Virus record (IMG/VR): IMGVR_UViG_3300035698_018106
Coordinates: 166,717 to 230,716 of that record
DNA from: a virus
Reading direction: 5' to 3' (one strand)
Length of the DNA stretch: 64,000 bases
Made by a program: the position numbers and the translations under genes
Notes under the pieces: generated by a model
What the model was told of the DNA's origin: nothing
Seen by the model: the letters and a program-made list of their open reading frames with translations, nothing else
Databases searched by the model: none
Shown: piece by piece, positions 1 to 64,000 of the stretch
Layout: every line of letters begins with the position of its first letter
Position numbering within the stretch: the first letter of the stretch is position 1

Positions 1-128
1 ATTATCCATAGCACCAAATACTCTAACTTGAGCCCTCCCAGAAAATGTAGAATCTATATTATTAATAATCACTCCAATCCAATCATTATCATGTAAATCT
101 TTATTTAAGAAAGTAGTATCAAATTTCA
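1..128 (-). CDS. partial ORF whose start codon lies inside the window at 128 and whose rest lies beyond the window edge; N-terminus resembles the OB-fold domain of the T4 gp5 baseplate central spike
   Basis: Reverse translation gives MKFDTTFLNKDLHDNDWIGVIINNIDSTFSGRAQVRVFGAMDN. The GV..D....GR..VRVFG pattern resembles the T4 gp5 N-terminus (fvGVVedv.Dp.qLGRVRVRVFG). Confidence 0.35.
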
Positions 129-2021
129 TTAATTTTGAATTTTAGTATTAGTTGCTTTACTAGAAGGAATTCCTTCTAATATATTTGTTTGTGATATTTT
201 TCTACCTATACCATCTTTAGTTTGATCATATATATCTGTTATATTATCATGATCAACATTAGTTTCTCCGGTTCCAACTAAATTTGTCGCCTTTGAATAA
301 TCTCCTCCTGTTGCCACTGTCATAATATCCATATAATTTAATCCACCTTTAATATTATTTAATGAATTAATTTCATCCCCTTCTATCATACCTTCTCCAA
401 CTAAATCAGTTGCTTTTGAAAAATCTTTAATTTTTTCCCATGTTCCATCATCATTTAAGACTGTATTAGCTGCTTCTTGTAATGCTAATTCTGGTTCAGA
501 TGTGGCCTCTGATTTTACAATTCCTCTAAGATATTCTCTAAATATATTATCAGACATAGTAGTTGATATTCCTTTATCTAATAATTGTGATGGGTAAACA
601 TAATCATTTGTTACATCATTAATTCCTTTTCTTATTAAACCTAGAGCTGTTATAACATTTTTTGATTCTAGAGCAGATTGTGCTTCATTAAATGATATTC
701 CTAATCCTGGAATTGGTGTTAATTTTGCTTTATCAACAAAGGTTTCCAATAAATTTTGCCCATATGATTTACCCCATGTAACAGTGTTATTAAACCATGT
801 ATTTGGTGCTGTTGGATCTACATTTACTATATTATCATCTTCTGTAAATAATTTACCATCAGGACCTCCTGCTTTAGCACCAAATAAATTTTTGGAGTTA
901 GTCATTTGTTGATATGATGTACCAGAAATATGTACTTTATCACCATTATTAATTGTTTGCGATTGGGCAATCTGTAATTTTGTTGCATGATTATATATAG
1001 TAGAATTACTATTATTTTTTGCAAGTGTAGAATTAAAATTCTCCATAATAGAATCACTAGATCTTTCTCCATTATCTCCATCAATAACTACTCCACTTGT
1101 TACACTTGTTATAACTTCTCTTTTAGATCTATCTAGACCATTTAAATATTTATCAATAAGAAACATATTTTTAAAAGTTGGATATATTTGTTCTTCATAA
1201 ATTTTTCCAACTTTAATACCTATATTAACAGCAGCCATTGTAGGTTCTTCATTTAAATTTAAATTACTTAAATGATTATAATCTAAACTTTCTAAATCAA
1301 ATTCACACATTTCACATCTAATATTCCAAACAGGTAATATATCATCTAAAACATGTAAGTATAGATCATTTTGATTTGCTTCTCTATTTACATTTGAAAC
1401 TGTTCCATCACCTGATAAATTATTTGGAGTATGGAATGTTCTAAATTCTGCTATATAGATATCTAAAGTAAAATATCTCATCATATCAGGTAATACCCAT
1501 CGTTGATAAGTATCATCCCATGCTATTTTTTTGTATAAATTCATTAAATGAGTTACTCTTTGATCTATACCTTCTAACATATTTATATTTAATCTCTTAT
1601 CCGATGTAACTCTCATTCCATTAAGAGGATTAATTTTTAAAATTTCATTTATTCCTTCAATACTTTGGAAATACCATGGAAATCTTTCTTGAAGATTATT
1701 AAATTGTAAAATAAATTCTTCTAGCATTTCAGCTCTAGTAAACTCATTTGCATCTAATAAATAATCAATAGCAGAATATTTTTGTCTATCGAATACATTA
1801 TCAACTCCTTTTTGAGCAAATAAAGGATGTGGCATGATATCATAATTAACTAAACCTTCTGTTCCAGCATTATTATGTACGTTATCATATGTACCAAAAT
1901 TTAATTTAAATGACACATATGTAGGTTGATCAAATCTAGGAGATAATATAGTACTTCTTGATACCACATCATTTCCAGGAATTAATGTTTTTCTAAAATT
2001 TTTAAAGTGATTTAAATCCAT
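129..2021 (-). CDS. putative baseplate/tail structural protein (630 aa)
   Basis: Long ORF within an operon of overlapping structural-size genes next to the gp53-like and gp5-like ORFs. No catalytic motif recognised. Confidence 0.45.
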   Translation of the reverse strand: MDLNHFKNFRKTLIPGNDVVSRSTILSPRFDQPTYVSFKLNFGTYDNVHNNAGTEGLVNYDIMPHPLFAQKGVDNVFDRQKYSAIDYLLDANEFTRAEMLEEFILQFNNLQERFPWYFQSIEGINEILKINPLNGMRVTSDKRLNINMLEGIDQRVTHLMNLYKKIAWDDTYQRWVLPDMMRYFTLDIYIAEFRTFHTPNNLSGDGTVSNVNREANQNDLYLHVLDDILPVWNIRCEMCEFDLESLDYNHLSNLNLNEEPTMAAVNIGIKVGKIYEEQIYPTFKNMFLIDKYLNGLDRSKREVITSVTSGVVIDGDNGERSSDSIMENFNSTLAKNNSNSTIYNHATKLQIAQSQTINNGDKVHISGTSYQQMTNSKNLFGAKAGGPDGKLFTEDDNIVNVDPTAPNTWFNNTVTWGKSYGQNLLETFVDKAKLTPIPGLGISFNEAQSALESKNVITALGLIRKGINDVTNDYVYPSQLLDKGISTTMSDNIFREYLRGIVKSEATSEPELALQEAANTVLNDDGTWEKIKDFSKATDLVGEGMIEGDEINSLNNIKGGLNYMDIMTVATGGDYSKATNLVGTGETNVDHDNITDIYDQTKDGIGRKISQTNILEGIPSSKATNTKIQN

Positions 2022-3631
2022 TATGAATCTAGGTTATTTTCGTTATTTTTAATAGATCCAACTGCTATTGGTGGTGGCCATTCTCTTCTTGTTAAAGTGA
2101 ATGTTTCAGTAAAATTAGAAATAGCATTATTATCTCTATTAACATATTTTATTTTAAAACCTTTTACATAATACCATCCGCTATAAAATTGTTCTAAACG
2201 ATCCATACCTTCGGATTCTTTACTAATTATAGCTCCTTCTGTTTTATTTTTTTGTATTAATACAACTGGTACTTTATCTCCTTTTATAATATTTAAATTT
2301 AAACCTGTCGTTGTAATTTCTAAATTAAGCTTATCTAATTCTTTATTATTAATTACATTTTGTACTCTAGCTCTAATATAATTTTTGTGGTGATTTCCAT
2401 CCCATTTTAAATTATCTTCTTCTGGATTACTAATCGTATATTGTATACCTAACCATGCATTTTTTGTATACATTTCTGGATATGAATAATTGGCTCTAGC
2501 TAAGTTATTCTTCCTATCATCTAAATTTTGAGTAGCTCTACCTCTTAATAAAATATATTTATCTATTTTATCCGGATCATAATGAGGTTCAATCCCATAA
2601 TCCCAATATTTCTTGCTTGTTTCATCTTGAAATAATTTTTCATTATGTTCAAACATATGACAATTAATCTTAGTACCTAATTCAAATGTGATTTTAGTTG
2701 ATTTATTAATTGGTTTCCAAGAAGTTATATAAAACGAGGTAGTTTTAAATACATCATAATTAGAAAATACTTTTGGAGTTTCTATAGTTTTATCTTCTTT
2801 TGTGTCATCACCCCATGTATAATCTTTATTAACATTATTAAGCCATGCAGCTGGATCTAATTCTTCCTCATTTGACATTAATTGTTTATTAACATTAACA
2901 AAATTTAAGTTATAATAAATATCTATCCATGTATCGTAAAAAGATTCATTATTACTCCATGATCTTAATACAGTATTTTTTATGTAATTTAATGAAGTCG
3001 AATATCCACTTATCCATACTTGTTTATCATCTGTATTATCTTCATTAGTAGCAAATCCTAAACCTATTTTACTAGATAAATCTTGTATTGCTTCAAATGA
3101 TGTTCCTTCATACGAAAAATTAAATTTAGAACTAGATATCCATGGAATATATAATATACCATAAAATGTCATAGTTACAGGACCTTCATATGCTGTTGCA
3201 TTTGAAGCAGATATTACACTGGTTATAACATAATCATTTCTTATTTGTTTTAAAATTTCATTTTTATTCCGGATTACTATAGATATTATATCTCCATCTT
3301 TAGGCATTTCTCTTGATAAAAACGTCCTATGCACCATTGTACATTTCAACATTATAGTTGGAATAGTTGTATTAGAATCTATTTCCATCACTTGAATTTC
3401 ATCAGGAGAGAAAATATAATCATTAATTTTTATAAATGGATATTCCATAGAAGCAACTACTTCTAATTTTCTATCTTTTCCTCCAGGCTGTGCAGGAAGA
3501 GACATTTCATCTAATTCTATAGTATGTTTTTCTAATTCATATATCCTAGATTTAGTTGCTCCGGACGAATTTCCAGTCGGATCCGGAGCTGTATTTTTTA
3601 TTGGAGCATTATAAGAATATTTTGCAGCCAT
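2021..3631 (-). CDS. putative baseplate/tail structural protein (536 aa)
   Basis: ATGA-type start/stop overlap with both neighbouring genes; structural-gene context. Confidence 0.45.
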   Translation of the reverse strand: MAAKYSYNAPIKNTAPDPTGNSSGATKSRIYELEKHTIELDEMSLPAQPGGKDRKLEVVASMEYPFIKINDYIFSPDEIQVMEIDSNTTIPTIMLKCTMVHRTFLSREMPKDGDIISIVIRNKNEILKQIRNDYVITSVISASNATAYEGPVTMTFYGILYIPWISSSKFNFSYEGTSFEAIQDLSSKIGLGFATNEDNTDDKQVWISGYSTSLNYIKNTVLRSWSNNESFYDTWIDIYYNLNFVNVNKQLMSNEEELDPAAWLNNVNKDYTWGDDTKEDKTIETPKVFSNYDVFKTTSFYITSWKPINKSTKITFELGTKINCHMFEHNEKLFQDETSKKYWDYGIEPHYDPDKIDKYILLRGRATQNLDDRKNNLARANYSYPEMYTKNAWLGIQYTISNPEEDNLKWDGNHHKNYIRARVQNVINNKELDKLNLEITTTGLNLNIIKGDKVPVVLIQKNKTEGAIISKESEGMDRLEQFYSGWYYVKGFKIKYVNRDNNAISNFTETFTLTRREWPPPIAVGSIKNNENNLDS

Positions 3632-4218
3632 TATTTAGATTTGTTTTTGTTTTTAATTACATTAGTTAAAAATTCACTTTGTGTCATTCCATTTTTTAAA
3701 CATTGTTCAGCACCTTCTCCGAAATATACTCTACCACCTCTATATGATACTTGTTTAGCACCTTCTTCCGCAAAATTTGGTGGTAAAGAAACTGCTTTTA
3801 TCTCTCTATTATTAAAATTATCTAAAGATATATCTTTTTTAGGACGTTTTAATGGATCAATATATTTATATGCATTTCTTATTTTATCAGCTTGAGATTC
3901 CCCTTCTGAAGAAGCTATTTTTTTAACTATTTCCAATGCTGATTCTAAGTCGGGTATTAAAATTAAATCTCCTTCATCAATAGAAAACGGATTAGATATA
4001 GAATTAAATTTTAATATTATTTCTGCATACGAAGAATTATTATATACAGCTTTAGATATTAAATCTGGTCTCATTCTATATTCTTTAGGAACTTTATACA
4101 CATTATAATTAGTATATGTACCTGCTCCTAATTCAAACATTGATTGTGTTAAATCTCTTATTTTTTCACCATCAGGTCTTGTAAAAAATTTCTTTTTATC
4201 TATACTATTTCCAAACAT
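3631..4218 (-). CDS. gp53-like baseplate wedge protein
   Basis: 195 aa, the same size as T4 gp53 (196 aa). Central motif YKVPKEYRMRPDLISKAVYNNSSYAEIIL resembles T4 gp53 YRLRTYYIKGSPRPEELANAIYGNPQLYWVLL. Confidence 0.45.
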   Translation of the reverse strand: MFGNSIDKKKFFTRPDGEKIRDLTQSMFELGAGTYTNYNVYKVPKEYRMRPDLISKAVYNNSSYAEIILKFNSISNPFSIDEGDLILIPDLESALEIVKKIASSEGESQADKIRNAYKYIDPLKRPKKDISLDNFNNREIKAVSLPPNFAEEGAKQVSYRGGRVYFGEGAEQCLKNGMTQSEFLTNVIKNKNKSK

Positions 4219-4221
4219 ATC

Positions 4222-6729
4222 TTATTTAAGTGATTTTAATGCAACCCAGTCAATATTTCTATATCCACTTCTAAATATATCGCCTTCTTTATTTAATAAA
4301 CTTTCATTAGGTGATACAGATTTAAATGATGCTCTGTTCCATACACTAGTAGATCCAGCATTTGAATTATTTTTGATTACAGGACTTCCTGATCTACCAC
4401 CTAATTTAGATGGCCCAGCTAACCAACCTTTAAATGCCAAAGGTTGTCCAGTTTTATTACTATCTTGTGTATAATCATCTACAGCTGTTTGACCATCCGC
4501 CGATCCTTCAAAACCATCCGGTAAATCATATATTCTACCCATACCACGATTAAATATAGATTGAATTGCATCTCTATCTCTAGGCATTCCATGATCTAAT
4601 TTAACAGTCATTTTTATTTCTGTTGGAAAATCATCTGGCCCTAGTTCATTTCCGAATTCTACTTCTATTCCTGTACATATTAAATTACCTATCATAGCAA
4701 TAGGATTTAATGGATTACCTACTGTAACATGCCATTCGCCTACTGGTTCTCCTGTTAATAATGCCTTTAAACCAGATAAATAAGGTACTGTACCTTCTGA
4801 TCGTTCAGCTAATTTAGATTTTACTATATTTGCACCAATACCACCTTCTGAAAATAATCCTTTAACAGCGCCAAAAATACCTTCAATACCACCCGGACCA
4901 CCTTTACCTAATAATTGATTAAAGAAATTACTTGCTCCTGAAGCTATACCTCCCTCTGGATTTGATACTTGCCCAGCAAATGTTGATATAGTTTCCCCAG
5001 CCCATTTTAGAGGTTTACCTGAATACCAAGCTTCTATACCTTTATCACCACCTAAAAATGGATACATTGCAGGATCAGACATAAATCTATGCTGACCACC
5101 AAAAAATACAGCAGATGCTGATCCTATGATTAAAAAGTTCGATAAAATATCTAATAATACAGCCTTTGGATTAATTCCACCCACCGGTCTTGCTACATAT
5201 TCAAATTGTAAGTTTAGCCCACCCCATTCAAATTCCATACCGGCTTCTCTCTTTTTAACAGTATCAATTCTATTTATTGGTCCTAATATTCTATTTTCAT
5301 AAGGTCCTTCCTTATATGGATCTGGAGGCAAAGATCCTTTATTCATAATTAATTGAGGATTATAATCTCCACCAGCAACCGATAACATTTTAGATAATCC
5401 AGCTAAATTTTTAAATACACCTGGACCTGATTTATTATCAGGAGTAGATTCTGCAGTAACCCGATGAACATTAGACTCCAATTCACCCCACTTCATCCCT
5501 GTTGTAAATTTAAGTATATCACTTAATGTATTTCCTGTTTCTTCACCAAAATAAGTGATTGCTGATGCCATTGGAGGGAAAGCAATTTTACTAGTAGATC
5601 CAAAATCTACAGTTCCATCATCATTTTCTCCAATTGAATCTCCATTTTCATCAGGAACGGTAGCTAATTTATTAATACCATCCATTCCAGGAAATTTCAT
5701 ATTATCATTAATAGGAGCTCCAAATCTCCTAAGTGTTATTAAACGATTATTTTCTATTTTATTCCAATATTTAGAAAAAACAAAATCTGTAAATAAATAA
5801 GGGGTTCGTCCATAAGGATCTGCATTTCCCCACCCTATTAATGATGATGTATTAGGATTTGATGAAAAATTAGCCATATCAGTTGATCCTTGACCAAAAG
5901 CTTGATCAACTTCATACCATCTTCGTTCTCCTCTTTGATTAATTAATTTTTGCCCACCTTCTGAACCATATAATTTAGTTAATGCATATGCATTTTGCAG
6001 TGCAGGAATACCTATATAGAATTTGTTTTTTGTTAATCGTTCTCTTTGTTCTGCTGCTTGTATAATAGCTTCATCTTTTTTTGTTAGATCAGAATCTTCT
6101 AAAGCTTTTTGACCAATAACTAAACCAGATGTAGCTGATTCTGCATATCTAGTTGAAAATGGAATTCTTATTTCCCTCTCATTATTAGATGATACAAAAT
6201 CTCTATATAATCTTCTATCAAATGGTCCACCATATTCTTTAGTAACTAAATCTTCTGGTGGATTAGTAGTTTCTGTTTTTGCTTTATTGCTTTTTGTAGC
6301 AGCATTTTGTCTTCTTAAACAAGCTCTTAATGCATTTTTAACAAAATCAGAATCTTGGTTATATGTTATTTTTGCTGCCCATGGATATTTCTTATTAATA
6401 TCATTTACACCTCTAATTTTATTTACTATTTTTTCTCCTAATGTTGGTGGTATATCATCTTTTTGTAATGCTTTATATCGTTTATTAACTGCTATTCTAA
6501 AACAAGTATTTGATGTTAAATTATATTCATAAGCTAAACCTGCTTCTGTGGATAATTTATCTACTCTAGATTCAATCTTTTCTTCAGATTCATTTGCTTG
6601 AACAGGTGGAGAAATAGATGTTTTTTGTATATCATCTACAATATTACCAGTTCCTTTTATCCATGAACTTACACCTGGATTTGAAGAACTTCCTGCTTCT
6701 TTCTCATTATTGAATTTATCTGTTGGCAT
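4222..6729 (-). CDS. large tail/baseplate structural protein (835 aa), Gly-rich C-terminal half
   Basis: Longest ORF in the block; immediately upstream of the baseplate genes on the same strand. Confidence 0.45.
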   Translation of the reverse strand: MPTDKFNNEKEAGSSSNPGVSSWIKGTGNIVDDIQKTSISPPVQANESEEKIESRVDKLSTEAGLAYEYNLTSNTCFRIAVNKRYKALQKDDIPPTLGEKIVNKIRGVNDINKKYPWAAKITYNQDSDFVKNALRACLRRQNAATKSNKAKTETTNPPEDLVTKEYGGPFDRRLYRDFVSSNNEREIRIPFSTRYAESATSGLVIGQKALEDSDLTKKDEAIIQAAEQRERLTKNKFYIGIPALQNAYALTKLYGSEGGQKLINQRGERRWYEVDQAFGQGSTDMANFSSNPNTSSLIGWGNADPYGRTPYLFTDFVFSKYWNKIENNRLITLRRFGAPINDNMKFPGMDGINKLATVPDENGDSIGENDDGTVDFGSTSKIAFPPMASAITYFGEETGNTLSDILKFTTGMKWGELESNVHRVTAESTPDNKSGPGVFKNLAGLSKMLSVAGGDYNPQLIMNKGSLPPDPYKEGPYENRILGPINRIDTVKKREAGMEFEWGGLNLQFEYVARPVGGINPKAVLLDILSNFLIIGSASAVFFGGQHRFMSDPAMYPFLGGDKGIEAWYSGKPLKWAGETISTFAGQVSNPEGGIASGASNFFNQLLGKGGPGGIEGIFGAVKGLFSEGGIGANIVKSKLAERSEGTVPYLSGLKALLTGEPVGEWHVTVGNPLNPIAMIGNLICTGIEVEFGNELGPDDFPTEIKMTVKLDHGMPRDRDAIQSIFNRGMGRIYDLPDGFEGSADGQTAVDDYTQDSNKTGQPLAFKGWLAGPSKLGGRSGSPVIKNNSNAGSTSVWNRASFKSVSPNESLLNKEGDIFRSGYRNIDWVALKSLK

Positions 6730-6756
6730 TACTTGATAATTTATTTTATATATTCA

Positions 6757-6790
6757 TCAAAAATGCTCGGCCTCACAGAGAACGAGCATT
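6757..6790 (-). terminator. GC-rich hairpin (aatgctcg / cgagcatt, 13-nt loop) followed by TTTT on the minus strand
   Basis: GC island in AT-rich DNA, between the end of the 6818..7261 gene and the start of the 835-aa gene. Confidence 0.35.
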
Positions 6791-6817
6791 TAAATAATAA
6801 TTCAGAAATTTTTAGAT

Positions 6818-7261
6818 TTATTTTCTTTCTAATTTTTTACTTGATAAATCATTTATACAAGTTGCTTCAATTAAACGTATTTTTTTAATTGAGGGAAAAT
6901 AAATAATTTCATCAAAATATGGATATAACTTTTTAAGTTTAGGTATATTATAATCATCTAATAACACTAACTCAGATACAGAATCTAATTTGTCTAATGT
7001 ATCATATAAACTCATTATAGTTCCTTCATTAATAGATGGATTAGAGTATATTATACCTCTTATTCTTTTTGATTTAGAATATGTATGTATTAGATCATTA
7101 ATTCTATTACTTACAATAAAGGATTCATAATCATTTATTGTTTCATAATCATAATTAAATTTATTTAAAATATCTGATACATTTATTATAGAGAATAATT
7201 TAAGATTCAAAAATGATCTTTTTAATTTCTGAGATCCTTCAGTTGTAACATAAAATTTCAT
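6818..7261 (-). CDS. hypothetical protein
   Basis: ORF only. Confidence 0.35.
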   Translation of the reverse strand: MKFYVTTEGSQKLKRSFLNLKLFSIINVSDILNKFNYDYETINDYESFIVSNRINDLIHTYSKSKRIRGIIYSNPSINEGTIMSLYDTLDKLDSVSELVLLDDYNIPKLKKLYPYFDEIIYFPSIKKIRLIEATCINDLSSKKLERK

Positions 7262-7262
7262 A

Positions 7263-7553
7263 TTATTTATTGTATATATTATATTCTACTTTAGCTTCTT
7301 CCATTGCATCTATAAATGGAATTTGTTTTGCTTTAGCAATACCTTCTGCTAAATTAGCAATAGAATTTGATTCTTTTTCATCTTCTTGAGATTGTAATGA
7401 TATAGCAACCTTTTGTTTCATTTCTGCTTCTAATCTTCTTCCATTTTCTTGGTTATCTCTCATCTTTTCAAACCTTTGTTCCCTTGTCATTTTAGCATAA
7501 TGTTTTTTTAATCCAAGATTCTTTTCCATTTGCTTTCTTTCTCGTCTATTCAT
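7263..7553 (-). CDS. hypothetical basic/acidic small protein
   Basis: ORF only. Confidence 0.3.
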   Translation of the reverse strand: MNRRERKQMEKNLGLKKHYAKMTREQRFEKMRDNQENGRRLEAEMKQKVAISLQSQEDEKESNSIANLAEGIAKAKQIPFIDAMEEAKVEYNIYNK

Positions 7554-7576
7554 AATAATTTATTTTTGATTATGTA

Positions 7577-8110
7577 TTAATTTTCTTTTAGAGCATTAAC
7601 ATAGAAGTAATTAAATATTCTCATATAAGCAGCTAAAAATAATGCATCATCACTAGCAACTATTTTATTTGCAGTAATCATTTCAAATTTATTTGCTTCT
7701 CTAGATTCTTCAACGTTTCCTGCGTCATTAATCGTAACATCTGATATATTAACACAATATAAAATTATATTACTTCCTGAAATATTTGTAATATTACCAA
7801 GATACATCCAATTATCTGCTTTAGTGACATTAGATCCTATTATTTCAAATAATAATCTGTTTGCTGTAACTAAATTAGTTCCATCATCTTGATTAGTATA
7901 TCCTTTTATTAATGTATATAATTCCTTTTCTTTTAATACATCTAAATTTTTAACAACTCCAATCGTATCTAATATATTATTGGATGATATAGTGTATGGT
8001 AATACACAGATAGTATCTAACTTATGTGTAACATAAAGATGATCTCCGTCTTTAATGACATCCTCATAAGGACCGGTCATAACGATTTTTTTCTGTGTAG
8101 TTTTATTCAT
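7577..8110 (-). CDS. hypothetical protein
   Basis: ORF only. Confidence 0.35.
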   Translation of the reverse strand: MNKTTQKKIVMTGPYEDVIKDGDHLYVTHKLDTICVLPYTISSNNILDTIGVVKNLDVLKEKELYTLIKGYTNQDDGTNLVTANRLLFEIIGSNVTKADNWMYLGNITNISGSNIILYCVNISDVTINDAGNVEESREANKFEMITANKIVASDDALFLAAYMRIFNYFYVNALKEN

Positions 8111-8115
8111 TATAA

Positions 8116-9078
8116 TTAATTATTTTTCTTCTCTTCTAATACTTCTGCTACACCATCTCCTATTACCGGTTCAATAATTGGTATAGGTTCGCCTATATTA
8201 ATTTTTAGTTCATCATTAATTTTTAGTTCATCATTAATTTTTAGTTCATTAATGATATCTTTTCTATATTTTTCATTATCCTTTATTTCTTTCTCTATGA
8301 ACATATTATAACCAGAATGTACAATATTATTATTAACTCCATACATTTCTGAAATTCCTTCTTTTAGAGCTTCTTTAATATCAGATATATCAATATTCTG
8401 TATTATATATTCTAATGATTTTTTACTACCTTCTTCAAATGATTCAGCAGCTACATCAAATAAGTTTTTACTTGGTAATTGAATGGTTAAAGTCATATTA
8501 ACTTCAGTATCAACTTTCTTAGCTTTATCCATCATTATATATACTGGATCATTGGATACAATAGTATTTTCAATAATCGTATCTGAGAGGCTAGCAAGTG
8601 TAGTCTGTTCAACTATTGGAGTAGAGTTAATAGATTCATTATATAATGAAGATAAATCATCTGTAGTAGCTATTTTACCAAATTTATTCTTTGTTTTTCT
8701 AGGTGGAATTAATTTAACTTTTTTTCTCTTTTGATGAGGTTTAACATTACCTCCACCACTTGTTAAATCAGCATGAACTAAATCATCTACAGATGGTACT
8801 TCATACTTAATTTGTGATTCCCAATCTTGTTCAATTCTTGGTCCTTTATCTTTTGATTTTTCTTCTTCAAAACCCCATACGTTATGTGGGTTTTCAACTT
8901 CAGCAACCATTTTACCAGAAATATTATCTTCATTTATTTCTGCTATTAATTCAGTGTTTATTCTAGACCCATCTTTAAATTCAATAAATGATGAATCTCC
9001 TTCTTGTATTATTTTTTCAAAAAAGACAACTTCACCTCTTCGTTCACCTAGAACCCATTGGAAATATCTTTGACTCAT
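8116..9078 (-). CDS. hypothetical protein with C-terminal ELKIND tandem repeats
   Basis: ORF; contains an 18-bp x3 nucleotide tandem repeat at 8203..8253. Confidence 0.4.
   Translation of the reverse strand: MSQRYFQWVLGERRGEVVFFEKIIQEGDSSFIEFKDGSRINTELIAEINEDNISGKMVAEVENPHNVWGFEEEKSKDKGPRIEQDWESQIKYEVPSVDDLVHADLTSGGGNVKPHQKRKKVKLIPPRKTKNKFGKIATTDDLSSLYNESINSTPIVEQTTLASLSDTIIENTIVSNDPVYIMMDKAKKVDTEVNMTLTIQLPSKNLFDVAAESFEEGSKKSLEYIIQNIDISDIKEALKEGISEMYGVNNNIVHSGYNMFIEKEIKDNEKYRKDIINELKINDELKINDELKINIGEPIPIIEPVIGDGVAEVLEEKKNN
8203..8253. repeat. 18-bp tandem repeat (ttttagttcatcattaat, ~2.8 copies)
   Basis: Direct tandem copies seen in sequence; in frame, encoding the (ELKIND)n repeat. Confidence 0.8.
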
Positions 9079-9126
9079 TTTTATTTTAATTTAATATTAT
9101 TAATGGTGATTTTCTTTATCTTTACA

Positions 9127-9453
9127 TCATAAGATGTATCTTCCATAATCTTTTTTGTATTCTTGCATCCATCCTGTTTTAAATTCTGCTTCTTTCCATG
9201 ATTTATAATCTTCGGTAGCAAAATTTTGAAGAACTTCTGAAAAATGTTTGGCATAATCTCCTGAACTTATAAAATCTAATCTTAATACTGGAATAAGAAA
9301 GGTATGTTTAGTACCTTTTACTCTCCAAAAATATGTTGGACCTAATTGATCTCCTATTCCATATTCTATTTCTATTGGATTAATCCACCCTAATGGATTA
9401 ATCTTTACTGTTTTAATACTCCTAAGAGTAGAAAAATTATAATTGTTCGGCAT
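9127..9453 (-). CDS. hypothetical protein
   Basis: ORF only. Confidence 0.35.
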   Translation of the reverse strand: MPNNYNFSTLRSIKTVKINPLGWINPIEIEYGIGDQLGPTYFWRVKGTKHTFLIPVLRLDFISSGDYAKHFSEVLQNFATEDYKSWKEAEFKTGWMQEYKKDYGRYIL

Positions 9454-9456
9454 TTA

Positions 9457-9768
9457 TTATAATTTAGTAATATCTTCTTTTTCTATTGTTATAGAATTTT
9501 CCTTTGTTTTACTGGAGAATTTTCTTACACCTAATAATACAGTGGCAGATCCTATAAAGAAAATGGTTTGTTGCATAAATGGAATTGTATCTGGTTTTTG
9601 TAAAAAATATCCTACTGTAGCCGCTATAAATCCTAAGCAACCTACTAATCCCATGATAACTCCGATAAAACCAGATCCACTAGTTTTACCGGAGTTATTA
9701 TTAAATACTTCGCTAAGTATAAATCTATGCTTAGCCGTTATTGGTTTTTTATCTATATCCACAATCAT
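9457..9768 (-). CDS. small membrane protein (two predicted TM helices)
   Basis: Hydrophobic segments GFIGVIMGLVGCLGFIAATVGYF and IFFIGSATVLLGV. Confidence 0.4.
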   Translation of the reverse strand: MIVDIDKKPITAKHRFILSEVFNNNSGKTSGSGFIGVIMGLVGCLGFIAATVGYFLQKPDTIPFMQQTIFFIGSATVLLGVRKFSSKTKENSITIEKEDITKL

Positions 9769-9832
9769 CTTAATAATTTTACATTAAAAAACTTAATTTT
9801 TAATATTTATTCAAGATAAAAGCGACCTATTT

Positions 9833-10030
9833 TTATTTGATAATTCCAACAATCTTAGTTACAGCAATTGCTATAATTTCGAAATCAGATCCTTTTAATT
9901 CTTCTGACATTTTAGATTCTACATCCGTTGGATTTATAGCATTAACTATATAATCTTCTCTACGATATTTTGTTTTACCGTCTTCTGCTTCCCACTCAAT
10001 TTTGATCGCACATTTGAAATATTGGTTCAT
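9833..10030 (-). CDS. hypothetical small protein
   Basis: ORF only. Confidence 0.3.
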   Translation of the reverse strand: MNQYFKCAIKIEWEAEDGKTKYRREDYIVNAINPTDVESKMSEELKGSDFEIIAIAVTKIVGIIK

Positions 10031-10059
10031 TTGTTCTACTTTTAATGTTAATAAAATAT

Positions 10060-10350
10060 TTATTTAATAATTTTTTTTCTTAGAAATTCATCTGGAATCA
10101 TTCCATCTGGATTTAATTCATTTGGAACTAATTTACAATTAGAACATACTAAAATGTTCATTGGAAATAATTCATTTTTTCCCGTCGGAGATAATAAAGA
10201 AGAAATCTTTTTAATAATCATTTGTTCTTCAAATCTCTTTCCACCACATCCACATTCGAATGTTTTAGAATCTTTAATAATCTGAGGTGTTATTTGTGGT
10301 ACTGCACCTTGCGGAGCACCTTGTGGCATGCCTGGATGTTTTAGCTTCAT
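10060..10350 (-). CDS. hypothetical Cys-rich (zinc-ribbon-like) protein
   Basis: CGCG...C..C spacing. Confidence 0.3.
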   Translation of the reverse strand: MKLKHPGMPQGAPQGAVPQITPQIIKDSKTFECGCGGKRFEEQMIIKKISSLLSPTGKNELFPMNILVCSNCKLVPNELNPDGMIPDEFLRKKIIK

Positions 10351-10359
10351 TGTTATTTT

Positions 10360-10713
10360 TTAATTTGATATATGTTGTCCTAATGCTCCATCTATTTCTA
10401 AAAATGAAATATAAAACTTATCTTCATCTTTTTTAATTTTATCTGGTACACCGCTATTCATTTTGATATAGAAGCCTTTGTTAATTACTAAATTCCATTT
10501 AACTCCTGTAACTTCTTCTCTAGCAATATTATAATTTTTATTTAAATTATCAAAACCTCTTAAATAATAAGAATTAACTCTTCCTTCGAAAATAGAATGA
10601 TCTACAAATAAAGGAGATGGTATTTTTTTATCATCAATAGATAATACATAAAATTTTCTTACTTTTCTAATATCTGTTATTTTTACAGCTTTATGAGTCC
10701 ATTCAATGTTCAT
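10360..10713 (-). CDS. hypothetical protein
   Basis: ORF only. Confidence 0.3.
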   Translation of the reverse strand: MNIEWTHKAVKITDIRKVRKFYVLSIDDKKIPSPLFVDHSIFEGRVNSYYLRGFDNLNKNYNIAREEVTGVKWNLVINKGFYIKMNSGVPDKIKKDEDKFYISFLEIDGALGQHISN

Positions 10714-10779
10714 AATATTATTTTTAGATGTTTGAATATGTTTAATTTAAATCTTATATGGATTAATATATTAATAGTT

Positions 10780-11382
10780 TTATAAATCATCAATAGTTAC
10801 ACTATTTTTTTTATTATATTCATAAAATCTAGATCTTACATATATTACTGGATTAATTGAATCCTGAAATTCAGAAGCTGCCCTGCGAATTTCACTAATT
10901 ACTTGATAAAAGAAGACTTTCTCACATTTTTTTATTATGTCATTTAATTTTGGTACTATTTCCATTAATATAGAGTCTTCATGATGATTTAATGTATTTA
11001 ATCCATAATGATCATCATAAAACTTTTCTTCTTTTATTGAATATTGAAAAGTGCCAACAATTGAATTTATTATAATTGGTTTTAGTAATATACCATGAAT
11101 ATCAATGCATTTATTATTAATTGATATAATATTATATGGTAATGATTGAAAGCTAATTTTATCTAAATTATCTAATTTAGATAAAATTTTAAGAGATATG
11201 TTTAAAGTACTAGGTTTTTGCATAGTGCTAAATAAATCTGTCGATTCAATTAAAGTATGCCATTCGCAATACTCTGCTAGTTTTTCTTTATGTTCTTCTT
11301 TAAAATTTAAAGATTCTAGAATAGGTCCCCATTTTATTTTCAGATTTTTTATATCTAGTTTTTGATGTTCCTGAAATATCAT
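10780..11382 (-). CDS. hypothetical protein
   Basis: ORF only. Confidence 0.35.
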   Translation of the reverse strand: MIFQEHQKLDIKNLKIKWGPILESLNFKEEHKEKLAEYCEWHTLIESTDLFSTMQKPSTLNISLKILSKLDNLDKISFQSLPYNIISINNKCIDIHGILLKPIIINSIVGTFQYSIKEEKFYDDHYGLNTLNHHEDSILMEIVPKLNDIIKKCEKVFFYQVISEIRRAASEFQDSINPVIYVRSRFYEYNKKNSVTIDDL

Positions 11383-11383
11383 A

Positions 11384-12280
11384 TTATTTTAATTTACTTA
11401 GACACCAATCAATTAATGGGTTTCCTGTTTCTTTTGAATAATCTGGATCTTGTCCATTTATAATTGGATTTAGGATTTTTTTATATTTTTCTAATATATT
11501 TCCATATTCATCAACTACTGGTTCAGATAATAAAGGGAGGGAATTTGATTTAAATTCTGATCTTTCACAAAAATTAGGTCCAACCATTTTATTAATTAAA
11601 TCATAATGTCTTTCATATACATGCATTGAATGACTTATATGAGTATAAGAACCCATTTTCAAATCTTTATAATATTCTTTTAAATGCAAAAATACATGAT
11701 AATGTAGAACGCTGAAAAAGGCCCAATCTGTCATAAAACCATATATCACATCATTACTTCTCATAGATAATGTCATATGTAATTTATTTTCTCTAATATG
11801 GAATAAAGATTGTAAAGTACATACTTGATCTTTATTTTCTAGAAACTGATGAGAAGGTTTATTATAATGCATGAATGCTTGTCTAGAATCTTTATCTTTT
11901 TTAAGAGATGCTATCACCCAGTTATACTGGGTGAATCCATGTTCATTCTTTTCACTGAATAATAGATTACCATAAGAACTATTTACTGTACCATCAGCGT
12001 TATGTAGTGACTTCCATAAACCTGCATATTTTTCAATATAAGTAGGGTTATTTGTTCCACTAAAATACCATAATAATTCTGCCGCTATATATTTTAATGG
12101 AGAACTTCTATATTTATTTTCATAAATATTTTCTAATGGATTTTCTATTTCCATAGCACAATCTCTTATTTCTTTAACTTCTTGTCCTCTTGGAGATATT
12201 ATGAAATCCGGATCAAGTAATATACTTTCTAAAACTAATTCAAATACCTTTGTTATGTTTTCTCCTGAATAATATCTCAT
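11384..12280 (-). CDS. deoxycytidylate 5-hydroxymethyltransferase (T4 gp42-like, thymidylate-synthase fold)
   Basis: HYNKPSHQFLENKDQVCTLQSLFHIRENKLHMTLSMRSNDVIYGFMTDWAFF aligns with T4 gp42 YTRPSMQFDYNKDGMSDFMCTNTVQYLIRDKKINAVVNMRSNDVVFGFRNDYAWQ. The catalytic Cys is present. Asp lies 31 residues after the Cys, matching the Asp179 specificity position of dCMP hydroxymethylase. Confidence 0.7.
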   Translation of the reverse strand: MRYYSGENITKVFELVLESILLDPDFIISPRGQEVKEIRDCAMEIENPLENIYENKYRSSPLKYIAAELLWYFSGTNNPTYIEKYAGLWKSLHNADGTVNSSYGNLLFSEKNEHGFTQYNWVIASLKKDKDSRQAFMHYNKPSHQFLENKDQVCTLQSLFHIRENKLHMTLSMRSNDVIYGFMTDWAFFSVLHYHVFLHLKEYYKDLKMGSYTHISHSMHVYERHYDLINKMVGPNFCERSEFKSNSLPLLSEPVVDEYGNILEKYKKILNPIINGQDPDYSKETGNPLIDWCLSKLK

Positions 12281-12804
12281 TTATATAAATTTTTGTGAAT
12301 TTTTGAACAATATTTAATTTGTAATTTACAATCATCAATTGCATTATGAGCCACACCTTTGTTCTCTTTAACTATATCTTTTTTAATTATAGGATTCAAA
12401 TATACTAAAGTTCTCACATCTAATTCGTTTCTAAAATCCCATGGAATGTTAACATTTATTTTATTATAAGCATCTGATAATAATCCAAGATCAAACCTAG
12501 CACTATTACCCCAAACATAATCTTTTTCATTAATAAATTCACTTAAATGAAACAAAACCGAATGTAAACCACCTTGATCTTTTTTAAGTGCATCTCTCGC
12601 TGACCCACTTTGTGATAACCACCATTGAATAGTTTTTCCAGAGACTTTTAATCCCATATCTAAACATGTATCTATATCTATGTTTTTGTAAAATTCTTCA
12701 CCTGTTTCGCCTGTTTCTAAATTAAAACGTACTGCACCTATCGATATAATTACTGAATTACTCTGAGTGCCCAAAGTTTCAATATCTAACATTATGTGAT
12801 TCAT
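12277..12804 (-). CDS. DnaQ-like (DEDDh) 3'-5' exonuclease, T4 dexA-like
   Basis: LDIETLG N-terminal motif and C-terminal VAHNAIDDC; KVSGKTIQWWLSQSGSARDAL resembles T4 dexA HRLFTKSTIEWWKNQSPEARKNI. Confidence 0.65.
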   Translation of the reverse strand: MNHIMLDIETLGTQSNSVIISIGAVRFNLETGETGEEFYKNIDIDTCLDMGLKVSGKTIQWWLSQSGSARDALKKDQGGLHSVLFHLSEFINEKDYVWGNSARFDLGLLSDAYNKINVNIPWDFRNELDVRTLVYLNPIIKKDIVKENKGVAHNAIDDCKLQIKYCSKIHKNLYK

Positions 12805-12816
12805 TATTATTTGTTT

Positions 12817-13560
12817 TTATATGTCTATTATATTTCCTAAATTACCTTTTATTTTACTTTCTTCGAAACCCCCTATCATCTCTGGTTTATTTATTATATC
12901 TATTCTTGAATCATCATTATAATACATATATGTATTTCCTTTAATAGAAAAAACTATATTATCAAAATTCTTAGATTTAAATATATAATTACCACTTATT
13001 CTAGAAGTTCCTATACATATTGCATCTACTTGATTCAAACAATTTGTATTTTTGAAGCAAACTTTATTATTTTTTAATATAGAATCAATCAATAAGAATT
13101 TATTACAGTATAAAGAGAATATTACTGCATCTTTATCTTTATTATCTTCTTCTTTTATTAATAAAATTTCTAATTTCTTATTTTTCCTTCTATATACAGT
13201 ATATGTATCATTTGTTTGTTTATCATGCAACACCTGTCCGGGGTAAATCTCAGATTGATCTAGATCACTTGCATTAGTTGATGAACATTTATCTTCATGT
13301 GGCAATATATGATCTTTAATACGAGACAAACTTCTACTAGGATTCTCTTTTTCCATAGCTAATCTCCTTAAATAACGTGTTTTTAAGCTTTGCGAAGAAA
13401 TTGGATTTCTTCGATCATCTAACATCTCTTCTCTTCGCAATTCAGCTCCGGAATGGATATCAAGTTTATTTGCTTTATCTACTAAAATATCCATATAGCT
13501 ATTATGTTTTTTTACTTTATCTCCTAAATAAGAGCTAAATTTATCATATTGATCACCCAT
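12817..13560 (-). CDS. hypothetical protein
   Basis: ORF only. Confidence 0.35.
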   Translation of the reverse strand: MGDQYDKFSSYLGDKVKKHNSYMDILVDKANKLDIHSGAELRREEMLDDRRNPISSQSLKTRYLRRLAMEKENPSRSLSRIKDHILPHEDKCSSTNASDLDQSEIYPGQVLHDKQTNDTYTVYRRKNKKLEILLIKEEDNKDKDAVIFSLYCNKFLLIDSILKNNKVCFKNTNCLNQVDAICIGTSRISGNYIFKSKNFDNIVFSIKGNTYMYYNDDSRIDIINKPEMIGGFEESKIKGNLGNIIDI

Positions 13561-13561
13561 T

Positions 13562-14611
13562 TTATTTTAAATCATTTATCATCATTTTACTTACCAACTC
13601 TTTAAATGAAGTTAATGGAGACCATCCTAATTCATCTTTGGCTTTTAAATTTTGTCCTATTAATAATTCAACTTCTGCAGGTCTATAGAATTCAGGATTA
13701 ATATTTATTAAAACTATATTATTATACATTAATTTTTCTGATAATCGTGATCCTGTCCATTTGACTTTTCCATTAAATGGGGTGTGTTTAATAGCTTCAT
13801 CAATAAATTCTTTAATTGTATGAGTTTCATTTGTAGATAATACAAAATCATCAGCTTTATCATGTTGTAACATCCTCCACATTCCTTCTACATAATCAGG
13901 AGCATATCCCCAATCTCTTTTAGCATATATATTTCCTAATGATATTGGATCTATAACTTGTTTTTGTTCGGATACTAATTGATAGCTTTTAGATAATTTA
14001 GATAATCCTAGTGTTATTTTTCTAGTTACAAAATTACTACCTCTTCTTTCACTTTCATGATTAAATAATATTCCATTAGAAATAAACATACCATAAGATT
14101 CTCTATAATTTTTTGCAATCCAATAAGAGTATAATTTTGCAATCCCATAAGGAGATCTTGGATAAAAAGGTGTGGTTTCACTTTGAGGAGTTTCTCTTAC
14201 TTTACCGAATAATTCTGAAGTACATGCATTATATAATTTTGCTTTAGGAGCAAATTTACGAATAGATTCTAATAAACTTAAAGTTCCTACTGCATCAACA
14301 TCTGCTGTATATTTTGGAATTTGAAATGATATATGGACATGTGATTGTGCTGCTAAATGATATATCTCATCCGGAATAACTTTTTGCATAACATTATCTA
14401 ATCCAATTGGATCTGTCATATCTCCAAAATGCAAATTAAAATTTTCATTCTCAAAGATATGATTTAATCTTTGAGTATTAAAAGAAGAAGATCTTCTTAC
14501 TATTCCATGTACTTCATAACCTTTATTTAATAAAAGTTCTGCAAGATACGATCCATCTTGTCCAGATACACCTGTGATCAGTGCTTTTTTCTTGTATTTT
14601 TCTAATTTCAT
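13562..14611 (-). CDS. gmd: GDP-mannose 4,6-dehydratase
   Basis: ALITGVSGQDGSYLAELLLNKGYEVHGIVRRSSSFNTQRLNHI, ...TTPFYPRSPYGIAKLY...FNHES..RG..FVTRKIT, and ...FYRPAEVELLIG match the GMD family (E. coli Gmd) along the whole length. Confidence 0.85.
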   Translation of the reverse strand: MKLEKYKKKALITGVSGQDGSYLAELLLNKGYEVHGIVRRSSSFNTQRLNHIFENENFNLHFGDMTDPIGLDNVMQKVIPDEIYHLAAQSHVHISFQIPKYTADVDAVGTLSLLESIRKFAPKAKLYNACTSELFGKVRETPQSETTPFYPRSPYGIAKLYSYWIAKNYRESYGMFISNGILFNHESERRGSNFVTRKITLGLSKLSKSYQLVSEQKQVIDPISLGNIYAKRDWGYAPDYVEGMWRMLQHDKADDFVLSTNETHTIKEFIDEAIKHTPFNGKVKWTGSRLSEKLMYNNIVLININPEFYRPAEVELLIGQNLKAKDELGWSPLTSFKELVSKMMINDLK

Positions 14612-14620
14612 TATATTAGT

Positions 14621-15214
14621 TTAATTTTTTTTATTTATAAATTCTAAAACCTCATTAAAAATAATATCTTTATCTCTATATGAATCTCCTTCATTAACTG
14701 TTATTAATTTCTTATTTGGTATTAAGCTTATTGAATGTGCTTCTTTAAATAATCTAAGTTCTTTTGATTTATCTTCTATATTTTGTGAAAAAGATTCACC
14801 ATCTTCTTGTGCTAAGAAAAATCTAGGAGATGCAGTAAGAGTAATTAAATATTGATCTGTTTCTCTATTTCTAGATTCAAACGTTTTTATCATTTCAATA
14901 ACATCTGATTTCTTTATACCTCTAAATAATTGAGAATATACATATTCACCTAAATGACTTCTATTCCAAATTAATATATTATCATGATACCCCCATTTAT
15001 CTCCATCTATACTTTCAGAAATGTGATTAGCAAATAACATTTCTTTATAAAAAACTTCAAATTGAAATTCTAATGTTTCTTTTATAGTTAGATTAGTTGG
15101 AGGTTTATCAAAATGTCTTATTGTAATATTATTATACTTATAATGTGCACAAAGACTTTCTAATATAGTATTTTTACCTAATCTATCTCCACCTTCAATA
15201 ATTATATGCTTCAT
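14621..15214 (-). CDS. P-loop nucleotide kinase-like protein (possible dNMP kinase)
   Basis: N-terminal IIIEGGDRLGKNT Walker-A-like motif; located between the hydroxymethylase and gmd genes. Confidence 0.35.
   Translation of the reverse strand: MKHIIIEGGDRLGKNTILESLCAHYKYNNITIRHFDKPPTNLTIKETLEFQFEVFYKEMLFANHISESIDGDKWGYHDNILIWNRSHLGEYVYSQLFRGIKKSDVIEMIKTFESRNRETDQYLITLTASPRFFLAQEDGESFSQNIEDKSKELRLFKEAHSISLIPNKKLITVNEGDSYRDKDIIFNEVLEFINKKN
14632..14639 (-). promoter_or_regulatory. T4-type late promoter box TATAAATA (minus strand), ~20 nt upstream of the gmd ATG
   Basis: Exact octamer (tatttata on the plus strand). Confidence 0.35.
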
Positions 15215-15241
15215 AATTCTATTTTATTTATTATATGGAAA

Positions 15242-15670
15242 TTATAATACATGGTTTTGCCAATGTCCGGTTGGATACGAATAATTTATATAAAATTTTA
15301 ATGTAGATTCATTTCCATTAATATTTCTATTAAAACATCCATAATAAGCATCTTCATCTCTAAATTGTTTAATATGCATATCATTCAATTCTTTCTTTAT
15401 AAACTCAGCTGCTTGTTTTTGATCTTCTGTTCCAATTACAGAGCTACCAACGATCCAAGGACAAATAGTATTTAAATAATTATTAGAATATTCTTTATCA
15501 GAATATTCTAATAATTCTGAATAGAACACAATTCCAATTGGTTGTGTTCTAAAATCTACATTCTTAACTATATAATGACTATCTTCTTGATTCCACCCAT
15601 AATCAATAAATTTACTAATAAAAATATTTAGTTGTTCATCTATATGTTCAGCAATATTTACTTTTTTCAT
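15242..15670 (-). CDS. hypothetical protein
   Basis: ORF only. Confidence 0.35.
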   Translation of the reverse strand: MKKVNIAEHIDEQLNIFISKFIDYGWNQEDSHYIVKNVDFRTQPIGIVFYSELLEYSDKEYSNNYLNTICPWIVGSSVIGTEDQKQAAEFIKKELNDMHIKQFRDEDAYYGCFNRNINGNESTLKFYINYSYPTGHWQNHVL

Positions 15671-15891
15671 AATTGTATTGTATCTAATCCTTCATTATTA
15701 AATGGTACAAAAACTGTATATTGACCATATATCCAACCACCTGGGACTCTTGTTATTCTGTAACCATTTATATCTAAACACATATCATTTAATTTTAATT
15801 TATACATTTCTTTAGTAACACTAGATGGTGTTAGATTATTAGATCTTGCTGACTCTGGTTTTGGTGGTGGAATATCTGGTAGATGTCTCAT
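15667..15891 (-). CDS. hypothetical small protein
   Basis: ORF only. Confidence 0.3.
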   Translation of the reverse strand: MRHLPDIPPPKPESARSNNLTPSSVTKEMYKLKLNDMCLDINGYRITRVPGGWIYGQYTVFVPFNNEGLDTIQL

Positions 15892-15899
15892 GTTTTAAA

Positions 15900-16454
15900 T
15901 TATTTCGTTAATATACTTAAAAAATTCTTTGCAGCTTGATTAGCTATTTTATGTATATCTTCTCTATTTTTATATGATTTTTCATTTCTATCATATTCAT
16001 CTTTAAATGCCATTGCTATATTAGCTTGCCATCCCATATAATAGTCTGTATCATTTTTCATTTCTGTAGTAATTATACCTATTGCTTCTTTTATATCAGG
16101 TTTAATTTCTATAAAAGTTTCCAATTTATTACAAATTGAATCTTTAAAATGATCTACATCATCTAATGTTTTTATTGTAATATTATCTTTCTTAGAAAAC
16201 AAATCATTTAAAACAGTAAAATCTAGAACACGATTAATATGTCCAAAGAATATTTGTCGCTGTGAAACATTTGACCATTCATTTGCACTACTATATCCTT
16301 CATATTTTGCAACTCTAAGAATTAAATATGATAGATCTTCATTTTCTTTATAATAATAATTATTTGGCATTGACCAATTAAAAAATAAGTTATCTTCTTT
16401 AAAGATTTTATTTAAATCATTACATAGTTTTGTTATTGATATTACATTTTTCAT
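15900..16454 (-). CDS. hypothetical protein
   Basis: ORF only. Confidence 0.35.
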   Translation of the reverse strand: MKNVISITKLCNDLNKIFKEDNLFFNWSMPNNYYYKENEDLSYLILRVAKYEGYSSANEWSNVSQRQIFFGHINRVLDFTVLNDLFSKKDNITIKTLDDVDHFKDSICNKLETFIEIKPDIKEAIGIITTEMKNDTDYYMGWQANIAMAFKDEYDRNEKSYKNREDIHKIANQAAKNFLSILTK

Positions 16455-17680
16455 TAAAATAATTGTTTAGATTTAATTCCTATATATTTTATATTATCTT
16501 GCATCATGAATTCATGGTTTGAAAATTGTCTTTCTCCTTTGATAATAGCAACTGCCTCTGAAATAATATCTTTACTTGTAGTTACCGGACAATTTTGCGG
16601 AATTTTACTATAATCTTTAGGGCCAGTTATTTCGAAATCATGTGGCATGCCCATCATGTGCATATATTCTCTGATGTTTATTCGTCTATCTTCTGTAGGA
16701 TGAACATTTCTTTCCATCATTTCTCCTACCACTGCATATATATGATTTTTATCTATGCATAAAACTCTATGAGATAATCTAAAGTTTTTACCCATCCCTA
16801 ATTTTTTTATCACATGATCAATATCTTTCTTAGATGCTGGATGAGCATCAGGTAAACTATATACATACTCTCTATATTGTTCAATTAAACCATTGCGATT
16901 TAAAAAATCATATGATGTTAAATGTTCTTTAGTTTTTATAAATTCTTCTCTCCATTTATCTCCATATATTTTTTCACAAAATTTCACAATTTCAAAATCT
17001 TTGATAAATGGTTCTTTTGTTGAATACTCGTTTTGCATTGATGCACACTCTGGGATCATCTTGAGGTATTCTGATACACTTAAATGTTCTTTATTATAGT
17101 AATCTAATATAGGAGCTTTATTTCCTTTAACGAACACTATATAAGTTCTAGGACGTCTTTGAGGAATGCCATGTAATAAAGTATCTGTTTTATAAAAAGT
17201 ACAAGCATAACCATTAGATTTAGCCTTTTCCATTAATTGGCTTCTTACATATTCTCCAACACCAGTAAATAAAGTCGGTGCATTTTCATATACATATATT
17301 TTAGGTTGTATGACACCTAAAATGAAATCTGCTGCTTTGTACATCCAATCATTAACTGGAGATTTTGATCTGGCACCTTTAGCTAGATTTCCAGACATTG
17401 AAAGGCCAGCACATGGAGGAACCCCATGTACAATATCTAATTCTCCAACAATATTTTTAATATCGGAATATTTACTTTCATCAATTTTGTCTAATTGGTA
17501 ATAAGTTGGATATATGTCATGTTGAGCAAGATAATTTAGATATAATTTATCGTTCTCAAAAAAAGGGGAGTATGAAAAAATGGCTTTTGGAGGGTTTTGA
17601 AGTATTTCAGTTGCTGCAATAGAAAAGCCTCCTATTAATGGTATTATTGCAGCATGATTTAATTTTTTTGATTTTAACAT
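16454..17680 (-). CDS. DNA (cytosine-5)-methyltransferase-like protein
   Basis: Motifs appear in canonical order. Motif I-like is PLIGGFS; motif IV (PC) is GVPPCAGLS; motif VI (ENV) is YENAP; motif VIII (QxRxR) is QRRPRTY; the C-terminal motif-X-like sequence is QNCPV. Confidence 0.6.
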   Translation of the reverse strand: MLKSKKLNHAAIIPLIGGFSIAATEILQNPPKAIFSYSPFFENDKLYLNYLAQHDIYPTYYQLDKIDESKYSDIKNIVGELDIVHGVPPCAGLSMSGNLAKGARSKSPVNDWMYKAADFILGVIQPKIYVYENAPTLFTGVGEYVRSQLMEKAKSNGYACTFYKTDTLLHGIPQRRPRTYIVFVKGNKAPILDYYNKEHLSVSEYLKMIPECASMQNEYSTKEPFIKDFEIVKFCEKIYGDKWREEFIKTKEHLTSYDFLNRNGLIEQYREYVYSLPDAHPASKKDIDHVIKKLGMGKNFRLSHRVLCIDKNHIYAVVGEMMERNVHPTEDRRINIREYMHMMGMPHDFEITGPKDYSKIPQNCPVTTSKDIISEAVAIIKGERQFSNHEFMMQDNIKYIGIKSKQLF

Positions 17681-17721
17681 GGACTTAATTATATTCTTTA
17701 TACTTTATATGGTAAAATTTC

Positions 17722-17772
17722 ATATTAGTTTTAAAAAATAATAAAAATTAACTAGGACGTGTTGTCCTAGTT
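17722..17772 (-). terminator. hairpin (aactaggac gtgtt gtcctagtt) followed by a T-rich tract on the minus strand; a second gtcctagg copy lies downstream
   Basis: 9-bp perfect stem seen in sequence; a T-run follows on the minus strand. Confidence 0.4.
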
Positions 17773-17941
17773 AATGTCCTAGGTCTTAATCGGTTTTGTT
17801 TTGTAATTTCTTTATTTCTATCATTATTTCTTCCATTCTTAGAAGATCTGGATCATCTTGGTTTATTATCTCAGAATTATCAAAATTATTAAGAATCTCA
17901 GTATGCTCTTTAATTAAATCAGAAATTAAATCCATATATAA

Positions 17942-18397
17942 TTATTTATTTTTTATTCCAAGTAAAGAATCTAATACAGCATTTTGTGATTTTAAATCAT
18001 TTCCAATTATTTTTAACCGTTTTTGTTTTTTGATGTGATTTAATTCTTTAACTGTTTTTAACGTTTGCATTCTTATAATAGTGTCAACTTCTATAGAATC
18101 TAATTTAATTGTATCATAAATAAGTGAATCATTAATTATAAGTGAATCATTAATTGAAATTGTATCTATTGTAATACTATCTAATTTATTAAACTTGTTT
18201 ATTTCAATATTTAATGTTGAAGCTTTATGGTATGTATATTCAACAACTATACCATCTTGAGATATTTTATCTAATTCTATAATTTCAGTATATAAAGAAT
18301 CTGATTCATAATAAGATTCGTTATAATTTGATCCTGATGAACAGGATACTATTACTAATAATAACACTAGTAATATAAAATTTAATACTTTTTTCAT
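17942..18397 (-). CDS. putative lipoprotein with internal NDSLI repeats
   Basis: N-terminus MKKVLNFILLVLLLVIVSCSS (signal peptide plus a lipobox-like IVSC); 17-bp x2 tandem repeat at 18121..18155. Confidence 0.45.
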   Translation of the reverse strand: MKKVLNFILLVLLLVIVSCSSGSNYNESYYESDSLYTEIIELDKISQDGIVVEYTYHKASTLNIEINKFNKLDSITIDTISINDSLIINDSLIYDTIKLDSIEVDTIIRMQTLKTVKELNHIKKQKRLKIIGNDLKSQNAVLDSLLGIKNK

Positions 18398-18398
18398 T

Positions 18399-18653
18399 TT
18401 AATTATCGTGATTATTGTGATTATCTGAATTCATATATTGGATGATTTTTCCATTTAATTCAGTTTGATTCATCATAAAACTTTCTACTTTCTCTAATGT
18501 TTCGGTATTGTTTAAAACTGTTGTTTCTAAAATAGCTTCATTCTTTGATTTTGTGGTATACCATCCCCCTAATGCTATTACTAATCCTACTACATATACA
18601 ACATCTTTAAAATATGCCATATATTTTTTAATTCCGTCTTGGTTTTCTGCCAT
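18399..18653 (-). CDS. small membrane protein
   Basis: TM segment VVYVVGLVIALGGWY. Confidence 0.35.
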   Translation of the reverse strand: MAENQDGIKKYMAYFKDVVYVVGLVIALGGWYTTKSKNEAILETTVLNNTETLEKVESFMMNQTELNGKIIQYMNSDNHNNHDN

Positions 18654-18667
18654 GGCCGATTATTTTA

Positions 18668-18946
18668 TTATTTTATTTTTCCGAATAACTTATCATATTT
18701 ATCCAGTGCAGGTTCTTCATCAACTAAACCAGCTTTCACTAGTTTAGAATAATAATCTGGCACTTCTTCTAAATGATCTAATGAAATTTCTGCAGATATT
18801 TCTTTATCATTAGTATGCTCCATTTCAACTTCCTTTCCTACAGCAAGTTGTTTTTGATCGACATCATCAGGATTTGTATCTTCTCCTTTTCCACCTTTCA
18901 TTTCAGATACTAAATAATGATTAATGTTTTCTTCTACAAATTTCAT
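18668..18946 (-). CDS. hypothetical acidic protein
   Basis: ORF only. Confidence 0.35.
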   Translation of the reverse strand: MKFVEENINHYLVSEMKGGKGEDTNPDDVDQKQLAVGKEVEMEHTNDKEISAEISLDHLEEVPDYYSKLVKAGLVDEEPALDKYDKLFGKIK

Positions 18947-18952
18947 TGATTT

Positions 18953-19198
18953 TTATTTAAGATTTTTAAGTTTTTCTTTCCATTTTGCTATTTTAGCTCG
19001 GATTTCTTCTACTTTTTTATCTTGTTGAACTTTAGTTCCATTAACTCTACCTGGTTTTTCAGCATCCTTTAATTGAACTTGAAGACCTTTAATAGCTTCC
19101 TTAGCTTTTTCAGCTGGTGTTTGTTTTGGTGTTGCCGCTTTTTCCTTTTCGTTTAACGCCATGAATTCTTTTAAACTTTCTGTTACAAATTTTTTCAT
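18953..19198 (-). CDS. hypothetical Lys-rich protein (MKKFVTESLKEF N-terminus family)
   Basis: ORF; shares an N-terminal motif with 19735..20106 and 23832..24623. Confidence 0.35.
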   Translation of the reverse strand: MKKFVTESLKEFMALNEKEKAATPKQTPAEKAKEAIKGLQVQLKDAEKPGRVNGTKVQQDKKVEEIRAKIAKWKEKLKNLK

Positions 19199-19215
19199 AT
19201 CTTTTTATTTTTAAT

Positions 19216-19590
19216 TTATATATCCTTTTTATTAAGTGTCATAGTTAATTTAAAAAATTCATGAATTGGCGTAATTGATTCTATACTGAAATTCTTCATG
19301 TCATCTAATGTTTGTATTTTTATTGCATTATCTATTGTCTCACCATCATACTCTATCCATATACCTACCGAATCTATATCACTAGTTTTTTCTATTAATT
19401 CCTCGTATATAGCAGCATTTAATCTTTCAATTAAATCTTCTTCTATTATAGCCTTTTCATATATCTCATTAGATATATTGATTTTTGCAGTTGCTTTTAC
19501 AATATAATCAGATTTACCTGTTTCTTCATTAACTTCATTTTCTGTTTGCATTAACGATATTTTAATGCTTTCTAATTTTTCTAATATCAT
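19216..19590 (-). CDS. hypothetical acidic protein
   Basis: ORF only. Confidence 0.35.
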   Translation of the reverse strand: MILEKLESIKISLMQTENEVNEETGKSDYIVKATAKINISNEIYEKAIIEEDLIERLNAAIYEELIEKTSDIDSVGIWIEYDGETIDNAIKIQTLDDMKNFSIESITPIHEFFKLTMTLNKKDI

Positions 19591-19734
19591 CCTGTACTTT
19601 CTATAAATTTAATATCTTTAATTGGAATATCTTTAATTTCTGGTTTTGATTTTGAACGAGCTCTATGAGTCGTAACAAAAAAACCATCTTTATCTGCTCC
19701 TATATCTACACCTTTAAATGATTTACCTTCTACT

Positions 19735-20106
19735 TTAGGTTTTTTTGAGTCTAATTACTCTACCATTATTATATGATGTACCATGAATTCCATTTTTAAT
19801 AATCAAAGGAATAATTTTTTCTTTTAATTCTTTTGGTATCTTTTTGCTTCTTTTTATTTGTCCTTCAATATCATCTGTCATTTCTTGATTAGACTTTCTT
19901 TCATTCATAGAAACTAAATCCACCTCCCATCTTCCTCGAGGTTCTTTGAGGTTTTGCTTTTTTACATATTGATCAACTAATTCTGCTACTTTGGCAGCAT
20001 CGTGCCTTGCACTTATAACAACTTTCTCATCTCTCACAGTTAACCATGATGCAAAACCATAAATGGCTTCGCTGGGTGATAAAGATTCTTTTACTAATTT
20101 CATCAT
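19735..20106 (-). CDS. hypothetical protein (MMKLVKESL N-terminus family)
   Basis: ORF only. Confidence 0.35.
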   Translation of the reverse strand: MMKLVKESLSPSEAIYGFASWLTVRDEKVVISARHDAAKVAELVDQYVKKQNLKEPRGRWEVDLVSMNERKSNQEMTDDIEGQIKRSKKIPKELKEKIIPLIIKNGIHGTSYNNGRVIRLKKT

Positions 20107-20777
20107 GATTGACCCCCTCCCATTGCTGCAATACCTGATTGAGCTGGATTGTTTTGTATTCCACCCATTCCAGTTACTGGAGCCACTCCAGGTGCTTGAG
20201 ATTGACCAACATTTTCTTCTAATTCAGGAGTTTCAGCTGCCGGAGTTTCATTTTTAGGAGCTAAAGTGCTAAATGTTGCTCTTTCATCCCAATAATCTTT
20301 ACCATAATTAATTGTTAATTCTTCATGTGCCTGTATAGCTCTAGATGCTTTAAAATACATTTGCCTATTTGCTCTATTATATGCATATTCTATGTTAGGT
20401 TCTTCAGAGTGTTTATAAAGTGATCCATATCCTAAAACTAAACCATACATTCCTTCTTTTCCTTCTTTAGGTTTTTCTATTTCATAAATAAAATCTTTTA
20501 ATCTGTCTATACCTTTAGCAGCATATCCTACAAATATAATAGGAGATATCTCTACTATTTCGCCTCTAGCAAACTGAGTTTTAGATAAAATAGTGAATTC
20601 TCCATTTGGTCGTTTAGAATAAACAACTCTATTGATATTAAATATTTCTCGTCTAGGTTTTAAAAGACCACCCTTATCAGAAATAGGTGTTATCTTTTTC
20701 TTCTTTTTCTGAGCTTCGATTTCTTCATCATAAGGATTAACAAAATCTTCAGCTAATTTTTTTATTTTATATGGCAT
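20103..20777 (-). CDS. SET-domain protein (putative lysine methyltransferase) with a Gly/Ala/Pro-rich C-terminal tail
   Basis: GYGSLYKHSEEPNIEY (NHS..PN-like) and EELTINYGKDYW (ELxxxYG) SET signature motifs. Confidence 0.55.
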   Translation of the reverse strand: MPYKIKKLAEDFVNPYDEEIEAQKKKKKITPISDKGGLLKPRREIFNINRVVYSKRPNGEFTILSKTQFARGEIVEISPIIFVGYAAKGIDRLKDFIYEIEKPKEGKEGMYGLVLGYGSLYKHSEEPNIEYAYNRANRQMYFKASRAIQAHEELTINYGKDYWDERATFSTLAPKNETPAAETPELEENVGQSQAPGVAPVTGMGGIQNNPAQSGIAAMGGGQS

Positions 20778-20789
20778 ATTTAATTTTTT

Positions 20790-21602
20790 TTAATATTCTT
20801 CTTCCCAATCACAATCTCCACAATTGCTACATTTCATTCTAGGATTATCTTCTATTTCTTCATGCTCGGCACGTTCTCCACATGTTCCACAATAAAATGC
20901 TAAAGATTCATTTAATACTTTATAATTAACTAAAGAAATAAAACTTTCTTTAATATTTTCATCATTAGATATTTTCTCTGCGGCTTTTTTTCTTTTATCT
21001 ATCATATTATTATAATCTTTTTGTTTATCTTTTGGCCACATTTGAGGTGGAATTGCATTTCGTTGTTTTGAACTAGGTTTTGGTTTTGGTTTAGCAAGTC
21101 TGGAACTAACAGTATTAAACAATTTTTTAAAGGAATTTGGTGACATAGTGCCTTTAATTAAATTATTTATGATAGTTTTATAATCTTGATAAACGTTATC
21201 ACTAGTGATATATCTACCAAATTTTGTTGTAGCTTCTTCTTCACTATCTGCTATATTTTCCCACTCAACATTTTTAATATAAGTGTTTAAAACAGGATGT
21301 AGTTTATCAAACAATTTCATACTCATAAGAGCTCTTTCGATATAATAAGAAGATTCTTTGAATGTATCTAAATTACTTTTAATAGTATCGACAACTTTTT
21401 CATCATATTCCCCTTCTATATCTTCTATATTAATTCTACTAACTCTTCTGTTAAGTTTTTTAATATCTTCTAATGTCTGATCAATTAAAAAATTATCATC
21501 TTCGGAATTTTTATTATTTTCTATTTCATAAAAATCATCAGAAATATCCTGATAAAGAGATTTAGCAATTTTATAATTATGTTCTGTAGTACTTAACGAC
21601 AT
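20790..21602 (-). CDS. hypothetical protein with C-terminal CxxC...CxxC zinc ribbon
   Basis: FYCGTCG...KCSNCGDC. Confidence 0.35.
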   Translation of the reverse strand: MSLSTTEHNYKIAKSLYQDISDDFYEIENNKNSEDDNFLIDQTLEDIKKLNRRVSRINIEDIEGEYDEKVVDTIKSNLDTFKESSYYIERALMSMKLFDKLHPVLNTYIKNVEWENIADSEEEATTKFGRYITSDNVYQDYKTIINNLIKGTMSPNSFKKLFNTVSSRLAKPKPKPSSKQRNAIPPQMWPKDKQKDYNNMIDKRKKAAEKISNDENIKESFISLVNYKVLNESLAFYCGTCGERAEHEEIEDNPRMKCSNCGDCDWEEEY

Positions 21603-21607
21603 ATTAA

Positions 21608-22693
21608 TTATTTATTTTTAATGATTTCTGTTTCATCTGATAATCCACCTTTTTTATTATCTCCATTACCAACAATTCGTTCGGTACCTTTTTGCTTTTC
21701 TTCTTTAGATTTTTTTCTTACATCTAAACTAGCTATATCTCCGTAAAATGGTTCATCAGATTCTTTTACTAATAAATAAGGTCTAATAAATTCTTCCGGA
21801 GTACCATTAACTGACACATTATAAGGTCTTGCATTAAATTGATATTCTCCTGTTTCTTTTACTTTTCTAGCACCTTTATCTAAATCTAATTTATTTGGGT
21901 CTGGACCAACCAAAACACCCTTTTCTTTTACAGAAGGTCTTCCACCAGAAATTCTTAAATGAACTTTTATTTTAAATTCATTGTTTTCTAATGGTATAAT
22001 ATCTTGGATTACAAAATCAACTTCTAAATTAGCGGTTTTTCCTTTTCCTTCTACAAATGCGGTCATTTCAGAGATAATTTCTTCAAGAGTTTTCCATCCT
22101 TCTGATTTAATTATAGCAGTTTTAGCTTCTTCAATTTTATTCTTTTGGATTGAAACTAATTCTTGCCATTTTGCTTTTAATTCTCCTTTTCCTTTTTCAG
22201 AAAGTTCTACATTTAAAACAAATCCAGGATTATCAATTCTATTATGTATAGAAGTTGTATATGCAGATAAAACTTCTTCAATACTTTTATCTAACATTCT
22301 CACTTGTTCCTTCTTATACTCTTCAAATTCTTTAAGTTGATTTTTTACTAATTTAACAGCTTGGGCAGTATTTCCTTCATCCATAAGCGGTTTAATCTTA
22401 TCATCTTTAAGAGTTTGATATTCGCTTTCAATAACATTAACTTTAGATTTTAAGCTTTTAGCAAATTTATTGATTACATTCTTTGATTTCTTTCCAAAAC
22501 CAGATAAAGAACTCTTCATTGTTTTCTTTGCTTTTCTAAATCTTGCAACTCTAGGCACAAATGATAAACCTCTATCTATTATTTTACCAAAAATTCCATC
22601 TTCTTCTAATAAAAGATTTTCTTCTACTACAGTACGATGATCTTCGTTTAATTTTCTATAACTATTTAAAGATTCAAATGATCCGTTATTCAT
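21608..22693 (-). CDS. hypothetical protein
   Basis: ORF only. Confidence 0.35.
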   Translation of the reverse strand: MNNGSFESLNSYRKLNEDHRTVVEENLLLEEDGIFGKIIDRGLSFVPRVARFRKAKKTMKSSLSGFGKKSKNVINKFAKSLKSKVNVIESEYQTLKDDKIKPLMDEGNTAQAVKLVKNQLKEFEEYKKEQVRMLDKSIEEVLSAYTTSIHNRIDNPGFVLNVELSEKGKGELKAKWQELVSIQKNKIEEAKTAIIKSEGWKTLEEIISEMTAFVEGKGKTANLEVDFVIQDIIPLENNEFKIKVHLRISGGRPSVKEKGVLVGPDPNKLDLDKGARKVKETGEYQFNARPYNVSVNGTPEEFIRPYLLVKESDEPFYGDIASLDVRKKSKEEKQKGTERIVGNGDNKKGGLSDETEIIKNK

Positions 22694-22707
22694 ATTATAT
22701 TTTAATT

Positions 22708-23721
22708 TTATACAGCAGGTTTAGTTTCAGTTTCTGGTTTAGCTTCTGGTTTAGCTTCTGGTTTAGCTTCTGACTTAATTTCATCTCCAATATTATCAAC
22801 TTTATCTTTTGGTAAATTATAAGTTGTCCCTCCATTTATTTTTACTGTATAACTCCCATTTTCTAAAATTTCAAGAATTGTAATATTAATTTCTTTATTT
22901 GTTTTTGGATATGTAAATTTATATGTTTTACCAACTTCATGTTTTTTAGGTTCGGAATCTCCACCAGTATTATTAGTTAAATCATTTTGGGCAGATTTAA
23001 CAATAGCTTTAGCTTTTTCAGTTTCTTGTTTAATTTTTTCTAATTCAACAACATAATTTTTCCCCCCTGTTAATGATTTAACAACTTTTTCTAATTCGGG
23101 ATTATTATTAACAGTTTTTTTAATGAATTCATTTTGTTTTTTAACAATAATAGAAAATATTTTTTGTTTAACTTGTTGAGATAACATAATCCAATAATTA
23201 TTAAGAGCTAATTTTTCTTTGCTACCTAAATTACTTTCATCAACAATTGTATTAATTCTTGATTCGAAATTTTTTCCTACTTTTGCAACAGCTAATTGTA
23301 ATTCTTCAAATTGTTGAGCTTGAATTTTTCTCGCTTGTGATGAGCTATCTTTAAGAATTCCAACTATTTCTTTAGGAGACTTTCCTTCTTCTGCTGCACC
23401 TACTGCCGCGGCAGCCGTATGTTCTTGAGACTTTATTATCTTATCAATAAACTTAGATAAAATTTGTGCATTAGCAATCTTCAAATATTTCTTTGCATTA
23501 TTAATTAATTTTTTACGCTTTATTATATATTTAGGATTTAATGTAGATAATCCTCCTACTTTTCCACCAGAAGTATCTAGTTTAGGATTTTCGTCTTTAG
23601 ATTTTGGATCTCCTTCGGCTTCAAATAAAGTTACTTCTGAAAATTCGGATATAAATTCATTTATTGAGCTACCATCTTTTTTAAGTTGCTCAGATAATGC
23701 AACATATTCATTAAATTTCAT
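22708..23721 (-). CDS. hypothetical protein with C-terminal (KPEA)n repeat
   Basis: ORF; 12-bp x3 tandem repeat at 22734..22769. Confidence 0.4.
   Translation of the reverse strand: MKFNEYVALSEQLKKDGSSINEFISEFSEVTLFEAEGDPKSKDENPKLDTSGGKVGGLSTLNPKYIIKRKKLINNAKKYLKIANAQILSKFIDKIIKSQEHTAAAAVGAAEEGKSPKEIVGILKDSSSQARKIQAQQFEELQLAVAKVGKNFESRINTIVDESNLGSKEKLALNNYWIMLSQQVKQKIFSIIVKKQNEFIKKTVNNNPELEKVVKSLTGGKNYVVELEKIKQETEKAKAIVKSAQNDLTNNTGGDSEPKKHEVGKTYKFTYPKTNKEINITILEILENGSYTVKINGGTTYNLPKDKVDNIGDEIKSEAKPEAKPEAKPETETKPAV
22734..22769. repeat. 12-bp x3 tandem repeat (ctggtttagctt)
   Basis: Seen in sequence; in frame, encoding KPEAKPEAKPEA. Confidence 0.8.
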
Positions 23722-23831
23722 ATTATTGAAGTTTATTTTTGTGTAAGTTTATTTTATATATTTAAGTAAAAAAGTGATGAATATATAAAATAAATCATGA
23801 CAAAGATAAATACAAAAAAATATTATATATT

Positions 23832-24623
23832 ATGAAATATGTTAAGGAAAGTTTAAATGAATTTAAAGATGAAAAATTCTTCGCTACTCTTAATGAGGAA
23901 GATGAACATATATCTCCTGCTGATAGAAAAAAGCTTAAACTAGAATTAGAGAAACAAGGAATGCAAGTTGTTAAAAAATGTATTAATAACTTTTCTAACT
24001 TTAAAAAGAATGCCGGCGATATATGGCAAGAATATAGAGATTTTTGGTCTTCTCAAAAAGAAGCTGATGAATCTGTACAACAAGAAGGTATGTTTTATAA
24101 TCTTTGGGAATCTGATTATATAGTAGGCGTTGTTAAAGAACCTAATGGTACTGCAAAACTTAAAGTATTTAATACTTCTGCTAAGGAAGATGAATATATT
24201 GCATTTGAAACAAAAAATCCTACAGTTATTAAGGAGTTTACTAATTTTGTTAAAGGAGAATTAGAAACTACTATGAAAAATATCATCCAATCTCAAAAAG
24301 ATTCCATGAAGGCTAAAAAAGATGGTGATGCGAAAAGAGAAAAAGAAGAATCTGCTTCAAAGAAAAAGGAACAATTAAGCGCTTTCTTATCTGAATCTAG
24401 ATCTAATGAATCAGATAAATTAAGCTTAGCTATAAATGATATTATAACTTATCATACATTACCTCCTCAAATTGATTATACACTACCATTCAAAATGAAG
24501 GCAGATAGAGCTAATGAATATATTGAAACATTACCAGATTCAGAAGAGATTTTAGCTGATATTGATGCAAAGATAGATGAATACTTAAATTCAGATGCAC
24601 CAGAAATGAATGCAATGTTTTAA
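23832..24623 (+). CDS. hypothetical protein (MKYVKESLNEF N-terminus family)
   Basis: ORF only. Confidence 0.4.
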   Translation: MKYVKESLNEFKDEKFFATLNEEDEHISPADRKKLKLELEKQGMQVVKKCINNFSNFKKNAGDIWQEYRDFWSSQKEADESVQQEGMFYNLWESDYIVGVVKEPNGTAKLKVFNTSAKEDEYIAFETKNPTVIKEFTNFVKGELETTMKNIIQSQKDSMKAKKDGDAKREKEESASKKKEQLSAFLSESRSNESDKLSLAINDIITYHTLPPQIDYTLPFKMKADRANEYIETLPDSEEILADIDAKIDEYLNSDAPEMNAMF

Positions 24624-25540
24624 TATTGTGATAAAAACTCATTATAATTTTTGTCAATAATGATAATATAATTAAAGCCATTAGAAATAGTGGCTTTTTC
24701 TTTTTCTTTTATTTTCTTGATATCTTTCTTAAATAGATAAGAATTTTTTATTTCTATTACTAAATTTAATGATGGAATATAAAAATCTGAATGGTAAACC
24801 TTGTTATTTCCCTCAAATAAATAAGGAATGGACGGACCATTTTCTATGTCTATTTTATCATAAAACTTTTCTAAAAAATCTAATTCATAGGATGCCTGAT
24901 AAGATATATCTAGATTTTTATAATTAATTACATTAAATAAGGTTTTTTGAGATTTTTTAAAGATCTCTTTGTTTTGTTGAGGATACTCTACACCATATCT
25001 TTCCATATTAGTTTGTCTAAATTTTTCTTCATTATATACACCATTTTTATATTTTTGCTTTCGAGTATACTGTTGCTTTGCTAAAATAGACTGGTTTTGC
25101 GCGGCGTATTCAACACCATATTTATCTTTCATAGTTGACTTCATTTTATCCATAAGTATCTTAGATTGTGAGGAATATTCGCCACCATATTTTGCCTTCA
25201 TTGTTACCCGACTTTTTTCATGGATATCTTTCCGGTGTAAAATACAACATTGGCCGTATTTTTCGATATTAGATTTTTTTGTCATTTCCCATGAATATAT
25301 ATCTCCGCATTCTTTAGAACATGTGTTTTTGAAACCCTTAGATAAACTTATAAACACCGTTGTATTTGTACATATTTTACACGCATTGTCATCTTTTTCG
25401 AATATCCATCTATTATAATAATTTTCAATGTTGTCGTGCTTAGCATTTATATGTCTGGATAAATCGCATAGTCTACCATAAGATTGTCCACAATCTTCGC
25501 ATATGAATTTACCATCTGAATTTTTAACGATTTTTTTCAT
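24620..25540 (-). CDS. putative nuclease: N-terminal C2H2-like zinc finger, three KYGxEYxxQ repeats, C-terminal PD-(D/E)xK-like motif
   Basis: CEDCG...HINAKH zinc finger; repeats KAKYGGEYSSQ, KDKYGVEYAAQ and MERYGVEYPQQ; C-terminal HSDFYIP...LVIEIKNS (D...EIK). Confidence 0.35.
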   Translation of the reverse strand: MKKIVKNSDGKFICEDCGQSYGRLCDLSRHINAKHDNIENYYNRWIFEKDDNACKICTNTTVFISLSKGFKNTCSKECGDIYSWEMTKKSNIEKYGQCCILHRKDIHEKSRVTMKAKYGGEYSSQSKILMDKMKSTMKDKYGVEYAAQNQSILAKQQYTRKQKYKNGVYNEEKFRQTNMERYGVEYPQQNKEIFKKSQKTLFNVINYKNLDISYQASYELDFLEKFYDKIDIENGPSIPYLFEGNNKVYHSDFYIPSLNLVIEIKNSYLFKKDIKKIKEKEKATISNGFNYIIIIDKNYNEFLSQY

Positions 25541-25605
25541 AGATCTCCCTTTTATTTTTATTATATAAATAGAATATAACAGGACAGCCTGACTTCCCTT
25601 TGGTT

Positions 25606-25627
25606 GATTAATGCGGACACATTAATC
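25606..25627. promoter_or_regulatory. inverted repeat gattaatg-cggaca-cattaatc in the divergent intergenic region
   Basis: 8-bp perfect palindromic arms between divergently transcribed genes. Confidence 0.3.
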
Positions 25628-25701
25628 TAACTGTTATAAATTATAAATTATATATTCTATAAAACTTTTATTATTTAACACATATAATACTTAAACATGT
25701 T

Positions 25702-26760
25702 ATGGAATTAATATACGATCGAAAAAAATATCATAAAACTATATCAGTAGATTTTGACGATACTTTATGCATTACTACTACTAGGGATTGGAAAAGTGCC
25801 GAACCACAATTCCCAATTATTAACAAAGTAAATTTATTATATGAACAAGGATGGCAGATTTTAATTATCACAGCTAGAGGTCAATTATCATGTGAAGGGG
25901 ACACTAAAAAGGCTGATAAAAAATATAGAAAAAATATAGAATCTTGGTTATCTAAACATTCTGTAAAATACCATCATTTGAGTTTTGAAAAGTATTTAGC
26001 ATCATATTATCTGGATGATAAAGCGCTGAATTTAGAAGATTTTGTTGATCTAGAAATAAGAGAAATAAAAACTGGGTGGTCAGGAGCTAAGGTAGAAAAA
26101 AGAGGTGATAGAATATTCAAAACACATCATGATTCAATTGAAGCTGCTAATTGGTATAATATGGCAGCACCTCTAATTAATGTGCCGATTGTTCACTCTA
26201 TGATAGGAGAGACACTATCTCTTGAATATCTTGAGGATAATGGAAAATATTTCAAAATAGATGATATCAATGATGCAATAACTAAATTTTCTCTTTATAA
26301 AACAAATATAGAATTTTCTACTTATGTTGAAAAAATGAGAAAACATTATAAATCAAATGAAGATTTTTATGAAGTAGATGATTTATTAAATGCCGAGGAT
26401 ATTTATATTCATTGTAATAACAAGTCTACATTTATGCATGGTGATCTTTCGTTAGAAAATGTAATTCAAACCAATGATGGACTATATTTTATAGACCCAA
26501 TATATAAAGAAAATGAATGGTCTTCTTATTTATTAGACATATCTAAAATGCTCCATTCATATAGAAAATATAATCGTATGTTTGAATATGAAGTATTTTT
26601 ACAGGGTTGGGTCAAAAAAGGATTAGATGAATTTATTCTCCGTTTATTAGAACTTACTCAATGGATACGTGTATTAAAATATATCAAAGATCCAATAGTT
26701 AAAAAAGATATGACAGAAAAAACAAAATCATTATTAAAGGAAGTCTTAGAAAACAAATAA
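25702..26760 (+). CDS. bifunctional HAD-superfamily phosphatase / APH(ChoK)-type kinase (putative sugar-phosphate kinase/phosphatase)
   Basis: N-terminus VDFDDTL (DxDxT HAD motif I); C-terminus HGDLSLENVI (HGDLxxxN kinase catalytic loop) followed by IDP. Confidence 0.5.
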   Translation: MELIYDRKKYHKTISVDFDDTLCITTTRDWKSAEPQFPIINKVNLLYEQGWQILIITARGQLSCEGDTKKADKKYRKNIESWLSKHSVKYHHLSFEKYLASYYLDDKALNLEDFVDLEIREIKTGWSGAKVEKRGDRIFKTHHDSIEAANWYNMAAPLINVPIVHSMIGETLSLEYLEDNGKYFKIDDINDAITKFSLYKTNIEFSTYVEKMRKHYKSNEDFYEVDDLLNAEDIYIHCNNKSTFMHGDLSLENVIQTNDGLYFIDPIYKENEWSSYLLDISKMLHSYRKYNRMFEYEVFLQGWVKKGLDEFILRLLELTQWIRVLKYIKDPIVKKDMTEKTKSLLKEVLENK

Positions 26761-26762
26761 TT

Positions 26763-27080
26763 ATGGATTTACATTTTGTAGAAGAATACCAAAATATTAA
26801 AATATATCGTGATCCTTATCAAGAAAAAAACAAATTGTTGTTTGGACGTAAAGGTAAGGATAATCCAGACCCAGGATTAATTTATATCCCTAATAAAACA
26901 ATGGAAGATTCTTTTAAAACAATGAGAGGTGCATCTATTGAGAAAGATGAAGGTGAGAAAGAACTAAAAGAATTAGCAAAAAATCAAGATTTCAGAGAAT
27001 ATACCTTTTGTATATGTGATAAAGATGCTAAGATAGAATTAATTAAACAATGGATTAACAAAACAATAACAAAACAATAA
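26763..27080 (+). CDS. hypothetical protein
   Basis: ORF only. Confidence 0.35.
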   Translation: MDLHFVEEYQNIKIYRDPYQEKNKLLFGRKGKDNPDPGLIYIPNKTMEDSFKTMRGASIEKDEGEKELKELAKNQDFREYTFCICDKDAKIELIKQWINKTITKQ

Positions 27081-27084
27081 AACA

Positions 27085-27747
27085 ATGCTAGAAATAAAAC
27101 AATTAGAAGACGTCTTAAATTCTAAAAATTTTCCAGGGAGAGATATTAATATAAAAGTTAAAGAATTAATCGAGAATAGACAAACATTTACTTCGATAAT
27201 TAGTCCTGATGCTATTAATTCTCTTAAAGCTTATGGGATTAATGCAAAAGAATTAATCGATAACCATATGATAGATACATTAATTGATAATATCTATCGA
27301 TATATTTCGCAAAGATCTTTTGAAAATCCGGCAGTAACTAAGAAAATTAAAGATACCAAAGATGTTAAAAATCTAATAGACACATTAAATAACAAAAAAG
27401 GTTTTGCTATTACTAATGTACAAACGGCCACAATGTTACAAGACCATCCATCTTTTGTACATACTTATTTAAATTCTGAATATGGAAATTCTTTTTATAA
27501 ATTAGGTAAATTTAATAAAGTATCTATATATGTAGATGCAAATATGATATGGGATGATAATAAGATATGCTATATATCTGATGATTTTTATAATTTCAAT
27601 GTTTTATCTATTGATATAATAGCCGAAAGTACATACACACCTAAATATAAAATTACTTTATTTTATACTGAAAATCCAAAAAATAATGAAGTATATAATT
27701 TAACGTTAAAAACACCTTTTATACCTTTTATATATGAACATATTTAA
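27085..27747 (+). CDS. truncated paralog of the major capsid protein C-terminal region
   Basis: KGFAITNVQTATMLQDHPSFVH...NSFYKLGKFNKVSIYVDANMIWDDNKICYISDD matches the C-terminus of this window's own capsid protein (ANFIVTNLKLATALQTNSQYTF...GSLYPLGTIAGMTVYVDPNMVYEDTRVLVGRKG) and of T4 gp23. Confidence 0.5.
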   Translation: MLEIKQLEDVLNSKNFPGRDINIKVKELIENRQTFTSIISPDAINSLKAYGINAKELIDNHMIDTLIDNIYRYISQRSFENPAVTKKIKDTKDVKNLIDTLNNKKGFAITNVQTATMLQDHPSFVHTYLNSEYGNSFYKLGKFNKVSIYVDANMIWDDNKICYISDDFYNFNVLSIDIIAESTYTPKYKITLFYTENPKNNEVYNLTLKTPFIPFIYEHI

Positions 27748-28201
27748 AGCAATATCAGACTTAAAAAAAGATGGTAAAATCATTGGGTTTACTGCATCAA
27801 CATTTGACCTATTACATGCCGGCCATGTAATAATGTTAGATGAAGCCAAAACCCAATGTGATTTTCTAATAGTAGGTTTATTAACAGATCCTACTAAAGA
27901 TAGAGATACCAAAAATGCTCCAATCCAAACAACATGGGAAAGATGGATACAAACTCAAGCTCTTGGATCTATTGATACTATCATTCCTTTTGATACTGAA
28001 GAGGATTTAGAAAATATGATTAAAGTTCTCAAACCTGATGTCAGATTTGTTGGGGATGAATATAAAAATACTAAACATACTGGTCATGATATTAAAGGCG
28101 TTAATATCATATATAACAAAAGAGAACATAATTACGGATCCACTCAATTAAGAAATAAAATATATAATCAAGAATTACCTAATCATTTAATTAAGAAATA
28201 A
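27734..28201 (+). CDS. cytidylyltransferase-family nucleotidyltransferase (TagD/RfaE-domain-II-like)
   Basis: GFTASTFDLLHAGHVIMLDEAK...FLIVGLLTD (HxGH motif). Confidence 0.6.
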   Translation: MNIFKAISDLKKDGKIIGFTASTFDLLHAGHVIMLDEAKTQCDFLIVGLLTDPTKDRDTKNAPIQTTWERWIQTQALGSIDTIIPFDTEEDLENMIKVLKPDVRFVGDEYKNTKHTGHDIKGVNIIYNKREHNYGSTQLRNKIYNQELPNHLIKK

Positions 28202-28202
28202 A

Positions 28203-28709
28203 ATGAAATTAACAGGTCACTTTTTACCATTTAATGTAAAAAATAAAAATGGAAGAATTTATCCAAAAGAATTATCAGAGAAAATGTTAGTACAATTCAA
28301 AGAACGGCAAGAATTAGGATTAATTTTTGGACAATTGGGACAAGATTCTTTTCCAGAGTGTGAATATTATACATCTAATTTAAATCATCCATCTCATATA
28401 GTTGAAGAAATTCACTATAATGAAGAAAATAATTCAATTGATGGTACGATTGAAATACTAGATAATTATCAAGGAAAAGTATTAAAGGAAATATTTGAAT
28501 CATCAGGTCCAATATATGTTGCATCTAGATCAATTGGATCAGTAGATACTAGTGGTAATGTACAATTAGAACAATTATTATCATTTGATATAGTTCAAGA
28601 ACCAGCTTTTAGTGGTGTTGAATTATTGGAAAAAGAACCGGCGATATATAATAAAAGTGATGAACAAATTGTTGTTGATACACTAAATAAAAAATGGAAA
28701 AGTAAATGA
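28203..28709 (+). CDS. stand-alone paralog of the gp21-type prohead protease domain
   Basis: KNGRIYPKE...LNHPSH...GTIEILDNYQGKVLKE...VASRSIGSV parallels the N-terminus of the 796-aa ORF (NRNGRVYEE...GELDHP...GRIEILDGTPKGKIAK...SISSRAAGSV). Confidence 0.5.
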   Translation: MKLTGHFLPFNVKNKNGRIYPKELSEKMLVQFKERQELGLIFGQLGQDSFPECEYYTSNLNHPSHIVEEIHYNEENNSIDGTIEILDNYQGKVLKEIFESSGPIYVASRSIGSVDTSGNVQLEQLLSFDIVQEPAFSGVELLEKEPAIYNKSDEQIVVDTLNKKWKSK

Positions 28710-29956
28710 GAATATTAGTTTTAGATACATTAATCCAAACAGTGGATTTTGATAAACCAGTAAGAGGAGGATTAGTTAAAGCAGTATGGAATGATGTTAT
28801 AGCATTATCAGAACGTCATGATGTTTTTTATATGTATTATGGAAAAGCAACATTTGATTATAAATTTCATTCAGTTATATTAGGGAAAAAAGGTGCTAAA
28901 GATTGGTGTGTAACAAATAAGAAAAAGACATCTTTATCTCATTATAGATTAAGAAAAGAAATTCCAACTTATATTAATACTATATCAGATATACAGCCTG
29001 ATATATTAATTATAAATGTTGAATCTAAATCTATGTATCTAGAACAAATTGCGAAAAAATTTATAGATATACCAAAGATTTTTGTCTTCTATGATGGTGT
29101 TTCTAATAATGATTTATTTGGAACGGCCGGAATTATAGGCACAATCATTAAACTTAAAAAATATAATTCTGTTATCACTACCATATCAGAGTATACAAGA
29201 TATACAATAACTCAGGTTATGATTGATAGAGAACCTGATATGAGAAAATATTATAAGTTTATGGAAGAAATCAAAGATGTTAATACTTATCAATTATTTG
29301 ATGGGGTATTTGATCATTTTGTTTACTATGACAATAAAATAAAATTAGATATTATAGAAAATGAAGACTTTTCTGTAAATATAGGAAGATACCAAAAGAA
29401 AAAAGGAGTTTTAGATTTACTTCTTCTACATAAGTTTAATAACCATATGGTTAAACTTTTTGGTATCAAAGATCCAGTATGGGATGAAGGATTAAAAGAT
29501 TACAAAAAGATAGTTGCAGCAGTTGAACAATATGATAATTATATCTTATGTGAAGCTTTTTCTGATGAAGAATTAATCAATGATGCTAAAGGAGGTAATA
29601 ACATCATCATTTCATGTCCAGTTGAAGGATTTGGATATACTGCATTTGAAATGGGTATATATGGTATGCCCTGTGTTATTCTAAAACACGGAGAAAGACA
29701 TGCAACTGAAGAATATCTAAAAAAGATTGGAGCATCATATGTTGTAATTAATAAGAAACAAAATAAAAATTGGAAAGAAGAATTATATAGTGCTATTTTA
29801 CTCACTAAATTATCATTAGAAGAAAAAGAAGAGAATGCTAAGAAATTCTTAGATTATTTTACTAAAGATAATTATATAGACGAAAGAGAAATGTTTATTC
29901 AAATGGCTATTAAAAAGATAGAGGACAACTCTGCTAATTCAAATAAATTATTTTAA
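28706..29956 (+). CDS. putative GT-B glycosyltransferase (GT4-like)
   Basis: C-terminal CPVEGFGYTAFEMGIYGMPCVI resembles the GT4 E..FG...EAMA.G.PVI motif. Confidence 0.4.
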   Translation: MRILVLDTLIQTVDFDKPVRGGLVKAVWNDVIALSERHDVFYMYYGKATFDYKFHSVILGKKGAKDWCVTNKKKTSLSHYRLRKEIPTYINTISDIQPDILIINVESKSMYLEQIAKKFIDIPKIFVFYDGVSNNDLFGTAGIIGTIIKLKKYNSVITTISEYTRYTITQVMIDREPDMRKYYKFMEEIKDVNTYQLFDGVFDHFVYYDNKIKLDIIENEDFSVNIGRYQKKKGVLDLLLLHKFNNHMVKLFGIKDPVWDEGLKDYKKIVAAVEQYDNYILCEAFSDEELINDAKGGNNIIISCPVEGFGYTAFEMGIYGMPCVILKHGERHATEEYLKKIGASYVVINKKQNKNWKEELYSAILLTKLSLEEKEENAKKFLDYFTKDNYIDEREMFIQMAIKKIEDNSANSNKLF

Positions 29957-30069
29957 GTGAACTTAAATGAAAATTATAACAAATATTTATTGGAATATAA
30001 AACTTTATTAAATGACTATCCTAATACAAATAATTGGGAAATTAATCATCGTAAAAAAATTTTAAGAGA

Positions 30070-30804
30070 ATGGATTCTAAACGAACAAAACAAATAATCA
30101 TCAAATCTAAGATAAAAGAAATTTTTTCTGTTTATATAGAAAATACTAAATATAATGTATATGATATAGAAGATAAAAGACATGATGGATATAATGACAT
30201 GCCAGCGACATGGTGGTTATATTTTGATAAAGTAAAACCAGGATTTATACCTTCTATAGATTCTGAAAATTGGACTCCATTTGATATAGGAATAAAACGT
30301 CACCTATGGGAGTTTGATATTAAACAAACTAATACTCATAAAATTAAATGGGAGGATAATAGATTCTCTAATAATATAAGAGTAGATATGATTTGTAATA
30401 AAAAGAAAATTTATTCATTTGGAACATTTGATATAAATTTTGCTTTTTCAAAAATTCAATATTTAATGGTAGTAATATCTGAACATCCATATAATTTTTA
30501 TGAATCAGAAAAAGAACTAGGTAGAAAAATATTTTTCTATGGTTTACCATCAACGGTTAAACCTTCTGACGCATATCCTGGAGAAATTAGTATTGTTCCA
30601 GAATATTCTGATGAATTACCACTCGATGTATGGTGGGATGAATATTCAAAACGTAAAAATCCTGTTATAAGTAGCATTCTACCAGAAGAAGATACAGAAG
30701 ACTATCAAATGGAAGAAGAACAAATATCAGAACACAAAGATTATGGATCTATTAATTGGGGTGATGCATTAAGTGACGGTAATATTGATTGGTTTAGAAG
30801 TTAA
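30070..30804 (+). CDS. hypothetical protein
   Basis: ORF only. Confidence 0.35.
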   Translation: MDSKRTKQIIIKSKIKEIFSVYIENTKYNVYDIEDKRHDGYNDMPATWWLYFDKVKPGFIPSIDSENWTPFDIGIKRHLWEFDIKQTNTHKIKWEDNRFSNNIRVDMICNKKKIYSFGTFDINFAFSKIQYLMVVISEHPYNFYESEKELGRKIFFYGLPSTVKPSDAYPGEISIVPEYSDELPLDVWWDEYSKRKNPVISSILPEEDTEDYQMEEEQISEHKDYGSINWGDALSDGNIDWFRS

Positions 30805-30822
30805 AAATTCAAAAAATTAAAA

Positions 30823-32259
30823 ATGCAAAAAAATAAATACGAAGGATTACGAATTGCTAACATTGCTGCGCAGGGTGCAGATGGCTGTGGTGTTCAAGCT
30901 GGCTCTAAACAATTAATGATTTGGGCTAAAAAGAATAATGTAACAGTAGATTACTATGCATATAATAGAAAATATACAAGATCAGATGGCCATGATATGC
31001 CAATTAATTATTTCGGAATATCAAAAAAGAAGAAAGATAAAGATTTAAAGGGACTTAGAGAAACAGCTGAATATATTAATGATAATTATGATATTGTAAT
31101 GTTCATGAATTATCCAAATGCTAAATCGGATCCAGAAGTATATAAAGGATTTTATTTTGATTTTTTCGAAGTTATTCAAAAACCCCAGAAAGCGTTGTAT
31201 ATTCATGAGATAAGAGGTGCTCAATTTAATAGATTAGCTTATATAGTTCCAATGATTGTTAATTCTGATATAGTATTTCATTTTGAAACTACAACTACTC
31301 TTGCTACATTAATAGATAAAATTGGATTGCAAAAGAGATTTGAGAGATTACATAAATATACCCTTTGGATGGATTTCGATGACCTTGACCAATGGAGAAA
31401 TAAGTATATTAATAACAAACAATTGGGTGTATCTAGTGTCACTAGATGGTCATCTAGTAAGAATGTAAGGCGGACGATAGATATCATGGATGAAGTTCAA
31501 CAATTAAAACCTGATTGGGACTGTCAAATACATGGAATTGAAAGATCTATGGGGGCTAAGATTGATGTTTTAGATTATCCAAAGACAATTTACGTAAATC
31601 CAAATGGGAAAAAAGATAATGAATATCATGGTTGTGTATTAGTATCAGGACCAGTTGATAGAAATATTGGAGTTGATATTGTATCATCGCATATGTTTTC
31701 TACTGCATTTTGGAGTATGCCAAGAGATCCAGAGAATTATGGAAATAGAATGGAGTATACTCAAATTGAAATTATAGGAGCAGGCACAATCCCAATTCTA
31801 GATAAGCATTGGGGAGAAAATAATAGAACAAGAGATGGTAAACGATATATTGATATACCTTATTCAGCTGTATATACTGACGGTAATGATCTTAAAGGGA
31901 TTGCAGAAACGCTAATTAAAATAGCTAATGATAAAGAATTAAGGCAAAAATATCTAGATACAGCATATTCATTAGTAGTACAAGAATTTGGAGCAGATAC
32001 TATTATACCTGAAGCTATTGATATGATTCAAAGTGTTGGTAAGAATAAAAAAATAATGGATATCAAAGAAATAAGTAAAACTTTCATGAATGATACTTTT
32101 GCCGAAGAAATTTCTAAATTAGAATTAAAAGGAAAACAACCTGTTTATAATATAGATTCTTTTCTTAATGGAAAGATAAGTATATTAGAAAATAAGAAGG
32201 AAGTTTTTATTAAGAAAATCAAGAAAACCACCGGTGGAAAAACTAAATCTTTATTTTAA
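30823..32259 (+). CDS. hypothetical protein (possible glycosyltransferase)
   Basis: Long ORF in the glycosyltransferase island; no firm motif. Confidence 0.35.
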   Translation: MQKNKYEGLRIANIAAQGADGCGVQAGSKQLMIWAKKNNVTVDYYAYNRKYTRSDGHDMPINYFGISKKKKDKDLKGLRETAEYINDNYDIVMFMNYPNAKSDPEVYKGFYFDFFEVIQKPQKALYIHEIRGAQFNRLAYIVPMIVNSDIVFHFETTTTLATLIDKIGLQKRFERLHKYTLWMDFDDLDQWRNKYINNKQLGVSSVTRWSSSKNVRRTIDIMDEVQQLKPDWDCQIHGIERSMGAKIDVLDYPKTIYVNPNGKKDNEYHGCVLVSGPVDRNIGVDIVSSHMFSTAFWSMPRDPENYGNRMEYTQIEIIGAGTIPILDKHWGENNRTRDGKRYIDIPYSAVYTDGNDLKGIAETLIKIANDKELRQKYLDTAYSLVVQEFGADTIIPEAIDMIQSVGKNKKIMDIKEISKTFMNDTFAEEISKLELKGKQPVYNIDSFLNGKISILENKKEVFIKKIKKTTGGKTKSLF

Positions 32260-32867
32260 TGGGAAAAACAACAAATATTATAGGAAATTACTGTCATGAT
32301 TTATTACCACTCTGTCTAGGTGATACATCTATAACAGGAGAACGAACTAAAAAAGAATTAATTTTATTAAATGTAACCGTTAATACAGGTACCATGAATG
32401 CTTCTAAAGCCCGACAACATTTAGATGATATTAATATACATATTCAAAAAGTTACAAGCTCTATAGAAGAAGAAACTAATTATTGTGTCAAATTCTTTAT
32501 TATTCCATCTAATGCTGATACAAAAATAGAATGTATCTTTCCCACAAATAAATCTAATGTTGATATAACAGAGTTAATAGAATTATTTAATAAACCAATA
32601 AAGTCTGATATAGTTGATGAAGACATAGAGAATTTAATAAATGAAAAGGAAGATGAAAAGGAAGACATGTATCATGGTCTCTTCAAAAAATCAATAGATT
32701 CTAAAAAGTTTGAAGCTCAGGATAAGGCTAGATTAAAGAATAATTTTAGACCTAGTGCTTTTGATTTAAAAGGAGAGAAAAAGGCCCATACTCATTTTAG
32801 AAATTTAGAAACCAGAGATTCCCGACATTTTATGAAGAAAATTTCAGGGATAAGTCTCAATGAATAA
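32259..32867 (+). CDS. hypothetical protein
   Basis: ORF only. Confidence 0.35.
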   Translation: MGKTTNIIGNYCHDLLPLCLGDTSITGERTKKELILLNVTVNTGTMNASKARQHLDDINIHIQKVTSSIEEETNYCVKFFIIPSNADTKIECIFPTNKSNVDITELIELFNKPIKSDIVDEDIENLINEKEDEKEDMYHGLFKKSIDSKKFEAQDKARLKNNFRPSAFDLKGEKKAHTHFRNLETRDSRHFMKKISGISLNE

Positions 32868-32873
32868 TGAATA

Positions 32874-33599
32874 ATGAATATAATAAACCAGAGATTTGAT
32901 AAAGTTGTATGTATAAATCTTATTAATAGACCTGATAAGAAAAAGAACATGCAAGAGAAGTTTGATAAATTAGGAATAGAAGTAGAATGGTTTGACGCAG
33001 TGCCTTATGGTTTTGCGAAAGATATAGTTGATTCTTTACCTAATATGAATACATCTAATACTTTTCCTAGATTTAATAAGAAAACACCTAATGAATTTGG
33101 TGCTAGTATGTCTCATTACACTGTGATAAAAACAGCTTTATTACAAGGTCACGATAATATCTTTGTTTTTGAGGATGATGTAATGTTTAGAAAAGACTTT
33201 AAAAAACATTTTGAACAATCTTATAACACATTACCTAAAAATTGGGATATGATTAATTTATATTCATTTATGTATAAAATTAATTCGGAAAATATTAGAA
33301 TAAATGCAAGATGGATTAAATCTTCTCAAGGATGGTCTTTAATGGCATATGGAATGAATAGAAAAGCTATGCTCAGATATATAGTAGAACAAGATAAATA
33401 CTTCCGGATTGCAGATTTAGTTTCATATGAGATGCAAAATAAAGACTTAAATATATATTCAGCTATACCTACTCTTGCTGTACCTAATCAATCATTAGGA
33501 AGTAATATAAGAGAAAATATGAATTATGCTAAAACTAGTGCAGCCGTACAAGCTACTACTGTATTAAATATGGGTTATGGTAATGAAAATTATGAATAA
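32874..33599 (+). CDS. glycosyltransferase family 25 (LPS-biosynthesis Lic2B/LgtB-like)
   Basis: FDKVVCINLINRPDKKKNM...LGIEVEWFDAV, GASMSHYTV and IFVFEDD are typical of GT25. Confidence 0.55.
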   Translation: MNIINQRFDKVVCINLINRPDKKKNMQEKFDKLGIEVEWFDAVPYGFAKDIVDSLPNMNTSNTFPRFNKKTPNEFGASMSHYTVIKTALLQGHDNIFVFEDDVMFRKDFKKHFEQSYNTLPKNWDMINLYSFMYKINSENIRINARWIKSSQGWSLMAYGMNRKAMLRYIVEQDKYFRIADLVSYEMQNKDLNIYSAIPTLAVPNQSLGSNIRENMNYAKTSAAVQATTVLNMGYGNENYE

Positions 33600-33601
33600 T
33601 T

Positions 33602-33787
33602 ATGAATAGAAAAAGTATAAGATCTCATCCAATATGGAGTCAATTAGAAGATATGAAATTAGGAGAAGAAATTCAAGAAGATGTTTGGAACATAGTAAAA
33701 ATTCCAGGAGGCTTTATAGTTAGCAGATTAAATTATAATAGTGTATTTGTCCCGGAACAAAGTTCTGTCCATAGTTTTAATCGTTAA
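33602..33787 (+). CDS. hypothetical small protein
   Basis: ORF only. Confidence 0.25.
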   Translation: MNRKSIRSHPIWSQLEDMKLGEEIQEDVWNIVKIPGGFIVSRLNYNSVFVPEQSSVHSFNR

Positions 33788-33811
33788 ATGTCCACCCTTT
33801 AAAAAAATAAT

Positions 33812-34723
33812 ATGTCTAGTATACAAGAAGCTTATCAATCTAAGATTAACAAAAGAAAAAAATTAAATGGTACATTAAAAATTGCATATGCTAATTTTTG
33901 GCCAGAATGGAATGAAGAAAATTTCATAAAACCAATTCTTAATTATCATTTTAACGTTGTAATAGATCAAAAAAATCCTGATGTAGTTTTTCATTCTATA
34001 TTTGGTGGATTAAATGAAGTATCTAAATATACTAAAGCAAAGAAAATATTATTTTTAGGAGAAAATCACCGACCTAAAAAATATGGATCTGATTATTCTA
34101 TATCTTTTGATCCTACTTCAGATACAAATTTTAGACTTCCATTATGGCAAGCATATATGTTTTTAAACTCTGGATATTTTAATAGATTATTTAAAAGAGA
34201 AAATATAGGATTGTTTGATAGATTTTGTTCTTTTACTGTTTCAAATCCGGCTAATTTTATGAGAAATAGTATGTATCAGCAAATGAATTCATATAAACGA
34301 GTTCACTCATATGGTAGATATTTACCTAATGATCAAGGATTACAAAATGCATCTAAAGGAAATTATTGGAGAGATGTAAAAGATAAATTTTTCCAAGAAA
34401 ATACTCATAAATTTGCTATAACATACGAAAACTCTCCTTATCCTGGCTACACAACAGAAAAATTAATGGATGCTTTCTTGGTAGGTTCAATGCCAATATA
34501 TTGGGGCGATCCTAAAGTTAAAGAAGATTTTAATGAAAAAGCTTTTATTAATGTTAGCGATTATGGAGGTAATTTAATGAATGTAATTAAAAAAATGGAT
34601 ACTGATAGAGATGTATTTGATGCAAAATACAATCAGCCAGTTTTTACTGATTTACAAAAAGATAAATTTTTAAATAATTTAAACGAATTCGAAAATTGGT
34701 TAGTTAATAACATAAAAAAATAA
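33812..34723 (+). CDS. alpha-1,3-fucosyltransferase (GT10)
   Basis: KFAITYENSPYPGYTTEKLMDAFLVGSMPIYWG matches the GT10 signature FxLxFENS...GYxTEK(L/F)xDA...G.PIY.G. Confidence 0.6.
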   Translation: MSSIQEAYQSKINKRKKLNGTLKIAYANFWPEWNEENFIKPILNYHFNVVIDQKNPDVVFHSIFGGLNEVSKYTKAKKILFLGENHRPKKYGSDYSISFDPTSDTNFRLPLWQAYMFLNSGYFNRLFKRENIGLFDRFCSFTVSNPANFMRNSMYQQMNSYKRVHSYGRYLPNDQGLQNASKGNYWRDVKDKFFQENTHKFAITYENSPYPGYTTEKLMDAFLVGSMPIYWGDPKVKEDFNEKAFINVSDYGGNLMNVIKKMDTDRDVFDAKYNQPVFTDLQKDKFLNNLNEFENWLVNNIKK

Positions 34724-34727
34724 AACA

Positions 34728-35497
34728 ATGATAAAAATTAATAAAAATAATATAAGCTTTTTTGTTTCACCTGACACAATACATTTAGAATGGTTTACTA
34801 AAAGATATCAAGATTGGGAACCAAATTCTTTTGATATAATAAAGAAATTTATTGAGCCATCAAAAACTTTTATTGATATAGGAGCACATATAGGGTTGAT
34901 ATTATTATATGCTGCCCCTTTCTTTAAAAAAATATTGGAATAGAATGTGATCCTGTCGCTTTTGATTCATTAAAGAAAAATATAGATATGAACTTTTTCA
35001 AAAATAAAGTATTTTTAGAAGAAGTAGCTATTAATGACAAAGAAGAAGATGTTTTCATTGGAGCAGCAGGAAGATCTGCTAAATGGGGAGGAAGTGGTAT
35101 AGCTTTTGATAATTCTGGAATTAATACGAAAAAAGTTAATGGAGTTTCTATTGATTATATAGAAGAAAAATATAGTTTAGATAATGTTGGTTTAGTTAAA
35201 ATCGATATTGAAGGAGGTGAAGCTAAAGTGTTAGAAAGTATGAAATTTTTCTTTATCCGTCATCAAGCTAATATGTTTTTATCTTTACATCCGCATTTAA
35301 TGAGTATTGATAATATCGAAAAAACAATTGATGATATATATGATACATTTAATTATGTTTATGATGATAAGTTACAGTTAATGGAACGAGAATTTGCTAT
35401 TAATAAATATATCAATAATAAAAAACTTATAGAATTAGGTAAAATGAATAGTAGTGAACATCAAGAAATAATTGGAACATTTTCTAAAATTAAATAA
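34728..35497 (+). pseudogene. FkbM-family methyltransferase split by a 1-nt frameshift in an A7 run (ORFs 34728..34943 and 34988..35497)
   Basis: The N-terminal part carries FIDIGAHIG; the C-terminal part carries VKIDIEGGEAKVLE. Reading from 34934 in the second frame gives IGIECDPVAFDSLKKNIDMNFF, and an 8th A would fuse the two ORFs. Confidence 0.55.
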
Positions 35498-35513
35498 AAA
35501 GTATAATTAAATA

Positions 35514-36344
35514 TTGATAACAAAATTAAAAATACATGATATGAAAAAGCCGATTATAATAACAGCTTTTAATGATAATCCAACTTATTATTCTTTCGTT
35601 GAATCATCATTTAAAATGTGGAAAAAGTTTGGATATAATATTAAAGCCGCTTATATTTCTAATAATCATAATCCTGAAGTTATTAAAAATACAGAAAAAT
35701 ATGGTGAAATAATTAAATATCCAAATATAAATGGTATTGAATCAGGAGTTCAAAGTAAAATATCTAGAATGATATTAGCGTCAGAACAATCTTATTTTTG
35801 GATTGTTGATATTGATTGGTATATTTTAAATATTAATTGGTTTGAGGAAAAATTTAAACTTTTTAATGGCATGAATATAGTAGCCCAGGATGTATATGGT
35901 GGTAATAATACAGATTCTACTAAATGGCCAATGTGGAGTAATTTTGGATCAGGAAATAAACTTAAAGAAATTATTAATCCAAATAACTTAAATTACGAAG
36001 AATTAATTAAAACTTGGCAAAATATTGGATCTAAATTTGATATTATGGAAGATGTTAATAATTCATTTAAACAATTTTCAGATGAATCATTAATGAGAAG
36101 ATTATTTAATGATGCTAACTATGATATTAAAAGATATAAAAGAATGGAGCCTAATATATTTAATAGTCATGTAAATAGTCCATTGTATTATAGAAATGTA
36201 TGGAGACGTATTGATAGAGCTTGGAATTGGAATTATTATAAAGAAGATATAGAAAATGGACAATATTTAGATTGTTTTCCAAAGAGACCTTTAAATAAAA
36301 AAGATCATGTAATATCTGAAATTTTTAAATACATTGATATATGA
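35514..36344 (+). CDS. hypothetical protein (possible glycosyltransferase)
   Basis: ORF only. Confidence 0.35.
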   Translation: MITKLKIHDMKKPIIITAFNDNPTYYSFVESSFKMWKKFGYNIKAAYISNNHNPEVIKNTEKYGEIIKYPNINGIESGVQSKISRMILASEQSYFWIVDIDWYILNINWFEEKFKLFNGMNIVAQDVYGGNNTDSTKWPMWSNFGSGNKLKEIINPNNLNYEELIKTWQNIGSKFDIMEDVNNSFKQFSDESLMRRLFNDANYDIKRYKRMEPNIFNSHVNSPLYYRNVWRRIDRAWNWNYYKEDIENGQYLDCFPKRPLNKKDHVISEIFKYIDI

Positions 36345-37030
36345 TACAGCCAACAGCAGTTTTAAACTTAGAAAGAGGTAAATCTCGCAAAGCATTAATG
36401 TCCAAACAACTAGATGCTAAAGGTATACCATACTTTTTCTTTCCTGCATTTGATGGGAAGGATATTATTAATTTTTCTGTACATGGACATATTACTTATG
36501 GGTCAGGTATAGGTAGAAAATTTAATCCAGCAGAAATAGCAATTACAAATGGACATATGTCTGTTATAAAACATGCTGAAGTTATGAATTATGATCATAT
36601 TATAATTCTAGAAGATGATATAGTTGTTTGTGATGACTGGAATAAAAGAATAAATTGGATTTTAGAAAATGTTCCAGAAGATTGGGACTATATCTATTTA
36701 TCAGGTCATTCTGATTATATAAAAATCCCAATCTTTGAAGAACCAAACATAATAAAAGCTCCGAAAATGGTTGGAGCTTTTTCATATATTGTTAATAAGA
36801 AAGCCTATTCTAAAATTACAAAATTTTGTAGTTCATATATCACTACATATGATGATATGATTATGCATATGATTGATTTAGGCAAAATAAATGGGTATTT
36901 GGCACTTCCTTTTTTAACATTTCATGATGCAAATGAATCAATGATATGGCAGGAAGATCCATTAAAATATAAAAAGAATGATAATGATCATCATTCATCA
37001 TATAAATATTTTAGAAATAATATATTATGA
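36341..37030 (+). CDS. glycosyltransferase family 25
   Basis: AVLNLERGKSRKALMSKQL...GIPYFFFPAFDG, ITNGHMSVIKH and IIILEDD. Confidence 0.5.
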   Translation: MIQPTAVLNLERGKSRKALMSKQLDAKGIPYFFFPAFDGKDIINFSVHGHITYGSGIGRKFNPAEIAITNGHMSVIKHAEVMNYDHIIILEDDIVVCDDWNKRINWILENVPEDWDYIYLSGHSDYIKIPIFEEPNIIKAPKMVGAFSYIVNKKAYSKITKFCSSYITTYDDMIMHMIDLGKINGYLALPFLTFHDANESMIWQEDPLKYKKNDNDHHSSYKYFRNNIL

Positions 37031-37728
37031 CCGAAATTTTTATTTACCATCATATGGGATTAGGTGATTATTTAATATTAAATGGATTTGTCAGAAATGT
37101 AGCAGAATCTTATGATAGAATATGGTTATTCGCGAAACCTGGTAATGAATCAAAAAATATTAGGAGGTTATATAAAGACAATAAAAAAATAATTATCATA
37201 TCTTTAAATGATAAAGAAGTTCATGATTATATGAGAATATTCGCCTTTAATAATTATATGGTAGTTGGCCATACTCCTGATTTTTTTAAAAGAGTAGATG
37301 ATCCAACAAATGGGAAAACTTTTGATGAGTTATTTTTTGAAGATCACAATATACCATTTGAATATAAATGGGATAAATTTCATTATGAACGAGATTTAGA
37401 AAAAGAAAAAGAAGTGTTCTATGATATATTAGGATTAGATGATAAATCAGAGTTTAATTTTATTCATGAAAACAAAGTCAGACCGGTTATAAGAGGAATT
37501 GATAGAAATATAATGGCTATACATCCAGATAATCCAGCCATAAGTATATTTGATTATCTTTATACTATTGAAAAAGCAAAAGAAGTTCATGTAATGAATA
37601 GTTCTTTTATGAATTTAATAGATTGTATTCAATTAAGACAAGGTGGATTGTTTTATCATGAGTATAGCCGGCCAGGAATTAATACTAGGTTAAGATTACC
37701 ATGGAAAGTATTTACAGTAAAACTATGA
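37027..37728 (+). CDS. hypothetical protein
   Basis: ORF only. Confidence 0.35.
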   Translation: MTEIFIYHHMGLGDYLILNGFVRNVAESYDRIWLFAKPGNESKNIRRLYKDNKKIIIISLNDKEVHDYMRIFAFNNYMVVGHTPDFFKRVDDPTNGKTFDELFFEDHNIPFEYKWDKFHYERDLEKEKEVFYDILGLDDKSEFNFIHENKVRPVIRGIDRNIMAIHPDNPAISIFDYLYTIEKAKEVHVMNSSFMNLIDCIQLRQGGLFYHEYSRPGINTRLRLPWKVFTVKL

Positions 37729-37756
37729 TAAAAATTTAACATATAAAAATAAAACA

Positions 37757-38389
37757 ATGAGATTTAGTGAAGATTGGTATTCCCAAGCCGGACAAGATCA
37801 ATGGGTAACCGAATTCTTTAAAAATAAAAGAAATGGATATTTCTTAGATATTGGAGCCCATGATGGATGGGGAGATAACAACACATATTATTTAGAAAAA
37901 GAATTAGGATGGACAGGTATTTGTTTTGAACCTGGTATACAGGAATATACAAAATGTAAATCATTGCGAACCAAAGCTAAAGTTGTTCCAATAGCAGCAT
38001 GGAGTTCAGAAGCTACATTAAAATTTGGTACGTATGATGGATTAGCTAGACAAGTAACATCGGATGCAGATAAAATTGGATTTCCAGTTAAAGCTATGAC
38101 ACTTACTTCTATATTTAAAAAATATAATGTCCCAAAAATAATTGACTATATTAGTTTAGACGTAGAAAATTCTGAAATTGAAGCTCTAAAAGGATTTCCT
38201 TTTGATACACATATTGGAATTATATGGACAATAGAGCATAATCTATATAGAAATGATGGATGGCTAAAAAAAGGTATTAAAGAAATTATGTTAGCTAATG
38301 GCTATATTATGTACAAAGAAAATGTATCATGTAAAGATTCTAATTGGGAACCTTTTGAAGATTGGTATGTTCATAAAAATTATATTTAA
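37757..38389 (+). CDS. FkbM-family methyltransferase
   Basis: FLDIGAHDG, ICFEP and ISLDVENSEIEAL. Confidence 0.55.
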   Translation: MRFSEDWYSQAGQDQWVTEFFKNKRNGYFLDIGAHDGWGDNNTYYLEKELGWTGICFEPGIQEYTKCKSLRTKAKVVPIAAWSSEATLKFGTYDGLARQVTSDADKIGFPVKAMTLTSIFKKYNVPKIIDYISLDVENSEIEALKGFPFDTHIGIIWTIEHNLYRNDGWLKKGIKEIMLANGYIMYKENVSCKDSNWEPFEDWYVHKNYI

Positions 38390-38769
38390 TGATAGTAACT
38401 ATACCAATATCTATAGGAGAATTATATGATAAAATTTCTATTTTAGAAATTAAATCTGATATGTTATTTAATGATAGAGAAAAAGCAAATAATGTAGATT
38501 ATGAGTTAAGAGAATTATGTAAAATAGCTGAAAACTATCCTATAGATCCAGGCATATATATAAGATTATCATCTATGAATAAACGAATATGGGATATAGA
38601 AGATGGTATTAGAGAATGTGAAAAAGATAAACATTTTAAAGAACGTTTTATTGATTTGGCTAGAGCTGTATATTTAAATAATGATGAACGCGCAGAAATA
38701 AAAAGGCAAATCAATATTGAGTATAAATCAGAAATTATAGAAGAAAAATCATATGCAAACTATAAATAG
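38389..38769 (+). CDS. hypothetical protein
   Basis: ORF only. Confidence 0.35.
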   Translation: MIVTIPISIGELYDKISILEIKSDMLFNDREKANNVDYELRELCKIAENYPIDPGIYIRLSSMNKRIWDIEDGIRECEKDKHFKERFIDLARAVYLNNDERAEIKRQINIEYKSEIIEEKSYANYK

Positions 38770-38802
38770 TTACGCCAAAGTCCAATCAAATAACCCGAAT
38801 AT

Positions 38803-39474
38803 ATGAAAAAGTTAATTAGTTTCTCTTTATGGGGAAATGATCAAAAATACACAAGAGGTGCTATAGAAAATATACGCCTTCAAAAACAATTTTATAAAGG
38901 ATGGACATGTAGATTCTATATACATGCTAAATCAGTCCATCCTGATCTTATATCATTCATTCACCAAGAAGGTGGAGAAGTAATATTAAAATCAGATGAT
39001 CCAGGATTAGAAAATTACTCTACTAATGGTATTCACATGGGTTGGTTCTGGAGATTTGATGTAATGAATGATCCGGAAGTAGAAAGATTCATTATTAGAG
39101 ATATTGATAGTAGATTATCATTAAGAGAACGTGTATGTGTAAAAGATTGGGAAATGACTAAATCTCCTTTCCATATCATAAGAGATAATAAAATGCATGG
39201 GGTTCCTATGTTAGCAGGTACATGGGGTGCGACTAAAGAATTTTCTGATTCTATAGACTATAAAAATCTTTTAGACAAATTTATTAAAGATAATCCTGTT
39301 AATAATCCTGCTTATGGCGGTTATGATCAGTTCTTTCTAAGTACTATAATATATCCTCTTATAAAAAATAAAACATGTGTTCATGACGATTTCTTTAATT
39401 ATGAACCTCAAAAAAGAAAAATACCTCATATACGAACAAATAATGAATTCATAGGACAACCAATAAATATTTAA
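38803..39474 (+). CDS. hypothetical protein, possible GT-A glycosyltransferase (DxD-like RDID)
   Basis: RFIIRDIDSR and GGYDQFF. Confidence 0.3.
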   Translation: MKKLISFSLWGNDQKYTRGAIENIRLQKQFYKGWTCRFYIHAKSVHPDLISFIHQEGGEVILKSDDPGLENYSTNGIHMGWFWRFDVMNDPEVERFIIRDIDSRLSLRERVCVKDWEMTKSPFHIIRDNKMHGVPMLAGTWGATKEFSDSIDYKNLLDKFIKDNPVNNPAYGGYDQFFLSTIIYPLIKNKTCVHDDFFNYEPQKRKIPHIRTNNEFIGQPINI

Positions 39475-39477
39475 AAT

Positions 39478-39669
39478 ATGAAAACAACAGAACAAAGAAA
39501 ACTAGATAAAAATTTTAGAAAATTAGAAATTTTAGCGTCAAGAGATCCAAAACGCAATATGTGTCCTGAATCAGATTGTATATACGTTAAACATTCTGAA
39601 GATTCTGGAGTTTCTTATGAAAAATGTAATCGTTGTGGTAGAATTAAAAATGTTAATCATAGAGTATGA
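39478..39669 (+). CDS. small zinc-ribbon protein
   Basis: CPESDC...CNRCG. Confidence 0.3.
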   Translation: MKTTEQRKLDKNFRKLEILASRDPKRNMCPESDCIYVKHSEDSGVSYEKCNRCGRIKNVNHRV

Positions 39670-40409
39670 AAAAAATCTTAATATCTTTTGCTAATAAAAC
39701 ATATGCAAAAAGTTTAAATGAATTATATTCTACTGCTTCTAATCCAGGCGGGGTTGATTCAGTTAATGCTTATACATTCGAATGGATACAAACAACTGAT
39801 TTTTATAAAAAGAATAAATTTATACTAAATCAAAAAAAGGGTGCAGGTTTTTGGATATGGAAACCCTTCATAATCTTAGATGCTTTTAAAAATCTAGAAG
39901 ATGGTGATTTAGTGATGTATAGTGATGCAGGTCTTAATGTAATAGGAAACCTTAATCCATTATTTGAAGTGGCTCAGAATGAAGCTGATAATGGTAGAGT
40001 GTTATTCAGACTACCTCATGTAGGAGCAACACATCTAAATAAAATATGGACAAAACAAGATGCATTTGTATTAACTAATTGTAATGAACAAAAATACAAA
40101 GAAGCAGTAGTAGTAAATGGCGCTATATCAATATGGGAGAAAAACGATATTAATATAGATTTTCTAACAGAATGGCTTAAATATTTAAAAGATCCGAGAA
40201 TATCTACAGATATGGCAAATATATGTGGTCCTAATGATATCTCTTTTAAAGAACATAGACACGATCAATCTGTATTATCTTTAATGGCAAAAAAATATGA
40301 AGTTACTTTATATAGAGATCCTACTCAATATGGTAATGAAGAATTAAATATATTTACTAATTCTCTGTATCCACAATTATTCCACCATCATAGGAATTAT
40401 AAGCATTAA
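39666..40409 (+). CDS. hypothetical protein
   Basis: ORF only. Confidence 0.35.
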   Translation: MKKILISFANKTYAKSLNELYSTASNPGGVDSVNAYTFEWIQTTDFYKKNKFILNQKKGAGFWIWKPFIILDAFKNLEDGDLVMYSDAGLNVIGNLNPLFEVAQNEADNGRVLFRLPHVGATHLNKIWTKQDAFVLTNCNEQKYKEAVVVNGAISIWEKNDINIDFLTEWLKYLKDPRISTDMANICGPNDISFKEHRHDQSVLSLMAKKYEVTLYRDPTQYGNEELNIFTNSLYPQLFHHHRNYKH

Positions 40410-40714
40410 TAAAAAGTATTATTGAGTTCTCTAATTGCATCATAACCTTTTTCAATAGTATTACACATACTAATAAAGCTATTGACCTCAGATTGGTCTA
40501 GATTAAAGAATTCACGTGCTACACGCTTATGTTTATATCTATTATGCAAAGTTGTTTCTATTTTCCTATTATGCTTAGTTTCAAAAACTTCTATTATTTC
40601 AAAATTATCAGAATTACCAGTTTGTAACTGATATACTCTAGATTGTACTTTGTTTTTAGTAAAACCAATCTTATAATAACCACAATCTTCTTTAATTAAA
40701 TATATCTTACTCAT
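40406..40714 (-). CDS. T5orf172/GIY-YIG-superfamily domain protein
   Basis: IYLIKEDCGYYKIGFTKNKVQSRVYQLQTG resembles the T5orf172 (MUG113) domain. Confidence 0.45.
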   Translation of the reverse strand: MSKIYLIKEDCGYYKIGFTKNKVQSRVYQLQTGNSDNFEIIEVFETKHNRKIETTLHNRYKHKRVAREFFNLDQSEVNSFISMCNTIEKGYDAIRELNNTFY

Positions 40715-40755
40715 AATATTATTATATAAGATATTTATTCACTAGAAAAGAGCAT

Positions 40756-40786
40756 AAAAAAGGAAGAACTTAAGTTCTTCCTTTTA
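40756..40786 (-). terminator. rho-independent terminator downstream of the capsid gene (ggaagaac-ttaa-gttcttcc flanked by an A-run and a T-run)
   Basis: 8-bp perfect GC-containing stem; the minus-strand T7 run follows; located between the capsid stop at 40810 and the next gene. Confidence 0.7.
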
Positions 40787-40809
40787 ATTTATTGAAATAT
40801 GATTTATTC

Positions 40810-42561
40810 TTAGATTACTCCACCTGGATTAGTCTTGATAAATAGTGTCATATATTGTGTTTCTGGATGGAATCCTGCATCAACAAGAGCATATCTTGAT
40901 TTGATGATTACTTTAGGAGCACCAGTTCCTTCAGTGATAAGCTTAATAGATTCAGCCATTAAATAAGGGCAAAATACAGTTCCTGGCTCATCAGAAGCAC
41001 CTTTACGTCCAACTAATACTCTTGTATCTTCATAAACCATGTTAGGATCAACATAAACAGTCATTCCTGCAATAGTTCCTAAAGGATAAAGAGATCCATT
41101 AGTTTGTGTGAAAGTGTTTGCCATAGGCGAGAATGTGTATTGAGAGTTTGTTTGTAAAGCAGTAGCTAATTTAAGGTTAGTAACAATAAAGTTAGCAGGA
41201 CCTCTTCTACCTCTTTGAGCAACAACGTTACCAGCAGCAAGGATATCAGCCATAATTCTCTTGATTACAGTATCTTGATTCTCGAAAGAAGAAGTTGCAC
41301 CAGGAGCGTATATTTTATAACCTTTAAGATCCATAGATTCGTTTTGAACCGCACCATCATCTGGATAAGCATATGAAGGAGTTCCACCAATTGTATCAGC
41401 TTCTTTTGTTAAGTCAATATTTAAATTGATACCTTCAACAGCATTAGCTTTAATAGCGTTTTTCCAACCTAAACCGAAGATTCTTGAAAGGATGTGTTTG
41501 TTAATAGATTGAGAGATTTCGTTAATACCGGCATTTTCAACCATAGCAATAACATCAATACCCCATTGTTTGTTAAGATCTTTGATCTGTTCTTGAGTTA
41601 CAGAAACAGAAACTTGATAAGTTCCAACTTGAACGAATTTAGTAAATACCTGAAGACCTAATGCTCTTGGATATTCTAATTCTCCAACTCCTCTTTCCAT
41701 TGGTTCGTAAAGAGTAGTTCCTGATACGAAAGTACCAGCCCATTCATCACCATCAGTTGGACCTGCACCAGTAAAACCTTGTACTTGATCTTCTAATGTA
41801 GATATTAAAGAAGGATAAGAAGCAATACCACCAGTTGTTACACCGTCACCTGATACAGCAGTTGAACCATCAAATACATCAGCTAAATTAGCAGCAGTAC
41901 CTGTGAAACCACCAGTTTTGAACATACCGAATCCATCAATTCTAGATTTTCCGATATAAGTACCAGTTACTTCGTTTGTTGTACCGAAAGTAATAACATC
42001 ACCTTCAGCAATTGTAGATGCATCAACACCGTTTAAGTTTACCTTAAATGCGTGAGGAGCTTCATAAAGATTATAAGCAGGATTTCCTTTTCCAGCTGCA
42101 GTTGTTCCTTCATCTTTTGTAGGATTGGCAGTTGCAGGAGAATTAGCAGGTTGAGCACCATATGGTTGTTTTCCACCAGCATATACGTAATCTAAATAAG
42201 ATACAACACCTGTTGGACCTGGCATAGGAACTACGTTAACTATATCAAAACCTATTGTTCTTGCAGCAACCTGAAGAGCCATAGGAAGTAAAGCTGGCCA
42301 TTTGTCTCCAGAACCTTTTACACCGTCACCAGTAAATTGTGCGCCAGAAGTAGCAGCTTGACTTGCAGGCTGAGCGTTTCCAACACCAGGTACGTTATAA
42401 AGAGTTGCATATGGAGTAGATACACCACCCATTGCAGCTTCATTTAATGCATGATAATGAGCATACTTAGATACCCAACTTTGACGAGATTTAACAACTC
42501 CAACTTCCTCTAACATAGGATTCCATTTTGCTTGGATTTGAGCTTCATTTAATTGTTTCAT
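40810..42561 (-). CDS. major capsid protein, T4 gp23-like
   Basis: N-terminal AKWNPMLEE resembles gp23 NKWKPLLEG; IGFDIVNVVPMPGPTGVVSYLDYVY resembles gp23 IAFDICGVQPMNSPTGQVFALRAVY. Confidence 0.7.
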   Translation of the reverse strand: MKQLNEAQIQAKWNPMLEEVGVVKSRQSWVSKYAHYHALNEAAMGGVSTPYATLYNVPGVGNAQPASQAATSGAQFTGDGVKGSGDKWPALLPMALQVAARTIGFDIVNVVPMPGPTGVVSYLDYVYAGGKQPYGAQPANSPATANPTKDEGTTAAGKGNPAYNLYEAPHAFKVNLNGVDASTIAEGDVITFGTTNEVTGTYIGKSRIDGFGMFKTGGFTGTAANLADVFDGSTAVSGDGVTTGGIASYPSLISTLEDQVQGFTGAGPTDGDEWAGTFVSGTTLYEPMERGVGELEYPRALGLQVFTKFVQVGTYQVSVSVTQEQIKDLNKQWGIDVIAMVENAGINEISQSINKHILSRIFGLGWKNAIKANAVEGINLNIDLTKEADTIGGTPSYAYPDDGAVQNESMDLKGYKIYAPGATSSFENQDTVIKRIMADILAAGNVVAQRGRRGPANFIVTNLKLATALQTNSQYTFSPMANTFTQTNGSLYPLGTIAGMTVYVDPNMVYEDTRVLVGRKGASDEPGTVFCPYLMAESIKLITEGTGAPKVIIKSRYALVDAGFHPETQYMTLFIKTNPGGVI

Positions 42562-42591
42562 AATTATTAATTATTTTGTTATTTTTTAATT

Positions 42592-42599
42592 TATTTATA
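42592..42599 (-). promoter_or_regulatory. T4-type late promoter box TATAAATA ~30 nt upstream of the capsid ATG
   Basis: Exact octamer on the minus strand. Confidence 0.45.
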
Positions 42600-42649
42600 T
42601 TTTACATTTCAAGTGATAAATGCACTTGTTGCACAATTTTTAAAAATTA

Positions 42650-45040
42650 TTAAGAATTGTATGTTTTCATTTTAGCTTTTACTGCCTCTATATATGGATC
42701 TGATTTATCAGATGCTTGTTTAGATACTTGTTCAGAAGCTAAAACATTTTCATTAAGAGATACAGATTGTTGAGCTTTTAAACCAGTTTGCTGCCAGAAA
42801 TCTTCAATTTGATATTGATTATCTAGATTAAAGAATTCAGCTTTCGCGTTAATTGATTCTTTAATTTCGGTAGTAGCTGCTTCATATGTTTCTTTATAAG
42901 CTTTAGGAGCTAATTCTAACCAAAGTGGTTGACTAGGCGCATTAGATATTAAAGCGTTTTCCCATAATCTCATGATTGTTTCGGACTCAACTGTTGGAAC
43001 TTTGTTAACTGCAACGGAAACCTTTTGTTTATCAGATTCGCTTAGATTTGAAAAACTAGTTCTATTTTCACTACTTAAAAGTTGTGTAAATGGATATTCA
43101 GATTTAACTGTTTCATCTAGGGTTCTTTCTTTTTCTAAACCTTGTACGATAGTAGCTAATCTTTCATCTAATTTCTCTGATCTTGTTTTAAGAGATAAAG
43201 TTCTATTTATTTTTGATTCTTTTAATTTTCCAGCATTTGGAATTTTAGCAAGATTTTGATCACCTTTAGGGCCATCTCCACCAACTGTTTCTTTTCCACC
43301 TTTACCTGCTGTAGATGTAGTATCTAAAACAATATATTTCTTACCATTTTTACCAATAGCAATTTTTGATTCTTTTTTATTGTTTAATGTACTAAGACCT
43401 TTAGGAAGTCCACCTTTAAGAGATGATGCTGGTTTTTGGCTTCTGTTATCTCCGCCTTCTTTAGCAAATTGTTCAACTGAATCTTTTGCTTTAGTATCAT
43501 CTACTTTCCATTTTTTATTCTTATCTATTTTATCAGCTGTTAAAACATCTAAAGTTTTAAGTTTACCTTCAGTGAGTTTTTCATCTGAAATAGAATGTGT
43601 TTCTAACATTTTTTCGATTTTTGATTTTAATTTAGAATTCTTTTTAGATTCTGAAACTATTTCAATATAATCAATCATAGTTTTCGCATCATCTTTACTA
43701 ATAGCTCTTCCAAACATATCTTCTGTATAGTTCGCTGTTTTGTTTAAATTTTTAGCAATTGAGCCAGTCCATTCATGCATTGAATTAACAGCTTTAGCTT
43801 GTGATGAAACCCACTCATGCATATCATTAATTGCAGTTGCTTTTTCTTCACCCCATTCATTAAGCTTATTAACAGATTTTGCAATATCAGTTGTCCATTC
43901 ATTAACACCATTTAGCATTTCACCATTATGGTCTACTGTTTCAGCTATTGCATTTGTAACTTCTGCATTACTACCTACCCAATCCTGAGTAGCATTAAGA
44001 GTTTTAGCATTATAATCTACTGTTTCTACTAATTTTTTAGTTAAACAATAATGTTTGTTGTTTTTCTTTCCTAACGTATCAGCAAAGTTACCAATTTTGT
44101 TGGTATTCTTAGCAATGTCTTCAACCCAATTAATTGTGCCTTCTTGAATCTTACGCATCTTTTCGATATAACCCTTAATGGTTTTTAATTCACCACTGTC
44201 AGATATTCCGTTATTTTCTAGAATAGCATGTTCAACATTGTTAAGTCTTTGAGATAATTCTTCTACTACTTTGTTAAAATTAGATGACCACTCATTTAAA
44301 GCGGCATCGTCTGTAGTACCATTTTTCTTCATAATTTCTTCATTTTTTTGAATTAAAGACTTAGCTTCTTCACGTAATTTTACTGATGGAAACTTTTCAG
44401 TAACATCAATAATAGAAATGTTTTCATTTATTATGCCTAATTCAGAATTAATATTATCTTCCTCCATTTTATCAGAAGATTTATTAAAACTCTCTAAAAG
44501 ATTTGCTATTCTTGCCATTTTAGGATCAGAATTTGCACTTTCATGAATTTGATGTAATTGAGCATTTTCAAACCCTGGCTTAGCAACTAAGTCATAGGTA
44601 TAAATTTGCTGTATTTCAACAGATTTATCTTCATTAACAGAACCTGCGGCTCTTGAAGATATAGAAAGTGGAACTCCTGCTTCTAATAAAGATTTAGCAA
44701 TTTTTCCTTTAGGGGTGCCATCAAGAATTTCAATTCGTCCTAAGATTTGTCTTTTTCCTTGATCATACCATAATTCATCGATTTTATGAGATACATTAGT
44801 TAAAGATACTTCAAATCTCTCCGGATGATCTAACTCACCAAGAAGATTACCATTATCAATATCTTTCTTTAAATACTCTAAATGAGGAAGATATTCTCTT
44901 TCCTCATAAACACGACCATTACGGTTTTCAACACCAAATTCGGCGAAAACACCTTCAAGGATAGTTCTACCATCCTTACTAATCTTTTTGAGATTTTGTG
45001 AAGATCTCTCAAGAATTAATACTTGTTTTCCGCTCATCAT
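42650..45040 (-). CDS. prohead protease (gp21-like N-terminal domain) fused to a long scaffold/core-like region
   Basis: N-terminus NRNGRVYEE...GELDHP...ILGRIEILDGTPKGKIAK...LSISSRAAGSV resembles T4 gp21. The remaining ~600 aa are charged and coiled-coil-like with about 5 EW...AK..N repeats. Confidence 0.6.
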   Translation of the reverse strand: MMSGKQVLILERSSQNLKKISKDGRTILEGVFAEFGVENRNGRVYEEREYLPHLEYLKKDIDNGNLLGELDHPERFEVSLTNVSHKIDELWYDQGKRQILGRIEILDGTPKGKIAKSLLEAGVPLSISSRAAGSVNEDKSVEIQQIYTYDLVAKPGFENAQLHQIHESANSDPKMARIANLLESFNKSSDKMEEDNINSELGIINENISIIDVTEKFPSVKLREEAKSLIQKNEEIMKKNGTTDDAALNEWSSNFNKVVEELSQRLNNVEHAILENNGISDSGELKTIKGYIEKMRKIQEGTINWVEDIAKNTNKIGNFADTLGKKNNKHYCLTKKLVETVDYNAKTLNATQDWVGSNAEVTNAIAETVDHNGEMLNGVNEWTTDIAKSVNKLNEWGEEKATAINDMHEWVSSQAKAVNSMHEWTGSIAKNLNKTANYTEDMFGRAISKDDAKTMIDYIEIVSESKKNSKLKSKIEKMLETHSISDEKLTEGKLKTLDVLTADKIDKNKKWKVDDTKAKDSVEQFAKEGGDNRSQKPASSLKGGLPKGLSTLNNKKESKIAIGKNGKKYIVLDTTSTAGKGGKETVGGDGPKGDQNLAKIPNAGKLKESKINRTLSLKTRSEKLDERLATIVQGLEKERTLDETVKSEYPFTQLLSSENRTSFSNLSESDKQKVSVAVNKVPTVESETIMRLWENALISNAPSQPLWLELAPKAYKETYEAATTEIKESINAKAEFFNLDNQYQIEDFWQQTGLKAQQSVSLNENVLASEQVSKQASDKSDPYIEAVKAKMKTYNS

Positions 45041-45136
45041 TTTTATTTATTTTTACTTTATTTTATATATTAGCAAAATAATAGATAAGAGGAGCGGACA
45101 GTGCACGATAAGAAATAGTGCTCTAGAAAAAAGCAC

Positions 45137-45170
45137 AAAAAAATTGGAGTCTAAACAGATTAGACTCCAA
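45137..45170 (-). terminator. hairpin ttggagtcta-aacagat-tagactccaa followed by T7 on the minus strand
   Basis: 10-bp perfect stem; downstream of the patatin gene stop. Confidence 0.55.
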
Positions 45171-45207
45171 TTAATTATAAATTATTAAAATGTTATTGTA
45201 ATGTTAT

Positions 45208-46245
45208 TTAGAACAATGTAGAATTATACTTAGAATCATTTTTAATTAATTCTTTTGCTAAATTATCTAAAAATTCTTTATGAGATGAAATATAATTGAA
45301 TGCATCTTGACTCAATCTTATCATATTTGTGTTTGATGAATCTTGGCCATCAGTGTTTCCTAAAACTATTTCAGGATTAATTCTAATGTAATTTGAATTT
45401 GCATTATAAGAAGCAAATATTTTTTCTATTTGATATGCAGTAACATCTCCAACACCTTGTAGTAGAATATTTATAAGAGGCATGAACCATCTTATAAGTC
45501 CCCAACCTTTTATTTTCTCATAAGGATAAGTTTGTAATTTAGATAATCCTGTACCAAATGATAACATTAATATGTTCGTTGGATTTATATTTTTAAATTC
45601 ATCAACTAATTCTTTAGTTTTACTAGCTTCTATATATGCTATAAGTGATGGATTATTAGCGAAAACTCCACCATCAATAACAGTATTTAAATTAACACCA
45701 TCTCTGAAAAAAGAAGGTTTAAATATATATGGGATTGAAGTTGATCCTCTTACTATATCCTTAATAAATAGATTTGCATATTTTTTACTACTATCTTTAT
45801 TAGTGTATATAACTGCTTTTCTTTTGCCTGTATCGTATCCTGTAAATGCACATGGAACTAAAAGTTCGCTCATTTTCCAATGATCTAGTTTTTTAACTAG
45901 CTCATCATTTATATATTTGCTGGAATATTTAGGACCTATTAATCCCCATAAAGTTTTAATCTTTCGTTTAAAACTACTTTTAAATACATTTTCTGATAAA
46001 GCTATATAGCTTTGTACTATATCATCCATTTTATATGCAGGTCTACCTTTTTCATCAGGGACTATTATCATTGAAGAAATAATAGATCCTGTAGATGTTC
46101 CAGCACAGAAATCTAGATAATCCGATATTCTAGTATTTTTATTTTGACTTAACTCTATAAGTTTGTTTTCGATATATGCTAATATAATAGCCGGCAATAT
46201 ACCTTTAACACCTCCACCATCAATAGATAGTATTTTTAATTTCAT
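45208..46245 (-). CDS. patatin-like phospholipase
   Basis: DGGGVKG oxyanion motif, GTSTGS (GxSxG) and a later DGGVFANNP (catalytic Asp). Confidence 0.75.
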   Translation of the reverse strand: MKLKILSIDGGGVKGILPAIILAYIENKLIELSQNKNTRISDYLDFCAGTSTGSIISSMIIVPDEKGRPAYKMDDIVQSYIALSENVFKSSFKRKIKTLWGLIGPKYSSKYINDELVKKLDHWKMSELLVPCAFTGYDTGKRKAVIYTNKDSSKKYANLFIKDIVRGSTSIPYIFKPSFFRDGVNLNTVIDGGVFANNPSLIAYIEASKTKELVDEFKNINPTNILMLSFGTGLSKLQTYPYEKIKGWGLIRWFMPLINILLQGVGDVTAYQIEKIFASYNANSNYIRINPEIVLGNTDGQDSSNTNMIRLSQDAFNYISSHKEFLDNLAKELIKNDSKYNSTLF

Positions 46246-46263
46246 ATCGGATAATTATTTTTA

Positions 46264-46995
46264 TTATATATCCAATGTGATGGTCGCTATTTGTTTGCGA
46301 TTATTATCTACCTTTATTAAAAAATTATCATCTATTTGAAATAACTTTACTGTTCCCGGAGCAGTATGACCAAACACTTGGTTAATATTAGGATAAGGAT
46401 CTTTAATTAACTCATTATAATCTGCCCATAATGGACCAGGAGTACCCATGCCTCTTCTGCCGGCGCCAATCTTATATATGATTTCATGATTTATCATGAA
46501 ATTTAATAATTCATGAATCTCATATTTACTAATATCCCCATTTGTTAGTTTATATAATATACTAGTATCATCTTTAGTTGGATTTAATATATAATTATTA
46601 TAATATGTTAACGTTAATCCTGCATGTGTTACTAAAGTATATTTTTGTGTATTAAGATTAGTATATCCCCATGCTATTTTAAATAAATTTTTGTGTTCTT
46701 CAAATATGGCTTTATAATCTATTCTAGCATGCCAATTAAAGCCTTTTATTCCACTCATATCATGAATATATGCCCAATCATGATTACCCAATAAAAGTTC
46801 AACTTTATCTAAATGTGCTAACTTAAAATCGATTATTTTTTTTAAATTATGTATTATTTCAACTGGTCGATGTATATAACTATCTACATAATCTCCAACA
46901 AAAATAATTTTATCTAATTTAGATATATCATATAACTCAACTATTTTGATCCAATCTTCTCTTCCATGAACATCCCCAAAAATTAATATTTCCAT
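46264..46995 (-). CDS. calcineurin-like metallophosphoesterase
   Basis: GDVHG, GDYVD and GNHD motifs. Confidence 0.7.
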   Translation of the reverse strand: MEILIFGDVHGREDWIKIVELYDISKLDKIIFVGDYVDSYIHRPVEIIHNLKKIIDFKLAHLDKVELLLGNHDWAYIHDMSGIKGFNWHARIDYKAIFEEHKNLFKIAWGYTNLNTQKYTLVTHAGLTLTYYNNYILNPTKDDTSILYKLTNGDISKYEIHELLNFMINHEIIYKIGAGRRGMGTPGPLWADYNELIKDPYPNINQVFGHTAPGTVKLFQIDDNFLIKVDNNRKQIATITLDI

Positions 46996-47465
46996 TATGC
47001 CTTTTTTAATTGTTTTGCTAGCGCAACATTTTTATATTTATGAAGATATGTAATTTCTTCAGTACACCATTCTGGTGGGGTAAATTCTTTAGCATGTTCT
47101 TCAGATATAAATTCTATTTCACATGTTACAAAATCATGATCATTATAAATATCTACTTCAAATCTTGTATCTTGTTCAATAAATGTATACCTAGTCTTAT
47201 TAATAGAACTAACACACCTAGCGATAGTATATATATATTCATCCTCTGATATGAAATACCCGATTTCTTCTCTGGATAAGAAACCTTTTGATTTTAATTC
47301 TAGAATAAAAATTTCATTATTAATGCTTCTTACTCTAATTAGCCAATCATCTTTAATCGTATTAAGATAATATTGAGTAATTACTCTAGTCTCTATTGAA
47401 TCAATAGACTTTATCATAGTTTGATACATCTTAATATCTACTAACCATTTTCTTTCTATTTCCAT
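46995..47465 (-). CDS. CYTH-domain protein (triphosphate tunnel metalloenzyme; CyaB/ThTPase-like)
   Basis: N-terminal MEIERKWLV (ExExK signature) and later acidic residues EVDIY...CEIEF. Confidence 0.6.
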   Translation of the reverse strand: MEIERKWLVDIKMYQTMIKSIDSIETRVITQYYLNTIKDDWLIRVRSINNEIFILELKSKGFLSREEIGYFISEDEYIYTIARCVSSINKTRYTFIEQDTRFEVDIYNDHDFVTCEIEFISEEHAKEFTPPEWCTEEITYLHKYKNVALAKQLKKA

Positions 47466-47467
47466 AA

Positions 47468-47680
47468 TTATAATGTTATTGATGTAGATTTACGTAATAT
47501 TATAATAATGCCACCATATTTATTATAATCGTCAGCTGTTACGGATACAGATTGAACTATATTATCAACATATTCCCATCCATCATCAAGTTGTGCTTGT
47601 AAACTATTATTTATATCTTCATTTAATGAAGAAGCCGAACTACCTGTTCTTACTAAAAGAAAAGATTTATATTTATACAT
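47468..47680 (-). CDS. hypothetical small protein
   Basis: ORF only. Confidence 0.3.
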   Translation of the reverse strand: MYKYKSFLLVRTGSSASSLNEDINNSLQAQLDDGWEYVDNIVQSVSVTADDYNKYGGIIIILRKSTSITL

Positions 47681-47960
47681 ACCACATTGGTTTAGTTATA
47701 TTTTCTTTTATTTTTCTCCTTATAGCTATTGATTCATAAGAATATAATATATTATGACACAATGCATTATAAGCATCATCAAAAGAATAAAATATTTGAT
47801 TATTAGTTTTATCTTTTTTATCTTCTAAAAAATAAATTCCAGATTGTTTGTACTTTAAATAATATGTATGATGCTTAAATAACCAATGATATTCATCAAC
47901 ATGTTTATAATATGTGATGGAATAGCGTTTTCTAACTATTTTTAGTAATTTTATTTGCAT
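47673..47960 (-). CDS. hypothetical protein
   Basis: ORF only. Confidence 0.3.
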   Translation of the reverse strand: MQIKLLKIVRKRYSITYYKHVDEYHWLFKHHTYYLKYKQSGIYFLEDKKDKTNNQIFYSFDDAYNALCHNILYSYESIAIRRKIKENITKPMWYV

Positions 47961-49363
47961 TAATATCGTCTTTTACTATAATTGGTAGTTGGCTTATCAT
48001 GAATATCATTATTACTAGCCCATAGATTAATGCCAATAGAAATAATTAATGCTAAAATATAAATGAAGATGATATTACCTGTAGTAGGATCAACTGTTAT
48101 ATAAGAAAATTCTTCAAAACTCCTTTTCTCAAATTTATATAAATTTTTATCTAGATATTTATAATATTCATTTAATGTATTAGCATTAAATAAAGGAGTC
48201 TCGCTTTTCTTTATTTTTATAATATTTTGTCTTTGTATATTTAATGGTAATACTGGAGGTAATAAGTTAGTATCTATTCCTGTTGCATCTGCGATAGTTT
48301 TCTTCATAGATGTATTAATCATTGGCACAGCTACCGGAAGTGACTGACCTTTGTCTGTAGTCACTGAGTATTGGTACATATCTAATACTTTAGATCCAAC
48401 TTCTGTTGTTAATGTCCCGGACAAAGCCCATGAAAAAGCATATGACCATTTTATTTCATCACCTGTTTTACCTATACAGACTACCAATTCATTTTTATTA
48501 CCCTTAACCCAATAATTTTCTTGATATTGAGCAGTAATTGAAGGTTTATCTTCAAATACTAATATCCATAGTCTCATTTTATTAGAAGGTCCAAATTTAG
48601 CATTTAATCTTCTGAATTTATCTTGAGTTTCTTCTGTGATATTATCTCCTAATATGGTGTTAGATTTAAATGTATGCGTTTTTTCCGGATATTTATATAA
48701 ACCCATGCTATCAGCTTCTTCTTCAGATACTATCGCAATATTAAATACAGATAAATCTGATGCTTTTATTCGATTTTCATATTTATGCTTTGAGAAAACA
48801 CCTTTTCTTGTGTTTTCTGTATTAGGCCATGTAGTTTTATATACATTAGATGTTTGCCCTACATTTGTTCCATTAAATTTTGTTCCGGATGATCCATAAC
48901 TTCTAGTACGCGGAGAATAATTTCTTCTTGTTTTTATTACTTTTTTACCTGAAGCGTATAAACTAACTAGCGAATCATGATATGATTCATCCATAGTATG
49001 TGTATTTCCTAGATTAGTTTTACAATACCATTTTGGATAATGATCATCTTGATAAGAACAATCATATGTGCGGGTACAATACTCTGTATTACCTTTTGAA
49101 TCAGTTCCACAAGCATATGATTCTGTACATGTTTTTGTTATCCACTCATTCCATGGTTCTTCTTCGTAAATATCTGTGATAGTTTCACCCCAGTATTCTG
49201 TAAATGTCACTGCTGCGTGTTCTATTATAGCTTTGGCACCTATAATTGCACCAAATGTTACAATAAAAGGTATGAAGAATTCCCACCATTTATAAGCTGC
49301 TTTATCTCTTAGATAAAAAATGATAGTTACTATTAATACTATGAATAATGATCCGTATATCAT
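47960..49363 (-). CDS. membrane protein with a Cys-rich extracytoplasmic domain
   Basis: N-terminal TM helices and a C-terminal TM helix; Cys-rich central region. Confidence 0.4.
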   Translation of the reverse strand: MIYGSLFIVLIVTIIFYLRDKAAYKWWEFFIPFIVTFGAIIGAKAIIEHAAVTFTEYWGETITDIYEEEPWNEWITKTCTESYACGTDSKGNTEYCTRTYDCSYQDDHYPKWYCKTNLGNTHTMDESYHDSLVSLYASGKKVIKTRRNYSPRTRSYGSSGTKFNGTNVGQTSNVYKTTWPNTENTRKGVFSKHKYENRIKASDLSVFNIAIVSEEEADSMGLYKYPEKTHTFKSNTILGDNITEETQDKFRRLNAKFGPSNKMRLWILVFEDKPSITAQYQENYWVKGNKNELVVCIGKTGDEIKWSYAFSWALSGTLTTEVGSKVLDMYQYSVTTDKGQSLPVAVPMINTSMKKTIADATGIDTNLLPPVLPLNIQRQNIIKIKKSETPLFNANTLNEYYKYLDKNLYKFEKRSFEEFSYITVDPTTGNIIFIYILALIISIGINLWASNNDIHDKPTTNYSKRRY

Positions 49364-49431
49364 AATTTTTTGAATAAAAAAGTGTTAAGATATTGCTATC
49401 TTAACACTTTTGGTTAATTTTATAAATGTTT

Positions 49432-49956
49432 TTAAAACAATCCAGGTAAACTATCTGTGCCTGTTTCGAAAGCTTTTTTAGTTGATGTATTTTTCAAAAC
49501 AATAATTTCAATTTGTTCTCTATCACCTACGATTAAAGCTTCTGGAAATACCATCAACATATCTCTATGTATTTTGGCCATATCCATTAATTTCTTTTGT
49601 TCTATAAAGAATCCATTACGTTCTCCGTTTATTGAATTCATCAAACCTTTATATAAAGAAACATCAAATGTTGGATTTGCTTCTGTAATCCACTTCATCA
49701 TTTCACCACCGGAAGAATATCTACCTTCCATAATACCTAATTGAATTTCTTTAAATTGTTCAGCATACTCATTTGCAACACCTGCTTGATCTTTTAATAT
49801 TTCCCATAACTTAGTATAAAAAATTTCTACTACCTCTTGTTGGGTTTCGATTTTGTTTCTAAGTTTTATTTCTGTATTAGATACACTAATTTTCCAGGAA
49901 AAAAAGCTGACACCTAATACAAGAATAACACCTAAAATAATTAAAAATGTTTTCAT
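49432..49956 (-). CDS. LemA-family protein
   Basis: N-terminal signal anchor plus LemA-like helical regions (YTKLWEILKDQAGVAN...FIEQKKLMDMAKIHRDM). Confidence 0.45.
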   Translation of the reverse strand: MKTFLIILGVILVLGVSFFSWKISVSNTEIKLRNKIETQQEVVEIFYTKLWEILKDQAGVANEYAEQFKEIQLGIMEGRYSSGGEMMKWITEANPTFDVSLYKGLMNSINGERNGFFIEQKKLMDMAKIHRDMLMVFPEALIVGDREQIEIIVLKNTSTKKAFETGTDSLPGLF

Positions 49957-50508
49957 TTGTTTTATTTTTATTGTTTATTTATTAAGAGTATAAATATAAC
50001 AATTAAAATTGGGATAAAAAAATTTAGAATTATTATTTTGTTAAAATATGGAATTTAGTTTTGCATTTACCGTTAGATATATCCAAAATGATTGGAAGAA
50101 TTTTAAAAACATCAGATTTTAAACGAAGTGAATTATGTCCGTATACTATTATAGGTTTTATCATTTTTGTAATAAAGTCTTCCAATTCTTAAGATTAGCT
50201 TCTCCATATCTGATTAGTATACATCTTCCTTCTTTATCAGAAAAAGCATATCCTCTTACAGGCTTCCCTTCTATATCAGGTAAAGTATGTTCCAATTTCT
50301 TAATTTTAATTTCCATAGTATACTTATTTACTTATCATTTGACTATTTGATATAATTATTTTCTTATGTTTGCAGTATTTTTCAATTTGAATTTGTACTA
50401 ATTCTGGCTTAACTTCTCCAATTTTCTCTAAATCATTCTTTTTGTCTTTATTCATTATATAAGATAACTATTTTACGTTTGTTTTTATAATATTTATCTT
50501 ATTTGATA

Positions 50509-50784
50509 TTATTGTTTATTAACAAAATCATCAAAATTTATATATTCTCTAGACCAATTCCTCATATCATATGATCCATCATCACAATCTACATTACATG
50601 GTCCCCAGCCCGTTATTATAATTTTACCAGACTTATGTTTATGAGCCCTCCATCCAGAATAATCTCCGTATCCAGATAACGGAATTTTTTTAGTTTTAAT
50701 TAATTCTTGTTCTAAAAAGTTAAATCCTACTTCCGGATCTTTATTTATTTCTGTTGGATTCTCATCATCTATATCTGCATTCAT
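50509..50784 (-). CDS. hypothetical protein
   Basis: ORF only. Confidence 0.3.
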   Translation of the reverse strand: MNADIDDENPTEINKDPEVGFNFLEQELIKTKKIPLSGYGDYSGWRAHKHKSGKIIITGWGPCNVDCDDGSYDMRNWSREYINFDDFVNKQ

Positions 50785-50789
50785 AATTA

Positions 50790-51278
50790 TTAAATATTTA
50801 CGTTTGAATTTGTTATTTCTAAATCATAATCTTTAAAATCGATAAATCTTACATCATCAAATTTAAGTCTTTCAAGTATTCTATCATAATCCCATTTTCT
50901 GTCTTTCTTTAATCTTTCTATTCTAACCTCTACAAGTGGGTTCATATAAATAACAAAACAAGTTGTTCTATCTTTGGTATTAATATTCTTTATACCATCA
51001 GTTTCCATTATAAATAATGACATATTATTCCATTCATGTAAACCTGTACCATATCTATAACTATTATATTCTATATGTTCATAGAATGCACCATTTGATA
51101 TTCTTAAAGAAAATTCATCTTCAGTAATAAAATTATAATCAACACCGTTTACTTCACCAGTTCTTTGAGGTCTGGTTGTATATGATATATCACATTTAAA
51201 TCCTCTTTCTTCTAATTTTTTTCTTAAGAATGTTTTTCCACTAGCTGTTCTTCCTACAAGAATTATTCTTTTATTCAT
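50790..51278 (-). CDS. guanylate-kinase-like P-loop kinase
   Basis: GRTASGKT Walker A and SYTTRPQRTGEVNGVDYNFIT (GMP kinase signature STTRxxRxGExxGxDYxF). Confidence 0.55.
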   Translation of the reverse strand: MNKRIILVGRTASGKTFLRKKLEERGFKCDISYTTRPQRTGEVNGVDYNFITEDEFSLRISNGAFYEHIEYNSYRYGTGLHEWNNMSLFIMETDGIKNINTKDRTTCFVIYMNPLVEVRIERLKKDRKWDYDRILERLKFDDVRFIDFKDYDLEITNSNVNI

Positions 51279-51510
51279 TTTTATCTAATTTTTTAACCAA
51301 AGATAATCCCGATATTATACATTGTGGGCTAACTCTTGATTTCCGTTTAGATCTATCAACTAAAATTTGAATAGGATCAGACATTGAACCATCAATACTA
51401 GTTACTGTAAATTTTTTGAATGGGGCATATGTGACACTATTACCATCAACTTTTATACCTCTATCGCCAACCATTATTATACTACCTAAATAATCTCTAT
51501 ATGTATCCAT
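51271..51510 (-). CDS. hypothetical small protein
   Basis: ORF only. Confidence 0.3.
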   Translation of the reverse strand: MDTYRDYLGSIIMVGDRGIKVDGNSVTYAPFKKFTVTSIDGSMSDPIQILVDRSKRKSRVSPQCIISGLSLVKKLDKNE

Positions 51511-51576
51511 TTTTTAAAAAATATGTTAATAAAACTCATTAAAATATCAAAAGATAATTTAACCTCAACTAAAAAG

Positions 51577-51648
51577 TACTTATAGAGAGAATCGAACTCT
51601 CATCACATGGGTATAAGCCGTGCATTCTAACCGTTGAACTATATAAGT
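51577..51648 (-). tRNA. tRNA-Ile (anticodon TAT)
   Basis: Acceptor acttata/tataagt, T-arm gagag-ttcgatt-ctctc, anticodon loop ctTATac; one C-A mismatch in the anticodon stem. Confidence 0.55.
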
Positions 51649-51656
51649 ATTTAATG

Positions 51657-51740
51657 CGGAAGATAAGGGAATCGAACCCATGAGCCACTTTCATGACCAC
51701 AGATTTCCAATCTGCTACATTACCACTCTGCCAATCTTCC
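51657..51740 (-). tRNA. tRNA-Ser (anticodon GGA), class II
   Basis: Acceptor ggaagat/atcttcc, anticodon arm gcaga-ttGGAaa-tctgt, long variable arm, T-loop ttcgatt. Confidence 0.55.
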
Positions 51741-51833
51741 ATTAATTTTGATATGCGCAATATGCACATCTATTATTAGATGTTAACATAGCACCACATT
51801 TCCAACAATAAGTTATATCTATCTTATACATTT

Positions 51834-52106
51834 TTATAGTTTTTTAAAGTTGCATGCTTTACATTGATCATCTAAACATATATCTAAATCATCATCTTCT
51901 CCATTCAATATACCATATGATTTAACCATATATTTACAATCTCCATACCCTAGATTATTTTTAAAATATAAAGGACAAACATTTGTATTAAATGCCGATA
52001 CAAATTGTTTAGCTTCATTATGCCATACTTTAGAAATCTTCCCTGTAAATGTATAACAATACATACCCTTTGGTATCTTTTTCTTTATTTTTCTTGGTAT
52101 TCTCAT
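51834..52106 (-). CDS. hypothetical Cys-rich protein
   Basis: ORF only. Confidence 0.3.
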   Translation of the reverse strand: MRIPRKIKKKIPKGMYCYTFTGKISKVWHNEAKQFVSAFNTNVCPLYFKNNLGYGDCKYMVKSYGILNGEDDDLDICLDDQCKACNFKKL

Positions 52107-52309
52107 TTAAACATTAGTTTAGATATAGATTCTGATAATATTATACAATCGAAACATTCTTTAGTTTTAGTTACTTTGTATAATTCATTCATTTTTTTCA
52201 ATAAATCTTTAACAGCTTTTTGACCTTCCTTTGTTATTTTTTTAGCTAACTCCGGATCATATGATAAACTTTTAGATTTGATTGATTTTTTATCTTCTAT
52301 ATCTTCCAT
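52103..52309 (-). CDS. hypothetical small protein
   Basis: ORF only. Confidence 0.3.
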   Translation of the reverse strand: MEDIEDKKSIKSKSLSYDPELAKKITKEGQKAVKDLLKKMNELYKVTKTKECFDCIILSESISKLMFK

Positions 52310-52329
52310 ATTTATTTTAAATTAATTAG

Positions 52330-52407
52330 AACCTCAGGTGGGAATCGAACCCACATTTTCATCCATTTATGCGTCTCTGATTTCGAAGACCAGGCCAATA
52401 CTGAAGC
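52330..52407 (-). tRNA. tRNA-like element with a canonical T-arm and acceptor but a non-canonical core (possible pseudo-tRNA)
   Basis: Perfect T-arm gtggg-ttcgatt-cccac; acceptor gcttcag/ctgaggt has 2 G-U pairs; no clean 7-nt anticodon loop found. Confidence 0.3.
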
Positions 52408-52596
52408 TTATTTCTTTTTATAATGTTCTTCATCTATTACAGAACCATGGGGCCACCTATCCCATTCATCAGGTCTAAACCAATTAAAATGAAGATACCA
52501 ACTACCACCTTTCCATTTACGATAAATTTTAAAATTCGTCTTATTATTTAATGCAATAAAACAAATTATAATTATCAAATAATATAATACTATCAT
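52408..52596 (-). CDS. small membrane protein
   Basis: TM segment IVLYYLIIIICFIAL. Confidence 0.3.
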   Translation of the reverse strand: MIVLYYLIIIICFIALNNKTNFKIYRKWKGGSWYLHFNWFRPDEWDRWPHGSVIDEEHYKKK

Positions 52597-52886
52597 TAAT
52601 GTTTTTTTATAAAAGAAACATACTTGGTCACTTTTTCATGATCCAAGAGTTTCTCTATTGTATTATAATTTCTACCTAAATCCTTTTCAGATATTAAGTT
52701 ATGAACTTCTTTATGACATAAATATTTACAAATATAAGCGCCTTTATTCATTTCTTCCTTAGAGAAATTCTTTTTAAACCATTTATTAGAATGATTTGTT
52801 TTTGGTATTAAATGATGAAATGTACATAATCTCTCGATCTTGCATAATTCACATTCAATTATTCTTCCACTTTTCATACCAATCAT
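52596..52886 (-). CDS. HNH endonuclease
   Basis: CELC...HHLIPK...N...CKYLCHKEVH (HNH with Zn-binding Cys pairs). Confidence 0.5.
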   Translation of the reverse strand: MIGMKSGRIIECELCKIERLCTFHHLIPKTNHSNKWFKKNFSKEEMNKGAYICKYLCHKEVHNLISEKDLGRNYNTIEKLLDHEKVTKYVSFIKKH

Positions 52887-53043
52887 TATCTCCTAAGTTT
52901 AAAAAGAAATCTTTTCTTTGAGTATGAAATTTGCTTAAACAATCTTTACAACATGCAAAATCTCCATCATAATTAGCTAATACCATTTTTAACTCATTAT
53001 CAAACGGATTATTATTACATTTTTCATTTACACATTTAATCAT
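52855..53043 (-). CDS. small Cys-rich protein
   Basis: ORF only. Confidence 0.3.
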   Translation of the reverse strand: MIKCVNEKCNNNPFDNELKMVLANYDGDFACCKDCLSKFHTQRKDFFLNLGDNDWYEKWKNN

Positions 53044-53052
53044 AATAAAAAA

Positions 53053-53538
53053 TTATCTATTCAATAGTTCTTTTACTATTACATTTGCTTCTTTCATATC
53101 AATACCATCAGACATAGATAAATTCTTAAGTTCTATCATAACTTTCCCCATATCTCTCATTCCAGAAAAATTGCATGCAGTTATAATTCCAGATATAAGT
53201 GTTCTAAGTTGGAAAGTATCTATTTTAGTTGGCATCCATTGATCTAATACAGATACTTCGTAATCATTACCCATTTCAATAGCCTTATCATTTAATGATT
53301 TAATAATTTTTAATGATTCTTTATCACTGATTTCTTTATTAACTCTTGTGAATTCACCCATCACAAATCTTAAATAATCTCTTTTTGCTGTATCACCACT
53401 TTTCATGGCAATTTTCATCTGATCTTGAACTTCTTGTTGTATCATTTTTCTTTTGTTTAATGTGCGGAAGCGAAGGGAATCGAACCCCCAATACGGTATT
53501 AACGTATTACTGCTTTTCAAGAGCAGGTCTTCGTCCAT
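53053..53538 (-). CDS. GatB/YqeY-domain protein
   Basis: C-terminal SGMRDMGKVM matches the YqeY-family GMKDMGKVM. Confidence 0.5.
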   Translation of the reverse strand: MDEDLLLKSSNTLIPYWGFDSLRFRTLNKRKMIQQEVQDQMKIAMKSGDTAKRDYLRFVMGEFTRVNKEISDKESLKIIKSLNDKAIEMGNDYEVSVLDQWMPTKIDTFQLRTLISGIITACNFSGMRDMGKVMIELKNLSMSDGIDMKEANVIVKELLNR

Positions 53539-53551
53539 TCAGACCACTTCC
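53465..53551 (-). tRNA. tRNA-Ser (anticodon TGA), class II
   Basis: Anticodon arm ctgct-ctTGAaa-agcag, variable-arm hairpin atacg/cgtat, T-loop ttcgatt, acceptor ggaagtg/cgcttcc. Confidence 0.6.
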
Positions 53552-53796
53552 TTTTTATTTATATCATCAAAAGGTAAAAACCAGCTCCTTATAAATGAGA
53601 TTTTCTTTCGATTTGGATGATATTTCAATTGTACTATATCTAATGTATGTGCATATCCCAAACCAGTTATTGTGTAATAAATAATTGGAACAATAAAAGT
53701 AAATATTGATAATACTAATAATGTAGTTAATATATAATACTTTATCAAATTAATTTTGTCATATTTCATAATAAATTTATTTATATGTGATGACAA
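53539..53796 (-). CDS. small membrane protein
   Basis: TM segment; the ORF's 3' end overlaps the tRNA-Ser (TGA) call at 53465..53551, so the true end is uncertain. Confidence 0.25.
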   Translation of the reverse strand: MSSHINKFIMKYDKINLIKYYILTTLLVLSIFTFIVPIIYYTITGLGYAHTLDIVQLKYHPNRKKISFIRSWFLPFDDINKKEVV

Positions 53797-54001
53797 GGTT
53801 TCTTAAATTTATAAGAATCTAGAATTTCTTCCTTTAATTTATTTGCTTTAATACAATTAATCTTTTTTAACTCATTATATTTACTCCATCGTTCATCATC
53901 ATTAATATTAATCTTCTTTCTCTTCATTACGAATATTTATTTAATGCGATTGTTGAATTAATAATACATGTATCAATTATCTGTTATTTTTTAAAAAAAT
54001 G

Positions 54002-54074
54002 AGCCTCATACCGGGATCGAACCGATGACATCTTCATTACAAATGAAGTGCTCTACCAACTGAGCTAATGAGGC
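54002..54074 (-). tRNA. tRNA-Thr (anticodon TGT)
   Basis: Clean cloverleaf: acceptor gcctcat/atgaggc, D-arm gctc-agttggta-gagc, anticodon arm cttca-ttTGTaa-tgaag, T-arm atcgg-ttcgatc-ccggt. Confidence 0.7.
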
Positions 54075-54080
54075 ATTTTG

Positions 54081-54152
54081 AGCACCTAATTGGAATCGAA
54101 CCAATATCACTAGATTACAAAACTAGTATAATAAACCATTATACTATAGGTG
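54081..54152 (-). tRNA. tRNA with an ambiguous anticodon (TGT with a U-U closing pair, or TTG in a 9-nt loop)
   Basis: Acceptor gcaccta/taggtgc, T-arm attgg-ttcgatt-ccaat; anticodon region ctag-ttttgtaat-ctag. Confidence 0.45.
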
Positions 54153-54157
54153 CTTAT

Positions 54158-54230
54158 GAGCTCTTTACCAGGATCGAACTGGTTACCTCTTCCATACCAA
54201 GGAAGTGCTCTACCAAATGAGCTAAAAGAG
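54158..54230 (-). tRNA. tRNA-Thr (anticodon GGT)
   Basis: Acceptor gctcttt/aaagagc, D-arm gctc/gagc, anticodon arm cttcc-ttGGTat-ggaag, T-arm accag-ttcgatc-ctggt. Confidence 0.65.
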
Positions 54231-54236
54231 CAGTTT

Positions 54237-54319
54237 GCGGAAGATGAGGGAATCGAACCCACGCACCATTTCTGATGTACAGTTTAGCAAACTGCTGCAT
54301 TACCGCTCTGCCAATCTTC
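54237..54319 (-). tRNA. tRNA-Ser (anticodon GCT), class II; paralog of 51657..51740
   Basis: Acceptor ggaagat/atcttcc, 3-bp D-stem, anticodon arm gcagt-ttGCTaa-actgt. Confidence 0.55.
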
Positions 54320-54387
54320 CATTGATTCCGTTAATTGTCTCGAATTAATACCCACGGAATAAAGGTAATCATTATTATAGAGAACGT

Positions 54388-54732
54388 TTAGAACTTTCCA
54401 ATTACTCCAACTTTATTGTATACTTTATCTTTTCTATATAAACCTTTCATCCACTTATATAAATAGACAAATATATTTCGTTCCGGAGTTTTTATTACGT
54501 CCCTAATCATATCCAATATCATCCACGAAGAAATCCACCATTGTATAATAATTGATATAATATCCCATATATTTGGTTCAATAGTTCCATTACTTATAAA
54601 TATTATTCCTGCAATAGAAAATATAAACATTGCAATCATCCACAAAACAAAAAATATTGCCATAACAAAAATACATATTACTAGTAAATTTCCTAAAATA
54701 AACCAAAGCGTTTTAATCAAGAATTTTTTCAT
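54388..54732 (-). CDS. membrane protein (3 TM helices)
   Basis: Hydrophobic segments. Confidence 0.35.
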   Translation of the reverse strand: MKKFLIKTLWFILGNLLVICIFVMAIFFVLWMIAMFIFSIAGIIFISNGTIEPNIWDIISIIIQWWISSWMILDMIRDVIKTPERNIFVYLYKWMKGLYRKDKVYNKVGVIGKF

Positions 54733-54747
54733 TTTTTCATTTTAAAA

Positions 54748-54842
54748 ACATAAATTAGCGGAGGGTGAAGTAATTGAAACCTGTACGCTAACGTACCCCT
54801 GGGGTTCAAGCCCAGTTTGAGACCTTCCCGGCACCCTCCTTA
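54748..54842 (+). ncRNA. GC-rich structured element: 8-bp outer stem (ggagggtg/caccctcc) enclosing hairpins gtacg-ctaa-cgtac and ctggg-gttcaag-cccag (T-arm-like)
   Basis: Intergenic GC island in AT-rich DNA; nested perfect stems seen in sequence; does not fold as a canonical tRNA. Confidence 0.35.
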
Positions 54843-55029
54843 TTTGAAGATTAATCTTCAAATGTTTTATCTAAACCTTTCCCTATAGATTTCAAGCCTT
54901 TTTCTGTATAAGATTCTTCACCATCCAAAGCTTTCGAACCTAAAGTTGCAACGTCTGCAACTACTCCAACACTAGTTTTAATTAATCCTGTAGTAACATC
55001 TAATAATCCACCAAATAATCCCATATTTT

Positions 55030-55263
55030 TTATCTTTCTATTTTTCTATATGAATAAATACCATTTCTTTTTTTTCTTCTAAAAACATCGTAAATAACGT
55101 TTTGTTTATTTTCATATCCAATAAATGGATTCCACTCATGTTTAATTCCAATTACACCTTCTCTAACTAGATACCATTTATTTTTCGGCCATACTATTAT
55201 AGTAATAATAACAATAAATAATATGATACTAATGACTAACCAAACAAAACTTACTTTTTCCAT
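55030..55263 (-). CDS. small membrane protein
   Basis: TM segment VWLVISIILFIVIITIIVW. Confidence 0.3.
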   Translation of the reverse strand: MEKVSFVWLVISIILFIVIITIIVWPKNKWYLVREGVIGIKHEWNPFIGYENKQNVIYDVFRRKKRNGIYSYRKIER

Positions 55264-55775
55264 AGTTGTATATATTTAGGCGATATATAATCTGCTAGTA
55301 TTACACCATTTTCAGATTCATATATTTTTTTGCCATCTTTCTTCATTTTATTACCATCTATAGATAAAATTACTACATCTTTTCCATGTCTTAATCCAAC
55401 ATTTTCAGCAGTTTCTTTATCTTTTGATAAATGAACGTAAGCTCTAGATTTAGGAGTTAAACCATTATTTAAAATAGATTCAATATTTATCTTATTGGTC
55501 CCATGATAATAAGTTTTAGTATATTGAACTTCTTTAAACATAATATCTAAATTTAAGCTATTACTATGTCCTTGATTAGCTCTAATTTTTATTTTATTAG
55601 TATCAAAGCTAAATCTTTTCTTATCATTTTTTTCAACAATTTCTTCTAAAACAGATAAAGGTATGTTTAATTTTTCAATTAATTGACATATATAAACCCA
55701 TCCTTGTTTATCCATCTTCAAATCTTCTGGATTATGTCTTAATAAATATGAGATTTTTCTACTTATATTTTTCAT
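55251..55775 (-). CDS. RNA 2'-phosphotransferase (Tpt1/KptA family)
   Basis: ISRKISYLLRHNPEDLKMDKQGWVYICQLI, RFSFDTNKIKIRANQGHS, HGT and RAYVHLS match the Tpt1 conserved blocks. Confidence 0.7.
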   Translation of the reverse strand: MKNISRKISYLLRHNPEDLKMDKQGWVYICQLIEKLNIPLSVLEEIVEKNDKKRFSFDTNKIKIRANQGHSNSLNLDIMFKEVQYTKTYYHGTNKINIESILNNGLTPKSRAYVHLSKDKETAENVGLRHGKDVVILSIDGNKMKKDGKKIYESENGVILADYISPKYIQLWKK

Positions 55776-56017
55776 TTTAATTTTATACGTTCTCCTGATC
55801 CATCATCATAAAGGGTAATATCTAAATTAGCTTCCATAAAATCAGCCATGGCTCTCATTTGTTTAACTGTCCAATCAATTGGTTTTAAATTTGATATTCC
55901 AGTAACGTAATCTGCGTCTTTATCTTTTTCTAAAATAAAAATAGCTGATCCTAAACCTGTTCTTGTTAATATTACACCAGAATCTATTAATTCTTTTTCT
56001 TTATTTTTCATTTTCAC
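55772..56017 (-). CDS. hypothetical protein
   Basis: ORF only. Confidence 0.3.
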   Translation of the reverse strand: MKMKNKEKELIDSGVILTRTGLGSAIFILEKDKDADYVTGISNLKPIDWTVKQMRAMADFMEANLDITLYDDGSGERIKLK

Positions 56018-56348
56018 ATTTTTCGCAAATTAATAAATCAGTTTTTCCTTTAAATTCTTCATCAGTTAAACAATCTTTTATAATAGTTCTACATTTATTA
56101 CAAAGTATTGCACCAATCCCACCATTAAATTTTATTATAGGTTTCATTTTTATTATTCTAACAATTTCTTGTGAAGTAACTAATTTACATTTATCAGTTA
56201 CTTCTTTAATTCTACGTTTTGGAATATCATAATGATTTAAATGAAACCAACATCTTTTAATATCCAAGGCAATAGCCATTTCATGTAAATTAGCTATAGA
56301 ATAAGGAATACATACTAAATGTCTGCTATCATCACAATAATATTTCAT
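56001..56348 (-). CDS. DUF4031-like protein
   Basis: MKYYCDDSRHLVCIPYSIANLHEMAIALDIKRCWFHLNHYDIP resembles the DUF4031 consensus (vYVDdmR...H.IAD...ELH.MA..iGv.R.WhQ..HYDI). Confidence 0.35.
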   Translation of the reverse strand: MKYYCDDSRHLVCIPYSIANLHEMAIALDIKRCWFHLNHYDIPKRRIKEVTDKCKLVTSQEIVRIIKMKPIIKFNGGIGAILCNKCRTIIKDCLTDEEFKGKTDLLICEKCENEK

Positions 56349-56398
56349 ATCTTAAAATTATTATTTGTTATAATAATTCCAATCTTCATGGTTTTTAT

Positions 56399-56647
56399 TT
56401 AATTCAACCGGTTGATATCAACCGGTTGATTCGTTAAACTTTCAAAATTTACAGAATTAAAAATCTTTCCAGGAAAATCTGATAGCCTAACACTAGTACT
56501 AGAACTATGTACATTAGTTGATTCAACTTCATACGATTTATCTATTTCTAGTAATTCAGCTACTTGTTCTTTATCACCACCATAACCATTATTCTTTGTA
56601 TTTTTAGTTACTTTAACTAAATGTCCTTTTAATGCAAAAATATTCAT
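56399..56647 (-). CDS. hypothetical protein
   Basis: ORF only. Confidence 0.3.
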   Translation of the reverse strand: MNIFALKGHLVKVTKNTKNNGYGGDKEQVAELLEIDKSYEVESTNVHSSSTSVRLSDFPGKIFNSVNFESLTNQPVDINRLN

Positions 56648-56668
56648 ATCTATAGTTTAAATTTTAAA

Positions 56669-56740
56669 GTGGGCCTAGAGGGATTTGAACCCCCGACCTT
56701 GAAATTATGAGTTTCCTGCTCTACCACTGAGCTATAGGCC
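56669..56740 (-). tRNA. tRNA-Met (anticodon CAT)
   Basis: Acceptor gggccta/taggccc, D-arm gctc-agtggta-gagc, anticodon loop ctCATaa, T-loop ttcaaat. Confidence 0.6.
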
Positions 56741-57008
56741 CTTAAAAATTAATATCGATACCCAGAGTTCTGTCGTGCATATACATTTATCTAAGCCACT
56801 AACCTTGCTATCATAGAATTGCTCACCTTCTAAGCTTTTTTGTGTTGCACCCTCGGCAGTACAAATGATTTATTAGATCTCCTTCCTTAAGCAATGGTGC
56901 CCTGAGGTTCCTCAGACAAAAACTAGTTTTGCCCGCGTATATGTAATATTAATTTTTATTATATACTCTTTTGCTCTTAAAGAGCGATAAGTCCTCTGTT
57001 CATTACAA

Positions 57009-57194
57009 TTATTCAAATTTTATTTTATCTAATAATTCATTAGCGTAGTTTTCAGCATCTTTCATTTGTTTTTTACTGTAACCCCATCTAGGTAACCACA
57101 TCCAATGTATATTATCAATCTTTGTATACTTATACATTATATGATAAGAGATGTTTTTAATCATCCAATTATATAGATTATCATTAATCTTCAT
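57009..57194 (-). CDS. hypothetical Trp-rich protein
   Basis: ORF only. Confidence 0.3.
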   Translation of the reverse strand: MKINDNLYNWMIKNISYHIMYKYTKIDNIHWMWLPRWGYSKKQMKDAENYANELLDKIKFE

Positions 57195-57196
57195 TT

Positions 57197-57475
57197 TTAA
57201 AGTATTTCAACCGCATCCCATATTATATGCCACGGGCCCCAATAATTCATATAATTCCAACCATCATCAAATTTAGAATATCTTATAAATTGTAATTGAT
57301 ATTTTACTTTAATTTTTTTAAACCATCTGAATTTATTACCAATCCACCATGGTCTAAAAGCAAAAATATCTTTAATCTTAAATTGATCAGATATTTTTAA
57401 TTCCCAATCATTTTCAATTTCACATTTTTCTTCAAGAATATTATACTCTTTATTTTCAAATTTAAATTTTTTCAT
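57197..57475 (-). CDS. hypothetical Trp-rich protein
   Basis: ORF only. Confidence 0.3.
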   Translation of the reverse strand: MKKFKFENKEYNILEEKCEIENDWELKISDQFKIKDIFAFRPWWIGNKFRWFKKIKVKYQLQFIRYSKFDDGWNYMNYWGPWHIIWDAVEIL

Positions 57476-57554
57476 CCTTTTAAATTATATTACTAAGGTA
57501 ACAATAAGTTTTGGGATAAAAAAGTTTTTTCAATTTATTTTAAAATTTTAATAT

Positions 57555-57584
57555 AAAAAAGGGAGCCTATAGGCTCCCTTTTTT
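57555..57584. terminator. bidirectional rho-independent terminator (A6-gggagcc-tata-ggctccc-T6)
   Basis: 7-bp GC-rich perfect stem flanked by A and T runs. Confidence 0.65.
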
Positions 57585-57715
57585 ATATTTTATATTTTAT
57601 AAAAGAGCATATCATTGTCAGCCTGTACTTATTGTACTGGTACGTATCGACGTTAATATGAAAATAAATCTCTTCATTATATTTTTAAATTATATACTTT
57701 ATATATCACAACTAA

Positions 57716-58045
57716 TTAAAAGTTTTCTAACTGTTGTTGCAATGATTTAATTTGTTGATAAATTTTTACAATTTTATGTTGATTTTTTATTGCTTTATCT
57801 GTAGAACCTGGTAAATCATCAAAATATTCAACAACTTTCCTTTCATCACAATCCCATATATAAGCTTTGATAATCCCATAACATTTTACAGTAGGTGCTT
57901 CACAAAACTTATGAAGCATCGTATTAGGAGATATTATCTCTGTAATATTACCTTTGATATCTTTAACATCTATTCTTCCATCTTCTCTTAAATCCCAAGA
58001 ATCAGATGTATATGCACTTACTGCTATAAATTTTCTTTTTGCCAT
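57716..58045 (-). CDS. hypothetical protein
   Basis: ORF only. Confidence 0.3.
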   Translation of the reverse strand: MAKRKFIAVSAYTSDSWDLREDGRIDVKDIKGNITEIISPNTMLHKFCEAPTVKCYGIIKAYIWDCDERKVVEYFDDLPGSTDKAIKNQHKIVKIYQQIKSLQQQLENF

Positions 58046-58281
58046 TACTCTGTCTTAGCTTCAATTCGTTCTCCTACCTGAGGTTCTTTAGCAATAAAAG
58101 TATTTTTTGTTGCTAACCATGCTTGTTCAGGGGTCACCTCAGTGTTACTCAGGCATAATTCATATAAAGGCCAATAGATATATCTAACATCATGTTTCTC
58201 TTCATCTGTTAGTGGTAACTGGTCAAACAGTTCACAAAAATGATCAATATTTAAACTTTTTGTTGGGTCAATATGTTCCAT
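58045..58281 (-). CDS. hypothetical protein
   Basis: ORF only. Confidence 0.3.
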   Translation of the reverse strand: MEHIDPTKSLNIDHFCELFDQLPLTDEEKHDVRYIYWPLYELCLSNTEVTPEQAWLATKNTFIAKEPQVGERIEAKTE

Positions 58282-58282
58282 A

Positions 58283-58582
58283 TTATTTTATGTTTATTTT
58301 TATATACATAGCACCTTTAGAAAAAGTGACCCAACCTTTGATAATTAAAAAATCAATACCAAACATATATTGAGCACAAAGATTATCTTTCCATTTTTTA
58401 GGTGTAATAAAATTCTTCTTTCCAACTAATTTAAAAATTTTAAAGAAAAATCCAATCTTCCAATCTTTCCAATCTAAATATTTATCAAGCTCCTTATTTT
58501 CTGGAGTTTTACCATATCGATACTTCCCAACAAATGTTAGTGTATAGTCTTTTATATTAATTCTTTTTATTTTGGTAATCAT
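58283..58582 (-). CDS. hypothetical protein
   Basis: ORF only. Confidence 0.3.
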   Translation of the reverse strand: MITKIKRINIKDYTLTFVGKYRYGKTPENKELDKYLDWKDWKIGFFFKIFKLVGKKNFITPKKWKDNLCAQYMFGIDFLIIKGWVTFSKGAMYIKINIK

Positions 58583-58788
58583 TTACTAAATTTTTCAATA
58601 TGGTCGATATGACCCATATGCCATGTATTACAATTTTTACATTTATATGGAATTTGATCATCATCAATTACTTCAAGACGAATAAGTGTATCAATTCGTT
58701 CTTGACAAAACTCATCAGTTTTAAACTTTGTTTTGTTTATCATTTCACCATCATCAAAAAATAAACATATTCCAATATCGCCTTTCAT
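58579..58788 (-). CDS. small zinc-finger protein
   Basis: Start moved to the internal ATG (MKGDIG...) to avoid overlap with the upstream gene; CKNCNTWHMGH. Confidence 0.3.
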   Translation of the reverse strand: MKGDIGICLFFDDGEMINKTKFKTDEFCQERIDTLIRLEVIDDDQIPYKCKNCNTWHMGHIDHIEKFSK

Positions 58789-58798
58789 AATTATATTT

Positions 58799-59080
58799 TT
58801 AAAAATTAAAATATTTTTCTGGATTATCAAAAATAACATCAATAGGTGCCCATCCTTCAACAATAAATTCTCCACCTTTTATTCTTGGATCATCAAATAA
58901 TCGTCTAAATGAATATTTAGAACCAGGAGAATTTCTATTAATAAATGAATATGATTTAAAATCGTCATTTAATACTAAAATAGCTTTGTCACTAGTTCTT
59001 ATAATAGTATATGGTATGTGTCCTGTTTCTGCATATAATTTATGATAAAAAGCTCTTAATTCTTCTTTTGTTTTAGACAT
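58799..59080 (-). CDS. hypothetical protein
   Basis: ORF only. Confidence 0.3.
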   Translation of the reverse strand: MSKTKEELRAFYHKLYAETGHIPYTIIRTSDKAILVLNDDFKSYSFINRNSPGSKYSFRRLFDDPRIKGGEFIVEGWAPIDVIFDNPEKYFNF

Positions 59081-59095
59081 AATTATAAAGTTTAG

Positions 59096-59169
59096 GGTCT
59101 ATGATAGGAATCGAACCTATGTTCTCCACGGGATGGGCGCTTTATTACCAATATTAAGCTACTAAAAAC
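59096..59169 (-). tRNA. tRNA-like element (T-arm atagg-ttcgatt-cctat; no clean anticodon arm) - possible pseudo-tRNA
   Basis: Canonical T-arm only; the acceptor pairing is imperfect. Confidence 0.25.
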
Positions 59170-59175
59170 ATTTGG

Positions 59176-59251
59176 GGTGAAACGGGGGATTCGAACCCCT
59201 CACTACATGTTTCACAGACATGTGTGCTAACCGTTAAACACTAGAATCACC
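59176..59251 (-). tRNA. tRNA-His (anticodon GTG) with G-1; degenerate acceptor stem
   Basis: Anticodon arm acatgt-ctGTGaa-acatgt, D-arm gtgt/gcac, T-loop ttcgaat, 5' extra G opposite discriminator C; 2 U-U mismatches in the acceptor stem. Confidence 0.45.
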
Positions 59252-59254
59252 ATA

Positions 59255-59626
59255 TTAATAAAAATCTTCAAATATAGGACCTTCTATCATATATCCAGAT
59301 TTCATTTTAAAATTTTTATAATTAGAATCATTATTTTTACTTGTTTCAAAATAATGATCTCCTAAATTACTCCACCAATCATATGATTCCATAGATGCAA
59401 AAGATACTTCCATACCTTCTGCTACAGTATCACATACAAAATCATATATTGCATCTCTTATTCCATAAACAATTTGATCACTTCTACCCAGACCTTTATT
59501 TTGTACAATAAAACCATAAATGCCAGGAATTGTGTTACATCCTAATAATCTTAAATTTTTAGGATTATTATCAAGTTGTTCAATAGCAATCTTATAAGCT
59601 TTATTATGCAAGAATAAATTTTCCAT
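59255..59626 (-). CDS. hypothetical protein
   Basis: ORF only. Confidence 0.3.
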   Translation of the reverse strand: MENLFLHNKAYKIAIEQLDNNPKNLRLLGCNTIPGIYGFIVQNKGLGRSDQIVYGIRDAIYDFVCDTVAEGMEVSFASMESYDWWSNLGDHYFETSKNNDSNYKNFKMKSGYMIEGPIFEDFY

Positions 59627-59649
59627 AAAGTAAATATAACCAAATTATT

Positions 59650-59925
59650 TCAATTAAAAAAGTTTATTTTATCTAAAATTCTTCCTTTGTTATCCATAAC
59701 ATATCGTTCTGTATCAGTTGTCACAATAACAAATCCGTTATATTTATATTGATAACCACCATCTATATCAATTCCTGTTATTCCATCAAAACTCAATAAA
59801 TCTACTCTAGGTACATCTGTTGGTGGAATAACATAATAACATTTTTGACCTTTGATATTTACAATTACTAAAGTTTGTTTTTTATCAAAGTAAACTTCTT
59901 GGAAATCATCTGATACATCACCCAT
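59650..59925 (-). CDS. hypothetical protein
   Basis: ORF only. Confidence 0.3.
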   Translation of the reverse strand: MGDVSDDFQEVYFDKKQTLVIVNIKGQKCYYVIPPTDVPRVDLLSFDGITGIDIDGGYQYKYNGFVIVTTDTERYVMDNKGRILDKINFFN

Positions 59926-60659
59926 TACATTGCTTTTTTATGTACTAAATGTCTTTCCTTAATTAAATCTGGATGGATTGCGCCATCACTTCTAAAAGAA
60001 GTTAAATAATCAAAACCTTTCCGTTCAATTTTATCCTTATCTAATATCTTTTCTTTTAATATTTCTATATCTTCTTTAGAAATAAAAGAATAAGCCTTTT
60101 CTGTTAATTCTTTTTCTTTTTTTCTATTTAATGATTTAATTCTTTTTTGTTGGTCTGCACATAATCTCTTATATTCGGGATCATTTTTAGATGAAAATTT
60201 TAATTCATATCCAGAAATAATTACATATCCATAATCTTCCTTATTATATCTTTTATCCATCCAAGGCCATTCACTTTCTTTAACACCAGTTTTCTTATGA
60301 CGTTTTTCAGTTTTAAAGTCATCAGAATAAAAATAAACAGTTTTAGAAGGGTTTTCTCTAAAAGTCTTTTGGATATTACCATTATCATCCAATACGTAAT
60401 CAGGAAAATAGTTAATATCAAATTCATCAAGAAAAAACTTTTGCTGATAATCAGGAACTTCTTTACAAAATTTTGAAAATGCATCATCAAAAGATTTACC
60501 AATAAATGCATCACATATACGTCTTATACGTTTATGAGGCCAAATTTTATCTATTGGATGATAATCAGATCCGGAGATACACTCCCATCTATCTCCATTA
60601 AATATATGGCCTTTTTTAGGTAAAAGATCTAAATTAGTTTCATTGATTAAATTTTTCAT
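59925..60659 (-). CDS. hypothetical Lys/Glu-rich protein (start trimmed to the internal ATG)
   Basis: The six-frame ORF runs to 60803 but its first 48 codons are read through the tRNA-His gene; the likely start is MKNLINE at 60659. Confidence 0.35.
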   Translation of the reverse strand: MKNLINETNLDLLPKKGHIFNGDRWECISGSDYHPIDKIWPHKRIRRICDAFIGKSFDDAFSKFCKEVPDYQQKFFLDEFDINYFPDYVLDDNGNIQKTFRENPSKTVYFYSDDFKTEKRHKKTGVKESEWPWMDKRYNKEDYGYVIISGYELKFSSKNDPEYKRLCADQQKRIKSLNRKKEKELTEKAYSFISKEDIEILKEKILDKDKIERKGFDYLTSFRSDGAIHPDLIKERHLVHKKAM

Positions 60660-60723
60660 AATGCTAATATAATAATTATCTGTGATAGTAAAAAATATAT
60701 TGTGAATTATTTTAATAATAAAG

Positions 60724-60797
60724 GGTGTCAAATGGGATTTGAACCCACACCTTCCAAGTTCACAGCCTGGAGCTCTACCAATTAAGCTATTGACACC
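60724..60797 (-). tRNA. tRNA-His (anticodon GTG) with G-1:C73
   Basis: G-1 + gtgtcaa/ttgacac + C, D-arm gctt/gagc, anticodon arm ccagg-ctGTGaa-cttgg, T-arm gtggg-ttcaaat-cccat. Confidence 0.65.
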
Positions 60798-60957
60798 ATA
60801 CAAAAAAGGGAAACCTTTCAGCTTCCCTTTTCAATAATTTAATTTTTTAGATTAATGAACATGAATACTGAACAATATATGTAAGTATATTCTTAAATAA
60901 TGGATAAAATGATTCATTTTTTTCATAATTAATATTTATTTAATTTATATATTAAGG

Positions 60958-61323
60958 TTAATAATATAGATTTATTAGGTCTATGTATTCTTTTTTAGAT
61001 ATCTTTAAGTGTTTCCTTATTTTTCGTAATCTATTATTATTCATAATAGAAGCCAATAAAACAAATAAAACCATTATTAATAATGATAAACCATATACTA
61101 TAGTAAATTGTTTACCTATTTCTTCTAATTCAAATATAGTAGCTCCAAAGCCACCAACAAATAAAGCAAGAAGAATACCAAATATAATACCTGATGGCTT
61201 CATATCTTCTTGTGTTGTAGAAGCTGAAAAATATTTATAAGCTTTACGTATTAATAGATTAGGTTTATATTTAATGAAAGCTTTATCTACATCTACTTCC
61301 GACGGACTTTTTTTAATTGCCAT
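60958..61323 (-). CDS. small membrane protein
   Basis: Two TM segments. Confidence 0.35.
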   Translation of the reverse strand: MAIKKSPSEVDVDKAFIKYKPNLLIRKAYKYFSASTTQEDMKPSGIIFGILLALFVGGFGATIFELEEIGKQFTIVYGLSLLIMVLFVLLASIMNNNRLRKIRKHLKISKKEYIDLINLYY

Positions 61324-61487
61324 TGATTTTTAATTTTATTATTATGTTTCCAAGATGTAGGATAGTCTTTGTTTCTGTTACATCCCTTATTAGGTTGACA
61401 ATAAGAACATCTGCATACTGGAATAATAGTTGAGAGTCTATAAACTCTACTACAATTAGTTAAACGTTTTTGGTTAAAATTTCTCAT
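61293..61487 (-). CDS. small basic Cys/Trp protein (paralog of 61547..61810)
   Basis: Shared C-terminal WKHN.K..W motif. Confidence 0.3.
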   Translation of the reverse strand: MRNFNQKRLTNCSRVYRLSTIIPVCRCSYCQPNKGCNRNKDYPTSWKHNNKIKNQWQLKKVRRK

Positions 61488-61546
61488 ATTTATTGTTATT
61501 TTGGTTTATTACTGAAACCAAAATACAATACTAAATTTTTTATTTT

Positions 61547-61810
61547 TTATTTCCATTGTGTTTTTCTATTATGTTTCCAAGTTTTATACATTCTAACTTG
61601 ATAAGATAAAATTTGTTTATTAGAAGGCTTTGCCCACCTGTTATTTAATTTAGAATAAAATCTCATACATTCATCCCAATAAGGAGGATATGACATTCTA
61701 AGTTGTTGATTATTATACTCTTTTTTAGAACTACATTTTTTAGTTTTTGCTTTATTGTAATTGATACTCATATTAATGATTTTAGGTTTATTAAACATAA
61801 AAATCATCAA
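61547..61810 (-). CDS. small basic Cys/Trp protein
   Basis: ORF only. Confidence 0.3.
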   Translation of the reverse strand: MMIFMFNKPKIINMSINYNKAKTKKCSSKKEYNNQQLRMSYPPYWDECMRFYSKLNNRWAKPSNKQILSYQVRMYKTWKHNRKTQWK

Positions 61811-61875
61811 GAGTTATAATTATATAAATTAATTTCATCCCTTTAATTAGTTATATGATAAATTAATAATAAGTT

Positions 61876-62439
61876 TTAATTATATACGAACCATGAAGGA
61901 GTCTCAAAAACTTTAAATGAATATCCCGGAGATGCCTGCCAATTAACACCGGCTGAACATGTGGATTCTACAAAATCTCCATAAATACTTTGCCTAGATC
62001 TAATTCTAATAACAGTATAATATTCTAATGCTGAAGTATATGATGTTTTAATGGATGATGTTGATCCCCCGCCATCAATCAATGTCCATGAAGATGTACT
62101 ATCCAAACTATAGTACCAATACCATTCTGAATCACCATCTATTGCCGAGCAATCTGTAAATAACTGTATTTTTGGATATTGATTAAAACTATGTCCGGAT
62201 TTTAATAATGTTCTATAAGCATCAAAATTATTAGGGGTTGCTGAAGTATATGTTATACTACCAAATGATTGGGTTATACTAGAAAATCCTCTAAATTCGC
62301 TCATACTTACATTAGTTCCAGATAAATCCGGAGTTACTATGCCTCCTAAAGTATTAAGTGATGGAGGAGATAGTAATTCTTCTCTAGCTTCTTGAGAAAT
62401 ATCTTCTATACTAAAAGCTCCTGTGAGTGGTATAGCCAT
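61876..62439 (-). CDS. hypothetical Ser/Thr-rich protein
   Basis: ORF only. Confidence 0.35.
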   Translation of the reverse strand: MAIPLTGAFSIEDISQEAREELLSPPSLNTLGGIVTPDLSGTNVSMSEFRGFSSITQSFGSITYTSATPNNFDAYRTLLKSGHSFNQYPKIQLFTDCSAIDGDSEWYWYYSLDSTSSWTLIDGGGSTSSIKTSYTSALEYYTVIRIRSRQSIYGDFVESTCSAGVNWQASPGYSFKVFETPSWFVYN

Positions 62440-62472
62440 AATTATATCTTTATTTTATATATTCTCTAAAAC

Positions 62473-63414
62473 TTAATCATATGATTTTGTTATAGAATTA
62501 GAAAGTTGTATGATATCATGATATTCTTCTGCTGTAAGACTATTAAATAAATAATGTATAGGATTTACTTTTTTATTATTAAGTCTTACCTCATAATGTA
62601 AATGTGGGCCAGTTGATAAACCAGTAGAACCAACATATCCTATAGTTTCTCCTCTTTTAACTTTTTGATTTTTTTTAACAATAAACTTTTTCATATGACC
62701 ATATAATGTCTTATATCCATATCCATGATTAATTATAATTAAATTTCCATATCCTTTAGATGATTTACTTTTCTCTGATATAGCATAAGAAATTATACCA
62801 TCAGCTGTAGCATATATTGGAGTACCTATAGGTGCAGAAAAATCTAACCCATAATGAAATTTTTTAGTTTTATAAATTGGATGTATTCTGTATCCCCAAC
62901 CACTAGCAACTCGTTTTAAATCTTCATTATCAATAGGCTGAATAGCAGGAATATGCGATAATTTATCTTGATTAGTTATAGCTAATTTCATTATATGTTG
63001 CAATGAATAAAATTCTTTTGCTAATTCATCATTTAAACGGGATAATTTATAATTAGTTTGAGATACTAAATCATTTATACTACTATCAACATAACACACA
63101 TCTAAGTGTTTATGCTTAACATTAGGGACACCTAAAATAGATTTATATATAATACTATCATTCTCACGGATTTGATCTAGAATTAAGTCCGATTGATCAA
63201 TATGGCTATTTATGATATCATACTCTTTACTAAGATATTCTATCTTTGTTTTAAGTATTAGTTCTTTGGGGGTATTGTAATATGTAGATAGTAAGAAAAT
63301 CAACGATATAGTCAAACACATTTGTATAATAAAGAAATATATTAAATATTTCCATCTAAAGAAATTAAATTTAGTAAATGCCAGATTATTTTTTTCATAT
63401 ATATAGAATTTCAT
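62473..63414 (-). CDS. M23-family (LytM) metallopeptidase with an N-terminal membrane anchor
   Basis: HYGLDFSAPIGTPIYA (HxxxD) and GSTGLSTGPHLHYEV (HxH) motifs; N-terminal TM helix. Confidence 0.75.
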   Translation of the reverse strand: MKFYIYEKNNLAFTKFNFFRWKYLIYFFIIQMCLTISLIFLLSTYYNTPKELILKTKIEYLSKEYDIINSHIDQSDLILDQIRENDSIIYKSILGVPNVKHKHLDVCYVDSSINDLVSQTNYKLSRLNDELAKEFYSLQHIMKLAITNQDKLSHIPAIQPIDNEDLKRVASGWGYRIHPIYKTKKFHYGLDFSAPIGTPIYATADGIISYAISEKSKSSKGYGNLIIINHGYGYKTLYGHMKKFIVKKNQKVKRGETIGYVGSTGLSTGPHLHYEVRLNNKKVNPIHYLFNSLTAEEYHDIIQLSNSITKSYD

Positions 63415-63438
63415 TCATTACGTTTTCTTTATATATTT

Positions 63439-63621
63439 TTAGTTAATAATAACCTTTCTTACTGCTAATAAAGATGCTCCTTGTTTTCTTTTTTGATCTC
63501 TTATAATTCGTTCTAATTTTTTTGTATTCTCTAAATTATAAGATAATTTACCATTTGAAACTTTTCCTTCTTTTCTTAGACGTTCTATAATTTCATATAC
63601 CTTTCCTTTTAATTTTGGCAT
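63439..63621 (-). CDS. hypothetical small basic protein
   Basis: ORF only. Confidence 0.3.
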   Translation of the reverse strand: MPKLKGKVYEIIERLRKEGKVSNGKLSYNLENTKKLERIIRDQKRKQGASLLAVRKVIIN

Positions 63622-63867
63622 ATTGTGTTTAATTTTTCATAGCTCCACAATTAACACATATATAATATGTACCTGATGAAGAAGAAACTTTCTTCATTAT
63701 ATTTCCACAATTACATATTGGTGTATTATTTGTCATCTGTTTTTATATAATCACTAACGATATTTTCATATGTTGGATGTTTTCGTTTAAAATTTCTAAA
63801 ATAATCACCAGATCCTTTCATAGGTCCTACATGCATTATTAATTTTTCATTTTCATCTTTTATCATG

Positions 63868-63941
63868 TACCTTCAGAGAGACTCGAACTCTCATCCCTTT
63901 CATTCGCAATGAAAGACTTTATCCAATTAAGCTATGCAGGC
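63868..63941 (-). tRNA. tRNA, anticodon reads GCG (Arg) as folded
   Basis: T-arm gagag-ttcgagt-ctctc, anticodon arm tttca-ttGCGaa-tgaaa, acceptor gcctgca/tgaaggt (one mismatch). Confidence 0.45.
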
Positions 63942-64000
63942 ATTTGAGGTAAACAAGCGTCTTTTAAAGGTCGAACCAACTCTCGTAATAGTTCCTCCAC

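Follow-up and report, generated by a model that had tools for sequence, protein, structure and literature searches.

A predicted T4-type hydroxymethylcytosine gene set and a mobile GDP-mannose dehydratase share one gene block in an uncultured giant phage

Does the gene block at 11384–17680 of an uncultured, giant, AT-rich phage constitute a single operon for DNA hypermodification, in which a GDP-mannose 4,6-dehydratase (GMD) supplies a deoxyhexose for 5-hydroxymethylcytosine (hmC)? Such an operon had been proposed in a sequence-only reading on the basis of five genes for a dCMP hydroxymethylase, a DexA-like exonuclease, GMD, a P-loop kinase and a C5-methyltransferase-like protein, all of which are present and co-directional on the minus strand (Table 1) of the analysed window, a 64-kb stretch corresponding to only about one quarter of the genome, which spans roughly 260 kb or more. 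Part of the block recurs identically on two independent ENA contigs, and the sequence is therefore regarded as real. The block is a mosaic rather than an operon dedicated to a single pathway. In the explanation we favour as probable, two systems meet here: a conserved cytosine-replacement core is combined with a GMD from a mobile sugar-gene pool, which is uncoupled from the hydroxymethylase and functionally belongs with a hypervariable glycan cluster at 25.7–40.4 kb. Domain identities, the active-site signature and synteny with its variation were computed; from these we infer each enzymatic step and the glycan acceptor.

Table 1. Features of the gene block and of the sugar cluster in the window
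Feature	Position	Strand	Basis
dCMP hydroxymethylase (5hm-dCMP synthase), T4 gp42 type, predicted	11384..12280	-	Pfam Thymidylat_synt, E 1.5e-23; best PDB match T4 dCMP hydroxymethylase 1b49, E 6e-23; signature residues
DexA-like (Rv2179c-like) DEDDh 3'-5' exonuclease	12277..12804	-	PF16473, E 1.4e-51; T4 DexA, 25% identity, full length, E 2e-10
247-aa protein, no assigned function	12817..13560	-	occupies GDP-L-fucose synthase (GMER) position of relatives
GMD, mobile member of glycan-gene pool	13562..14611	-	TIGR01472, 453 bits (NCBIfam equivalog cut-off 415); solved GMDs (PDB), E 3e-112
Thymidylate-kinase-like nucleotide kinase, conserved hydroxymethylase partner	14621..15214	-	weak dTMP-kinase matches (below cut-off), consistent across Pfam, PHROG and NCBIfam
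Three small ORFs, no assigned function	15242..16454	-	Pfam/PHROG searches
C5-cytosine DNA methyltransferase, subfamily recurrent beside TS and AGT genes	16454..17680	-	PF00145, E 1.3e-20
HAD sugar-phosphate phosphatase fusion (AfhF/RB69 gp51 type), first sugar-cluster gene	25702..26760	+	phrog_1238, E 1e-19; RB69 gp51, 32% identity, E 2e-11; PDB 1xpj, E 1e-11, and 9iqw, E 3e-7
Small nucleotidyltransferase, HldE/TagD type	27734..28201	+	PF01467, E 6e-12; phrog_7878, E 6.5e-32; rfaE_dom_II, 77 bits, below cut-off; PDB matches are cytidylyltransferases
Possible GT-B glycosyltransferase, 416 aa	28706..29956	+	Glycos_transf_1 only, weak, E 9e-4
Full-length T4 DNA alpha-glucosyltransferase (AGT) homologue, predicted hmC-DNA glycosyltransferase	30823..32259	+	phrog_2888, E 2.7e-69, residues 9-403; T4 AGT in PDB, E 5e-11, residues 9-402; T4 a-gt, BLASTP, 23% identity, E 7e-13
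GT25 glycosyltransferase	32874..33599	+	PF01755, E 8e-14
GT10 alpha-1,3/4-fucosyltransferase homologue, likely GDP-fucose-pathway consumer	33812..34723	+	FucT_N, E 8e-15; GT10, E 7e-13
Distal, hypervariable part of glycan cluster	34988..40409	+	two FkbM methyltransferases (first frameshifted), second GT25, DUF6165, several unknowns

The enzyme with the thymidylate synthase (TS) fold matches true ThyA structures with E values of 2e-11 or worse, and no NCBIfam ThyA model exceeds 62 bits, the cut-offs being 108–427. When the enzyme was aligned (MAFFT) to E. coli ThyA, T4 gp42, RB69 gp48 and SPO1 gp29, the catalytic cysteine noticed before corresponds to Cys154, and the residue at Cys+31, which had been read as Asp and not Asn, is Asp185 and aligns with E. 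coli N177 and T4 D179. Cys154, Asp151, Asp177 and Asp185 (E. coli L143, D169 and N177 for the three aspartates) are identical to T4 gp42. Every full-length relative in the alignment has this Asp (a single fragmentary sequence failed to align), so that it does not stem from a chance substitution. Evaluated by the criteria of PMC13326640, the residues E58, W80, Y94, L143D, C146, H147T, C168N, D169 and N177D are common to the window enzyme, T4 gp42 and all AGT-adjacent TS homologues found. This T4-type hydroxymethylase signature supports the prediction of hmC, and the Asp kept at the D169 position suggests hmC rather than 5-hydroxycytosine. That the enzyme instead forms the 5-methyl-dCMP of XP12, the 5-hydroxy-dCMP of RB69 or plain dTMP appears very improbable. 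The family is functionally plastic, D169N alone separating hydroxylases from hydroxymethylases, and in cyanophage S-TIM61 a relative combines N177D with Cys, not an acidic side chain, at the L143 position, which places other products nearby in sequence space. However, a hydroxylase is disfavoured by Asp instead of Asn at the D169 position, which also distinguishes the window enzyme from those of the arabinosyl-5-hydroxycytosine clusters of RB69, DLP3 and HY126 (PMC13326640), a methylase by the Asp that replaces a hydrophobic residue at the L143 position, and dUMP as substrate by Asp instead of Asn at the N177 position; the ThyA equivalog models remain far below cut-off, and the AGT homologue requires a hydroxyl acceptor. 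The signatures of 5-hydroxy-dCMP synthase and of ThyA are both absent. Product predictions from few residues have failed before in TS homologues: hydroxymethylase was for a long time the annotation of 5-hydroxy-dCMP synthases.

The P-loop protein, previously described as nucleotide kinase-like, contains the Walker A motif GGDRLGKNT and belongs with the hydroxymethylase by synteny. Its gene is found on the upstream side of the TS gene in L003–L006 and L047–L049 (immediately upstream in L006, elsewhere with only variable inserts between), immediately upstream in the distant 462-kb phage LR756500, and a homologue adjoins the AGT gene in L024. The kinase family is related to RB69 gp45 with a probability of 88.6% (hhalign), and a thymidylate-kinase-like kinase adjoins the TS homologue in the RB69-type clusters as well. 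The C5-methyltransferase, whose fold had likewise been recognised, has intact PC, EN and RxR motifs (PC, EN, RxR and HP..E are invariant) and is also tied to the hydroxymethylase by synteny: its gene is contiguous with those of the kinase and TS in L047, L048 and L049, relatives down to 48% identity, and homologues stand beside AGT and/or TS genes in L007, L010, phage G and L018–L023, an arrangement seen in three other phage lineages, Bacillus phage G included. The conserved unit across the relatives is the C5-methyltransferase, the thymidylate-kinase-like kinase and the hydroxymethylase. Around this unit, the exonuclease, correctly identified as DexA-like, has a homologue in L005 and none in the fetched stretch around the TS gene of L003, L004, L047, L048 and L049; it varies among relatives and is probably not modification-specific. 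The 247-aa product gave no match in Pfam and PHROG searches, and only the 142-aa product among the small ORFs between kinase and C5-methyltransferase is conserved, in L047.

The core resembles the T-even hmC system (gp42, gp1 kinase, gp56 dCTPase, alpha- and beta-glucosyltransferases) in its gp42 active-site signature, the full-length AGT homologue and the DexA homologue, and the phage genome also encodes a gp23-type capsid protein and a prohead protease. It deviates by sequence identities of just 23–30%, by a kinase that is not gp1-like, by the C5-methyltransferase as part of the conserved core, and by an AGT gene preceded by phage sugar-activation genes and followed by further glycosyltransferases. 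Neither a dCTPase, a T4 gp1-type dNMP kinase nor a beta-glucosyltransferase was found in the window, about one quarter of the genome; complete cytosine replacement is therefore only a possibility. The conserved linkage of the C5-methyltransferase is not explained by our reading of the core, as fully hmC-substituted DNA offers this enzyme no substrate. A C5-methyltransferase and DNA glycosyltransferases are likewise united in the post-replicative 5mYOX/TET pathways, with LPS-enzyme-related glycosyltransferases and sugar-tailoring genes nearby (PMC8256090; Pyle et al., bioRxiv 2023.12.21.572611). In contrast to these, a search of the window gave no TET/5mYOX gene, and hmC is predicted to originate from the nucleotide pool via the TS homologue, so that no role is obvious for the methyltransferase.

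The AGT homologue, which had been overlooked, heads the 15-kb sugar cluster. In Bacillus phage G (JN638751; locus around gp306) and in the T4-like marine contigs L018–L023, AGT homologues are clustered within a few kb with an hm-type TS, a kinase, a HAD protein, a nucleotidyltransferase and a homologous C5-methyltransferase; unlike the window, these loci are compact and devoid of GMD, GT10, GT25 and FkbM genes, and a literature search gave no experimental characterisation of them. The full-length AGT homologue makes glycosylated hmC a well supported prediction and independently strengthens that of hmC DNA. That all genes of the sugar cluster, the AGT homologue among them, serve the glycosylation of virion proteins or of the host envelope, with bare hmC or hmC plus 5mC in the DNA, is unlikely. 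This alternative would fit the capsid module adjoining the cluster in the window, L044–L046, L052 and L053, the capsid-like paralogues within the cluster and the identity of only 23% to T4 AGT; virion glycosylation by phage clusters of glycosyltransferases and methyltransferases is known in mycobacteriophages and chloroviruses. However, the characterised members of the AGT family are DNA glucosyltransferases only, the PDB search yielded T4 AGT alone, and the homologues in phage G and L018–L023 reside in replication/nucleotide modules with an hm-type TS and no capsid genes near. Moreover, type IV restriction classically targets hmC that is not glycosylated.

The GMD is full-length, as stated before, and its adjacency had been taken as a hint of coupling to hmC synthesis within a single operon. 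This view is not sustained by the relatives. GMD and GMER are both inserted between kinase and TS in L003, L005 and L047, GMER alone is kept there in L004, and neither is found in L048 and L049. In L052 and L053, GMD lies within the glycan cluster beside a NUMOD3 endonuclease, a homing endonuclease adjoins GMD in three relatives, and GMD was not seen adjoining AGT or TS in any other lineage examined. At the TS locus, GMD is a variable insertion, usually accompanied by GDP-fucose synthase. To the earlier question of a GMER encoded elsewhere, the answer is twofold: no gene or remnant exists anywhere in the 64-kb window, so that GDP-fucose is not makeable from window genes alone, and relatives encode a 313-aa GMER at the position of the 247-aa protein. 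Most likely, GMD feeds the GT10 fucosyltransferase, the best cultured-phage match of which belongs to the GMD-GMER-fucosyltransferase operon of cyanophage S-SKS1. The clusters of this type in S-SKS1, S-SCSM1 and P-SSM2 contain GMDs 54–58% identical to that of the window and many glycosyltransferases and methyltransferases; in S-SCSM1, GMD, GMER and GT10 cluster together (PMC9602691), and the authors regard such genes of large cyanophages as cell-wall modification genes.

Which acceptor the fucose-type glycan has is to be judged from the sugar cluster, which comprises sugar-activation genes, the AGT homologue, GT25, GT10 and FkbM methyltransferases. The C-terminal half of its HAD fusion has very weak kinase-like similarity only (a weak RIO match), the nucleotidyltransferase is predicted to activate a sugar-1-phosphate or polyol-phosphate, and the possible GT-B enzyme is conserved in L009 and L047 (homologues 68–76% identical). 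GT25 adjoins AGT in L049, L050 and L051, and the GT10 gene overlaps its GT25 neighbour by 4 bp in L051 and lies close to GT25 in L050 and L053. The distal part, different in content in every relative examined, converges on the major capsid gene. The trio of AGT homologue, GT25 and GT10 kept in relatives makes a fucosylated glycan on hmC possible; to this extent the suggested deoxyhexose on hmC persists, albeit not by virtue of GMD adjacency. In an extended form, the whole cluster would act on DNA: AGT would attach a hexose to hmC, GT25 a beta-linked hexose and GT10 a GMD-derived fucose, possibly followed by FkbM methylation, generating a Lewis-type or 3-fucosyllactose-like glycan on cytosine. 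We consider this scenario conceivable but doubtful. On a glucosyl acceptor, the specificities canonical for GT25 and GT10 enzymes would be chemically coherent. The three enzymes form the retained core of a hypervariable cluster (window, L050, L051), and in L049 the AGT adjoined by GT25 is of a different subtype. Both observed genome arrangements (that of the window and that of L050 plus L048) have the cluster beside the C5-methyltransferase–kinase–TS block, which fits a closer functional tie than our main explanation assumes. None of the 20 cluster proteins has membrane segments, and Wzx, Wzy and an initiating transferase are all absent from the cluster. RB69, DLP3 and RL38JI provide a precedent, with NDP-sugar genes and several glycosyltransferases building tri-saccharides on cytosine, and LPS-enzyme-related DNA glycosyltransferases are known. 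The RB69, DLP3 and HY126 clusters (PMC13326640) share the AfhF-type HAD phosphatase, a nucleotidyltransferase and several glycosyltransferases with the window, which differs by the lack of an arabinose-5-phosphate isomerase, the HldE/TagD type of its nucleotidyltransferase and an AGT-like first glycosyltransferase. On the other hand, GMD shifts its position and is missing in some relatives that keep GT10 (L048/L050); cyanophages possess equivalent clusters, and the search of the phage collection for AGT homologues gave no cyanophage match; pathways for deoxy- and amino-sugars, a sulfotransferase, radical-SAM enzymes and a GT47 are additional genes of relatives, a content that is more surface-glycan-like; capsid protein and prohead protease paralogues occur inside the cluster, and most relatives have it converging on the capsid gene; and a survey of DNA glycosyltransferases does not mention fucose or GDP-sugars on DNA (Pyle et al., bioRxiv 2023.12.21.572611). 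A virion or host-surface glycan is at least as likely as a deoxyhexose on a DNA-borne glycan. We tentatively place the fucose-type glycan on a virion protein or the cell envelope, with a DNA-linked sugar as a possible but less favoured acceptor; a remaining share falls to both or to an undecidable assignment.

Consistent with these data we propose a scenario for the preferred two-system explanation: The TS-fold enzyme would convert dCMP and methylene-tetrahydrofolate into 5-hydroxymethyl-dCMP, by the mechanism of T4 gp42, in which water attacks the exocyclic methylene. The product might be phosphorylated by the adjacent thymidylate-kinase-like kinase and converted by a cellular NDP kinase to hm-dCTP, which the phage polymerase would incorporate. 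After replication, the AGT homologue would glycosylate hmC in DNA, maybe using an NDP-sugar that the phosphatase fusion and the nucleotidyltransferase nearby would provide. The C5-methyltransferase would most likely methylate cytosines escaping replacement, and the DexA-like exonuclease might be an optional nucleotide-salvage gene. Separately, GMD would form GDP-4-keto-6-deoxymannose, to be converted by a GMER, as encoded by the relatives, to GDP-fucose for GT10. As predicted from its genes, the phage carries a T4-type set for swapping cytosine for sugar-coated 5-hydroxymethylcytosine.

The window has a G+C content of 27% and originates from a large tailed phage encoding a gp23-type major capsid protein, a prohead protease and 11 tRNA genes. 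Relatives are found on metagenomic contigs of 130-405 kb, so that the 64-kb window constitutes only a fraction of the genome. The sequence-only reading had described a co-directional block at 11384-17680 as a candidate DNA hypermodification operon; its genes are present as described, in nine minus-strand ORFs, and domain searches agree (see the table). Part of this block is present identically on two ENA contigs, and a megablast search of 50,697 phage records retrieved no DNA-level relative of it. A SET-domain protein is conserved beside the C5-cytosine DNA methyltransferase (C5-MTase) block in each of the relatives compared (L004, L005, L047-L049 and L051). Genes for a patatin-like phospholipase, a calcineurin-like phosphoesterase and a CYTH-domain protein are located on the downstream side of the capsid module, and the region also encodes a guanylate kinase, which also occurs near the kinase-hydroxymethylase gene pair of phage LR756500. 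The tRNA genes are mixed with those of a Tpt1/KptA RNA 2'-phosphotransferase, a YqeY-like protein and an M23 peptidase. A lipoprotein-type signal, MKKVLNFILLVLLLVIVSCSS, in a 151-aa protein hints at a host with a Gram-negative- or Bacteroidota-style lipoprotein export pathway.

Positions, strands and database matches of features in the window
Feature	Position	Strand	Match or remark
Thymidylate-synthase-fold (TS) protein	11384-12280	minus	PF00303, E 1.5e-23
Rv2179c-like DEDDh exonuclease	12277-12804	minus	25% identity to T4 DexA
247-aa protein	within block	minus	no family match
GDP-mannose 4,6-dehydratase (GMD)	13562-14611	minus	TIGR01472; solved GMDs, E 3e-112
197-aa P-loop protein (kinase)		minus	dTMP-kinase matches below threshold in three libraries
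Three small ORFs	between P-loop protein and C5 DNA methylase	minus	no assigned function
C5 DNA methylase (C5-MTase)	16454-17680	minus	
151-aa protein	17942-18397		lipoprotein-type signal
SET-domain protein	20103-20777		E 3e-9
DUF7487 protein	24620-25540	opposite to sugar cluster	C2H2 zinc finger
Capsid-module paralogues	26763-27080, 27085-27747, 28203-28709		inside sugar cluster
AGT homologue	30823-32259	plus	phrog_2888, E 2.7e-69, residues 9-403
First FkbM methyltransferase	34750-35497		frameshifted
gp23-type major capsid protein	40810-42561		
Phospholipase, phosphoesterase, CYTH-domain protein, guanylate kinase	45208-47465, 50790-51278		
tRNA genes (11)	51576-63941		
Tpt1/KptA RNA 2'-phosphotransferase	55251-55775		E 5e-41
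M23 peptidase	62473-63414		
ATATATAAAATAAA/TATAAATAAA sites	6745-6760, 23790-23810, 42590-42600, 45050-45070	both strands at 23790-23810	probable late promoter

The TS protein survives as a predicted T4-type dCMP hydroxymethylase (5hm-dCMP synthase). Among solved structures, T4 dCMP hydroxymethylase matches it best (E 6e-23) and the CMP hydroxymethylase MilA comes next; true thymidylate synthases reach 2e-11 or worse and the NCBIfam ThyA models stay far below their cut-offs. Diagnostic positions of TS homologues have been tested (PMC13326640, 2026; E. coli numbering): N177D marks cytosine as substrate, an acidic residue at L143 gives hydroxymethyl and not methyl, and D169N characterizes a 5-hydroxy-dCMP synthase. 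When E. coli ThyA, T4 gp42, RB69 gp48 and SPO1 gp29 were aligned with the window protein by MAFFT, the catalytic Cys154 (E. coli C146) is invariant, and the Asp noticed 31 residues behind it is correctly placed as Asp185, equivalent to E. coli N177 and T4 D179, the cytosine specificity position, and kept in all full-length relatives aligned. Asp151 corresponds to E. coli L143 and T4 D145, the acidic residue which lets water reach the methylene intermediate; this assignment follows from its position relative to the Cys, as phmmer put a gap there. Asp177 retains E. coli D169, which is Asn in RB69 gp48, so that the dCMP hydroxymethylase prediction also holds under the newer hydroxylase criterion. 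T4 gp42 and the window protein are identical at 13 of 13 positions inspected, and the T4 residue pattern recurs in every full-length relative aligned as well as in all TS homologues adjoining genes for homologues of T4 DNA α-glucosyltransferase (AGT) elsewhere. A plain ThyA was rejected on the basis of Asp185 and the ThyA model scores, and a 5-hydroxy-dCMP synthase on the basis of Asp177. The annotated ThyA of S-TIM5-type cyanophages (L041, cyanophage S-TIM61, 5769-6605) carries Asp at N177 and Cys at L143, residues which would predict a dCMP methylase; a homologue of the window C5-MTase (29% identical; 8989-10206) lies 2.4 kb away.

The sequence-only reading was right to include the kinase and the C5-MTase because both travel with TS across relatives; C5-MTase, kinase and TS form the backbone of the window clade. 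The order is C5-MTase, a 140-aa ORF, kinase, a NUMOD3 endonuclease, GMD, GDP-fucose synthase (GMER) and TS in relative L047 (C5-MTase 67% identical), C5-MTase, endonuclease, kinase and TS on the 388-kb contig L048 (54%), and C5-MTase, kinase and TS in L049 (48%), a variant that the index of the assembly collection lists in 247 blocks. The kinase also lies directly upstream of TS in the distant 462-kb phage LR756500. The assignment of the kinase (14621-15214) is based on three profile libraries, synteny and hhalign: the dTMP-kinase matches are below threshold, the gene is kept next to TS and is not gp1-like, and hhalign (88.6%) indicates remote homology of the family to the thymidylate-kinase-like nucleotide kinase encoded in the RB69 arabinosylation cluster (gp45; PMC13326640). 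A PDB sequence search gave marginal thymidylate-kinase matches only (E 0.1). In the C5-MTase, the catalytic motifs IV (PC; P89-C90), VI (ENV; E132-N133) and VIII (RxR; R176/R178) are invariant in an alignment that includes an M.HhaI reference row, as are the residues H327-P328...E338 in the region of motifs IX/X, and the AdoMet-binding motif I (FxGxG) is degenerate (PLIGGFS), Gly18 being its sole invariant residue. Outside the clade, homologues of the window C5-MTase are encoded 1.5-3 kb from AGT homologues in the phage loci L007 and L010, in Bacillus phage G and in the T4-like contigs L018-L023, whose order is DNA polymerase ... TS, dCMP deaminase, TAGT, AGT, HAD, nucleotidyltransferase, C5-MTase and UvsX. 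Among the window ORFs of at least 100 aa, neither a TET/5mYOX partner of the C5-MTase nor a gp56-type dCTPase was found, the window being a fraction of the genome. Should the predictions hold, the question arises why pre-replicative 5-hydroxymethylcytosine (hmC) systems, that of Bacillus phage G included, retain a C5-methyltransferase.

The GMD scores above the NCBIfam equivalog cut-off (TIGR01472, 453 versus 415 bits). GMER (Fcl), which the sequence-only reading had proposed to seek elsewhere in the genome, is absent from the window, where tblastn found neither the gene nor a remnant and the Pfam scans showed no further SDR, and is encoded in the relatives L003-L005 and L047; the 4-keto intermediate would consequently depend on an enzyme encoded outside the window or supplied by the host. 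The 247-aa protein, which occupies the GMER position, was ruled out as a cryptic reductase, as it has neither a family match nor an SDR motif. At the TS locus, L003 and L005 carry kinase, GMD, GMER and TS, L004 carries GMER without GMD, and both are missing in L048 and L049. In L052 and L053 (GMD 69-70% identical) GMD is found inside the glycan cluster, beside a NUMOD3 homing endonuclease and among GT25s, a GT10 (L053), methyltransferases, an NDP-hexose 2,3-dehydratase and a DegT aminotransferase. The capsid gene is the point on which this cluster converges. The 388-kb relative (L048/L050) keeps GT10, and GMD is absent from both places examined. The closest GMDs in cultured phages are those of cyanomyoviruses and huge phages; the neighbours of the closest one (LR756501) are uninformative. 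In cyanophage S-SKS1, the phage protein that best matches the window GT10 is encoded in one operon with GMD and GMER; in S-SCSM1 such genes were taken as cell-wall modification genes (PMC9602691). With the window AGT as tblastn query, no cyanophage match was obtained in the phage collection. The variable position of GMD among relatives and the cyanophage gene clusters argue that its adjacency to the hydroxymethylase gene, from which the sequence-only reading had derived a possible decoration of hmC with a 6-deoxyhexose, is the incidental position of a mobile gene, and GMD is predicted to work with the glycan cluster that contains the fucosyltransferase. Where homing endonucleases abound, adjacency of genes is weak evidence for a common function.

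This 15-kb plus-strand cluster contains a full-length AGT homologue absent from the sequence-only reading. T4 AGT is its only PDB match (E 5e-11, residues 9-402; 23% identity by BLASTP), and it is predicted to be a DNA hmC glycosyltransferase. The first cluster gene is a fusion of an AfhF/RB69-gp51-type HAD phosphatase with a C-terminal half of very weak kinase-like similarity; an HldE/TagD-type nucleotidyltransferase is encoded near the cluster start, an arrangement which recalls part of the RB69 NDP-arabinose route. A possible GT-B enzyme, AGT, GT25, a GT10 fucosyltransferase, two FkbM methyltransferases and a second GT25 follow. Both the FucT_N and GT10 domains of the GT10 protein exceed gathering scores, which makes it a candidate GDP-fucose-dependent transferase. 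In the frameshifted first FkbM gene, the N-terminal part with the AdoMet motif FIDIGAHIG occupies another frame up to an A7 run near 34940, reflecting either a pseudogene or a sequencing error. The DUF7487 protein at the head of the cluster is probably a homing endonuclease; its homologues separate the C5-MTase gene from the kinase gene in L048 and GT25 from GT10 in the compared locus L015. Among the capsid-module paralogues, an MCP-like one resembles residues 389-550 of the gp23-type capsid protein (27-31% identity) and is split over two ORFs in the window, whereas L050 encodes it as one ORF of 334 aa (6726-7730); the other is a 168-aa copy of the prohead-protease domain (phrog_207, E 2e-17). 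The T4 late-promoter motif TATAAATA is not enriched (9 and 14 matches versus about 20 expected per strand in this AT-rich DNA). A longer motif, ATATATAAAATAAA or TATAAATAAA, recurs at a short distance upstream of several genes, those for the capsid protein and the prohead protease among them, and probably represents a T4-like late promoter; the timing of the sugar cluster cannot be read from ATATATAAAATAAA, and promoter timing was dropped as evidence.

The cluster might serve DNA as a whole: the phage hmC would then bear a branched, fucose-containing and perhaps methylated oligosaccharide, built in sequence by AGT, GT25 and GT10 with GDP-fucose provided via the phage GMD, and the conserved C5-MTase would be a further component of such nucleotide-pool hmC systems. 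Multi-sugar cytosine modifications (PMC13326640) and LPS-like DNA glycosyltransferases (PMC8256090; Pyle et al. bioRxiv 2023.12.21.572611) are established. AGT, GT25 and GT10 persist amid changing neighbours in the window, L050 and L051, and in L051 the GT25 and GT10 genes share 4 bp. In L049 GT25 has stayed beside an AGT of another subtype, and in two distinct genome arrangements the cluster adjoins the TS block. Its proteins also lack membrane segments (hydrophobic 19-mer >1.3 in 0 of 20), and components of lipid-linked glycan synthesis (initiating polyprenyl-phosphate transferase, Wzx/Wzy, ABC exporter, ligase) gave no Pfam match in it; variation of the glycan-tailoring genes between close relatives would fit selection on a DNA glycan by host defences. 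However, these variable genes look surface-glycan-like (sulfotransferase, radical-SAM enzymes, deoxy- and amino-sugar enzymes, GT47), the cluster is convergent with and next to the capsid module in most relatives and harbours paralogues of the C-terminal half of the capsid protein and of the prohead protease, and cyanophages possess parallel GMD-fucosyltransferase clusters. Neither fucose nor GDP-sugars are mentioned in the DNA-glycosyltransferase survey of Pyle et al. (bioRxiv 2023.12.21.572611). We consider a DNA-borne fucosylated glycan rather doubtful, and the stepwise assembled branched form unlikely.

The evidence best supports a model of a T-even-like hmC system that uses an AGT-type glycosyltransferase, every enzymatic step in it being inferred. 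An unusual core would consist of the C5-MTase, the thymidylate-kinase-like kinase and the hydroxymethylase, complemented by its own sugar-activation genes, with a mobile GMD of the hypervariable glycan cluster lying next to it. From the sequence-only reading, the gene observation, the predicted hydroxymethylase and the inclusion of the kinase and the C5-MTase are retained and the coupling of GMD by adjacency is given up. The predicted setting would differ from that in T-even phages by a thymidylate-kinase-like kinase, a conserved C5-MTase, sugar donors made by the phage and an AGT homologue heading a glycan cluster that varies in every relative. In cultured Bacillus phage G (L008/L017, JN638751, ca. 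213-235 kb), an hm-type TS, a kinase-UDG fusion, two AGT homologues, a HAD protein, an NTP-transferase, an HD protein and a C5-MTase are encoded within 17 kb. This gene content predicts glycosylated hmC DNA in phage G, for which a literature search found no report of DNA modification. If the prediction for the window is true, T-even-style hmC chemistry would occur in a widespread clade of uncultured AT-rich giant phages, whose enzymes, including a candidate DNA-directed GT25 and a candidate fucosyltransferase, would offer a set for probing how complex DNA glycans get.

Follow-up and report, generated by a model that had tools for sequence, protein, structure and literature searches.

A virus-restricted C5-cytosine methyltransferase-fold subfamily encoded beside gp42-type dCMP hydroxymethylase genes

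The DNA analysed here, a stretch of 64,000 nucleotides (the window), belongs to a T4-like virus with a Gp23 capsid. A megablast search with 20 kb of it against deposited phages returned no match. The features relevant to the discussion are the following.

11384..12280, minus strand: thymidylate synthase (TS) homolog, predicted 5-hydroxymethyl-dCMP synthase, with the T4 gp42 signature (L143D, D169, N177D)
12277..12804, minus strand: Rv2179c-like 3'-5' exonuclease
13562..14611, minus strand: GDP-mannose 4,6-dehydratase (nucleotide-sugar tailoring)
14621..15214, minus strand: dNMP (thymidylate)-kinase-like P-loop protein, in closer relatives the usual immediate neighbour of the methyltransferase (MTase)
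15242..16454, minus strand: three small ORFs (184, 74 and 142 aa) with no assigned function, between MTase and kinase, conserved in close relatives only
16454..17680, minus strand: C5-MTase-fold protein, 408 aa, of a virus-restricted subfamily in which motif I is (I/V)PLxGG and motif II has Ser where Glu is normal
17716..17688, minus strand: sigma-70-like promoter match just upstream of the MTase ATG
17775..17747, minus strand: terminator-like hairpin, followed by the promoter match
25702..26760, plus strand: protein with a HAD-phosphatase-like N-terminus and a kinase-like C-terminus, resembling the HAD/APH bifunctional enzyme of the heptosyl-5hmC pathway
27734..28201, plus strand: cytidylyltransferase-like (heptose-1-phosphate adenylyltransferase-like) nucleotidyltransferase (E 6e-32)
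28706..29956, plus strand: GT-B (Glycos_transf_1-like) glycosyltransferase
30823..32259, plus strand: T4 DNA alpha-glucosyltransferase homolog, full-length against PDB 1y6f
32874..40409, plus strand: further genes for the tailoring of glycans (two GT25, one GT10 fucosyltransferase, two FkbM methyltransferases, DUF6165 and unknowns)

Since the hairpin and then the promoter match precede the ATG, the MTase may head a transcription unit, although in AT-rich DNA such matches suggest this only weakly. At its other end, the stop codon of the MTase and the start codon of the following ORF overlap at 16454. The kinase-like protein is a candidate hm-dCMP kinase. In the HAD/kinase-like gene, the N-terminus is HAD-like (phrog_1238, E 1e-19) and the match of the kinase-like C-terminus is weak; such a gene accompanies the MTase in 33 of 86 loci. 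The genes at 32874..40409 may tailor glycans on DNA or elsewhere.

The TS homolog lies 4 kb downstream of the MTase. Its closest similarity is to T4 dCMP hydroxymethylase (E 6e-23; ThyA reaches 1e-8), its best PDB match is 1b49, and its 13-residue active-site signature, EWYDCTMRSNDGD, is identical to that of T4 gp42. Enzymes that make 5hm-dCMP are recognized by N177D, which specifies the dCMP substrate, by L143D/E, which directs hydroxymethylation instead of methylation, by retention of D169, which separates them from the 5-hydroxy-dCMP synthase type, and by the catalytic Cys146 (PMC13326640). The window protein has N177D, L143D, D169 and Cys146. A plain ThyA, a dCMP methylase and a 5-hydroxy-dCMP synthase are ruled out by N177D, L143D and the retained D169, and the predicted product is 5hm-dCMP. 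The ORF at 30823..32259 aligns with PDB 1y6f over residues 9-402 against 4-401 (E 4.6e-11) and with phrog_2888 at E 2.7e-69, and heptose-nucleotide genes are also present in the window. No dCTPase, of the gp56 type or otherwise, was recognized among the ORFs scanned in the 64-kb window, which is one part of the genome; this is compatible with partial replacement of cytosine by hmC.

A preliminary description of this DNA had placed a C5-cytosine MTase with a complete motif set at 16454-17680. The ORF is real and its coordinates are exact, and the Pfam comparison that the description proposed gives a significant match to PF00145 (E=1.3e-20, 74.6 bits with the threshold at 22), which covers protein residues 64-356 and profile positions 45-300 only. 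The existing source annotation is 'site-specific DNA-cytosine methylase'. The AF2 model is of high quality (pLDDT 92.4, pTM 0.90), and a Foldseek search of the PDB with it returned C5-MTases exclusively among the top 50 hits, with E values down to 3e-14. We are therefore confident that the modelled protein has the C5-cytosine MTase fold. Residues 1 to about 50-64 were not aligned to known C5-MTases by Pfam, hhalign or hmmsearch against the PDB. In a single-sequence PDB search the best match is SpCmoX (8yf3, E 1.8e-6), whereas with the family profile HhaI and HaeIII rank above CmoX.

The five motif strings quoted in the preliminary description all occur, in the order given there (PLIGGFS 14-20, PPCAGLS 88-94, ENAP 132-135, QRRPR 174-178 and QNCPV 362-366), but the set is not fully canonical, as motifs I and II are altered. 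Motif IX can be added (R332..R337-E338..G344-x-P346), and the TRD lies between motifs VIII and IX. Residue equivalences with M.HhaI (PDB 10mh_A) were taken from MAFFT and HMMER alignments and from the secondary-structure register of the AF2 model. In a family alignment of 87 sequences with 29-66% identity, P89-C90 of motif IV corresponds to HhaI P80-C81, with the cysteine present in 87/87 and the proline in 85/87 sequences. E132-N133, Q174, R176 and R178, equivalent to HhaI E119-N120, Q161, R163 and R165, are invariant, as are R332, R337 and E338 of motif IX. The catalytic-cysteine context, whose loss on proper alignment would have refuted the preliminary description, is kept across the family as Pro89-Cys90. 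Invariance of the catalytic residues at 29-66% identity indicates that catalysis is under selection.

The cofactor side of the protein is different. Motif I reads I13-P14-L15-I16-G17-G18, so that HhaI F18, A19 and G20 are replaced by I, P and L and FxGxG is lost; throughout the 87 sequences, an invariant (I/V)-P-L-x-G-G takes its place. The AdoMet ribose-binding Glu of motif II (HhaI E40) is Ser36, with S in 85/87 and T in 2/87 sequences, while the following aromatic residue is kept (HhaI W41, Y/F/W at position 37), in a register that agrees with the AF2 secondary structure. ENA replaces ENV in motif VI (HhaI V121 to Ala), and HhaI Q82 is A or S in the family. In motif III, whose Asp contacts adenine N6, MAFFT places HhaI D60 on Q62, and a conserved Asp64 (78/87) stands two residues further along, where strand 3 of the model has just ended. 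Motif X of the family reads QN(V/C)P where the canonical sequence is GNSV; Q362-N363 are invariant, and MAFFT and HMMER place N304 on Q362 and S305 on N363, although a one-residue shift would pair Asn with Asn. Canonical outgroup phage MTases and CmoX keep both F-x-G and the motif II Glu, and the family has neither. AdoMet binding is therefore not assured. A cofactor that contains adenosine, such as AdoMet, is nevertheless still plausible, because the adenine-side contacts (the aromatic residue 37, M113, which aligns with HhaI L100, and the conserved Asp) are kept in kind. The phage also encodes other AdoMet-family enzymes (SET, FkbM).

At 50% identity the family falls into about 441 clusters, and in IMG/VR it is found on at least 586 contigs. 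Its cultured carriers include TIM5-like cyanophages (S-TIM5, S-TIM54, S-TIM61 and S-TIM66) and Pseudoalteromonas phage vB_Psh_XG4 (XG4). A search of 185,579 cellular genomes yielded only four family matches, and all four loci look like phage contigs. The subfamily is thus virus-restricted, and an ordinary cellular restriction-modification methylase can be set aside. Counting only loci flanked on each side by 8 kb or more, a TS homolog is found at most 10 kb from the MTase in 25 of 29 loci (23 of 26 after dereplication), and the gp42 signature is common to all 50 complete TS homologs of MTase loci. The linkage is seen in different backgrounds, namely the T4-like window, a PolIII-alpha contig (L051), S-TIM5 and XG4. 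It holds at 29 to 66% identity, and the TS gene is upstream of the MTase in some loci and downstream in others. The MTase subfamily is hence almost always located beside a gp42-type dCMP hydroxymethylase, well beyond one phage. Four outgroup phage C5-MTases have no gp42-type TS within 10 kb. We found no description of a C5-MTase paired with a gp42-type TS in the literature.

The dependency is one-way, because two collinear sister phages (L096 and L097) retain the kinase, TS and sugar genes and carry an ankyrin gene in the MTase slot. A scan from the TS side with a single protein reached 3 close relatives, and the share of TS loci with an MTase is known only qualitatively. In one member of the family the MTase is joined to a CXXC-type finger, which is a type of domain that reads unmethylated CpG; most other extensions match no Pfam domain.

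The window can be compared with several known systems. With the T-even hmC system (gp42, gp1 and the alpha/beta-glucosyltransferases) it has in common the gp42 signature, the full-length alpha-glucosyltransferase homolog and the dNMP-kinase-like gene. It differs in a much larger sugar repertoire (heptose, GDP-sugar, fucosyl, GT25), in that the window shows no recognizable gp56-type dCTPase, and in the presence of the C5-MTase, which T-even phages, to our knowledge, lack. This last difference agrees with an accessory status of the MTase. With bacterial and phage C5-MTases (PF00145, M.HhaI) the protein shares the fold, the motif order, the Pro-Cys of motif IV, the Glu-Asn of motif VI, the Gln-x-Arg-x-Arg of motif VIII, motif IX and the place of the TRD. 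Its family departs from them in motif I, the motif II Glu, ENA, QN(V/C)P, the N-terminus of about 60 residues that sequence methods do not align, its occurrence in viruses only and the link to dCMP hydroxymethylase. A distant relative, gp301 of Bacillus phage G (about 24% identical), resembles the family in CPCSGLS, ENAP, xQGVP and a motif I without FxG. Its gene neighbours are two alpha-glucosyltransferase homologs (36% identical to that of the window), a HAD phosphatase and a sugar-1-P nucleotidyltransferase. In contrast to the window, the phage G locus has no TS homolog within 10 kb, and gp301 lacks the Gln of motif VIII and the Asn of motif X.

The preliminary description had predicted that the phage replaces C with hmC. 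This premise is supported in silico by the gp42-type TS and the alpha-glucosyltransferase homolog; replacement may be complete or partial. The description had also pointed out that a C5-MTase has no obvious substrate in such a phage, and it had offered three ways out: action on host DNA or a transient unmodified pool, a repurposed MTase-fold enzyme, or partial replacement. The paradox is real and extends far beyond one phage. The evidence singles out none of the three.

With respect to substrate, cofactor and biological purpose, we tentatively infer (with a probability of about 0.45) that the MTase is an optional post-replicative C5 modifier, probably an AdoMet methylase, of cytosines that escaped replacement by hmC. 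In the pre-replicative pathway, the gp42-type enzyme would make 5hm-dCMP, the kinase would activate it and the polymerase would incorporate it; the T4-alpha-glucosyltransferase-like and heptose-pathway enzymes would then glycosylate the incorporated hmC. The MTase would be a catalytically competent add-on to this pathway. It would flip a cytosine out of the helix, Cys90 would attack C6, and Glu132, Arg176 and Arg178 would hold and activate the base for a C5 modification, probably with a methyl group from AdoMet bound in the remodelled pocket. The targets would be unmodified cytosines in phage DNA, and host DNA is less likely. With the leftover cytosines modified, no bare cytosine would remain for restriction enzymes. 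The invariant catalytic residues, the dispensability of the MTase in the sister phages and the fusion to a CXXC-type finger favour an unmodified cytosine or partial replacement, and the finger hints at the unmodified cytosine as the target. Against this reading, the enzyme would have no substrate in phage DNA if hmC replacement were as complete as in T4. The changes in motifs I and II, which leave AdoMet binding in doubt, also count against it, and confinement to viruses that make hmC would be surprising for an ordinary protective methylase.

A less probable explanation, though the strongest of the alternatives, is a repurposed MTase-fold enzyme that performs the same covalent Cys-C6 chemistry with a different donor or substrate. 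It could be a DNA-level cytosine hydroxymethylase that uses formaldehyde or methylene-tetrahydrofolate and converts residual C to 5hmC for the glycosyltransferases, or it could activate 5hmC in DNA so that this base can be substituted or removed. Such a role would be in line with the occurrence of the family in viruses only and its tie to the hmC module, with the N-terminal 60 or so residues that never align to known C5-MTases, and with the invariant remodelling of the cofactor-side motifs (in HhaI numbering F18 to I/V, A19 to P, G20 to L, E40 to S/T, V121 to A, Q82 to A/S and N304 to Q). Even CmoX, which uses Cx-SAM, keeps the canonical F25/E47/F48/D69. In vitro, ordinary C5-MTases can hydroxymethylate cytosine if given formaldehyde, and they can also couple thiols to 5hmC (PMC7176277). 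Yet a cofactor-supplying gene specifically linked to the MTase was not found, and the conserved aromatic residue and Asp at the adenine-contact positions fit AdoMet equally well. Being dispensable in sister phages, the MTase is not an obligatory step of the pathway, and we know of no biochemical precedent for a natural DNA-level cytosine hydroxymethylase of this kind. Framed as a swap of cofactor or substrate, the proposal extends to a natural DNA-level cytosine C5-hydroxymethylase, or to an enzyme whose target is 5hmC or host DNA that contains C, with the Cys-C6 chemistry kept, no methyl transfer from AdoMet, and a function that is meaningful only in hmC viruses. We consider this doubtful, even though it would account together for three observations: FxG and the ribose-binding Glu are invariably lost, the family occurs in viruses only, and its dependence on the gp42-type gene is one-way.

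It is rather unlikely that the protein is an ordinary orphan anti-restriction C5-methylase, linked to hmC only historically through a mobile nucleotide-metabolism module, with motif I altered by neutral drift. The source annotation and the intact catalytic motifs would agree with it, and so would the variable slot, occupied in sister phages by an unrelated gene, since accessory methylases of phages typically sit in such places. However, family members with 29 to 66% identity still show the linkage although the gene order changes, and they do so in at least four different phage backgrounds; the changes in motifs I and II are invariant and not drifting. Both the phage-like appearance of all four loci from cellular assemblies and the lack of a gp42-type TS within 10 kb of the four outgroup phage C5-MTases also count against a historical association.

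A role as the first step of a post-replicative route, in which the MTase makes 5mC for an oxygenase that converts it to 5hmC, is improbable. Published clusters of C5-MTase, TET/5mYOX and glycosyltransferase genes, whose C5-MTases form phage-specific clades with GpC specificity, also combine a C5-MTase with DNA glycosyltransferases and nucleotide-sugar enzymes (PMC8256090; bioRxiv 10.1101/2023.12.21.572611). They bring a C5-MTase and a GT-B enzyme together with a HAD/APH and cytidylyltransferase heptose module, and the module of the contig 53 type resembles, by its description, that of the window (bioRxiv 10.1101/2023.12.21.572611). Moreover, the genome annotation of TIM5-like cyanophages includes a 2OG-Fe(II) oxygenase. 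The hydroxymethyl group in the published clusters comes from an oxygenase, whereas in the window its predicted source, and the partner found instead, is the pre-replicative gp42-type TS. No TET/JBP or 2OG-Fe(II) oxygenase turned up in the scanned ORFs of the window or at loci L001, L003 and L051, and tblastn across about 90 family loci gave one marginal match, with a non-TET oxygenase as the query and hence limited sensitivity.

SpCmoX is the DNA cytosine C5-carboxymethyltransferase of Synechococcus phage S-B43, and CmoX enzymes are defined by SPPC and by Arg350 at the position of HhaI Asn304, with CmoA in the neighbourhood (PMC12783734). Like the window MTase it is a phage protein with the C5-MTase fold; an altered donor that provides a handle for hypermodification is CmoX's own trait. 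Despite the best single-sequence match in the PDB, a CmoX-type C5-carboxymethyltransferase using carboxy-SAM is most improbable here, as the motif is VPPC ((V/T)(P/C)PC in the family) and not SPPC, Gln362 (or Asn363) and in none of 87 sequences Arg stands at the N304 position, the Cx-SAM synthase CmoA was found neither among the window ORFs scanned (those above the small ones) nor in loci L001, L003 and L051, and HhaI and HaeIII outrank CmoX with the family profile.

Hypermodification of phage DNA has been described as two separate routes, a pre-replicative one that relies on TS homologs and a post-replicative one that relies on C5-MTase and TET enzymes. Here, a large virus-only subfamily with the C5-MTase fold is embedded in a pre-replicative hmC/glycosyl-hmC module. 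If the MTase methylates leftover cytosines, hmC replacement would be incomplete in many environmental phages, with a second layer of modification as a backup, which would have consequences for any study of sequencing, restriction or defence that uses their DNA. Alternatively, if the remodelled pocket accommodates a new donor or a 5hmC substrate, the family would represent a natural DNA-modifying activity of a new kind and might yield a tool enzyme, for which CmoX and the 5hmC carbamoyltransferase are precedents.

The C5-cytosine methyltransferase-like gene of the window (the MTase) lies exactly where the preliminary description had placed it, and all five motif strings quoted there are found, in canonical order, in the protein: PLIGGFS (residues 14-20), PPCAGLS (88-94), ENAP (132-135), QRRPR (174-178) and QNCPV (362-366).

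16454..17680, minus strand, MTase, 408 aa, ATG start
17716..17688, promoter-like match preceding the MTase
17775..17747, terminator-like hairpin preceding the MTase

The protein matches Pfam PF00145 (E-value 1.3e-20, well past the curated cut-off) and PHROG DNA-methyltransferase families. An AlphaFold2 model, with 83 homologs as input, has a pLDDT of 92.4 and a pTM of 0.90, and its top Foldseek matches in the PDB are all C5-cytosine methyltransferases (MET1, DIM-2, ZMET2, DNMT1, CmoX, M.HhaI, M.HaeIII). As these lines of evidence agree, the MTase is a genuine C5-MTase-fold feature and not a chance collection of motifs. The MTase stop overlaps the start of the next ORF, consistent with a transcription unit running from the MTase via kinase and sugar genes toward a thymidylate synthase (TS) homolog. 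The operon evidence is weak, since promoter-like matches are common in this AT-rich DNA (21 found versus 13.4 expected; GC content about 27%).

The motif set had been called complete, which is right for the catalytic motifs and wrong for the cofactor side. In an alignment of 23 family members with M.HhaI (sequence of PDB 10mh_A), with equivalences read by script, the catalytic residues are invariant (HhaI P80-C81, E119-N120 and Q161/R163/R165 correspond to P89-C90, E132-N133 and Q174/R176/R178). In motif I, F18, A19 and G20 are replaced by I/V13, P14 and L15, so that FxGxG is gone, and E40, which binds the ribose hydroxyls, is replaced by Ser/Thr36. Further cofactor-side changes are Q82 to Ala/Ser91, V121 to Ala134 and L100 to Met113. 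The aromatic residue behind strand 2 is retained (W41 to Y/F/W37), an Asp (D64, in 78 of 87 sequences) is found behind strand 3, two residues off the MAFFT counterpart of D60, and N304 pairs with Gln362 according to both MAFFT and HMMER. Pfam, hhalign and a PDB profile search align only residues ~50/72-185 and 323-368, and leave the N-terminal ~60 residues unaligned to known C5-MTases. In the model, strands at residues 9-12, 33-36 and 59-62 and helices at 18-27 (after a loop) and from 38 onward fit the alignment-based equivalences. The motifs in their variant form, (I/V)-P-L-(I/A/V)-G-G, S-(Y/F/W)-x-x-F-x-x-N-(D/E), (P/C)-P-C-x-x-L-S, E-N-A-P, H-G-x-P-Q-x-R-x-R and Q-N-(V/C)-P, are near-invariant across all 87 sequences (86 loci, 29-66% identity). 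In contrast, outgroup phage C5-MTases (Melnitz, RN05-S, FPSV-S2) retain F-x-G/C-x-G, the motif II Glu, SPPC and ENV, and SpCmoX, which uses carboxy-SAM, retains F25/E47/F48/D69.

The premise that the phage replaces cytosine by hmC fits the gene content of the window, which derives from a T4-like myovirus with Gp23 capsid and prohead protease genes and no close relatives found among deposited phages.

11384..12280, TS homolog, T4 dCMP hydroxymethylase-like (PDB 1b49, E-value 6e-23)
14621..15214, dNMP-kinase-like gene
25702..26760, HAD/kinase-like gene adjoining GT-B glycosyltransferases
27734..28201, cytidylyltransferase-like gene adjoining GT-B glycosyltransferases
30823..32259, full-length homolog of the T4 DNA alpha-glucosyltransferase (alpha-GT; phrog_2888, E-value 2.7e-69; PDB 1y6f residues 4-401, E-value 4.6e-11)

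In TS homologs (E. coli ThyA numbering), N177D indicates dCMP as the substrate, L143D/E a hydroxymethyl or hydroxy instead of a methyl product, and D169N a flavin-dependent 5-hydroxy-dCMP synthase (PMC13326640, a 2026 study). The window TS has L143D and N177D and keeps D169, which argues against a plain ThyA, a methyl-forming enzyme or a 5-hydroxy-dCMP synthase. It equals gp42, the T4 dCMP hydroxymethylase, at all 13 active-site positions (EWYDCTMRSNDGD), and its best ThyA match has an E-value of 1e-8, versus 6e-23 for the T4 enzyme. The HAD/kinase-like, cytidylyltransferase-like and GT-B genes resemble a trio from a metavirome cluster that makes heptosyl-5hmC (bioRxiv 10.1101/2023.12.21.572611). 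In view of the TS signature, the alpha-GT homolog and the other pathway-fitting genes, synthesis of hmC and its subsequent glycosylation are well supported in silico predictions. The scanned ORFs of the 64-kb window include no dCTPase, dCMP deaminase, CmoA or TET-like gene. A CYTH (triphosphate tunnel) gene adjoining a calcineurin-like metallophosphatase gene (46264-47465, minus strand) could in principle substitute for the missing dCTPase.

Several other features of the window deserve mention. A glycan block (32874-40409, plus strand) encodes two GT25 enzymes, a GT10 alpha-1,3-fucosyltransferase, two FkbM methyltransferases, DUF6165 and several unknowns, far beyond the needs of T4; it could serve a complex DNA glycan or host or virion surface modification. 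GC and AT skew flip sign at ~25 kb (~25000) and ~40 kb (~40400), matching the coding-strand switch of the 25.7-40.4 kb glycosylation block. A small ORF among the sugar genes (28203-28709, plus strand) has a weak Peptidase_S77 (prohead core protease) match (E-value 1e-4); the actual prohead protease is at 42650-45040. On the minus strand, 55251-55775 and 45208-46245 encode a Tpt1/KptA RNA 2'-phosphotransferase (E-value 5e-41) and a patatin-like phospholipase (E-value 2e-21).

The MTase belongs to a large family. A word-index search yielded 203 homologs, nearly all metagenomic, and an exhaustive search 441 representatives (50% identity, E-value at most 1e-30); relatives occur on at least 586 IMG/VR contigs. 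The TS is the commonest window gene nearby (51 of 86 fetched loci, many of them truncated), followed by the HAD/kinase-like gene (33), dNMP kinase (20), nucleotidyltransferase (18) and alpha-GT homolog (12). Where at least 8 kb is available on both sides, the TS shares the strand of the MTase and is no more than 7 kb away in 25 of 29 loci, or in 23 of 26 groups after dereplication (57 groups overall), the divergent TS of S-TIM5 included. All 50 complete TS genes of the family loci carry the gp42 signature. Gene order varies, the TS lying either upstream or downstream depending on the locus, and the other window genes are shared by only 11 loci. The paradox raised for this phage, a C5-MTase where cytosine should already be modified, is therefore genuine and general. 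Our literature search found no C5-MT described in conjunction with a TS of the gp42 type. In L051, from a 143-kb contig that encodes a PolIII-alpha replicase, a single strand carries genes for TS, DUF6378, a dUTPase-family protein, HAD/kinase, nucleotidyltransferase, alpha-GT, MTase, epimerase and thymidine kinase. Its dUTPase-family gene (L051:6634-7071), between the TS and the sugar genes and with no counterpart recognised in the window, is a candidate dCTPase/dUTPase of the hmC module.

The family looks virus-restricted. Among 185,579 prokaryotic species (one genome each), relatives were found at four loci, all on MAG contigs, two of them syntenic with the window including structural genes, and a third with TS, kinase and a Gp23-like gene. 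In the three loci whose TS is most similar to that of the window (64-73% identity), gene order follows that of the window (orf33, orf30, SET-domain gene, orf27, variable slot, kinase, GDP-mannose dehydratase, exonuclease, TS, orf12 onward; ORFs numbered as in the window), and the slot holds an ankyrin-repeat gene and no MTase. To our knowledge, T-even phages have no C5-MTase either. The hmC module is thus independent of the MTase, which is itself rarely found without the module. The ankyrin-repeat proteins in the slot (L096:6751-7560, L097:5646-6446) have 266-269 aa, and another such gene is near the MTase in L004; ankyrin repeats are uncommon in phages. The SET-domain protein (20103-20777, minus strand; Pfam E-value 3e-9), conserved upstream of the MTase or its slot in L001, L003, L091, L092, L096 and L097, would represent a phage-encoded protein-lysine methyltransferase.

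As the fold is that of C5-MTases and the nucleophile and cytosine-binding residues are invariant, the MTase almost certainly retains base flipping and covalent attack at C6. Its target and donor we can only infer. We tentatively favor (probability roughly 0.45) an accessory enzyme that would flip cytosines left unmodified, attack them at C6 after replication and modify them at C5, most simply by methylation with AdoMet bound in a remodelled pocket. This reading draws on the adenine-contact positions, which are conserved in kind, on other AdoMet-family enzymes of the phage (SET, FkbM), on the dispensability of the gene, and on a CXXC-type finger ('CRECKYCRDKKKYGGQNKMKQSC') in one family member. 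In eukaryotes, such fingers read unmethylated CpG. In the protein in question (P0166, L098:297-2093, on a 2.4-kb Tara Oceans contig), a Lys/Glu-rich linker connects the MTase-family part to half a CXXC zinc finger (KYGG/KQ loop). Outside this case the domain is eukaryotic, and a eukaryote-infecting virus may be the source of P0166.

The main rival, which we consider possible but rather unlikely, is repurposed chemistry, in which the enzyme would use another one-carbon donor or act on 5hmC. Three facts prompt this reading: FxG and the ribose-binding Glu are invariably lost throughout the family, the family is confined to viruses, and even ordinary C5-MTases can add formaldehyde to form 5hmC, or couple thiols to 5hmC (PMC7176277). 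A purely historical association of MTase and hmC genes is less probable still. A first step of a route from C5-methylation to TET oxidation is improbable: the route requires an oxygenase (PMC8256090), and none is found in the window or in L001, L003 and L051, with one marginal match in about 90 family loci. Finally, the cytosine carboxymethyltransferase CmoX is the best single-sequence PDB match, but the MTase has neither SPPC, nor an Arg (Arg350) at the position of HhaI N304, nor a neighbouring CmoA (Cx-SAM synthase), so that this identity is highly implausible. Such a CmoA/CmoX carboxymethylcytosine system, unannotated, is what a pair in Synechococcus phage RN05-S looks like (L089:9106-10945), where a small class-I methyltransferase gene is found beside that of a 372-aa SPPC-type DNA methylase with the motif X Arg, with ParB nearby.

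Cultured carriers of the MTase are TIM5-like cyanophages and Pseudoalteromonas phage XG4, which has a gp42-type TS 4.6 kb from the MTase. The S-TIM5 homolog has the motifs IIPLVGG/LPPCAGLS/ENAP/QNVP. Its neighbour at 2.4 kb, annotated as ThyA (AEZ65733.1, L005:8769-9605), has Asp at N177 and Cys at L143, from which its predicted substrate is dCMP and not dUMP. It is thus probably misannotated as a thymidylate synthase, and a modified cytosine may occur in S-TIM5 DNA. A DNA alpha-GT is among the annotations of TIM5-like phages. A distant relative, gp301 of the jumbo Bacillus phage G (L088), is flanked by two alpha-GT homologs (36% identical to that of the window) and sugar-nucleotide genes, with HAD phosphatase and glucose-1-phosphate thymidylyltransferase alongside, which suggests that gp301-gp313 is an uncharacterised DNA glycosylation cluster.

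Judged by sequence, the MTase family is a subfamily of the C5-MTase fold that is confined to viruses, has remodelled motifs on the cofactor side and a predicted activity, and is genetically tied to the pre-replicative synthesis of hmC and to that of glycosyl-hmC. With cultured carriers available, the question of what the MTase does is directly addressable.

Follow-up and report, generated by a model that had tools for sequence, protein, structure and literature searches.

Patatin, metallophosphoesterase and CYTH genes upstream of the prohead protease gene of a Lak-related megaphage are distributed separately within their clade

The window analyzed here, a stretch of viral DNA of 64,000 nucleotides, carries on its minus strand three adjacent ORFs encoding, in order of transcription, a CYTH protein (46995..47465, 156 aa), a metallophosphoesterase (MPE; 46264..46995, 243 aa), and a patatin (45208..46245, 345 aa). 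The stop codon of the CYTH gene and the start codon of the MPE gene share one base (TAATG), and the MPE and patatin genes are separated by a gap of 18 nt. In the direction of transcription, the three genes lie directly upstream of the gene for a prohead protease (S77/S80) fused to a scaffold-like region (42650..45040, minus strand, 796 aa), which was assigned by Pfam and PHROG matches, and this gene is followed by that of a gp23-type major capsid protein (40810..42561, minus strand, 583 aa). The preliminary description had placed the trio after the head genes, which is correct in plus-strand coordinates and not in terms of transcription, where the trio is upstream. The capsid protein was 46% identical to that of Prevotella Lak phages, and the window is Lak-related megaphage DNA. 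It gave no DNA-level match to known phages, and the exact patatin sequence was absent from the contig index. The host is probably a member of the Bacteroidota, the lifestyle appears lytic, and the genome may exceed 500 kb, as judged from relatives.

The CYTH and MPE genes are the last two cistrons of an operon whose first gene encodes a 467-aa membrane protein with TM segments (47960-49363, minus strand) and is followed by orf95 (47673-47960, minus strand) and orf70 (47468-47680, minus strand). These upstream cistrons (47468..49363), among which a phrog_2087 match was found, overlap or lie 2 nt apart, and the operon is preceded by a palindromic terminator-like hairpin at 49378-49411. The patatin gene is preceded by a promoter-like box of its own, ATATATAATAAAAA (46258..46271, minus strand), which is located 26 nt before the patatin ATG and overlaps the MPE stop codon. 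With a PWM trained on the upstream regions of protease and capsid genes, this box had an empirical p of 0.014, and a counterpart, ATATATAAAATAAA (45057..45070, minus strand), was found 30 nt before the ATG of the prohead protease gene; the consensus of the box was ATA[T/A]ATAAAATAAA, situated 16-51 nt before the ATG. No such box was detected by the PWM upstream of the CYTH and MPE genes of the window. The same bias was observed across the lineages of the clade, in which a box at p<=0.05 was present upstream of the patatin gene in 12/14 lineages (equivalently placed, 21-32 nt 5' of the ATG), of the MPE gene in 2/16, and of the CYTH gene in 1/7. We read the box as a putative late promoter on the basis of its motif similarity and position. 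A scan for sigma-70 promoters revealed no enrichment (72 matches vs 80 expected), and most of the other box-bearing genes had no family in a PHROG scan.

At the other end of the patatin gene, an intrinsic-terminator-like hairpin followed by a T-run (45133..45172, minus strand) was identified 36 nt after the stop codon. Its 13-bp stem (45172..45142) and 5-nt loop had a predicted folding energy of -25.5 kcal/mol, and it was the best of 9 sites in a terminator scan in which 3.1 were expected, so that the terminator named in the preliminary description was confirmed. A hairpin and T-run of different sequence occupied the interval between the patatin gene and the next gene in eight related loci (L001, L004, L007, L008, L009, L011, L012, and L016). 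Between the patatin stop codon and the terminator lies a direct repeat, TAACA-N6-TAACA (45191..45206, minus strand), which was not enriched elsewhere in the window, and nine relatives have a repeat of this type at the corresponding position. With a terminator of its own and a box resembling those of the protease and capsid genes, the patatin gene was thus delineated in silico as a separate, moron-like unit. Like phage morons, the unit has a promoter-like box on its 5' side and a terminator on its 3' side, is situated between conserved genes, and is missing from many relatives. Classical morons are known from temperate phages, with expression from the prophage; unlike them, the patatin unit shares its box with the head genes of an apparently lytic megaphage.

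The patatin matched Pfam Patatin (PF01734) at 2e-21, above the curated cut-off, and its motifs D9-GGG-V-K-G15, G49-T-S51-T-G53, and D191-G-G aligned to those of plant Pat17 (1oxw, 4pk9), which was its closest match in both sequence (2.6e-38 in the PDB, 26-27% identity) and structure. An AF2 model with a pLDDT of 88 gave a TM of 0.86 and an rmsd of 2.5 A to Pat17, and a TM of 0.83 to AbCapV (8zr9). As far as this model and the motifs indicate, the patatin is probably a Ser-Asp lipid acyl hydrolase of the Pat17/CapV fold, with activity predicted. Pat17 is a constitutive lipid acyl hydrolase without a regulatory domain; unlike the phage patatin, it is a storage protein of eukaryotic vacuoles, and it does not have the C-terminal tail Y-x-T/S-x-L-F, which was confined to the closest phage sub-clade. 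The phage protein is basic (pI 9.2), and its catalytic glycine loop begins at residue 9, leaving no N-terminal propeptide or targeting sequence; hydropathy analysis gave neither a signal peptide nor a TM segment. Its best 80 cellular relatives were 31-39% identical and mostly from Bacteroidota and Cyanobacteria, and none of these 80 loci had an MPE or CYTH gene as a neighbor, the recurrent neighbors scanned being housekeeping genes.

Patatins were also found in other phages. The gp45 protein of Wolbachia phage WO is likewise a single-domain phage patatin (~300-345 aa), with an identity of 30-32% across 95% of the length, and its gene similarly resides on the margin of a module of structural genes. 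However, WO has a temperate lifestyle and infects an intracellular bacterium, its patatin gene ends the tail module rather than lying beside a head protease gene, and no MPE or CYTH neighbor has been reported for it; the WO patatin has been suggested, without experiment, to aid membrane crossing during cell exit or entry (PMC3173496). Among megaphages, the marine Mar_Mega_1 and LR745206 carry a patatin gene in genomes of > 600 kb, and the Mar_Mega_1 protein was classified solely as an auxiliary metabolic gene or a virulence gene (PMC9723777). The LR745206 patatin was 34% identical to that of the window, but this phage belongs to another megaphage clade (capsid protein 30% identical), with the patatin gene ~110 kb from the capsid gene. 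In an unrelated gp23-type phage (L083/L084), the patatin gene lies directly upstream of a likely portal gene, assigned by size and position, beyond which come protease, scaffold, and capsid genes.

The phage patatin shares with CapV, the cGAMP-activated CBASS effector, its fold, the Ser-Asp dyad, and a similar size. CapV is a basic protein, as is the phage patatin, and acts on the inner membrane from within the cytoplasm, killing via hydrolysis of membrane phospholipid (PMC12480259). In sequence, however, the phage patatin is nearer Pat17 (135 bits) than CapV (60 bits). Membership of a CBASS system was considered for the patatin owing to its match to the PADLOC phospholipase model (2.9e-45, 153 bits), but was rejected on the basis of four observations. 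Cellular patatins in non-CBASS contexts scored 195-236 bits with the same model, which is therefore not specific to CBASS, and the score against the NCBIfam CBASS_lipase equivalog NF041079 (111.7 bits) was below its cut-off of 200. The mapping of four of the five AbCapV contacts (F147, K149, D159, and E207, the fifth being R279), which is approximate because the alignment to AbCapV has only ~20% identity, placed A144, I146, and Y156 at the first three positions; the fourth, E206, is kept in 80/80 cellular homologues as well and hence is not diagnostic. Furthermore, Pfam searches of the window ORFs of >=50 aa detected no CD-NTase, SMODS, or cyclase family over the 64 kb, and no CD-NTase was present in the gene tables of related loci.

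The MPE, a calcineurin-like enzyme, matched Pfam Metallophos (PF00149) at 5.4e-9, above the curated cut-off, and displayed the motifs G-D8-V-H10-G, G-D35-Y-V-D38, and G-N71-H72-D together with H124 and H210; D8, H10, D35, N71, H72, H124, and H210 were intact in 122/122 full-length homologues aligned. In a Foldseek search, its AF2 model (pLDDT 94.5) best matched the lambda Ser/Thr phosphatase (NinI, 1g5b), with a TM of only ~0.5 and 17% identity, and LpxH, ApaH, and PnkP scored nearly as high; a PHROG match to the 'NinI-like' family 246 was obtained at 5e-5. The lambda enzyme, of the PPP/ApaH group, is likewise phage-encoded, ~220-240 aa long, and equipped with GDxHG and GNH[DE] motifs, whereas the second motif of the MPE is GDYVDS, without the Arg-Gly of the PPP signature GDxVDRG. 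On the basis of this modeled fold, the MPE would be lambda-phosphatase/PPP-like.

The CYTH protein scored just above the curated Pfam cut-off (3.2e-5, 24.3 bits vs 23.2), and matched phrog_6660 at 2.7e-23 and the inorganic triphosphatase NeuTTM of Nitrosomonas europaea (2fbl/3typ) at 3e-15. When the PDB was searched with phmmer at E<=1, NeuTTM was the sole CYTH relative, with no class IV cyclase or other solved CYTH protein retrieved. The two proteins, compared by sequence, share a length of ~155 aa, the ExExK motif (E2-I-E4-R-K6 in the phage protein), and the Arg/Lys/Glu tunnel residues; E2, E4, K6, Y33, R44, R46, R65, E67, K90, R92, E103, D105, E116, and E118 were invariant among eight phage homologues. 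Within the CYTH family, NeuTTM is in triphosphatase cluster 2, and the class IV adenylyl cyclases form a small separate cluster, cluster 10 (PMC8233210). The sequence of the phage protein thus points to a probable NeuTTM-like triphosphatase rather than a cyclase, and the suggestion that it might act as a nucleotide cyclase in a signaling set was not supported, with NeuTTM alone matched and no CD-NTase or other cyclase encoded in the 64 kb. In three annotated phage loci (two from T4-like Aeromonas phages and one from a Pseudomonas phage), CYTH genes were situated amid small hypothetical or early-type genes, in one case beside tk; no MPE or patatin annotation was present near them, and no paper tying phage CYTH proteins to anti-defence was found in the literature. 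The catalytic signatures noted at first reading in all three translations are intact, and are conserved in the family alignments.

The occurrence of the three genes was then compared across 28 informative IMG/VR contigs of the clade, found via a clade-specific DNA pattern for a protease peptide. Relatives in IMG/VR were reached with alignments rather than with single proteins, since single-protein scans with the CYTH protein, MPE, and patatin returned no matches; a generic protease-centered scan returned matches which, among those listed, were mostly other phage groups, none with any of the three genes. MPE was present in 19 of the 28 contigs, patatin in 10, and CYTH in 5, while all three occurred together in only 3 and none in 6. 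MPE without patatin was found in 12/28 and patatin without MPE in 3/28; patatin was absent from 18/28, and 7/10 patatin-bearing contigs had no CYTH gene. Across the clade, each of the three genes is distributed differently. The slot is variable, with the prohead protease gene as its invariant downstream neighbor in synteny across related loci: in L092 a GIY-YIG/NUMOD3 homing endonuclease gene takes the place of patatin, and in L013 a split patatin gene is followed by a 2.3-kb insertion. Whenever both are present, the MPE and patatin genes are direct neighbors in an unchanging order, and the pair is intact in L096/L097 though inverted relative to the head genes. The CYTH gene, where present, is always immediately upstream of the MPE gene, and the order CYTH-MPE-patatin was constant in all 7 lineages with all three. 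Shared descent plus loss explains these adjacencies as well as a functional link does. Outside the clade, neither the MPE-patatin nor the CYTH-MPE pair occurred among the 80 bacterial patatin loci, ~65 viral MPE loci, 72 viral patatin loci, and three CYTH loci. The ~65 other viral loci (L106-L170) carried MPE without patatin; in Lak and LR7565xx megaphages, a distance of > 100 kb separates the MPE homologue from the capsid gene, and no patatin was detected in Lak phages by tblastn.

Catalytic motifs were kept in 106/115 full-length clade patatins, including that of the window with S51 and D191 intact, so that 92% retain every catalytic residue and the Ser/Asp conservation expected in the preliminary description was upheld on alignment. 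The remaining nine had lost Ser51 and/or Asp191 and were still encoded in the same slot. The existence of such dead yet full-length patatins was unexpected. No loss was found among the 80 cellular homologues (9/115 vs 0/80, Fisher p = 0.011), and the losses arose at least four times. Six of the nine form one clade, 51-69% identical internally and encoded beside intact MPE and CYTH genes, with a dN/dS of ~0.14 that is only rough as dS is saturated at 1.6.

The preliminary description had regarded the three genes as one functional set, possibly for nucleotide signaling. Such a unit, CBASS-like or anti-CBASS, in which a signal made by the CYTH protein activates the patatin and is degraded by the MPE, would be consistent with the tight co-directional packing, the constant gene order in 7 lineages, the CapV fold of the patatin (TM 0.83), and the presence of class IV adenylyl cyclases among CYTH proteins (PMC8233210). 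We nevertheless consider it highly improbable. The CYTH gene is missing from most patatin-bearing contigs and was found in only 5/28 overall, the only solved relative of its product found is a triphosphatase, with catalytic residues conserved, and the patatin gene has its own promoter-like box; moreover, the cGAMP contacts are replaced, the CBASS_lipase score falls below its cut-off, the PADLOC model scores higher on non-CBASS cellular patatins, and the window encodes no CD-NTase. With all three genes in only 3/28 clade contigs, the search for the same trio in relatives also went against a functional set, as did the separate box. Hardly better placed is a role in phosphorus and lipid salvage, whereby the patatin deacylates phospholipids, the MPE cleaves phosphodiesters, and the CYTH protein hydrolyzes tripolyphosphate, supplying phosphate and fatty acids for a large genome. 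The reactions of the three families all release or expose phosphate, the fold matches of the MPE include the lipid pyrophosphatase LpxH, and the Mar_Mega_1 patatin was classed as an auxiliary metabolic gene (PMC9723777). We regard this role as very unlikely, for the fold of the MPE is nearest to protein phosphatases, with the glycerophosphodiesterase GpdQ absent from the top 50 matches, a late timing of the patatin fits the feeding of DNA synthesis poorly, and the three genes are inherited independently.

Two further alternatives concern the patatin itself, and both appear unlikely to us. If packaged in the head or carried on the particle, the enzyme could act on host membranes at entry; the gene directly 5' of the prohead protease gene, the box common to head genes, the comparable position beside putative portal and head genes in L083/L084, the basic pI, and a sub-clade tail that could serve as a docking peptide are compatible with this, as is the entry or exit role suggested for phage WO (PMC3173496). 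However, the protein has no N-terminal propeptide or targeting sequence, and about two thirds of the clade members do not have the gene, and thus it is not a core virion part. Alternatively, binding rather than catalysis may be conserved, the patatin serving as a signal sponge, a poison of CapV filaments, or a membrane tether for prohead assembly. The recurrent losses in the clade, the constraint on the six-member dead clade, whose genes neighbor intact MPE and CYTH genes, and the apparent co-regulation with head genes favor this, and the dead but full-length proteins are a poor fit to a purely enzymatic lysis role; against it, the great majority of clade patatins keep all catalytic residues, the cGAMP contacts are not conserved, and the saturated dS leaves the dN/dS ratio rough. 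In its boldest and still more doubtful form, the patatin would be a CapV look-alike co-regulated with head genes and not mainly a lipase, with a conserved job that needs no catalysis: it might intercept cyclic-nucleotide signals or poison host patatin-effector filaments as capsid proteins appear, or tether or release proheads at the inner membrane, the maintained dead variants being its clearest form.

We therefore lean, with some reservation, toward three probably active (predicted) enzymes encoded by separate accessory genes at a gene-flux hot spot 5' of the head-maturation protease gene, namely a late membrane-acting lipase and two unrelated housekeeping hydrolases. Their separate presence and absence, and the head-gene box on patatin alone, argue for accessory genes rather than one signaling machine. 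The patatin gene may have been acquired from stand-alone patatins of the Bacteroidota/cyanobacterial type, and its product, made late in the cytoplasm, would deacylate inner-membrane phospholipids and so aid membrane breakdown and release; it would thereby employ the killing chemistry of CapV, with its timing set by phage transcription instead of a cyclic nucleotide. A lysis or membrane role, proposed at the outset for the trio, thus stands as the leading guess for the patatin and falls for the trio as a whole. The lambda-phosphatase-like MPE might act on phosphoproteins or nucleotide polyphosphates such as Ap4A, and the CYTH protein might be a NeuTTM-like tripolyphosphate/NTP triphosphatase; both would contribute to the housekeeping of nucleotides and phosphate by the phage, without involvement of the patatin.

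The trio is, as first remarked, not a described phage module, and the claim of a three-enzyme phage signaling module should be dropped, which spares experimental effort. What remains is an uncultured megaphage clade with a patatin that looks co-regulated with head genes, and in which catalytic residues have been lost at least four times under continued constraint. The promoter-like box may help annotate late genes in these genomes. To our knowledge, the lysis systems of Bacteroidota phages are poorly characterized, and a lysis aid would be relevant there. A membrane lipase timed by the phage, should the patatin prove to be one, would be a type of lysis or egress aid that has yet to be demonstrated in tailed phages, and if the dead variants act by binding, they would amount to a novel class of factor for counter-defence or assembly.

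The CYTH, metallophosphoesterase (MPE) and patatin genes were found as consecutive minus-strand ORFs of 156 aa (47465..46995), 243 aa (46995..46264) and 345 aa (46245..45208), with a 1-base overlap between CYTH and MPE and an 18-base gap between MPE and patatin. All three products exceeded the curated Pfam cut-offs, and their catalytic signatures, reported as intact in the preliminary description, were seen in the translations and kept across the family alignments. The patatin and the CYTH protein each belong to a PHROGs family of unknown function, and the MPE gave a weak match to 'NinI-like phosphatase'. The terminator proposed behind patatin was also supported, by a hairpin with a 13-bp stem and a T-run (45172..45133, minus) located 36 bases past the patatin stop, the top terminator-like site in a 12-kb scan. 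The placement of the three genes after the head genes had to be reversed: in the direction of transcription they lie upstream, and the prohead protease/scaffold fusion (45040..42650, minus), which is the next gene downstream of patatin, and then a gp23-type capsid gene (42561..40810, minus) follow on the same strand. A palindromic 15-bp hairpin with A-/T-run flanks (49378-49411), situated between the genes for a 174-aa virion-protein-like and a 467-aa membrane protein, could be a terminator on both strands.

The closest solved relative of the patatin was plant Pat17 (2.6e-38), followed by CapV (1.9e-15), the cGAMP-activated patatin effector of CBASS, and its AF2 model (pLDDT 88) superimposed on Pat17 with a TM of 0.86 and on the CapV protein AbCapV with a TM of 0.83. 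The protein has a pI of 9.2, and neither a signal peptide nor a membrane segment was found in it. Three of the four mapped cGAMP contacts of AbCapV are unconserved in the window protein. Its score fell under the NCBIfam CBASS lipase cut-off, and the PADLOC model that matched it scored higher on Flavobacterium and cyanobacterial patatins, whose neighbours are M15 peptidase, HAD, aldolase, Crp and MlaE genes. In addition, no CD-NTase gene is encoded in the 64-kb window. Identity as a CBASS effector was rejected on these grounds, namely the sub-cut-off score, the unspecific PADLOC match, the unconserved cGAMP contacts and the lack of a CD-NTase, and every CBASS test run came out against it. Separately, a C-terminal tail, Y-x-T/S-x-L-F (window 45208-45250, minus), was confined to the nearest phage sub-clade (14 of 120). 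None of 80 cellular patatins and none of 72 further viral ones has it, the catalytically dead variants keep it, and it may be a docking peptide.

For the MPE (model pLDDT 94.5), the nearest structure was lambda Ser/Thr phosphatase, then calcineurin/PP1/PP5, LpxH, ApaH and PnkP, with TM values of about 0.5 or lower, and its metal ligands were intact in all 122 full-length homologues. Lak and LR7565xx megaphages also encode homologues, at a long distance from their head genes, and about 65 further large viral contigs have one without a patatin close by. The sole solved relative found for the CYTH protein was the inorganic triphosphatase NeuTTM (3e-15), with which it shares the conserved tunnel residues; published analysis assigns NeuTTM to a triphosphatase cluster and class IV cyclases to a different, small cluster (PMC8233210). 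Comparable CYTH genes were found in phage records, predominantly of Aeromonas phages, and in all three inspected loci (two T4-like Aeromonas phages and one Pseudomonas phage) CYTH stood alone among small genes, adjoined in one of them by thymidine kinase. Neither a lambda-like phosphatase gene nor a CYTH gene is unusual as a phage accessory gene.

The first set of loci was gathered via patatin and via MPE; a second sample independent of both was obtained by searching IMG/VR with the back-translated protease peptide LLGELDHPERFEV, which was present in every clade locus having the protease N-terminus and elsewhere in 1 of the 79 protease loci listed. Among 28 informative contigs, the region upstream of the protease gene carried CYTH-MPE-patatin in three (one decayed), CYTH-MPE in two, MPE-patatin in four, patatin alone in three, MPE alone in ten and, with none seen, six, amounting to 19 with MPE, 10 with patatin and 5 with CYTH. 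None of the three genes was located within 8 kb of the protease in the 79 listed loci of other phage groups. This mosaic, together with the absence in other groups, indicated a variable slot directly 5' of the protease gene that is particular to this clade. All three genes together were counted in seven lineages once metagenome loci are included; most clade contigs in the sample lack the complete set, and the proposal of a single module was not supported. Gene order was invariant wherever the genes occur, and MPE and patatin remained adjacent in L096/L097, two related loci in which the pair is inverted with respect to the head genes; such constancy would be expected from a functional link, and equally from shared ancestry with later losses. 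In other related loci, a GIY-YIG/NUMOD3 homing endonuclease replaced patatin (L092, 6892-7518), or patatin was split and followed by a 2.3-kb insertion (L013, 8001-11343). Homing-endonuclease-type genes (GIY-YIG/NUMOD3, TnsA-like) were observed in and around the slot, as in L008 (2705-3568 and 14830-15555), and such elements may drive its gene flux. A DUF7487 gene occupied the CYTH position directly upstream of MPE in L001 (4296-5213) and L009 (6310-7173); the window's own copy (24620-25540, minus) lies 20 kb from the three genes.

A promoter-like box with the consensus ATA[T/A]ATAAAATAAA, which resembles the T4 late promoter TATAAATA, stood before both the protease and the capsid gene in all lineages. 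A simple version matched the window 42 times, 13 of them no more than 60 nt ahead of a gene start, where about 2 were expected from position alone; these boxes (ATATATAAAATAAA / TATAAATA) precede 13 gene starts by 16-51 nt, among them those of the protease, capsid and M23 peptidase genes (first bases, e.g., 63436, 62462, 45070, 42599, 23761, 19223, 14639 and 6753 on the minus strand and 23781 on the plus strand). When a weight matrix trained on 35 protease and capsid-gene instances was run on the other upstream regions, the box before patatin reached an empirical p ≤ 0.05 in 12 of 14 lineages (window p = 0.014), at 21-32 nt from the ATG, and that before MPE or CYTH did so in only 2 of 16 and 1 of 7, at inconsistent positions. 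A hairpin and T-run of differing sequence also stood behind patatin in eight relatives, and the genes for the 467-aa membrane protein, orf95, orf70, CYTH and MPE overlap or nearly so. From the consistent box at patatin alone and the hairpin behind it, we infer two units, an upstream operon ending in CYTH-MPE and a one-gene patatin unit between a head-type box and a terminator. A direct repeat, TAACA(T)-N5-6-TAACA(T), was observed between the patatin stop and the protease box (45191-45206, minus) and at the equivalent place in L001, L004, L007, L008, L009, L011, L012, L015 and L016, on one side or the other of the terminator hairpin depending on the relative; the pattern showed no enrichment elsewhere in the window and may be a regulator binding site.

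Ser51 and Asp191 were intact in 106 of the 115 full-length clade patatins, the window's included, and one or both were lacking in nine homologues (P0105, P0077 in L251-L254, P0069, P0072, P0104, P0106, P0013 in L001-L003, P0102 and P0111), which carry Ser → Ala/Gly and/or Asp → Asn/Ser/Thr/Trp substitutions. The equivalents were kept in 80 of 80 cellular homologues (Fisher p = 0.011 versus the clade losses). Six of the nine form one clade with GTAAG and N-x-N replacing GTSTG and DGG, 51-69% identical to one another and at most 50% to any intact member; the remaining three, each with a different nearest intact protein, are independent losses, and catalysis was lost at least four times. Two members of the dead clade could be placed, on 10 and 5 contigs, respectively, and occupy the usual slot, with the protease gene on one side and an intact MPE, itself preceded by CYTH, on the other, and the pairwise dN/dS within this clade was 0.14, a rough value with dS saturated at 1.6. 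Retention of the dead variants in the usual slot suggested that catalysis is dispensable in some lineages. They are the main evidence against a purely enzymatic patatin role and the basis of a non-catalytic reading.

The window has a G+C content of 27% and a coding density of 92% under the standard code. Stop-codon recoding has been reported for Lak phages; among 101 called genes here, TAA ends 83, TGA 15 and TAG 3, and TAG is therefore rare. The capsid protein shared 46% identity with its counterpart in the Prevotella Lak megaphages and 71-89% with those of the relatives (metagenome contigs up to 405 kb), and no DNA-level match of the window to known phages was found. Por_Secre_tail (type IX secretion) domain genes in two relatives and the closest cellular patatins, mainly from Bacteroidota, point to Bacteroidota hosts. 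Elsewhere in the window, eleven tRNA genes (Ile, Ser x3, Thr x3, Met, His x2, Arg) lie among small ORFs (51576-63941, minus) with genes for a Tpt1/KptA RNA 2'-phosphotransferase (55251-55775, minus), a YqeY-like protein (53053-53538, minus) and a DUF4031 protein (56001-56348, minus); a guanylate kinase is encoded at 50790-51278. The gene at 62473-63414 (minus), which has a box in front, encodes 313 aa ending in an M23 peptidase domain, and its product may be an endolysin or a cell-wall hydrolase associated with the virion. The sole plus-strand block (25702-40409) is a glycan-biosynthesis island with two GT25 glycosyltransferases, a GT10 fucosyltransferase, FkbM methyltransferases, a cytidylyltransferase and an AGT-like DNA glucosyltransferase match; similar genes lie downstream of the capsid gene in relatives, and a nucleotide-sugar epimerase/dehydratase gene is found at 13562-14611 (minus). 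Pfam matches in 129-24623 (minus) include SET domain, C5 cytosine methylase, thymidylate synthase, thymidylate kinase, Rv2179c-like 3'-5' exoribonuclease, DUF5661 and DUF4494.

The reading that we favour by a slight degree is one of three separate accessory genes, in which the patatin would be a cytoplasmic Ser-Asp acyl hydrolase, made late, which would attack the inner membrane and assist phage release. This would be the killing chemistry of CapV (PMC12480259), here timed by phage transcription, and a similar part, in exit or entry, has been proposed for the patatin of WO phages (PMC3173496). Integrity of the genes, their folds and distribution, and the conservation of motifs and hairpins are observed; the late timing, the substrate and the part in release are deduced. 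Giant eukaryotic viruses commonly encode patatins, which have also been noted in WO phages (PMC3173496) and one marine megaphage (PMC9723777). In another gp23-type phage (capsid protein 27-28% identical), represented by the loci L083 (691-6805) and L084 (3351-9167), a 303-aa patatin lies directly upstream of a 546-aa ORF, which by size and position looks like a portal gene, followed by the protease, scaffold and capsid genes; patatin and head module are here associated for a second time, independently of the first. What is new for phage patatins is the probable head-type regulation of this one, the second head-adjacent group and the maintenance of dead variants.
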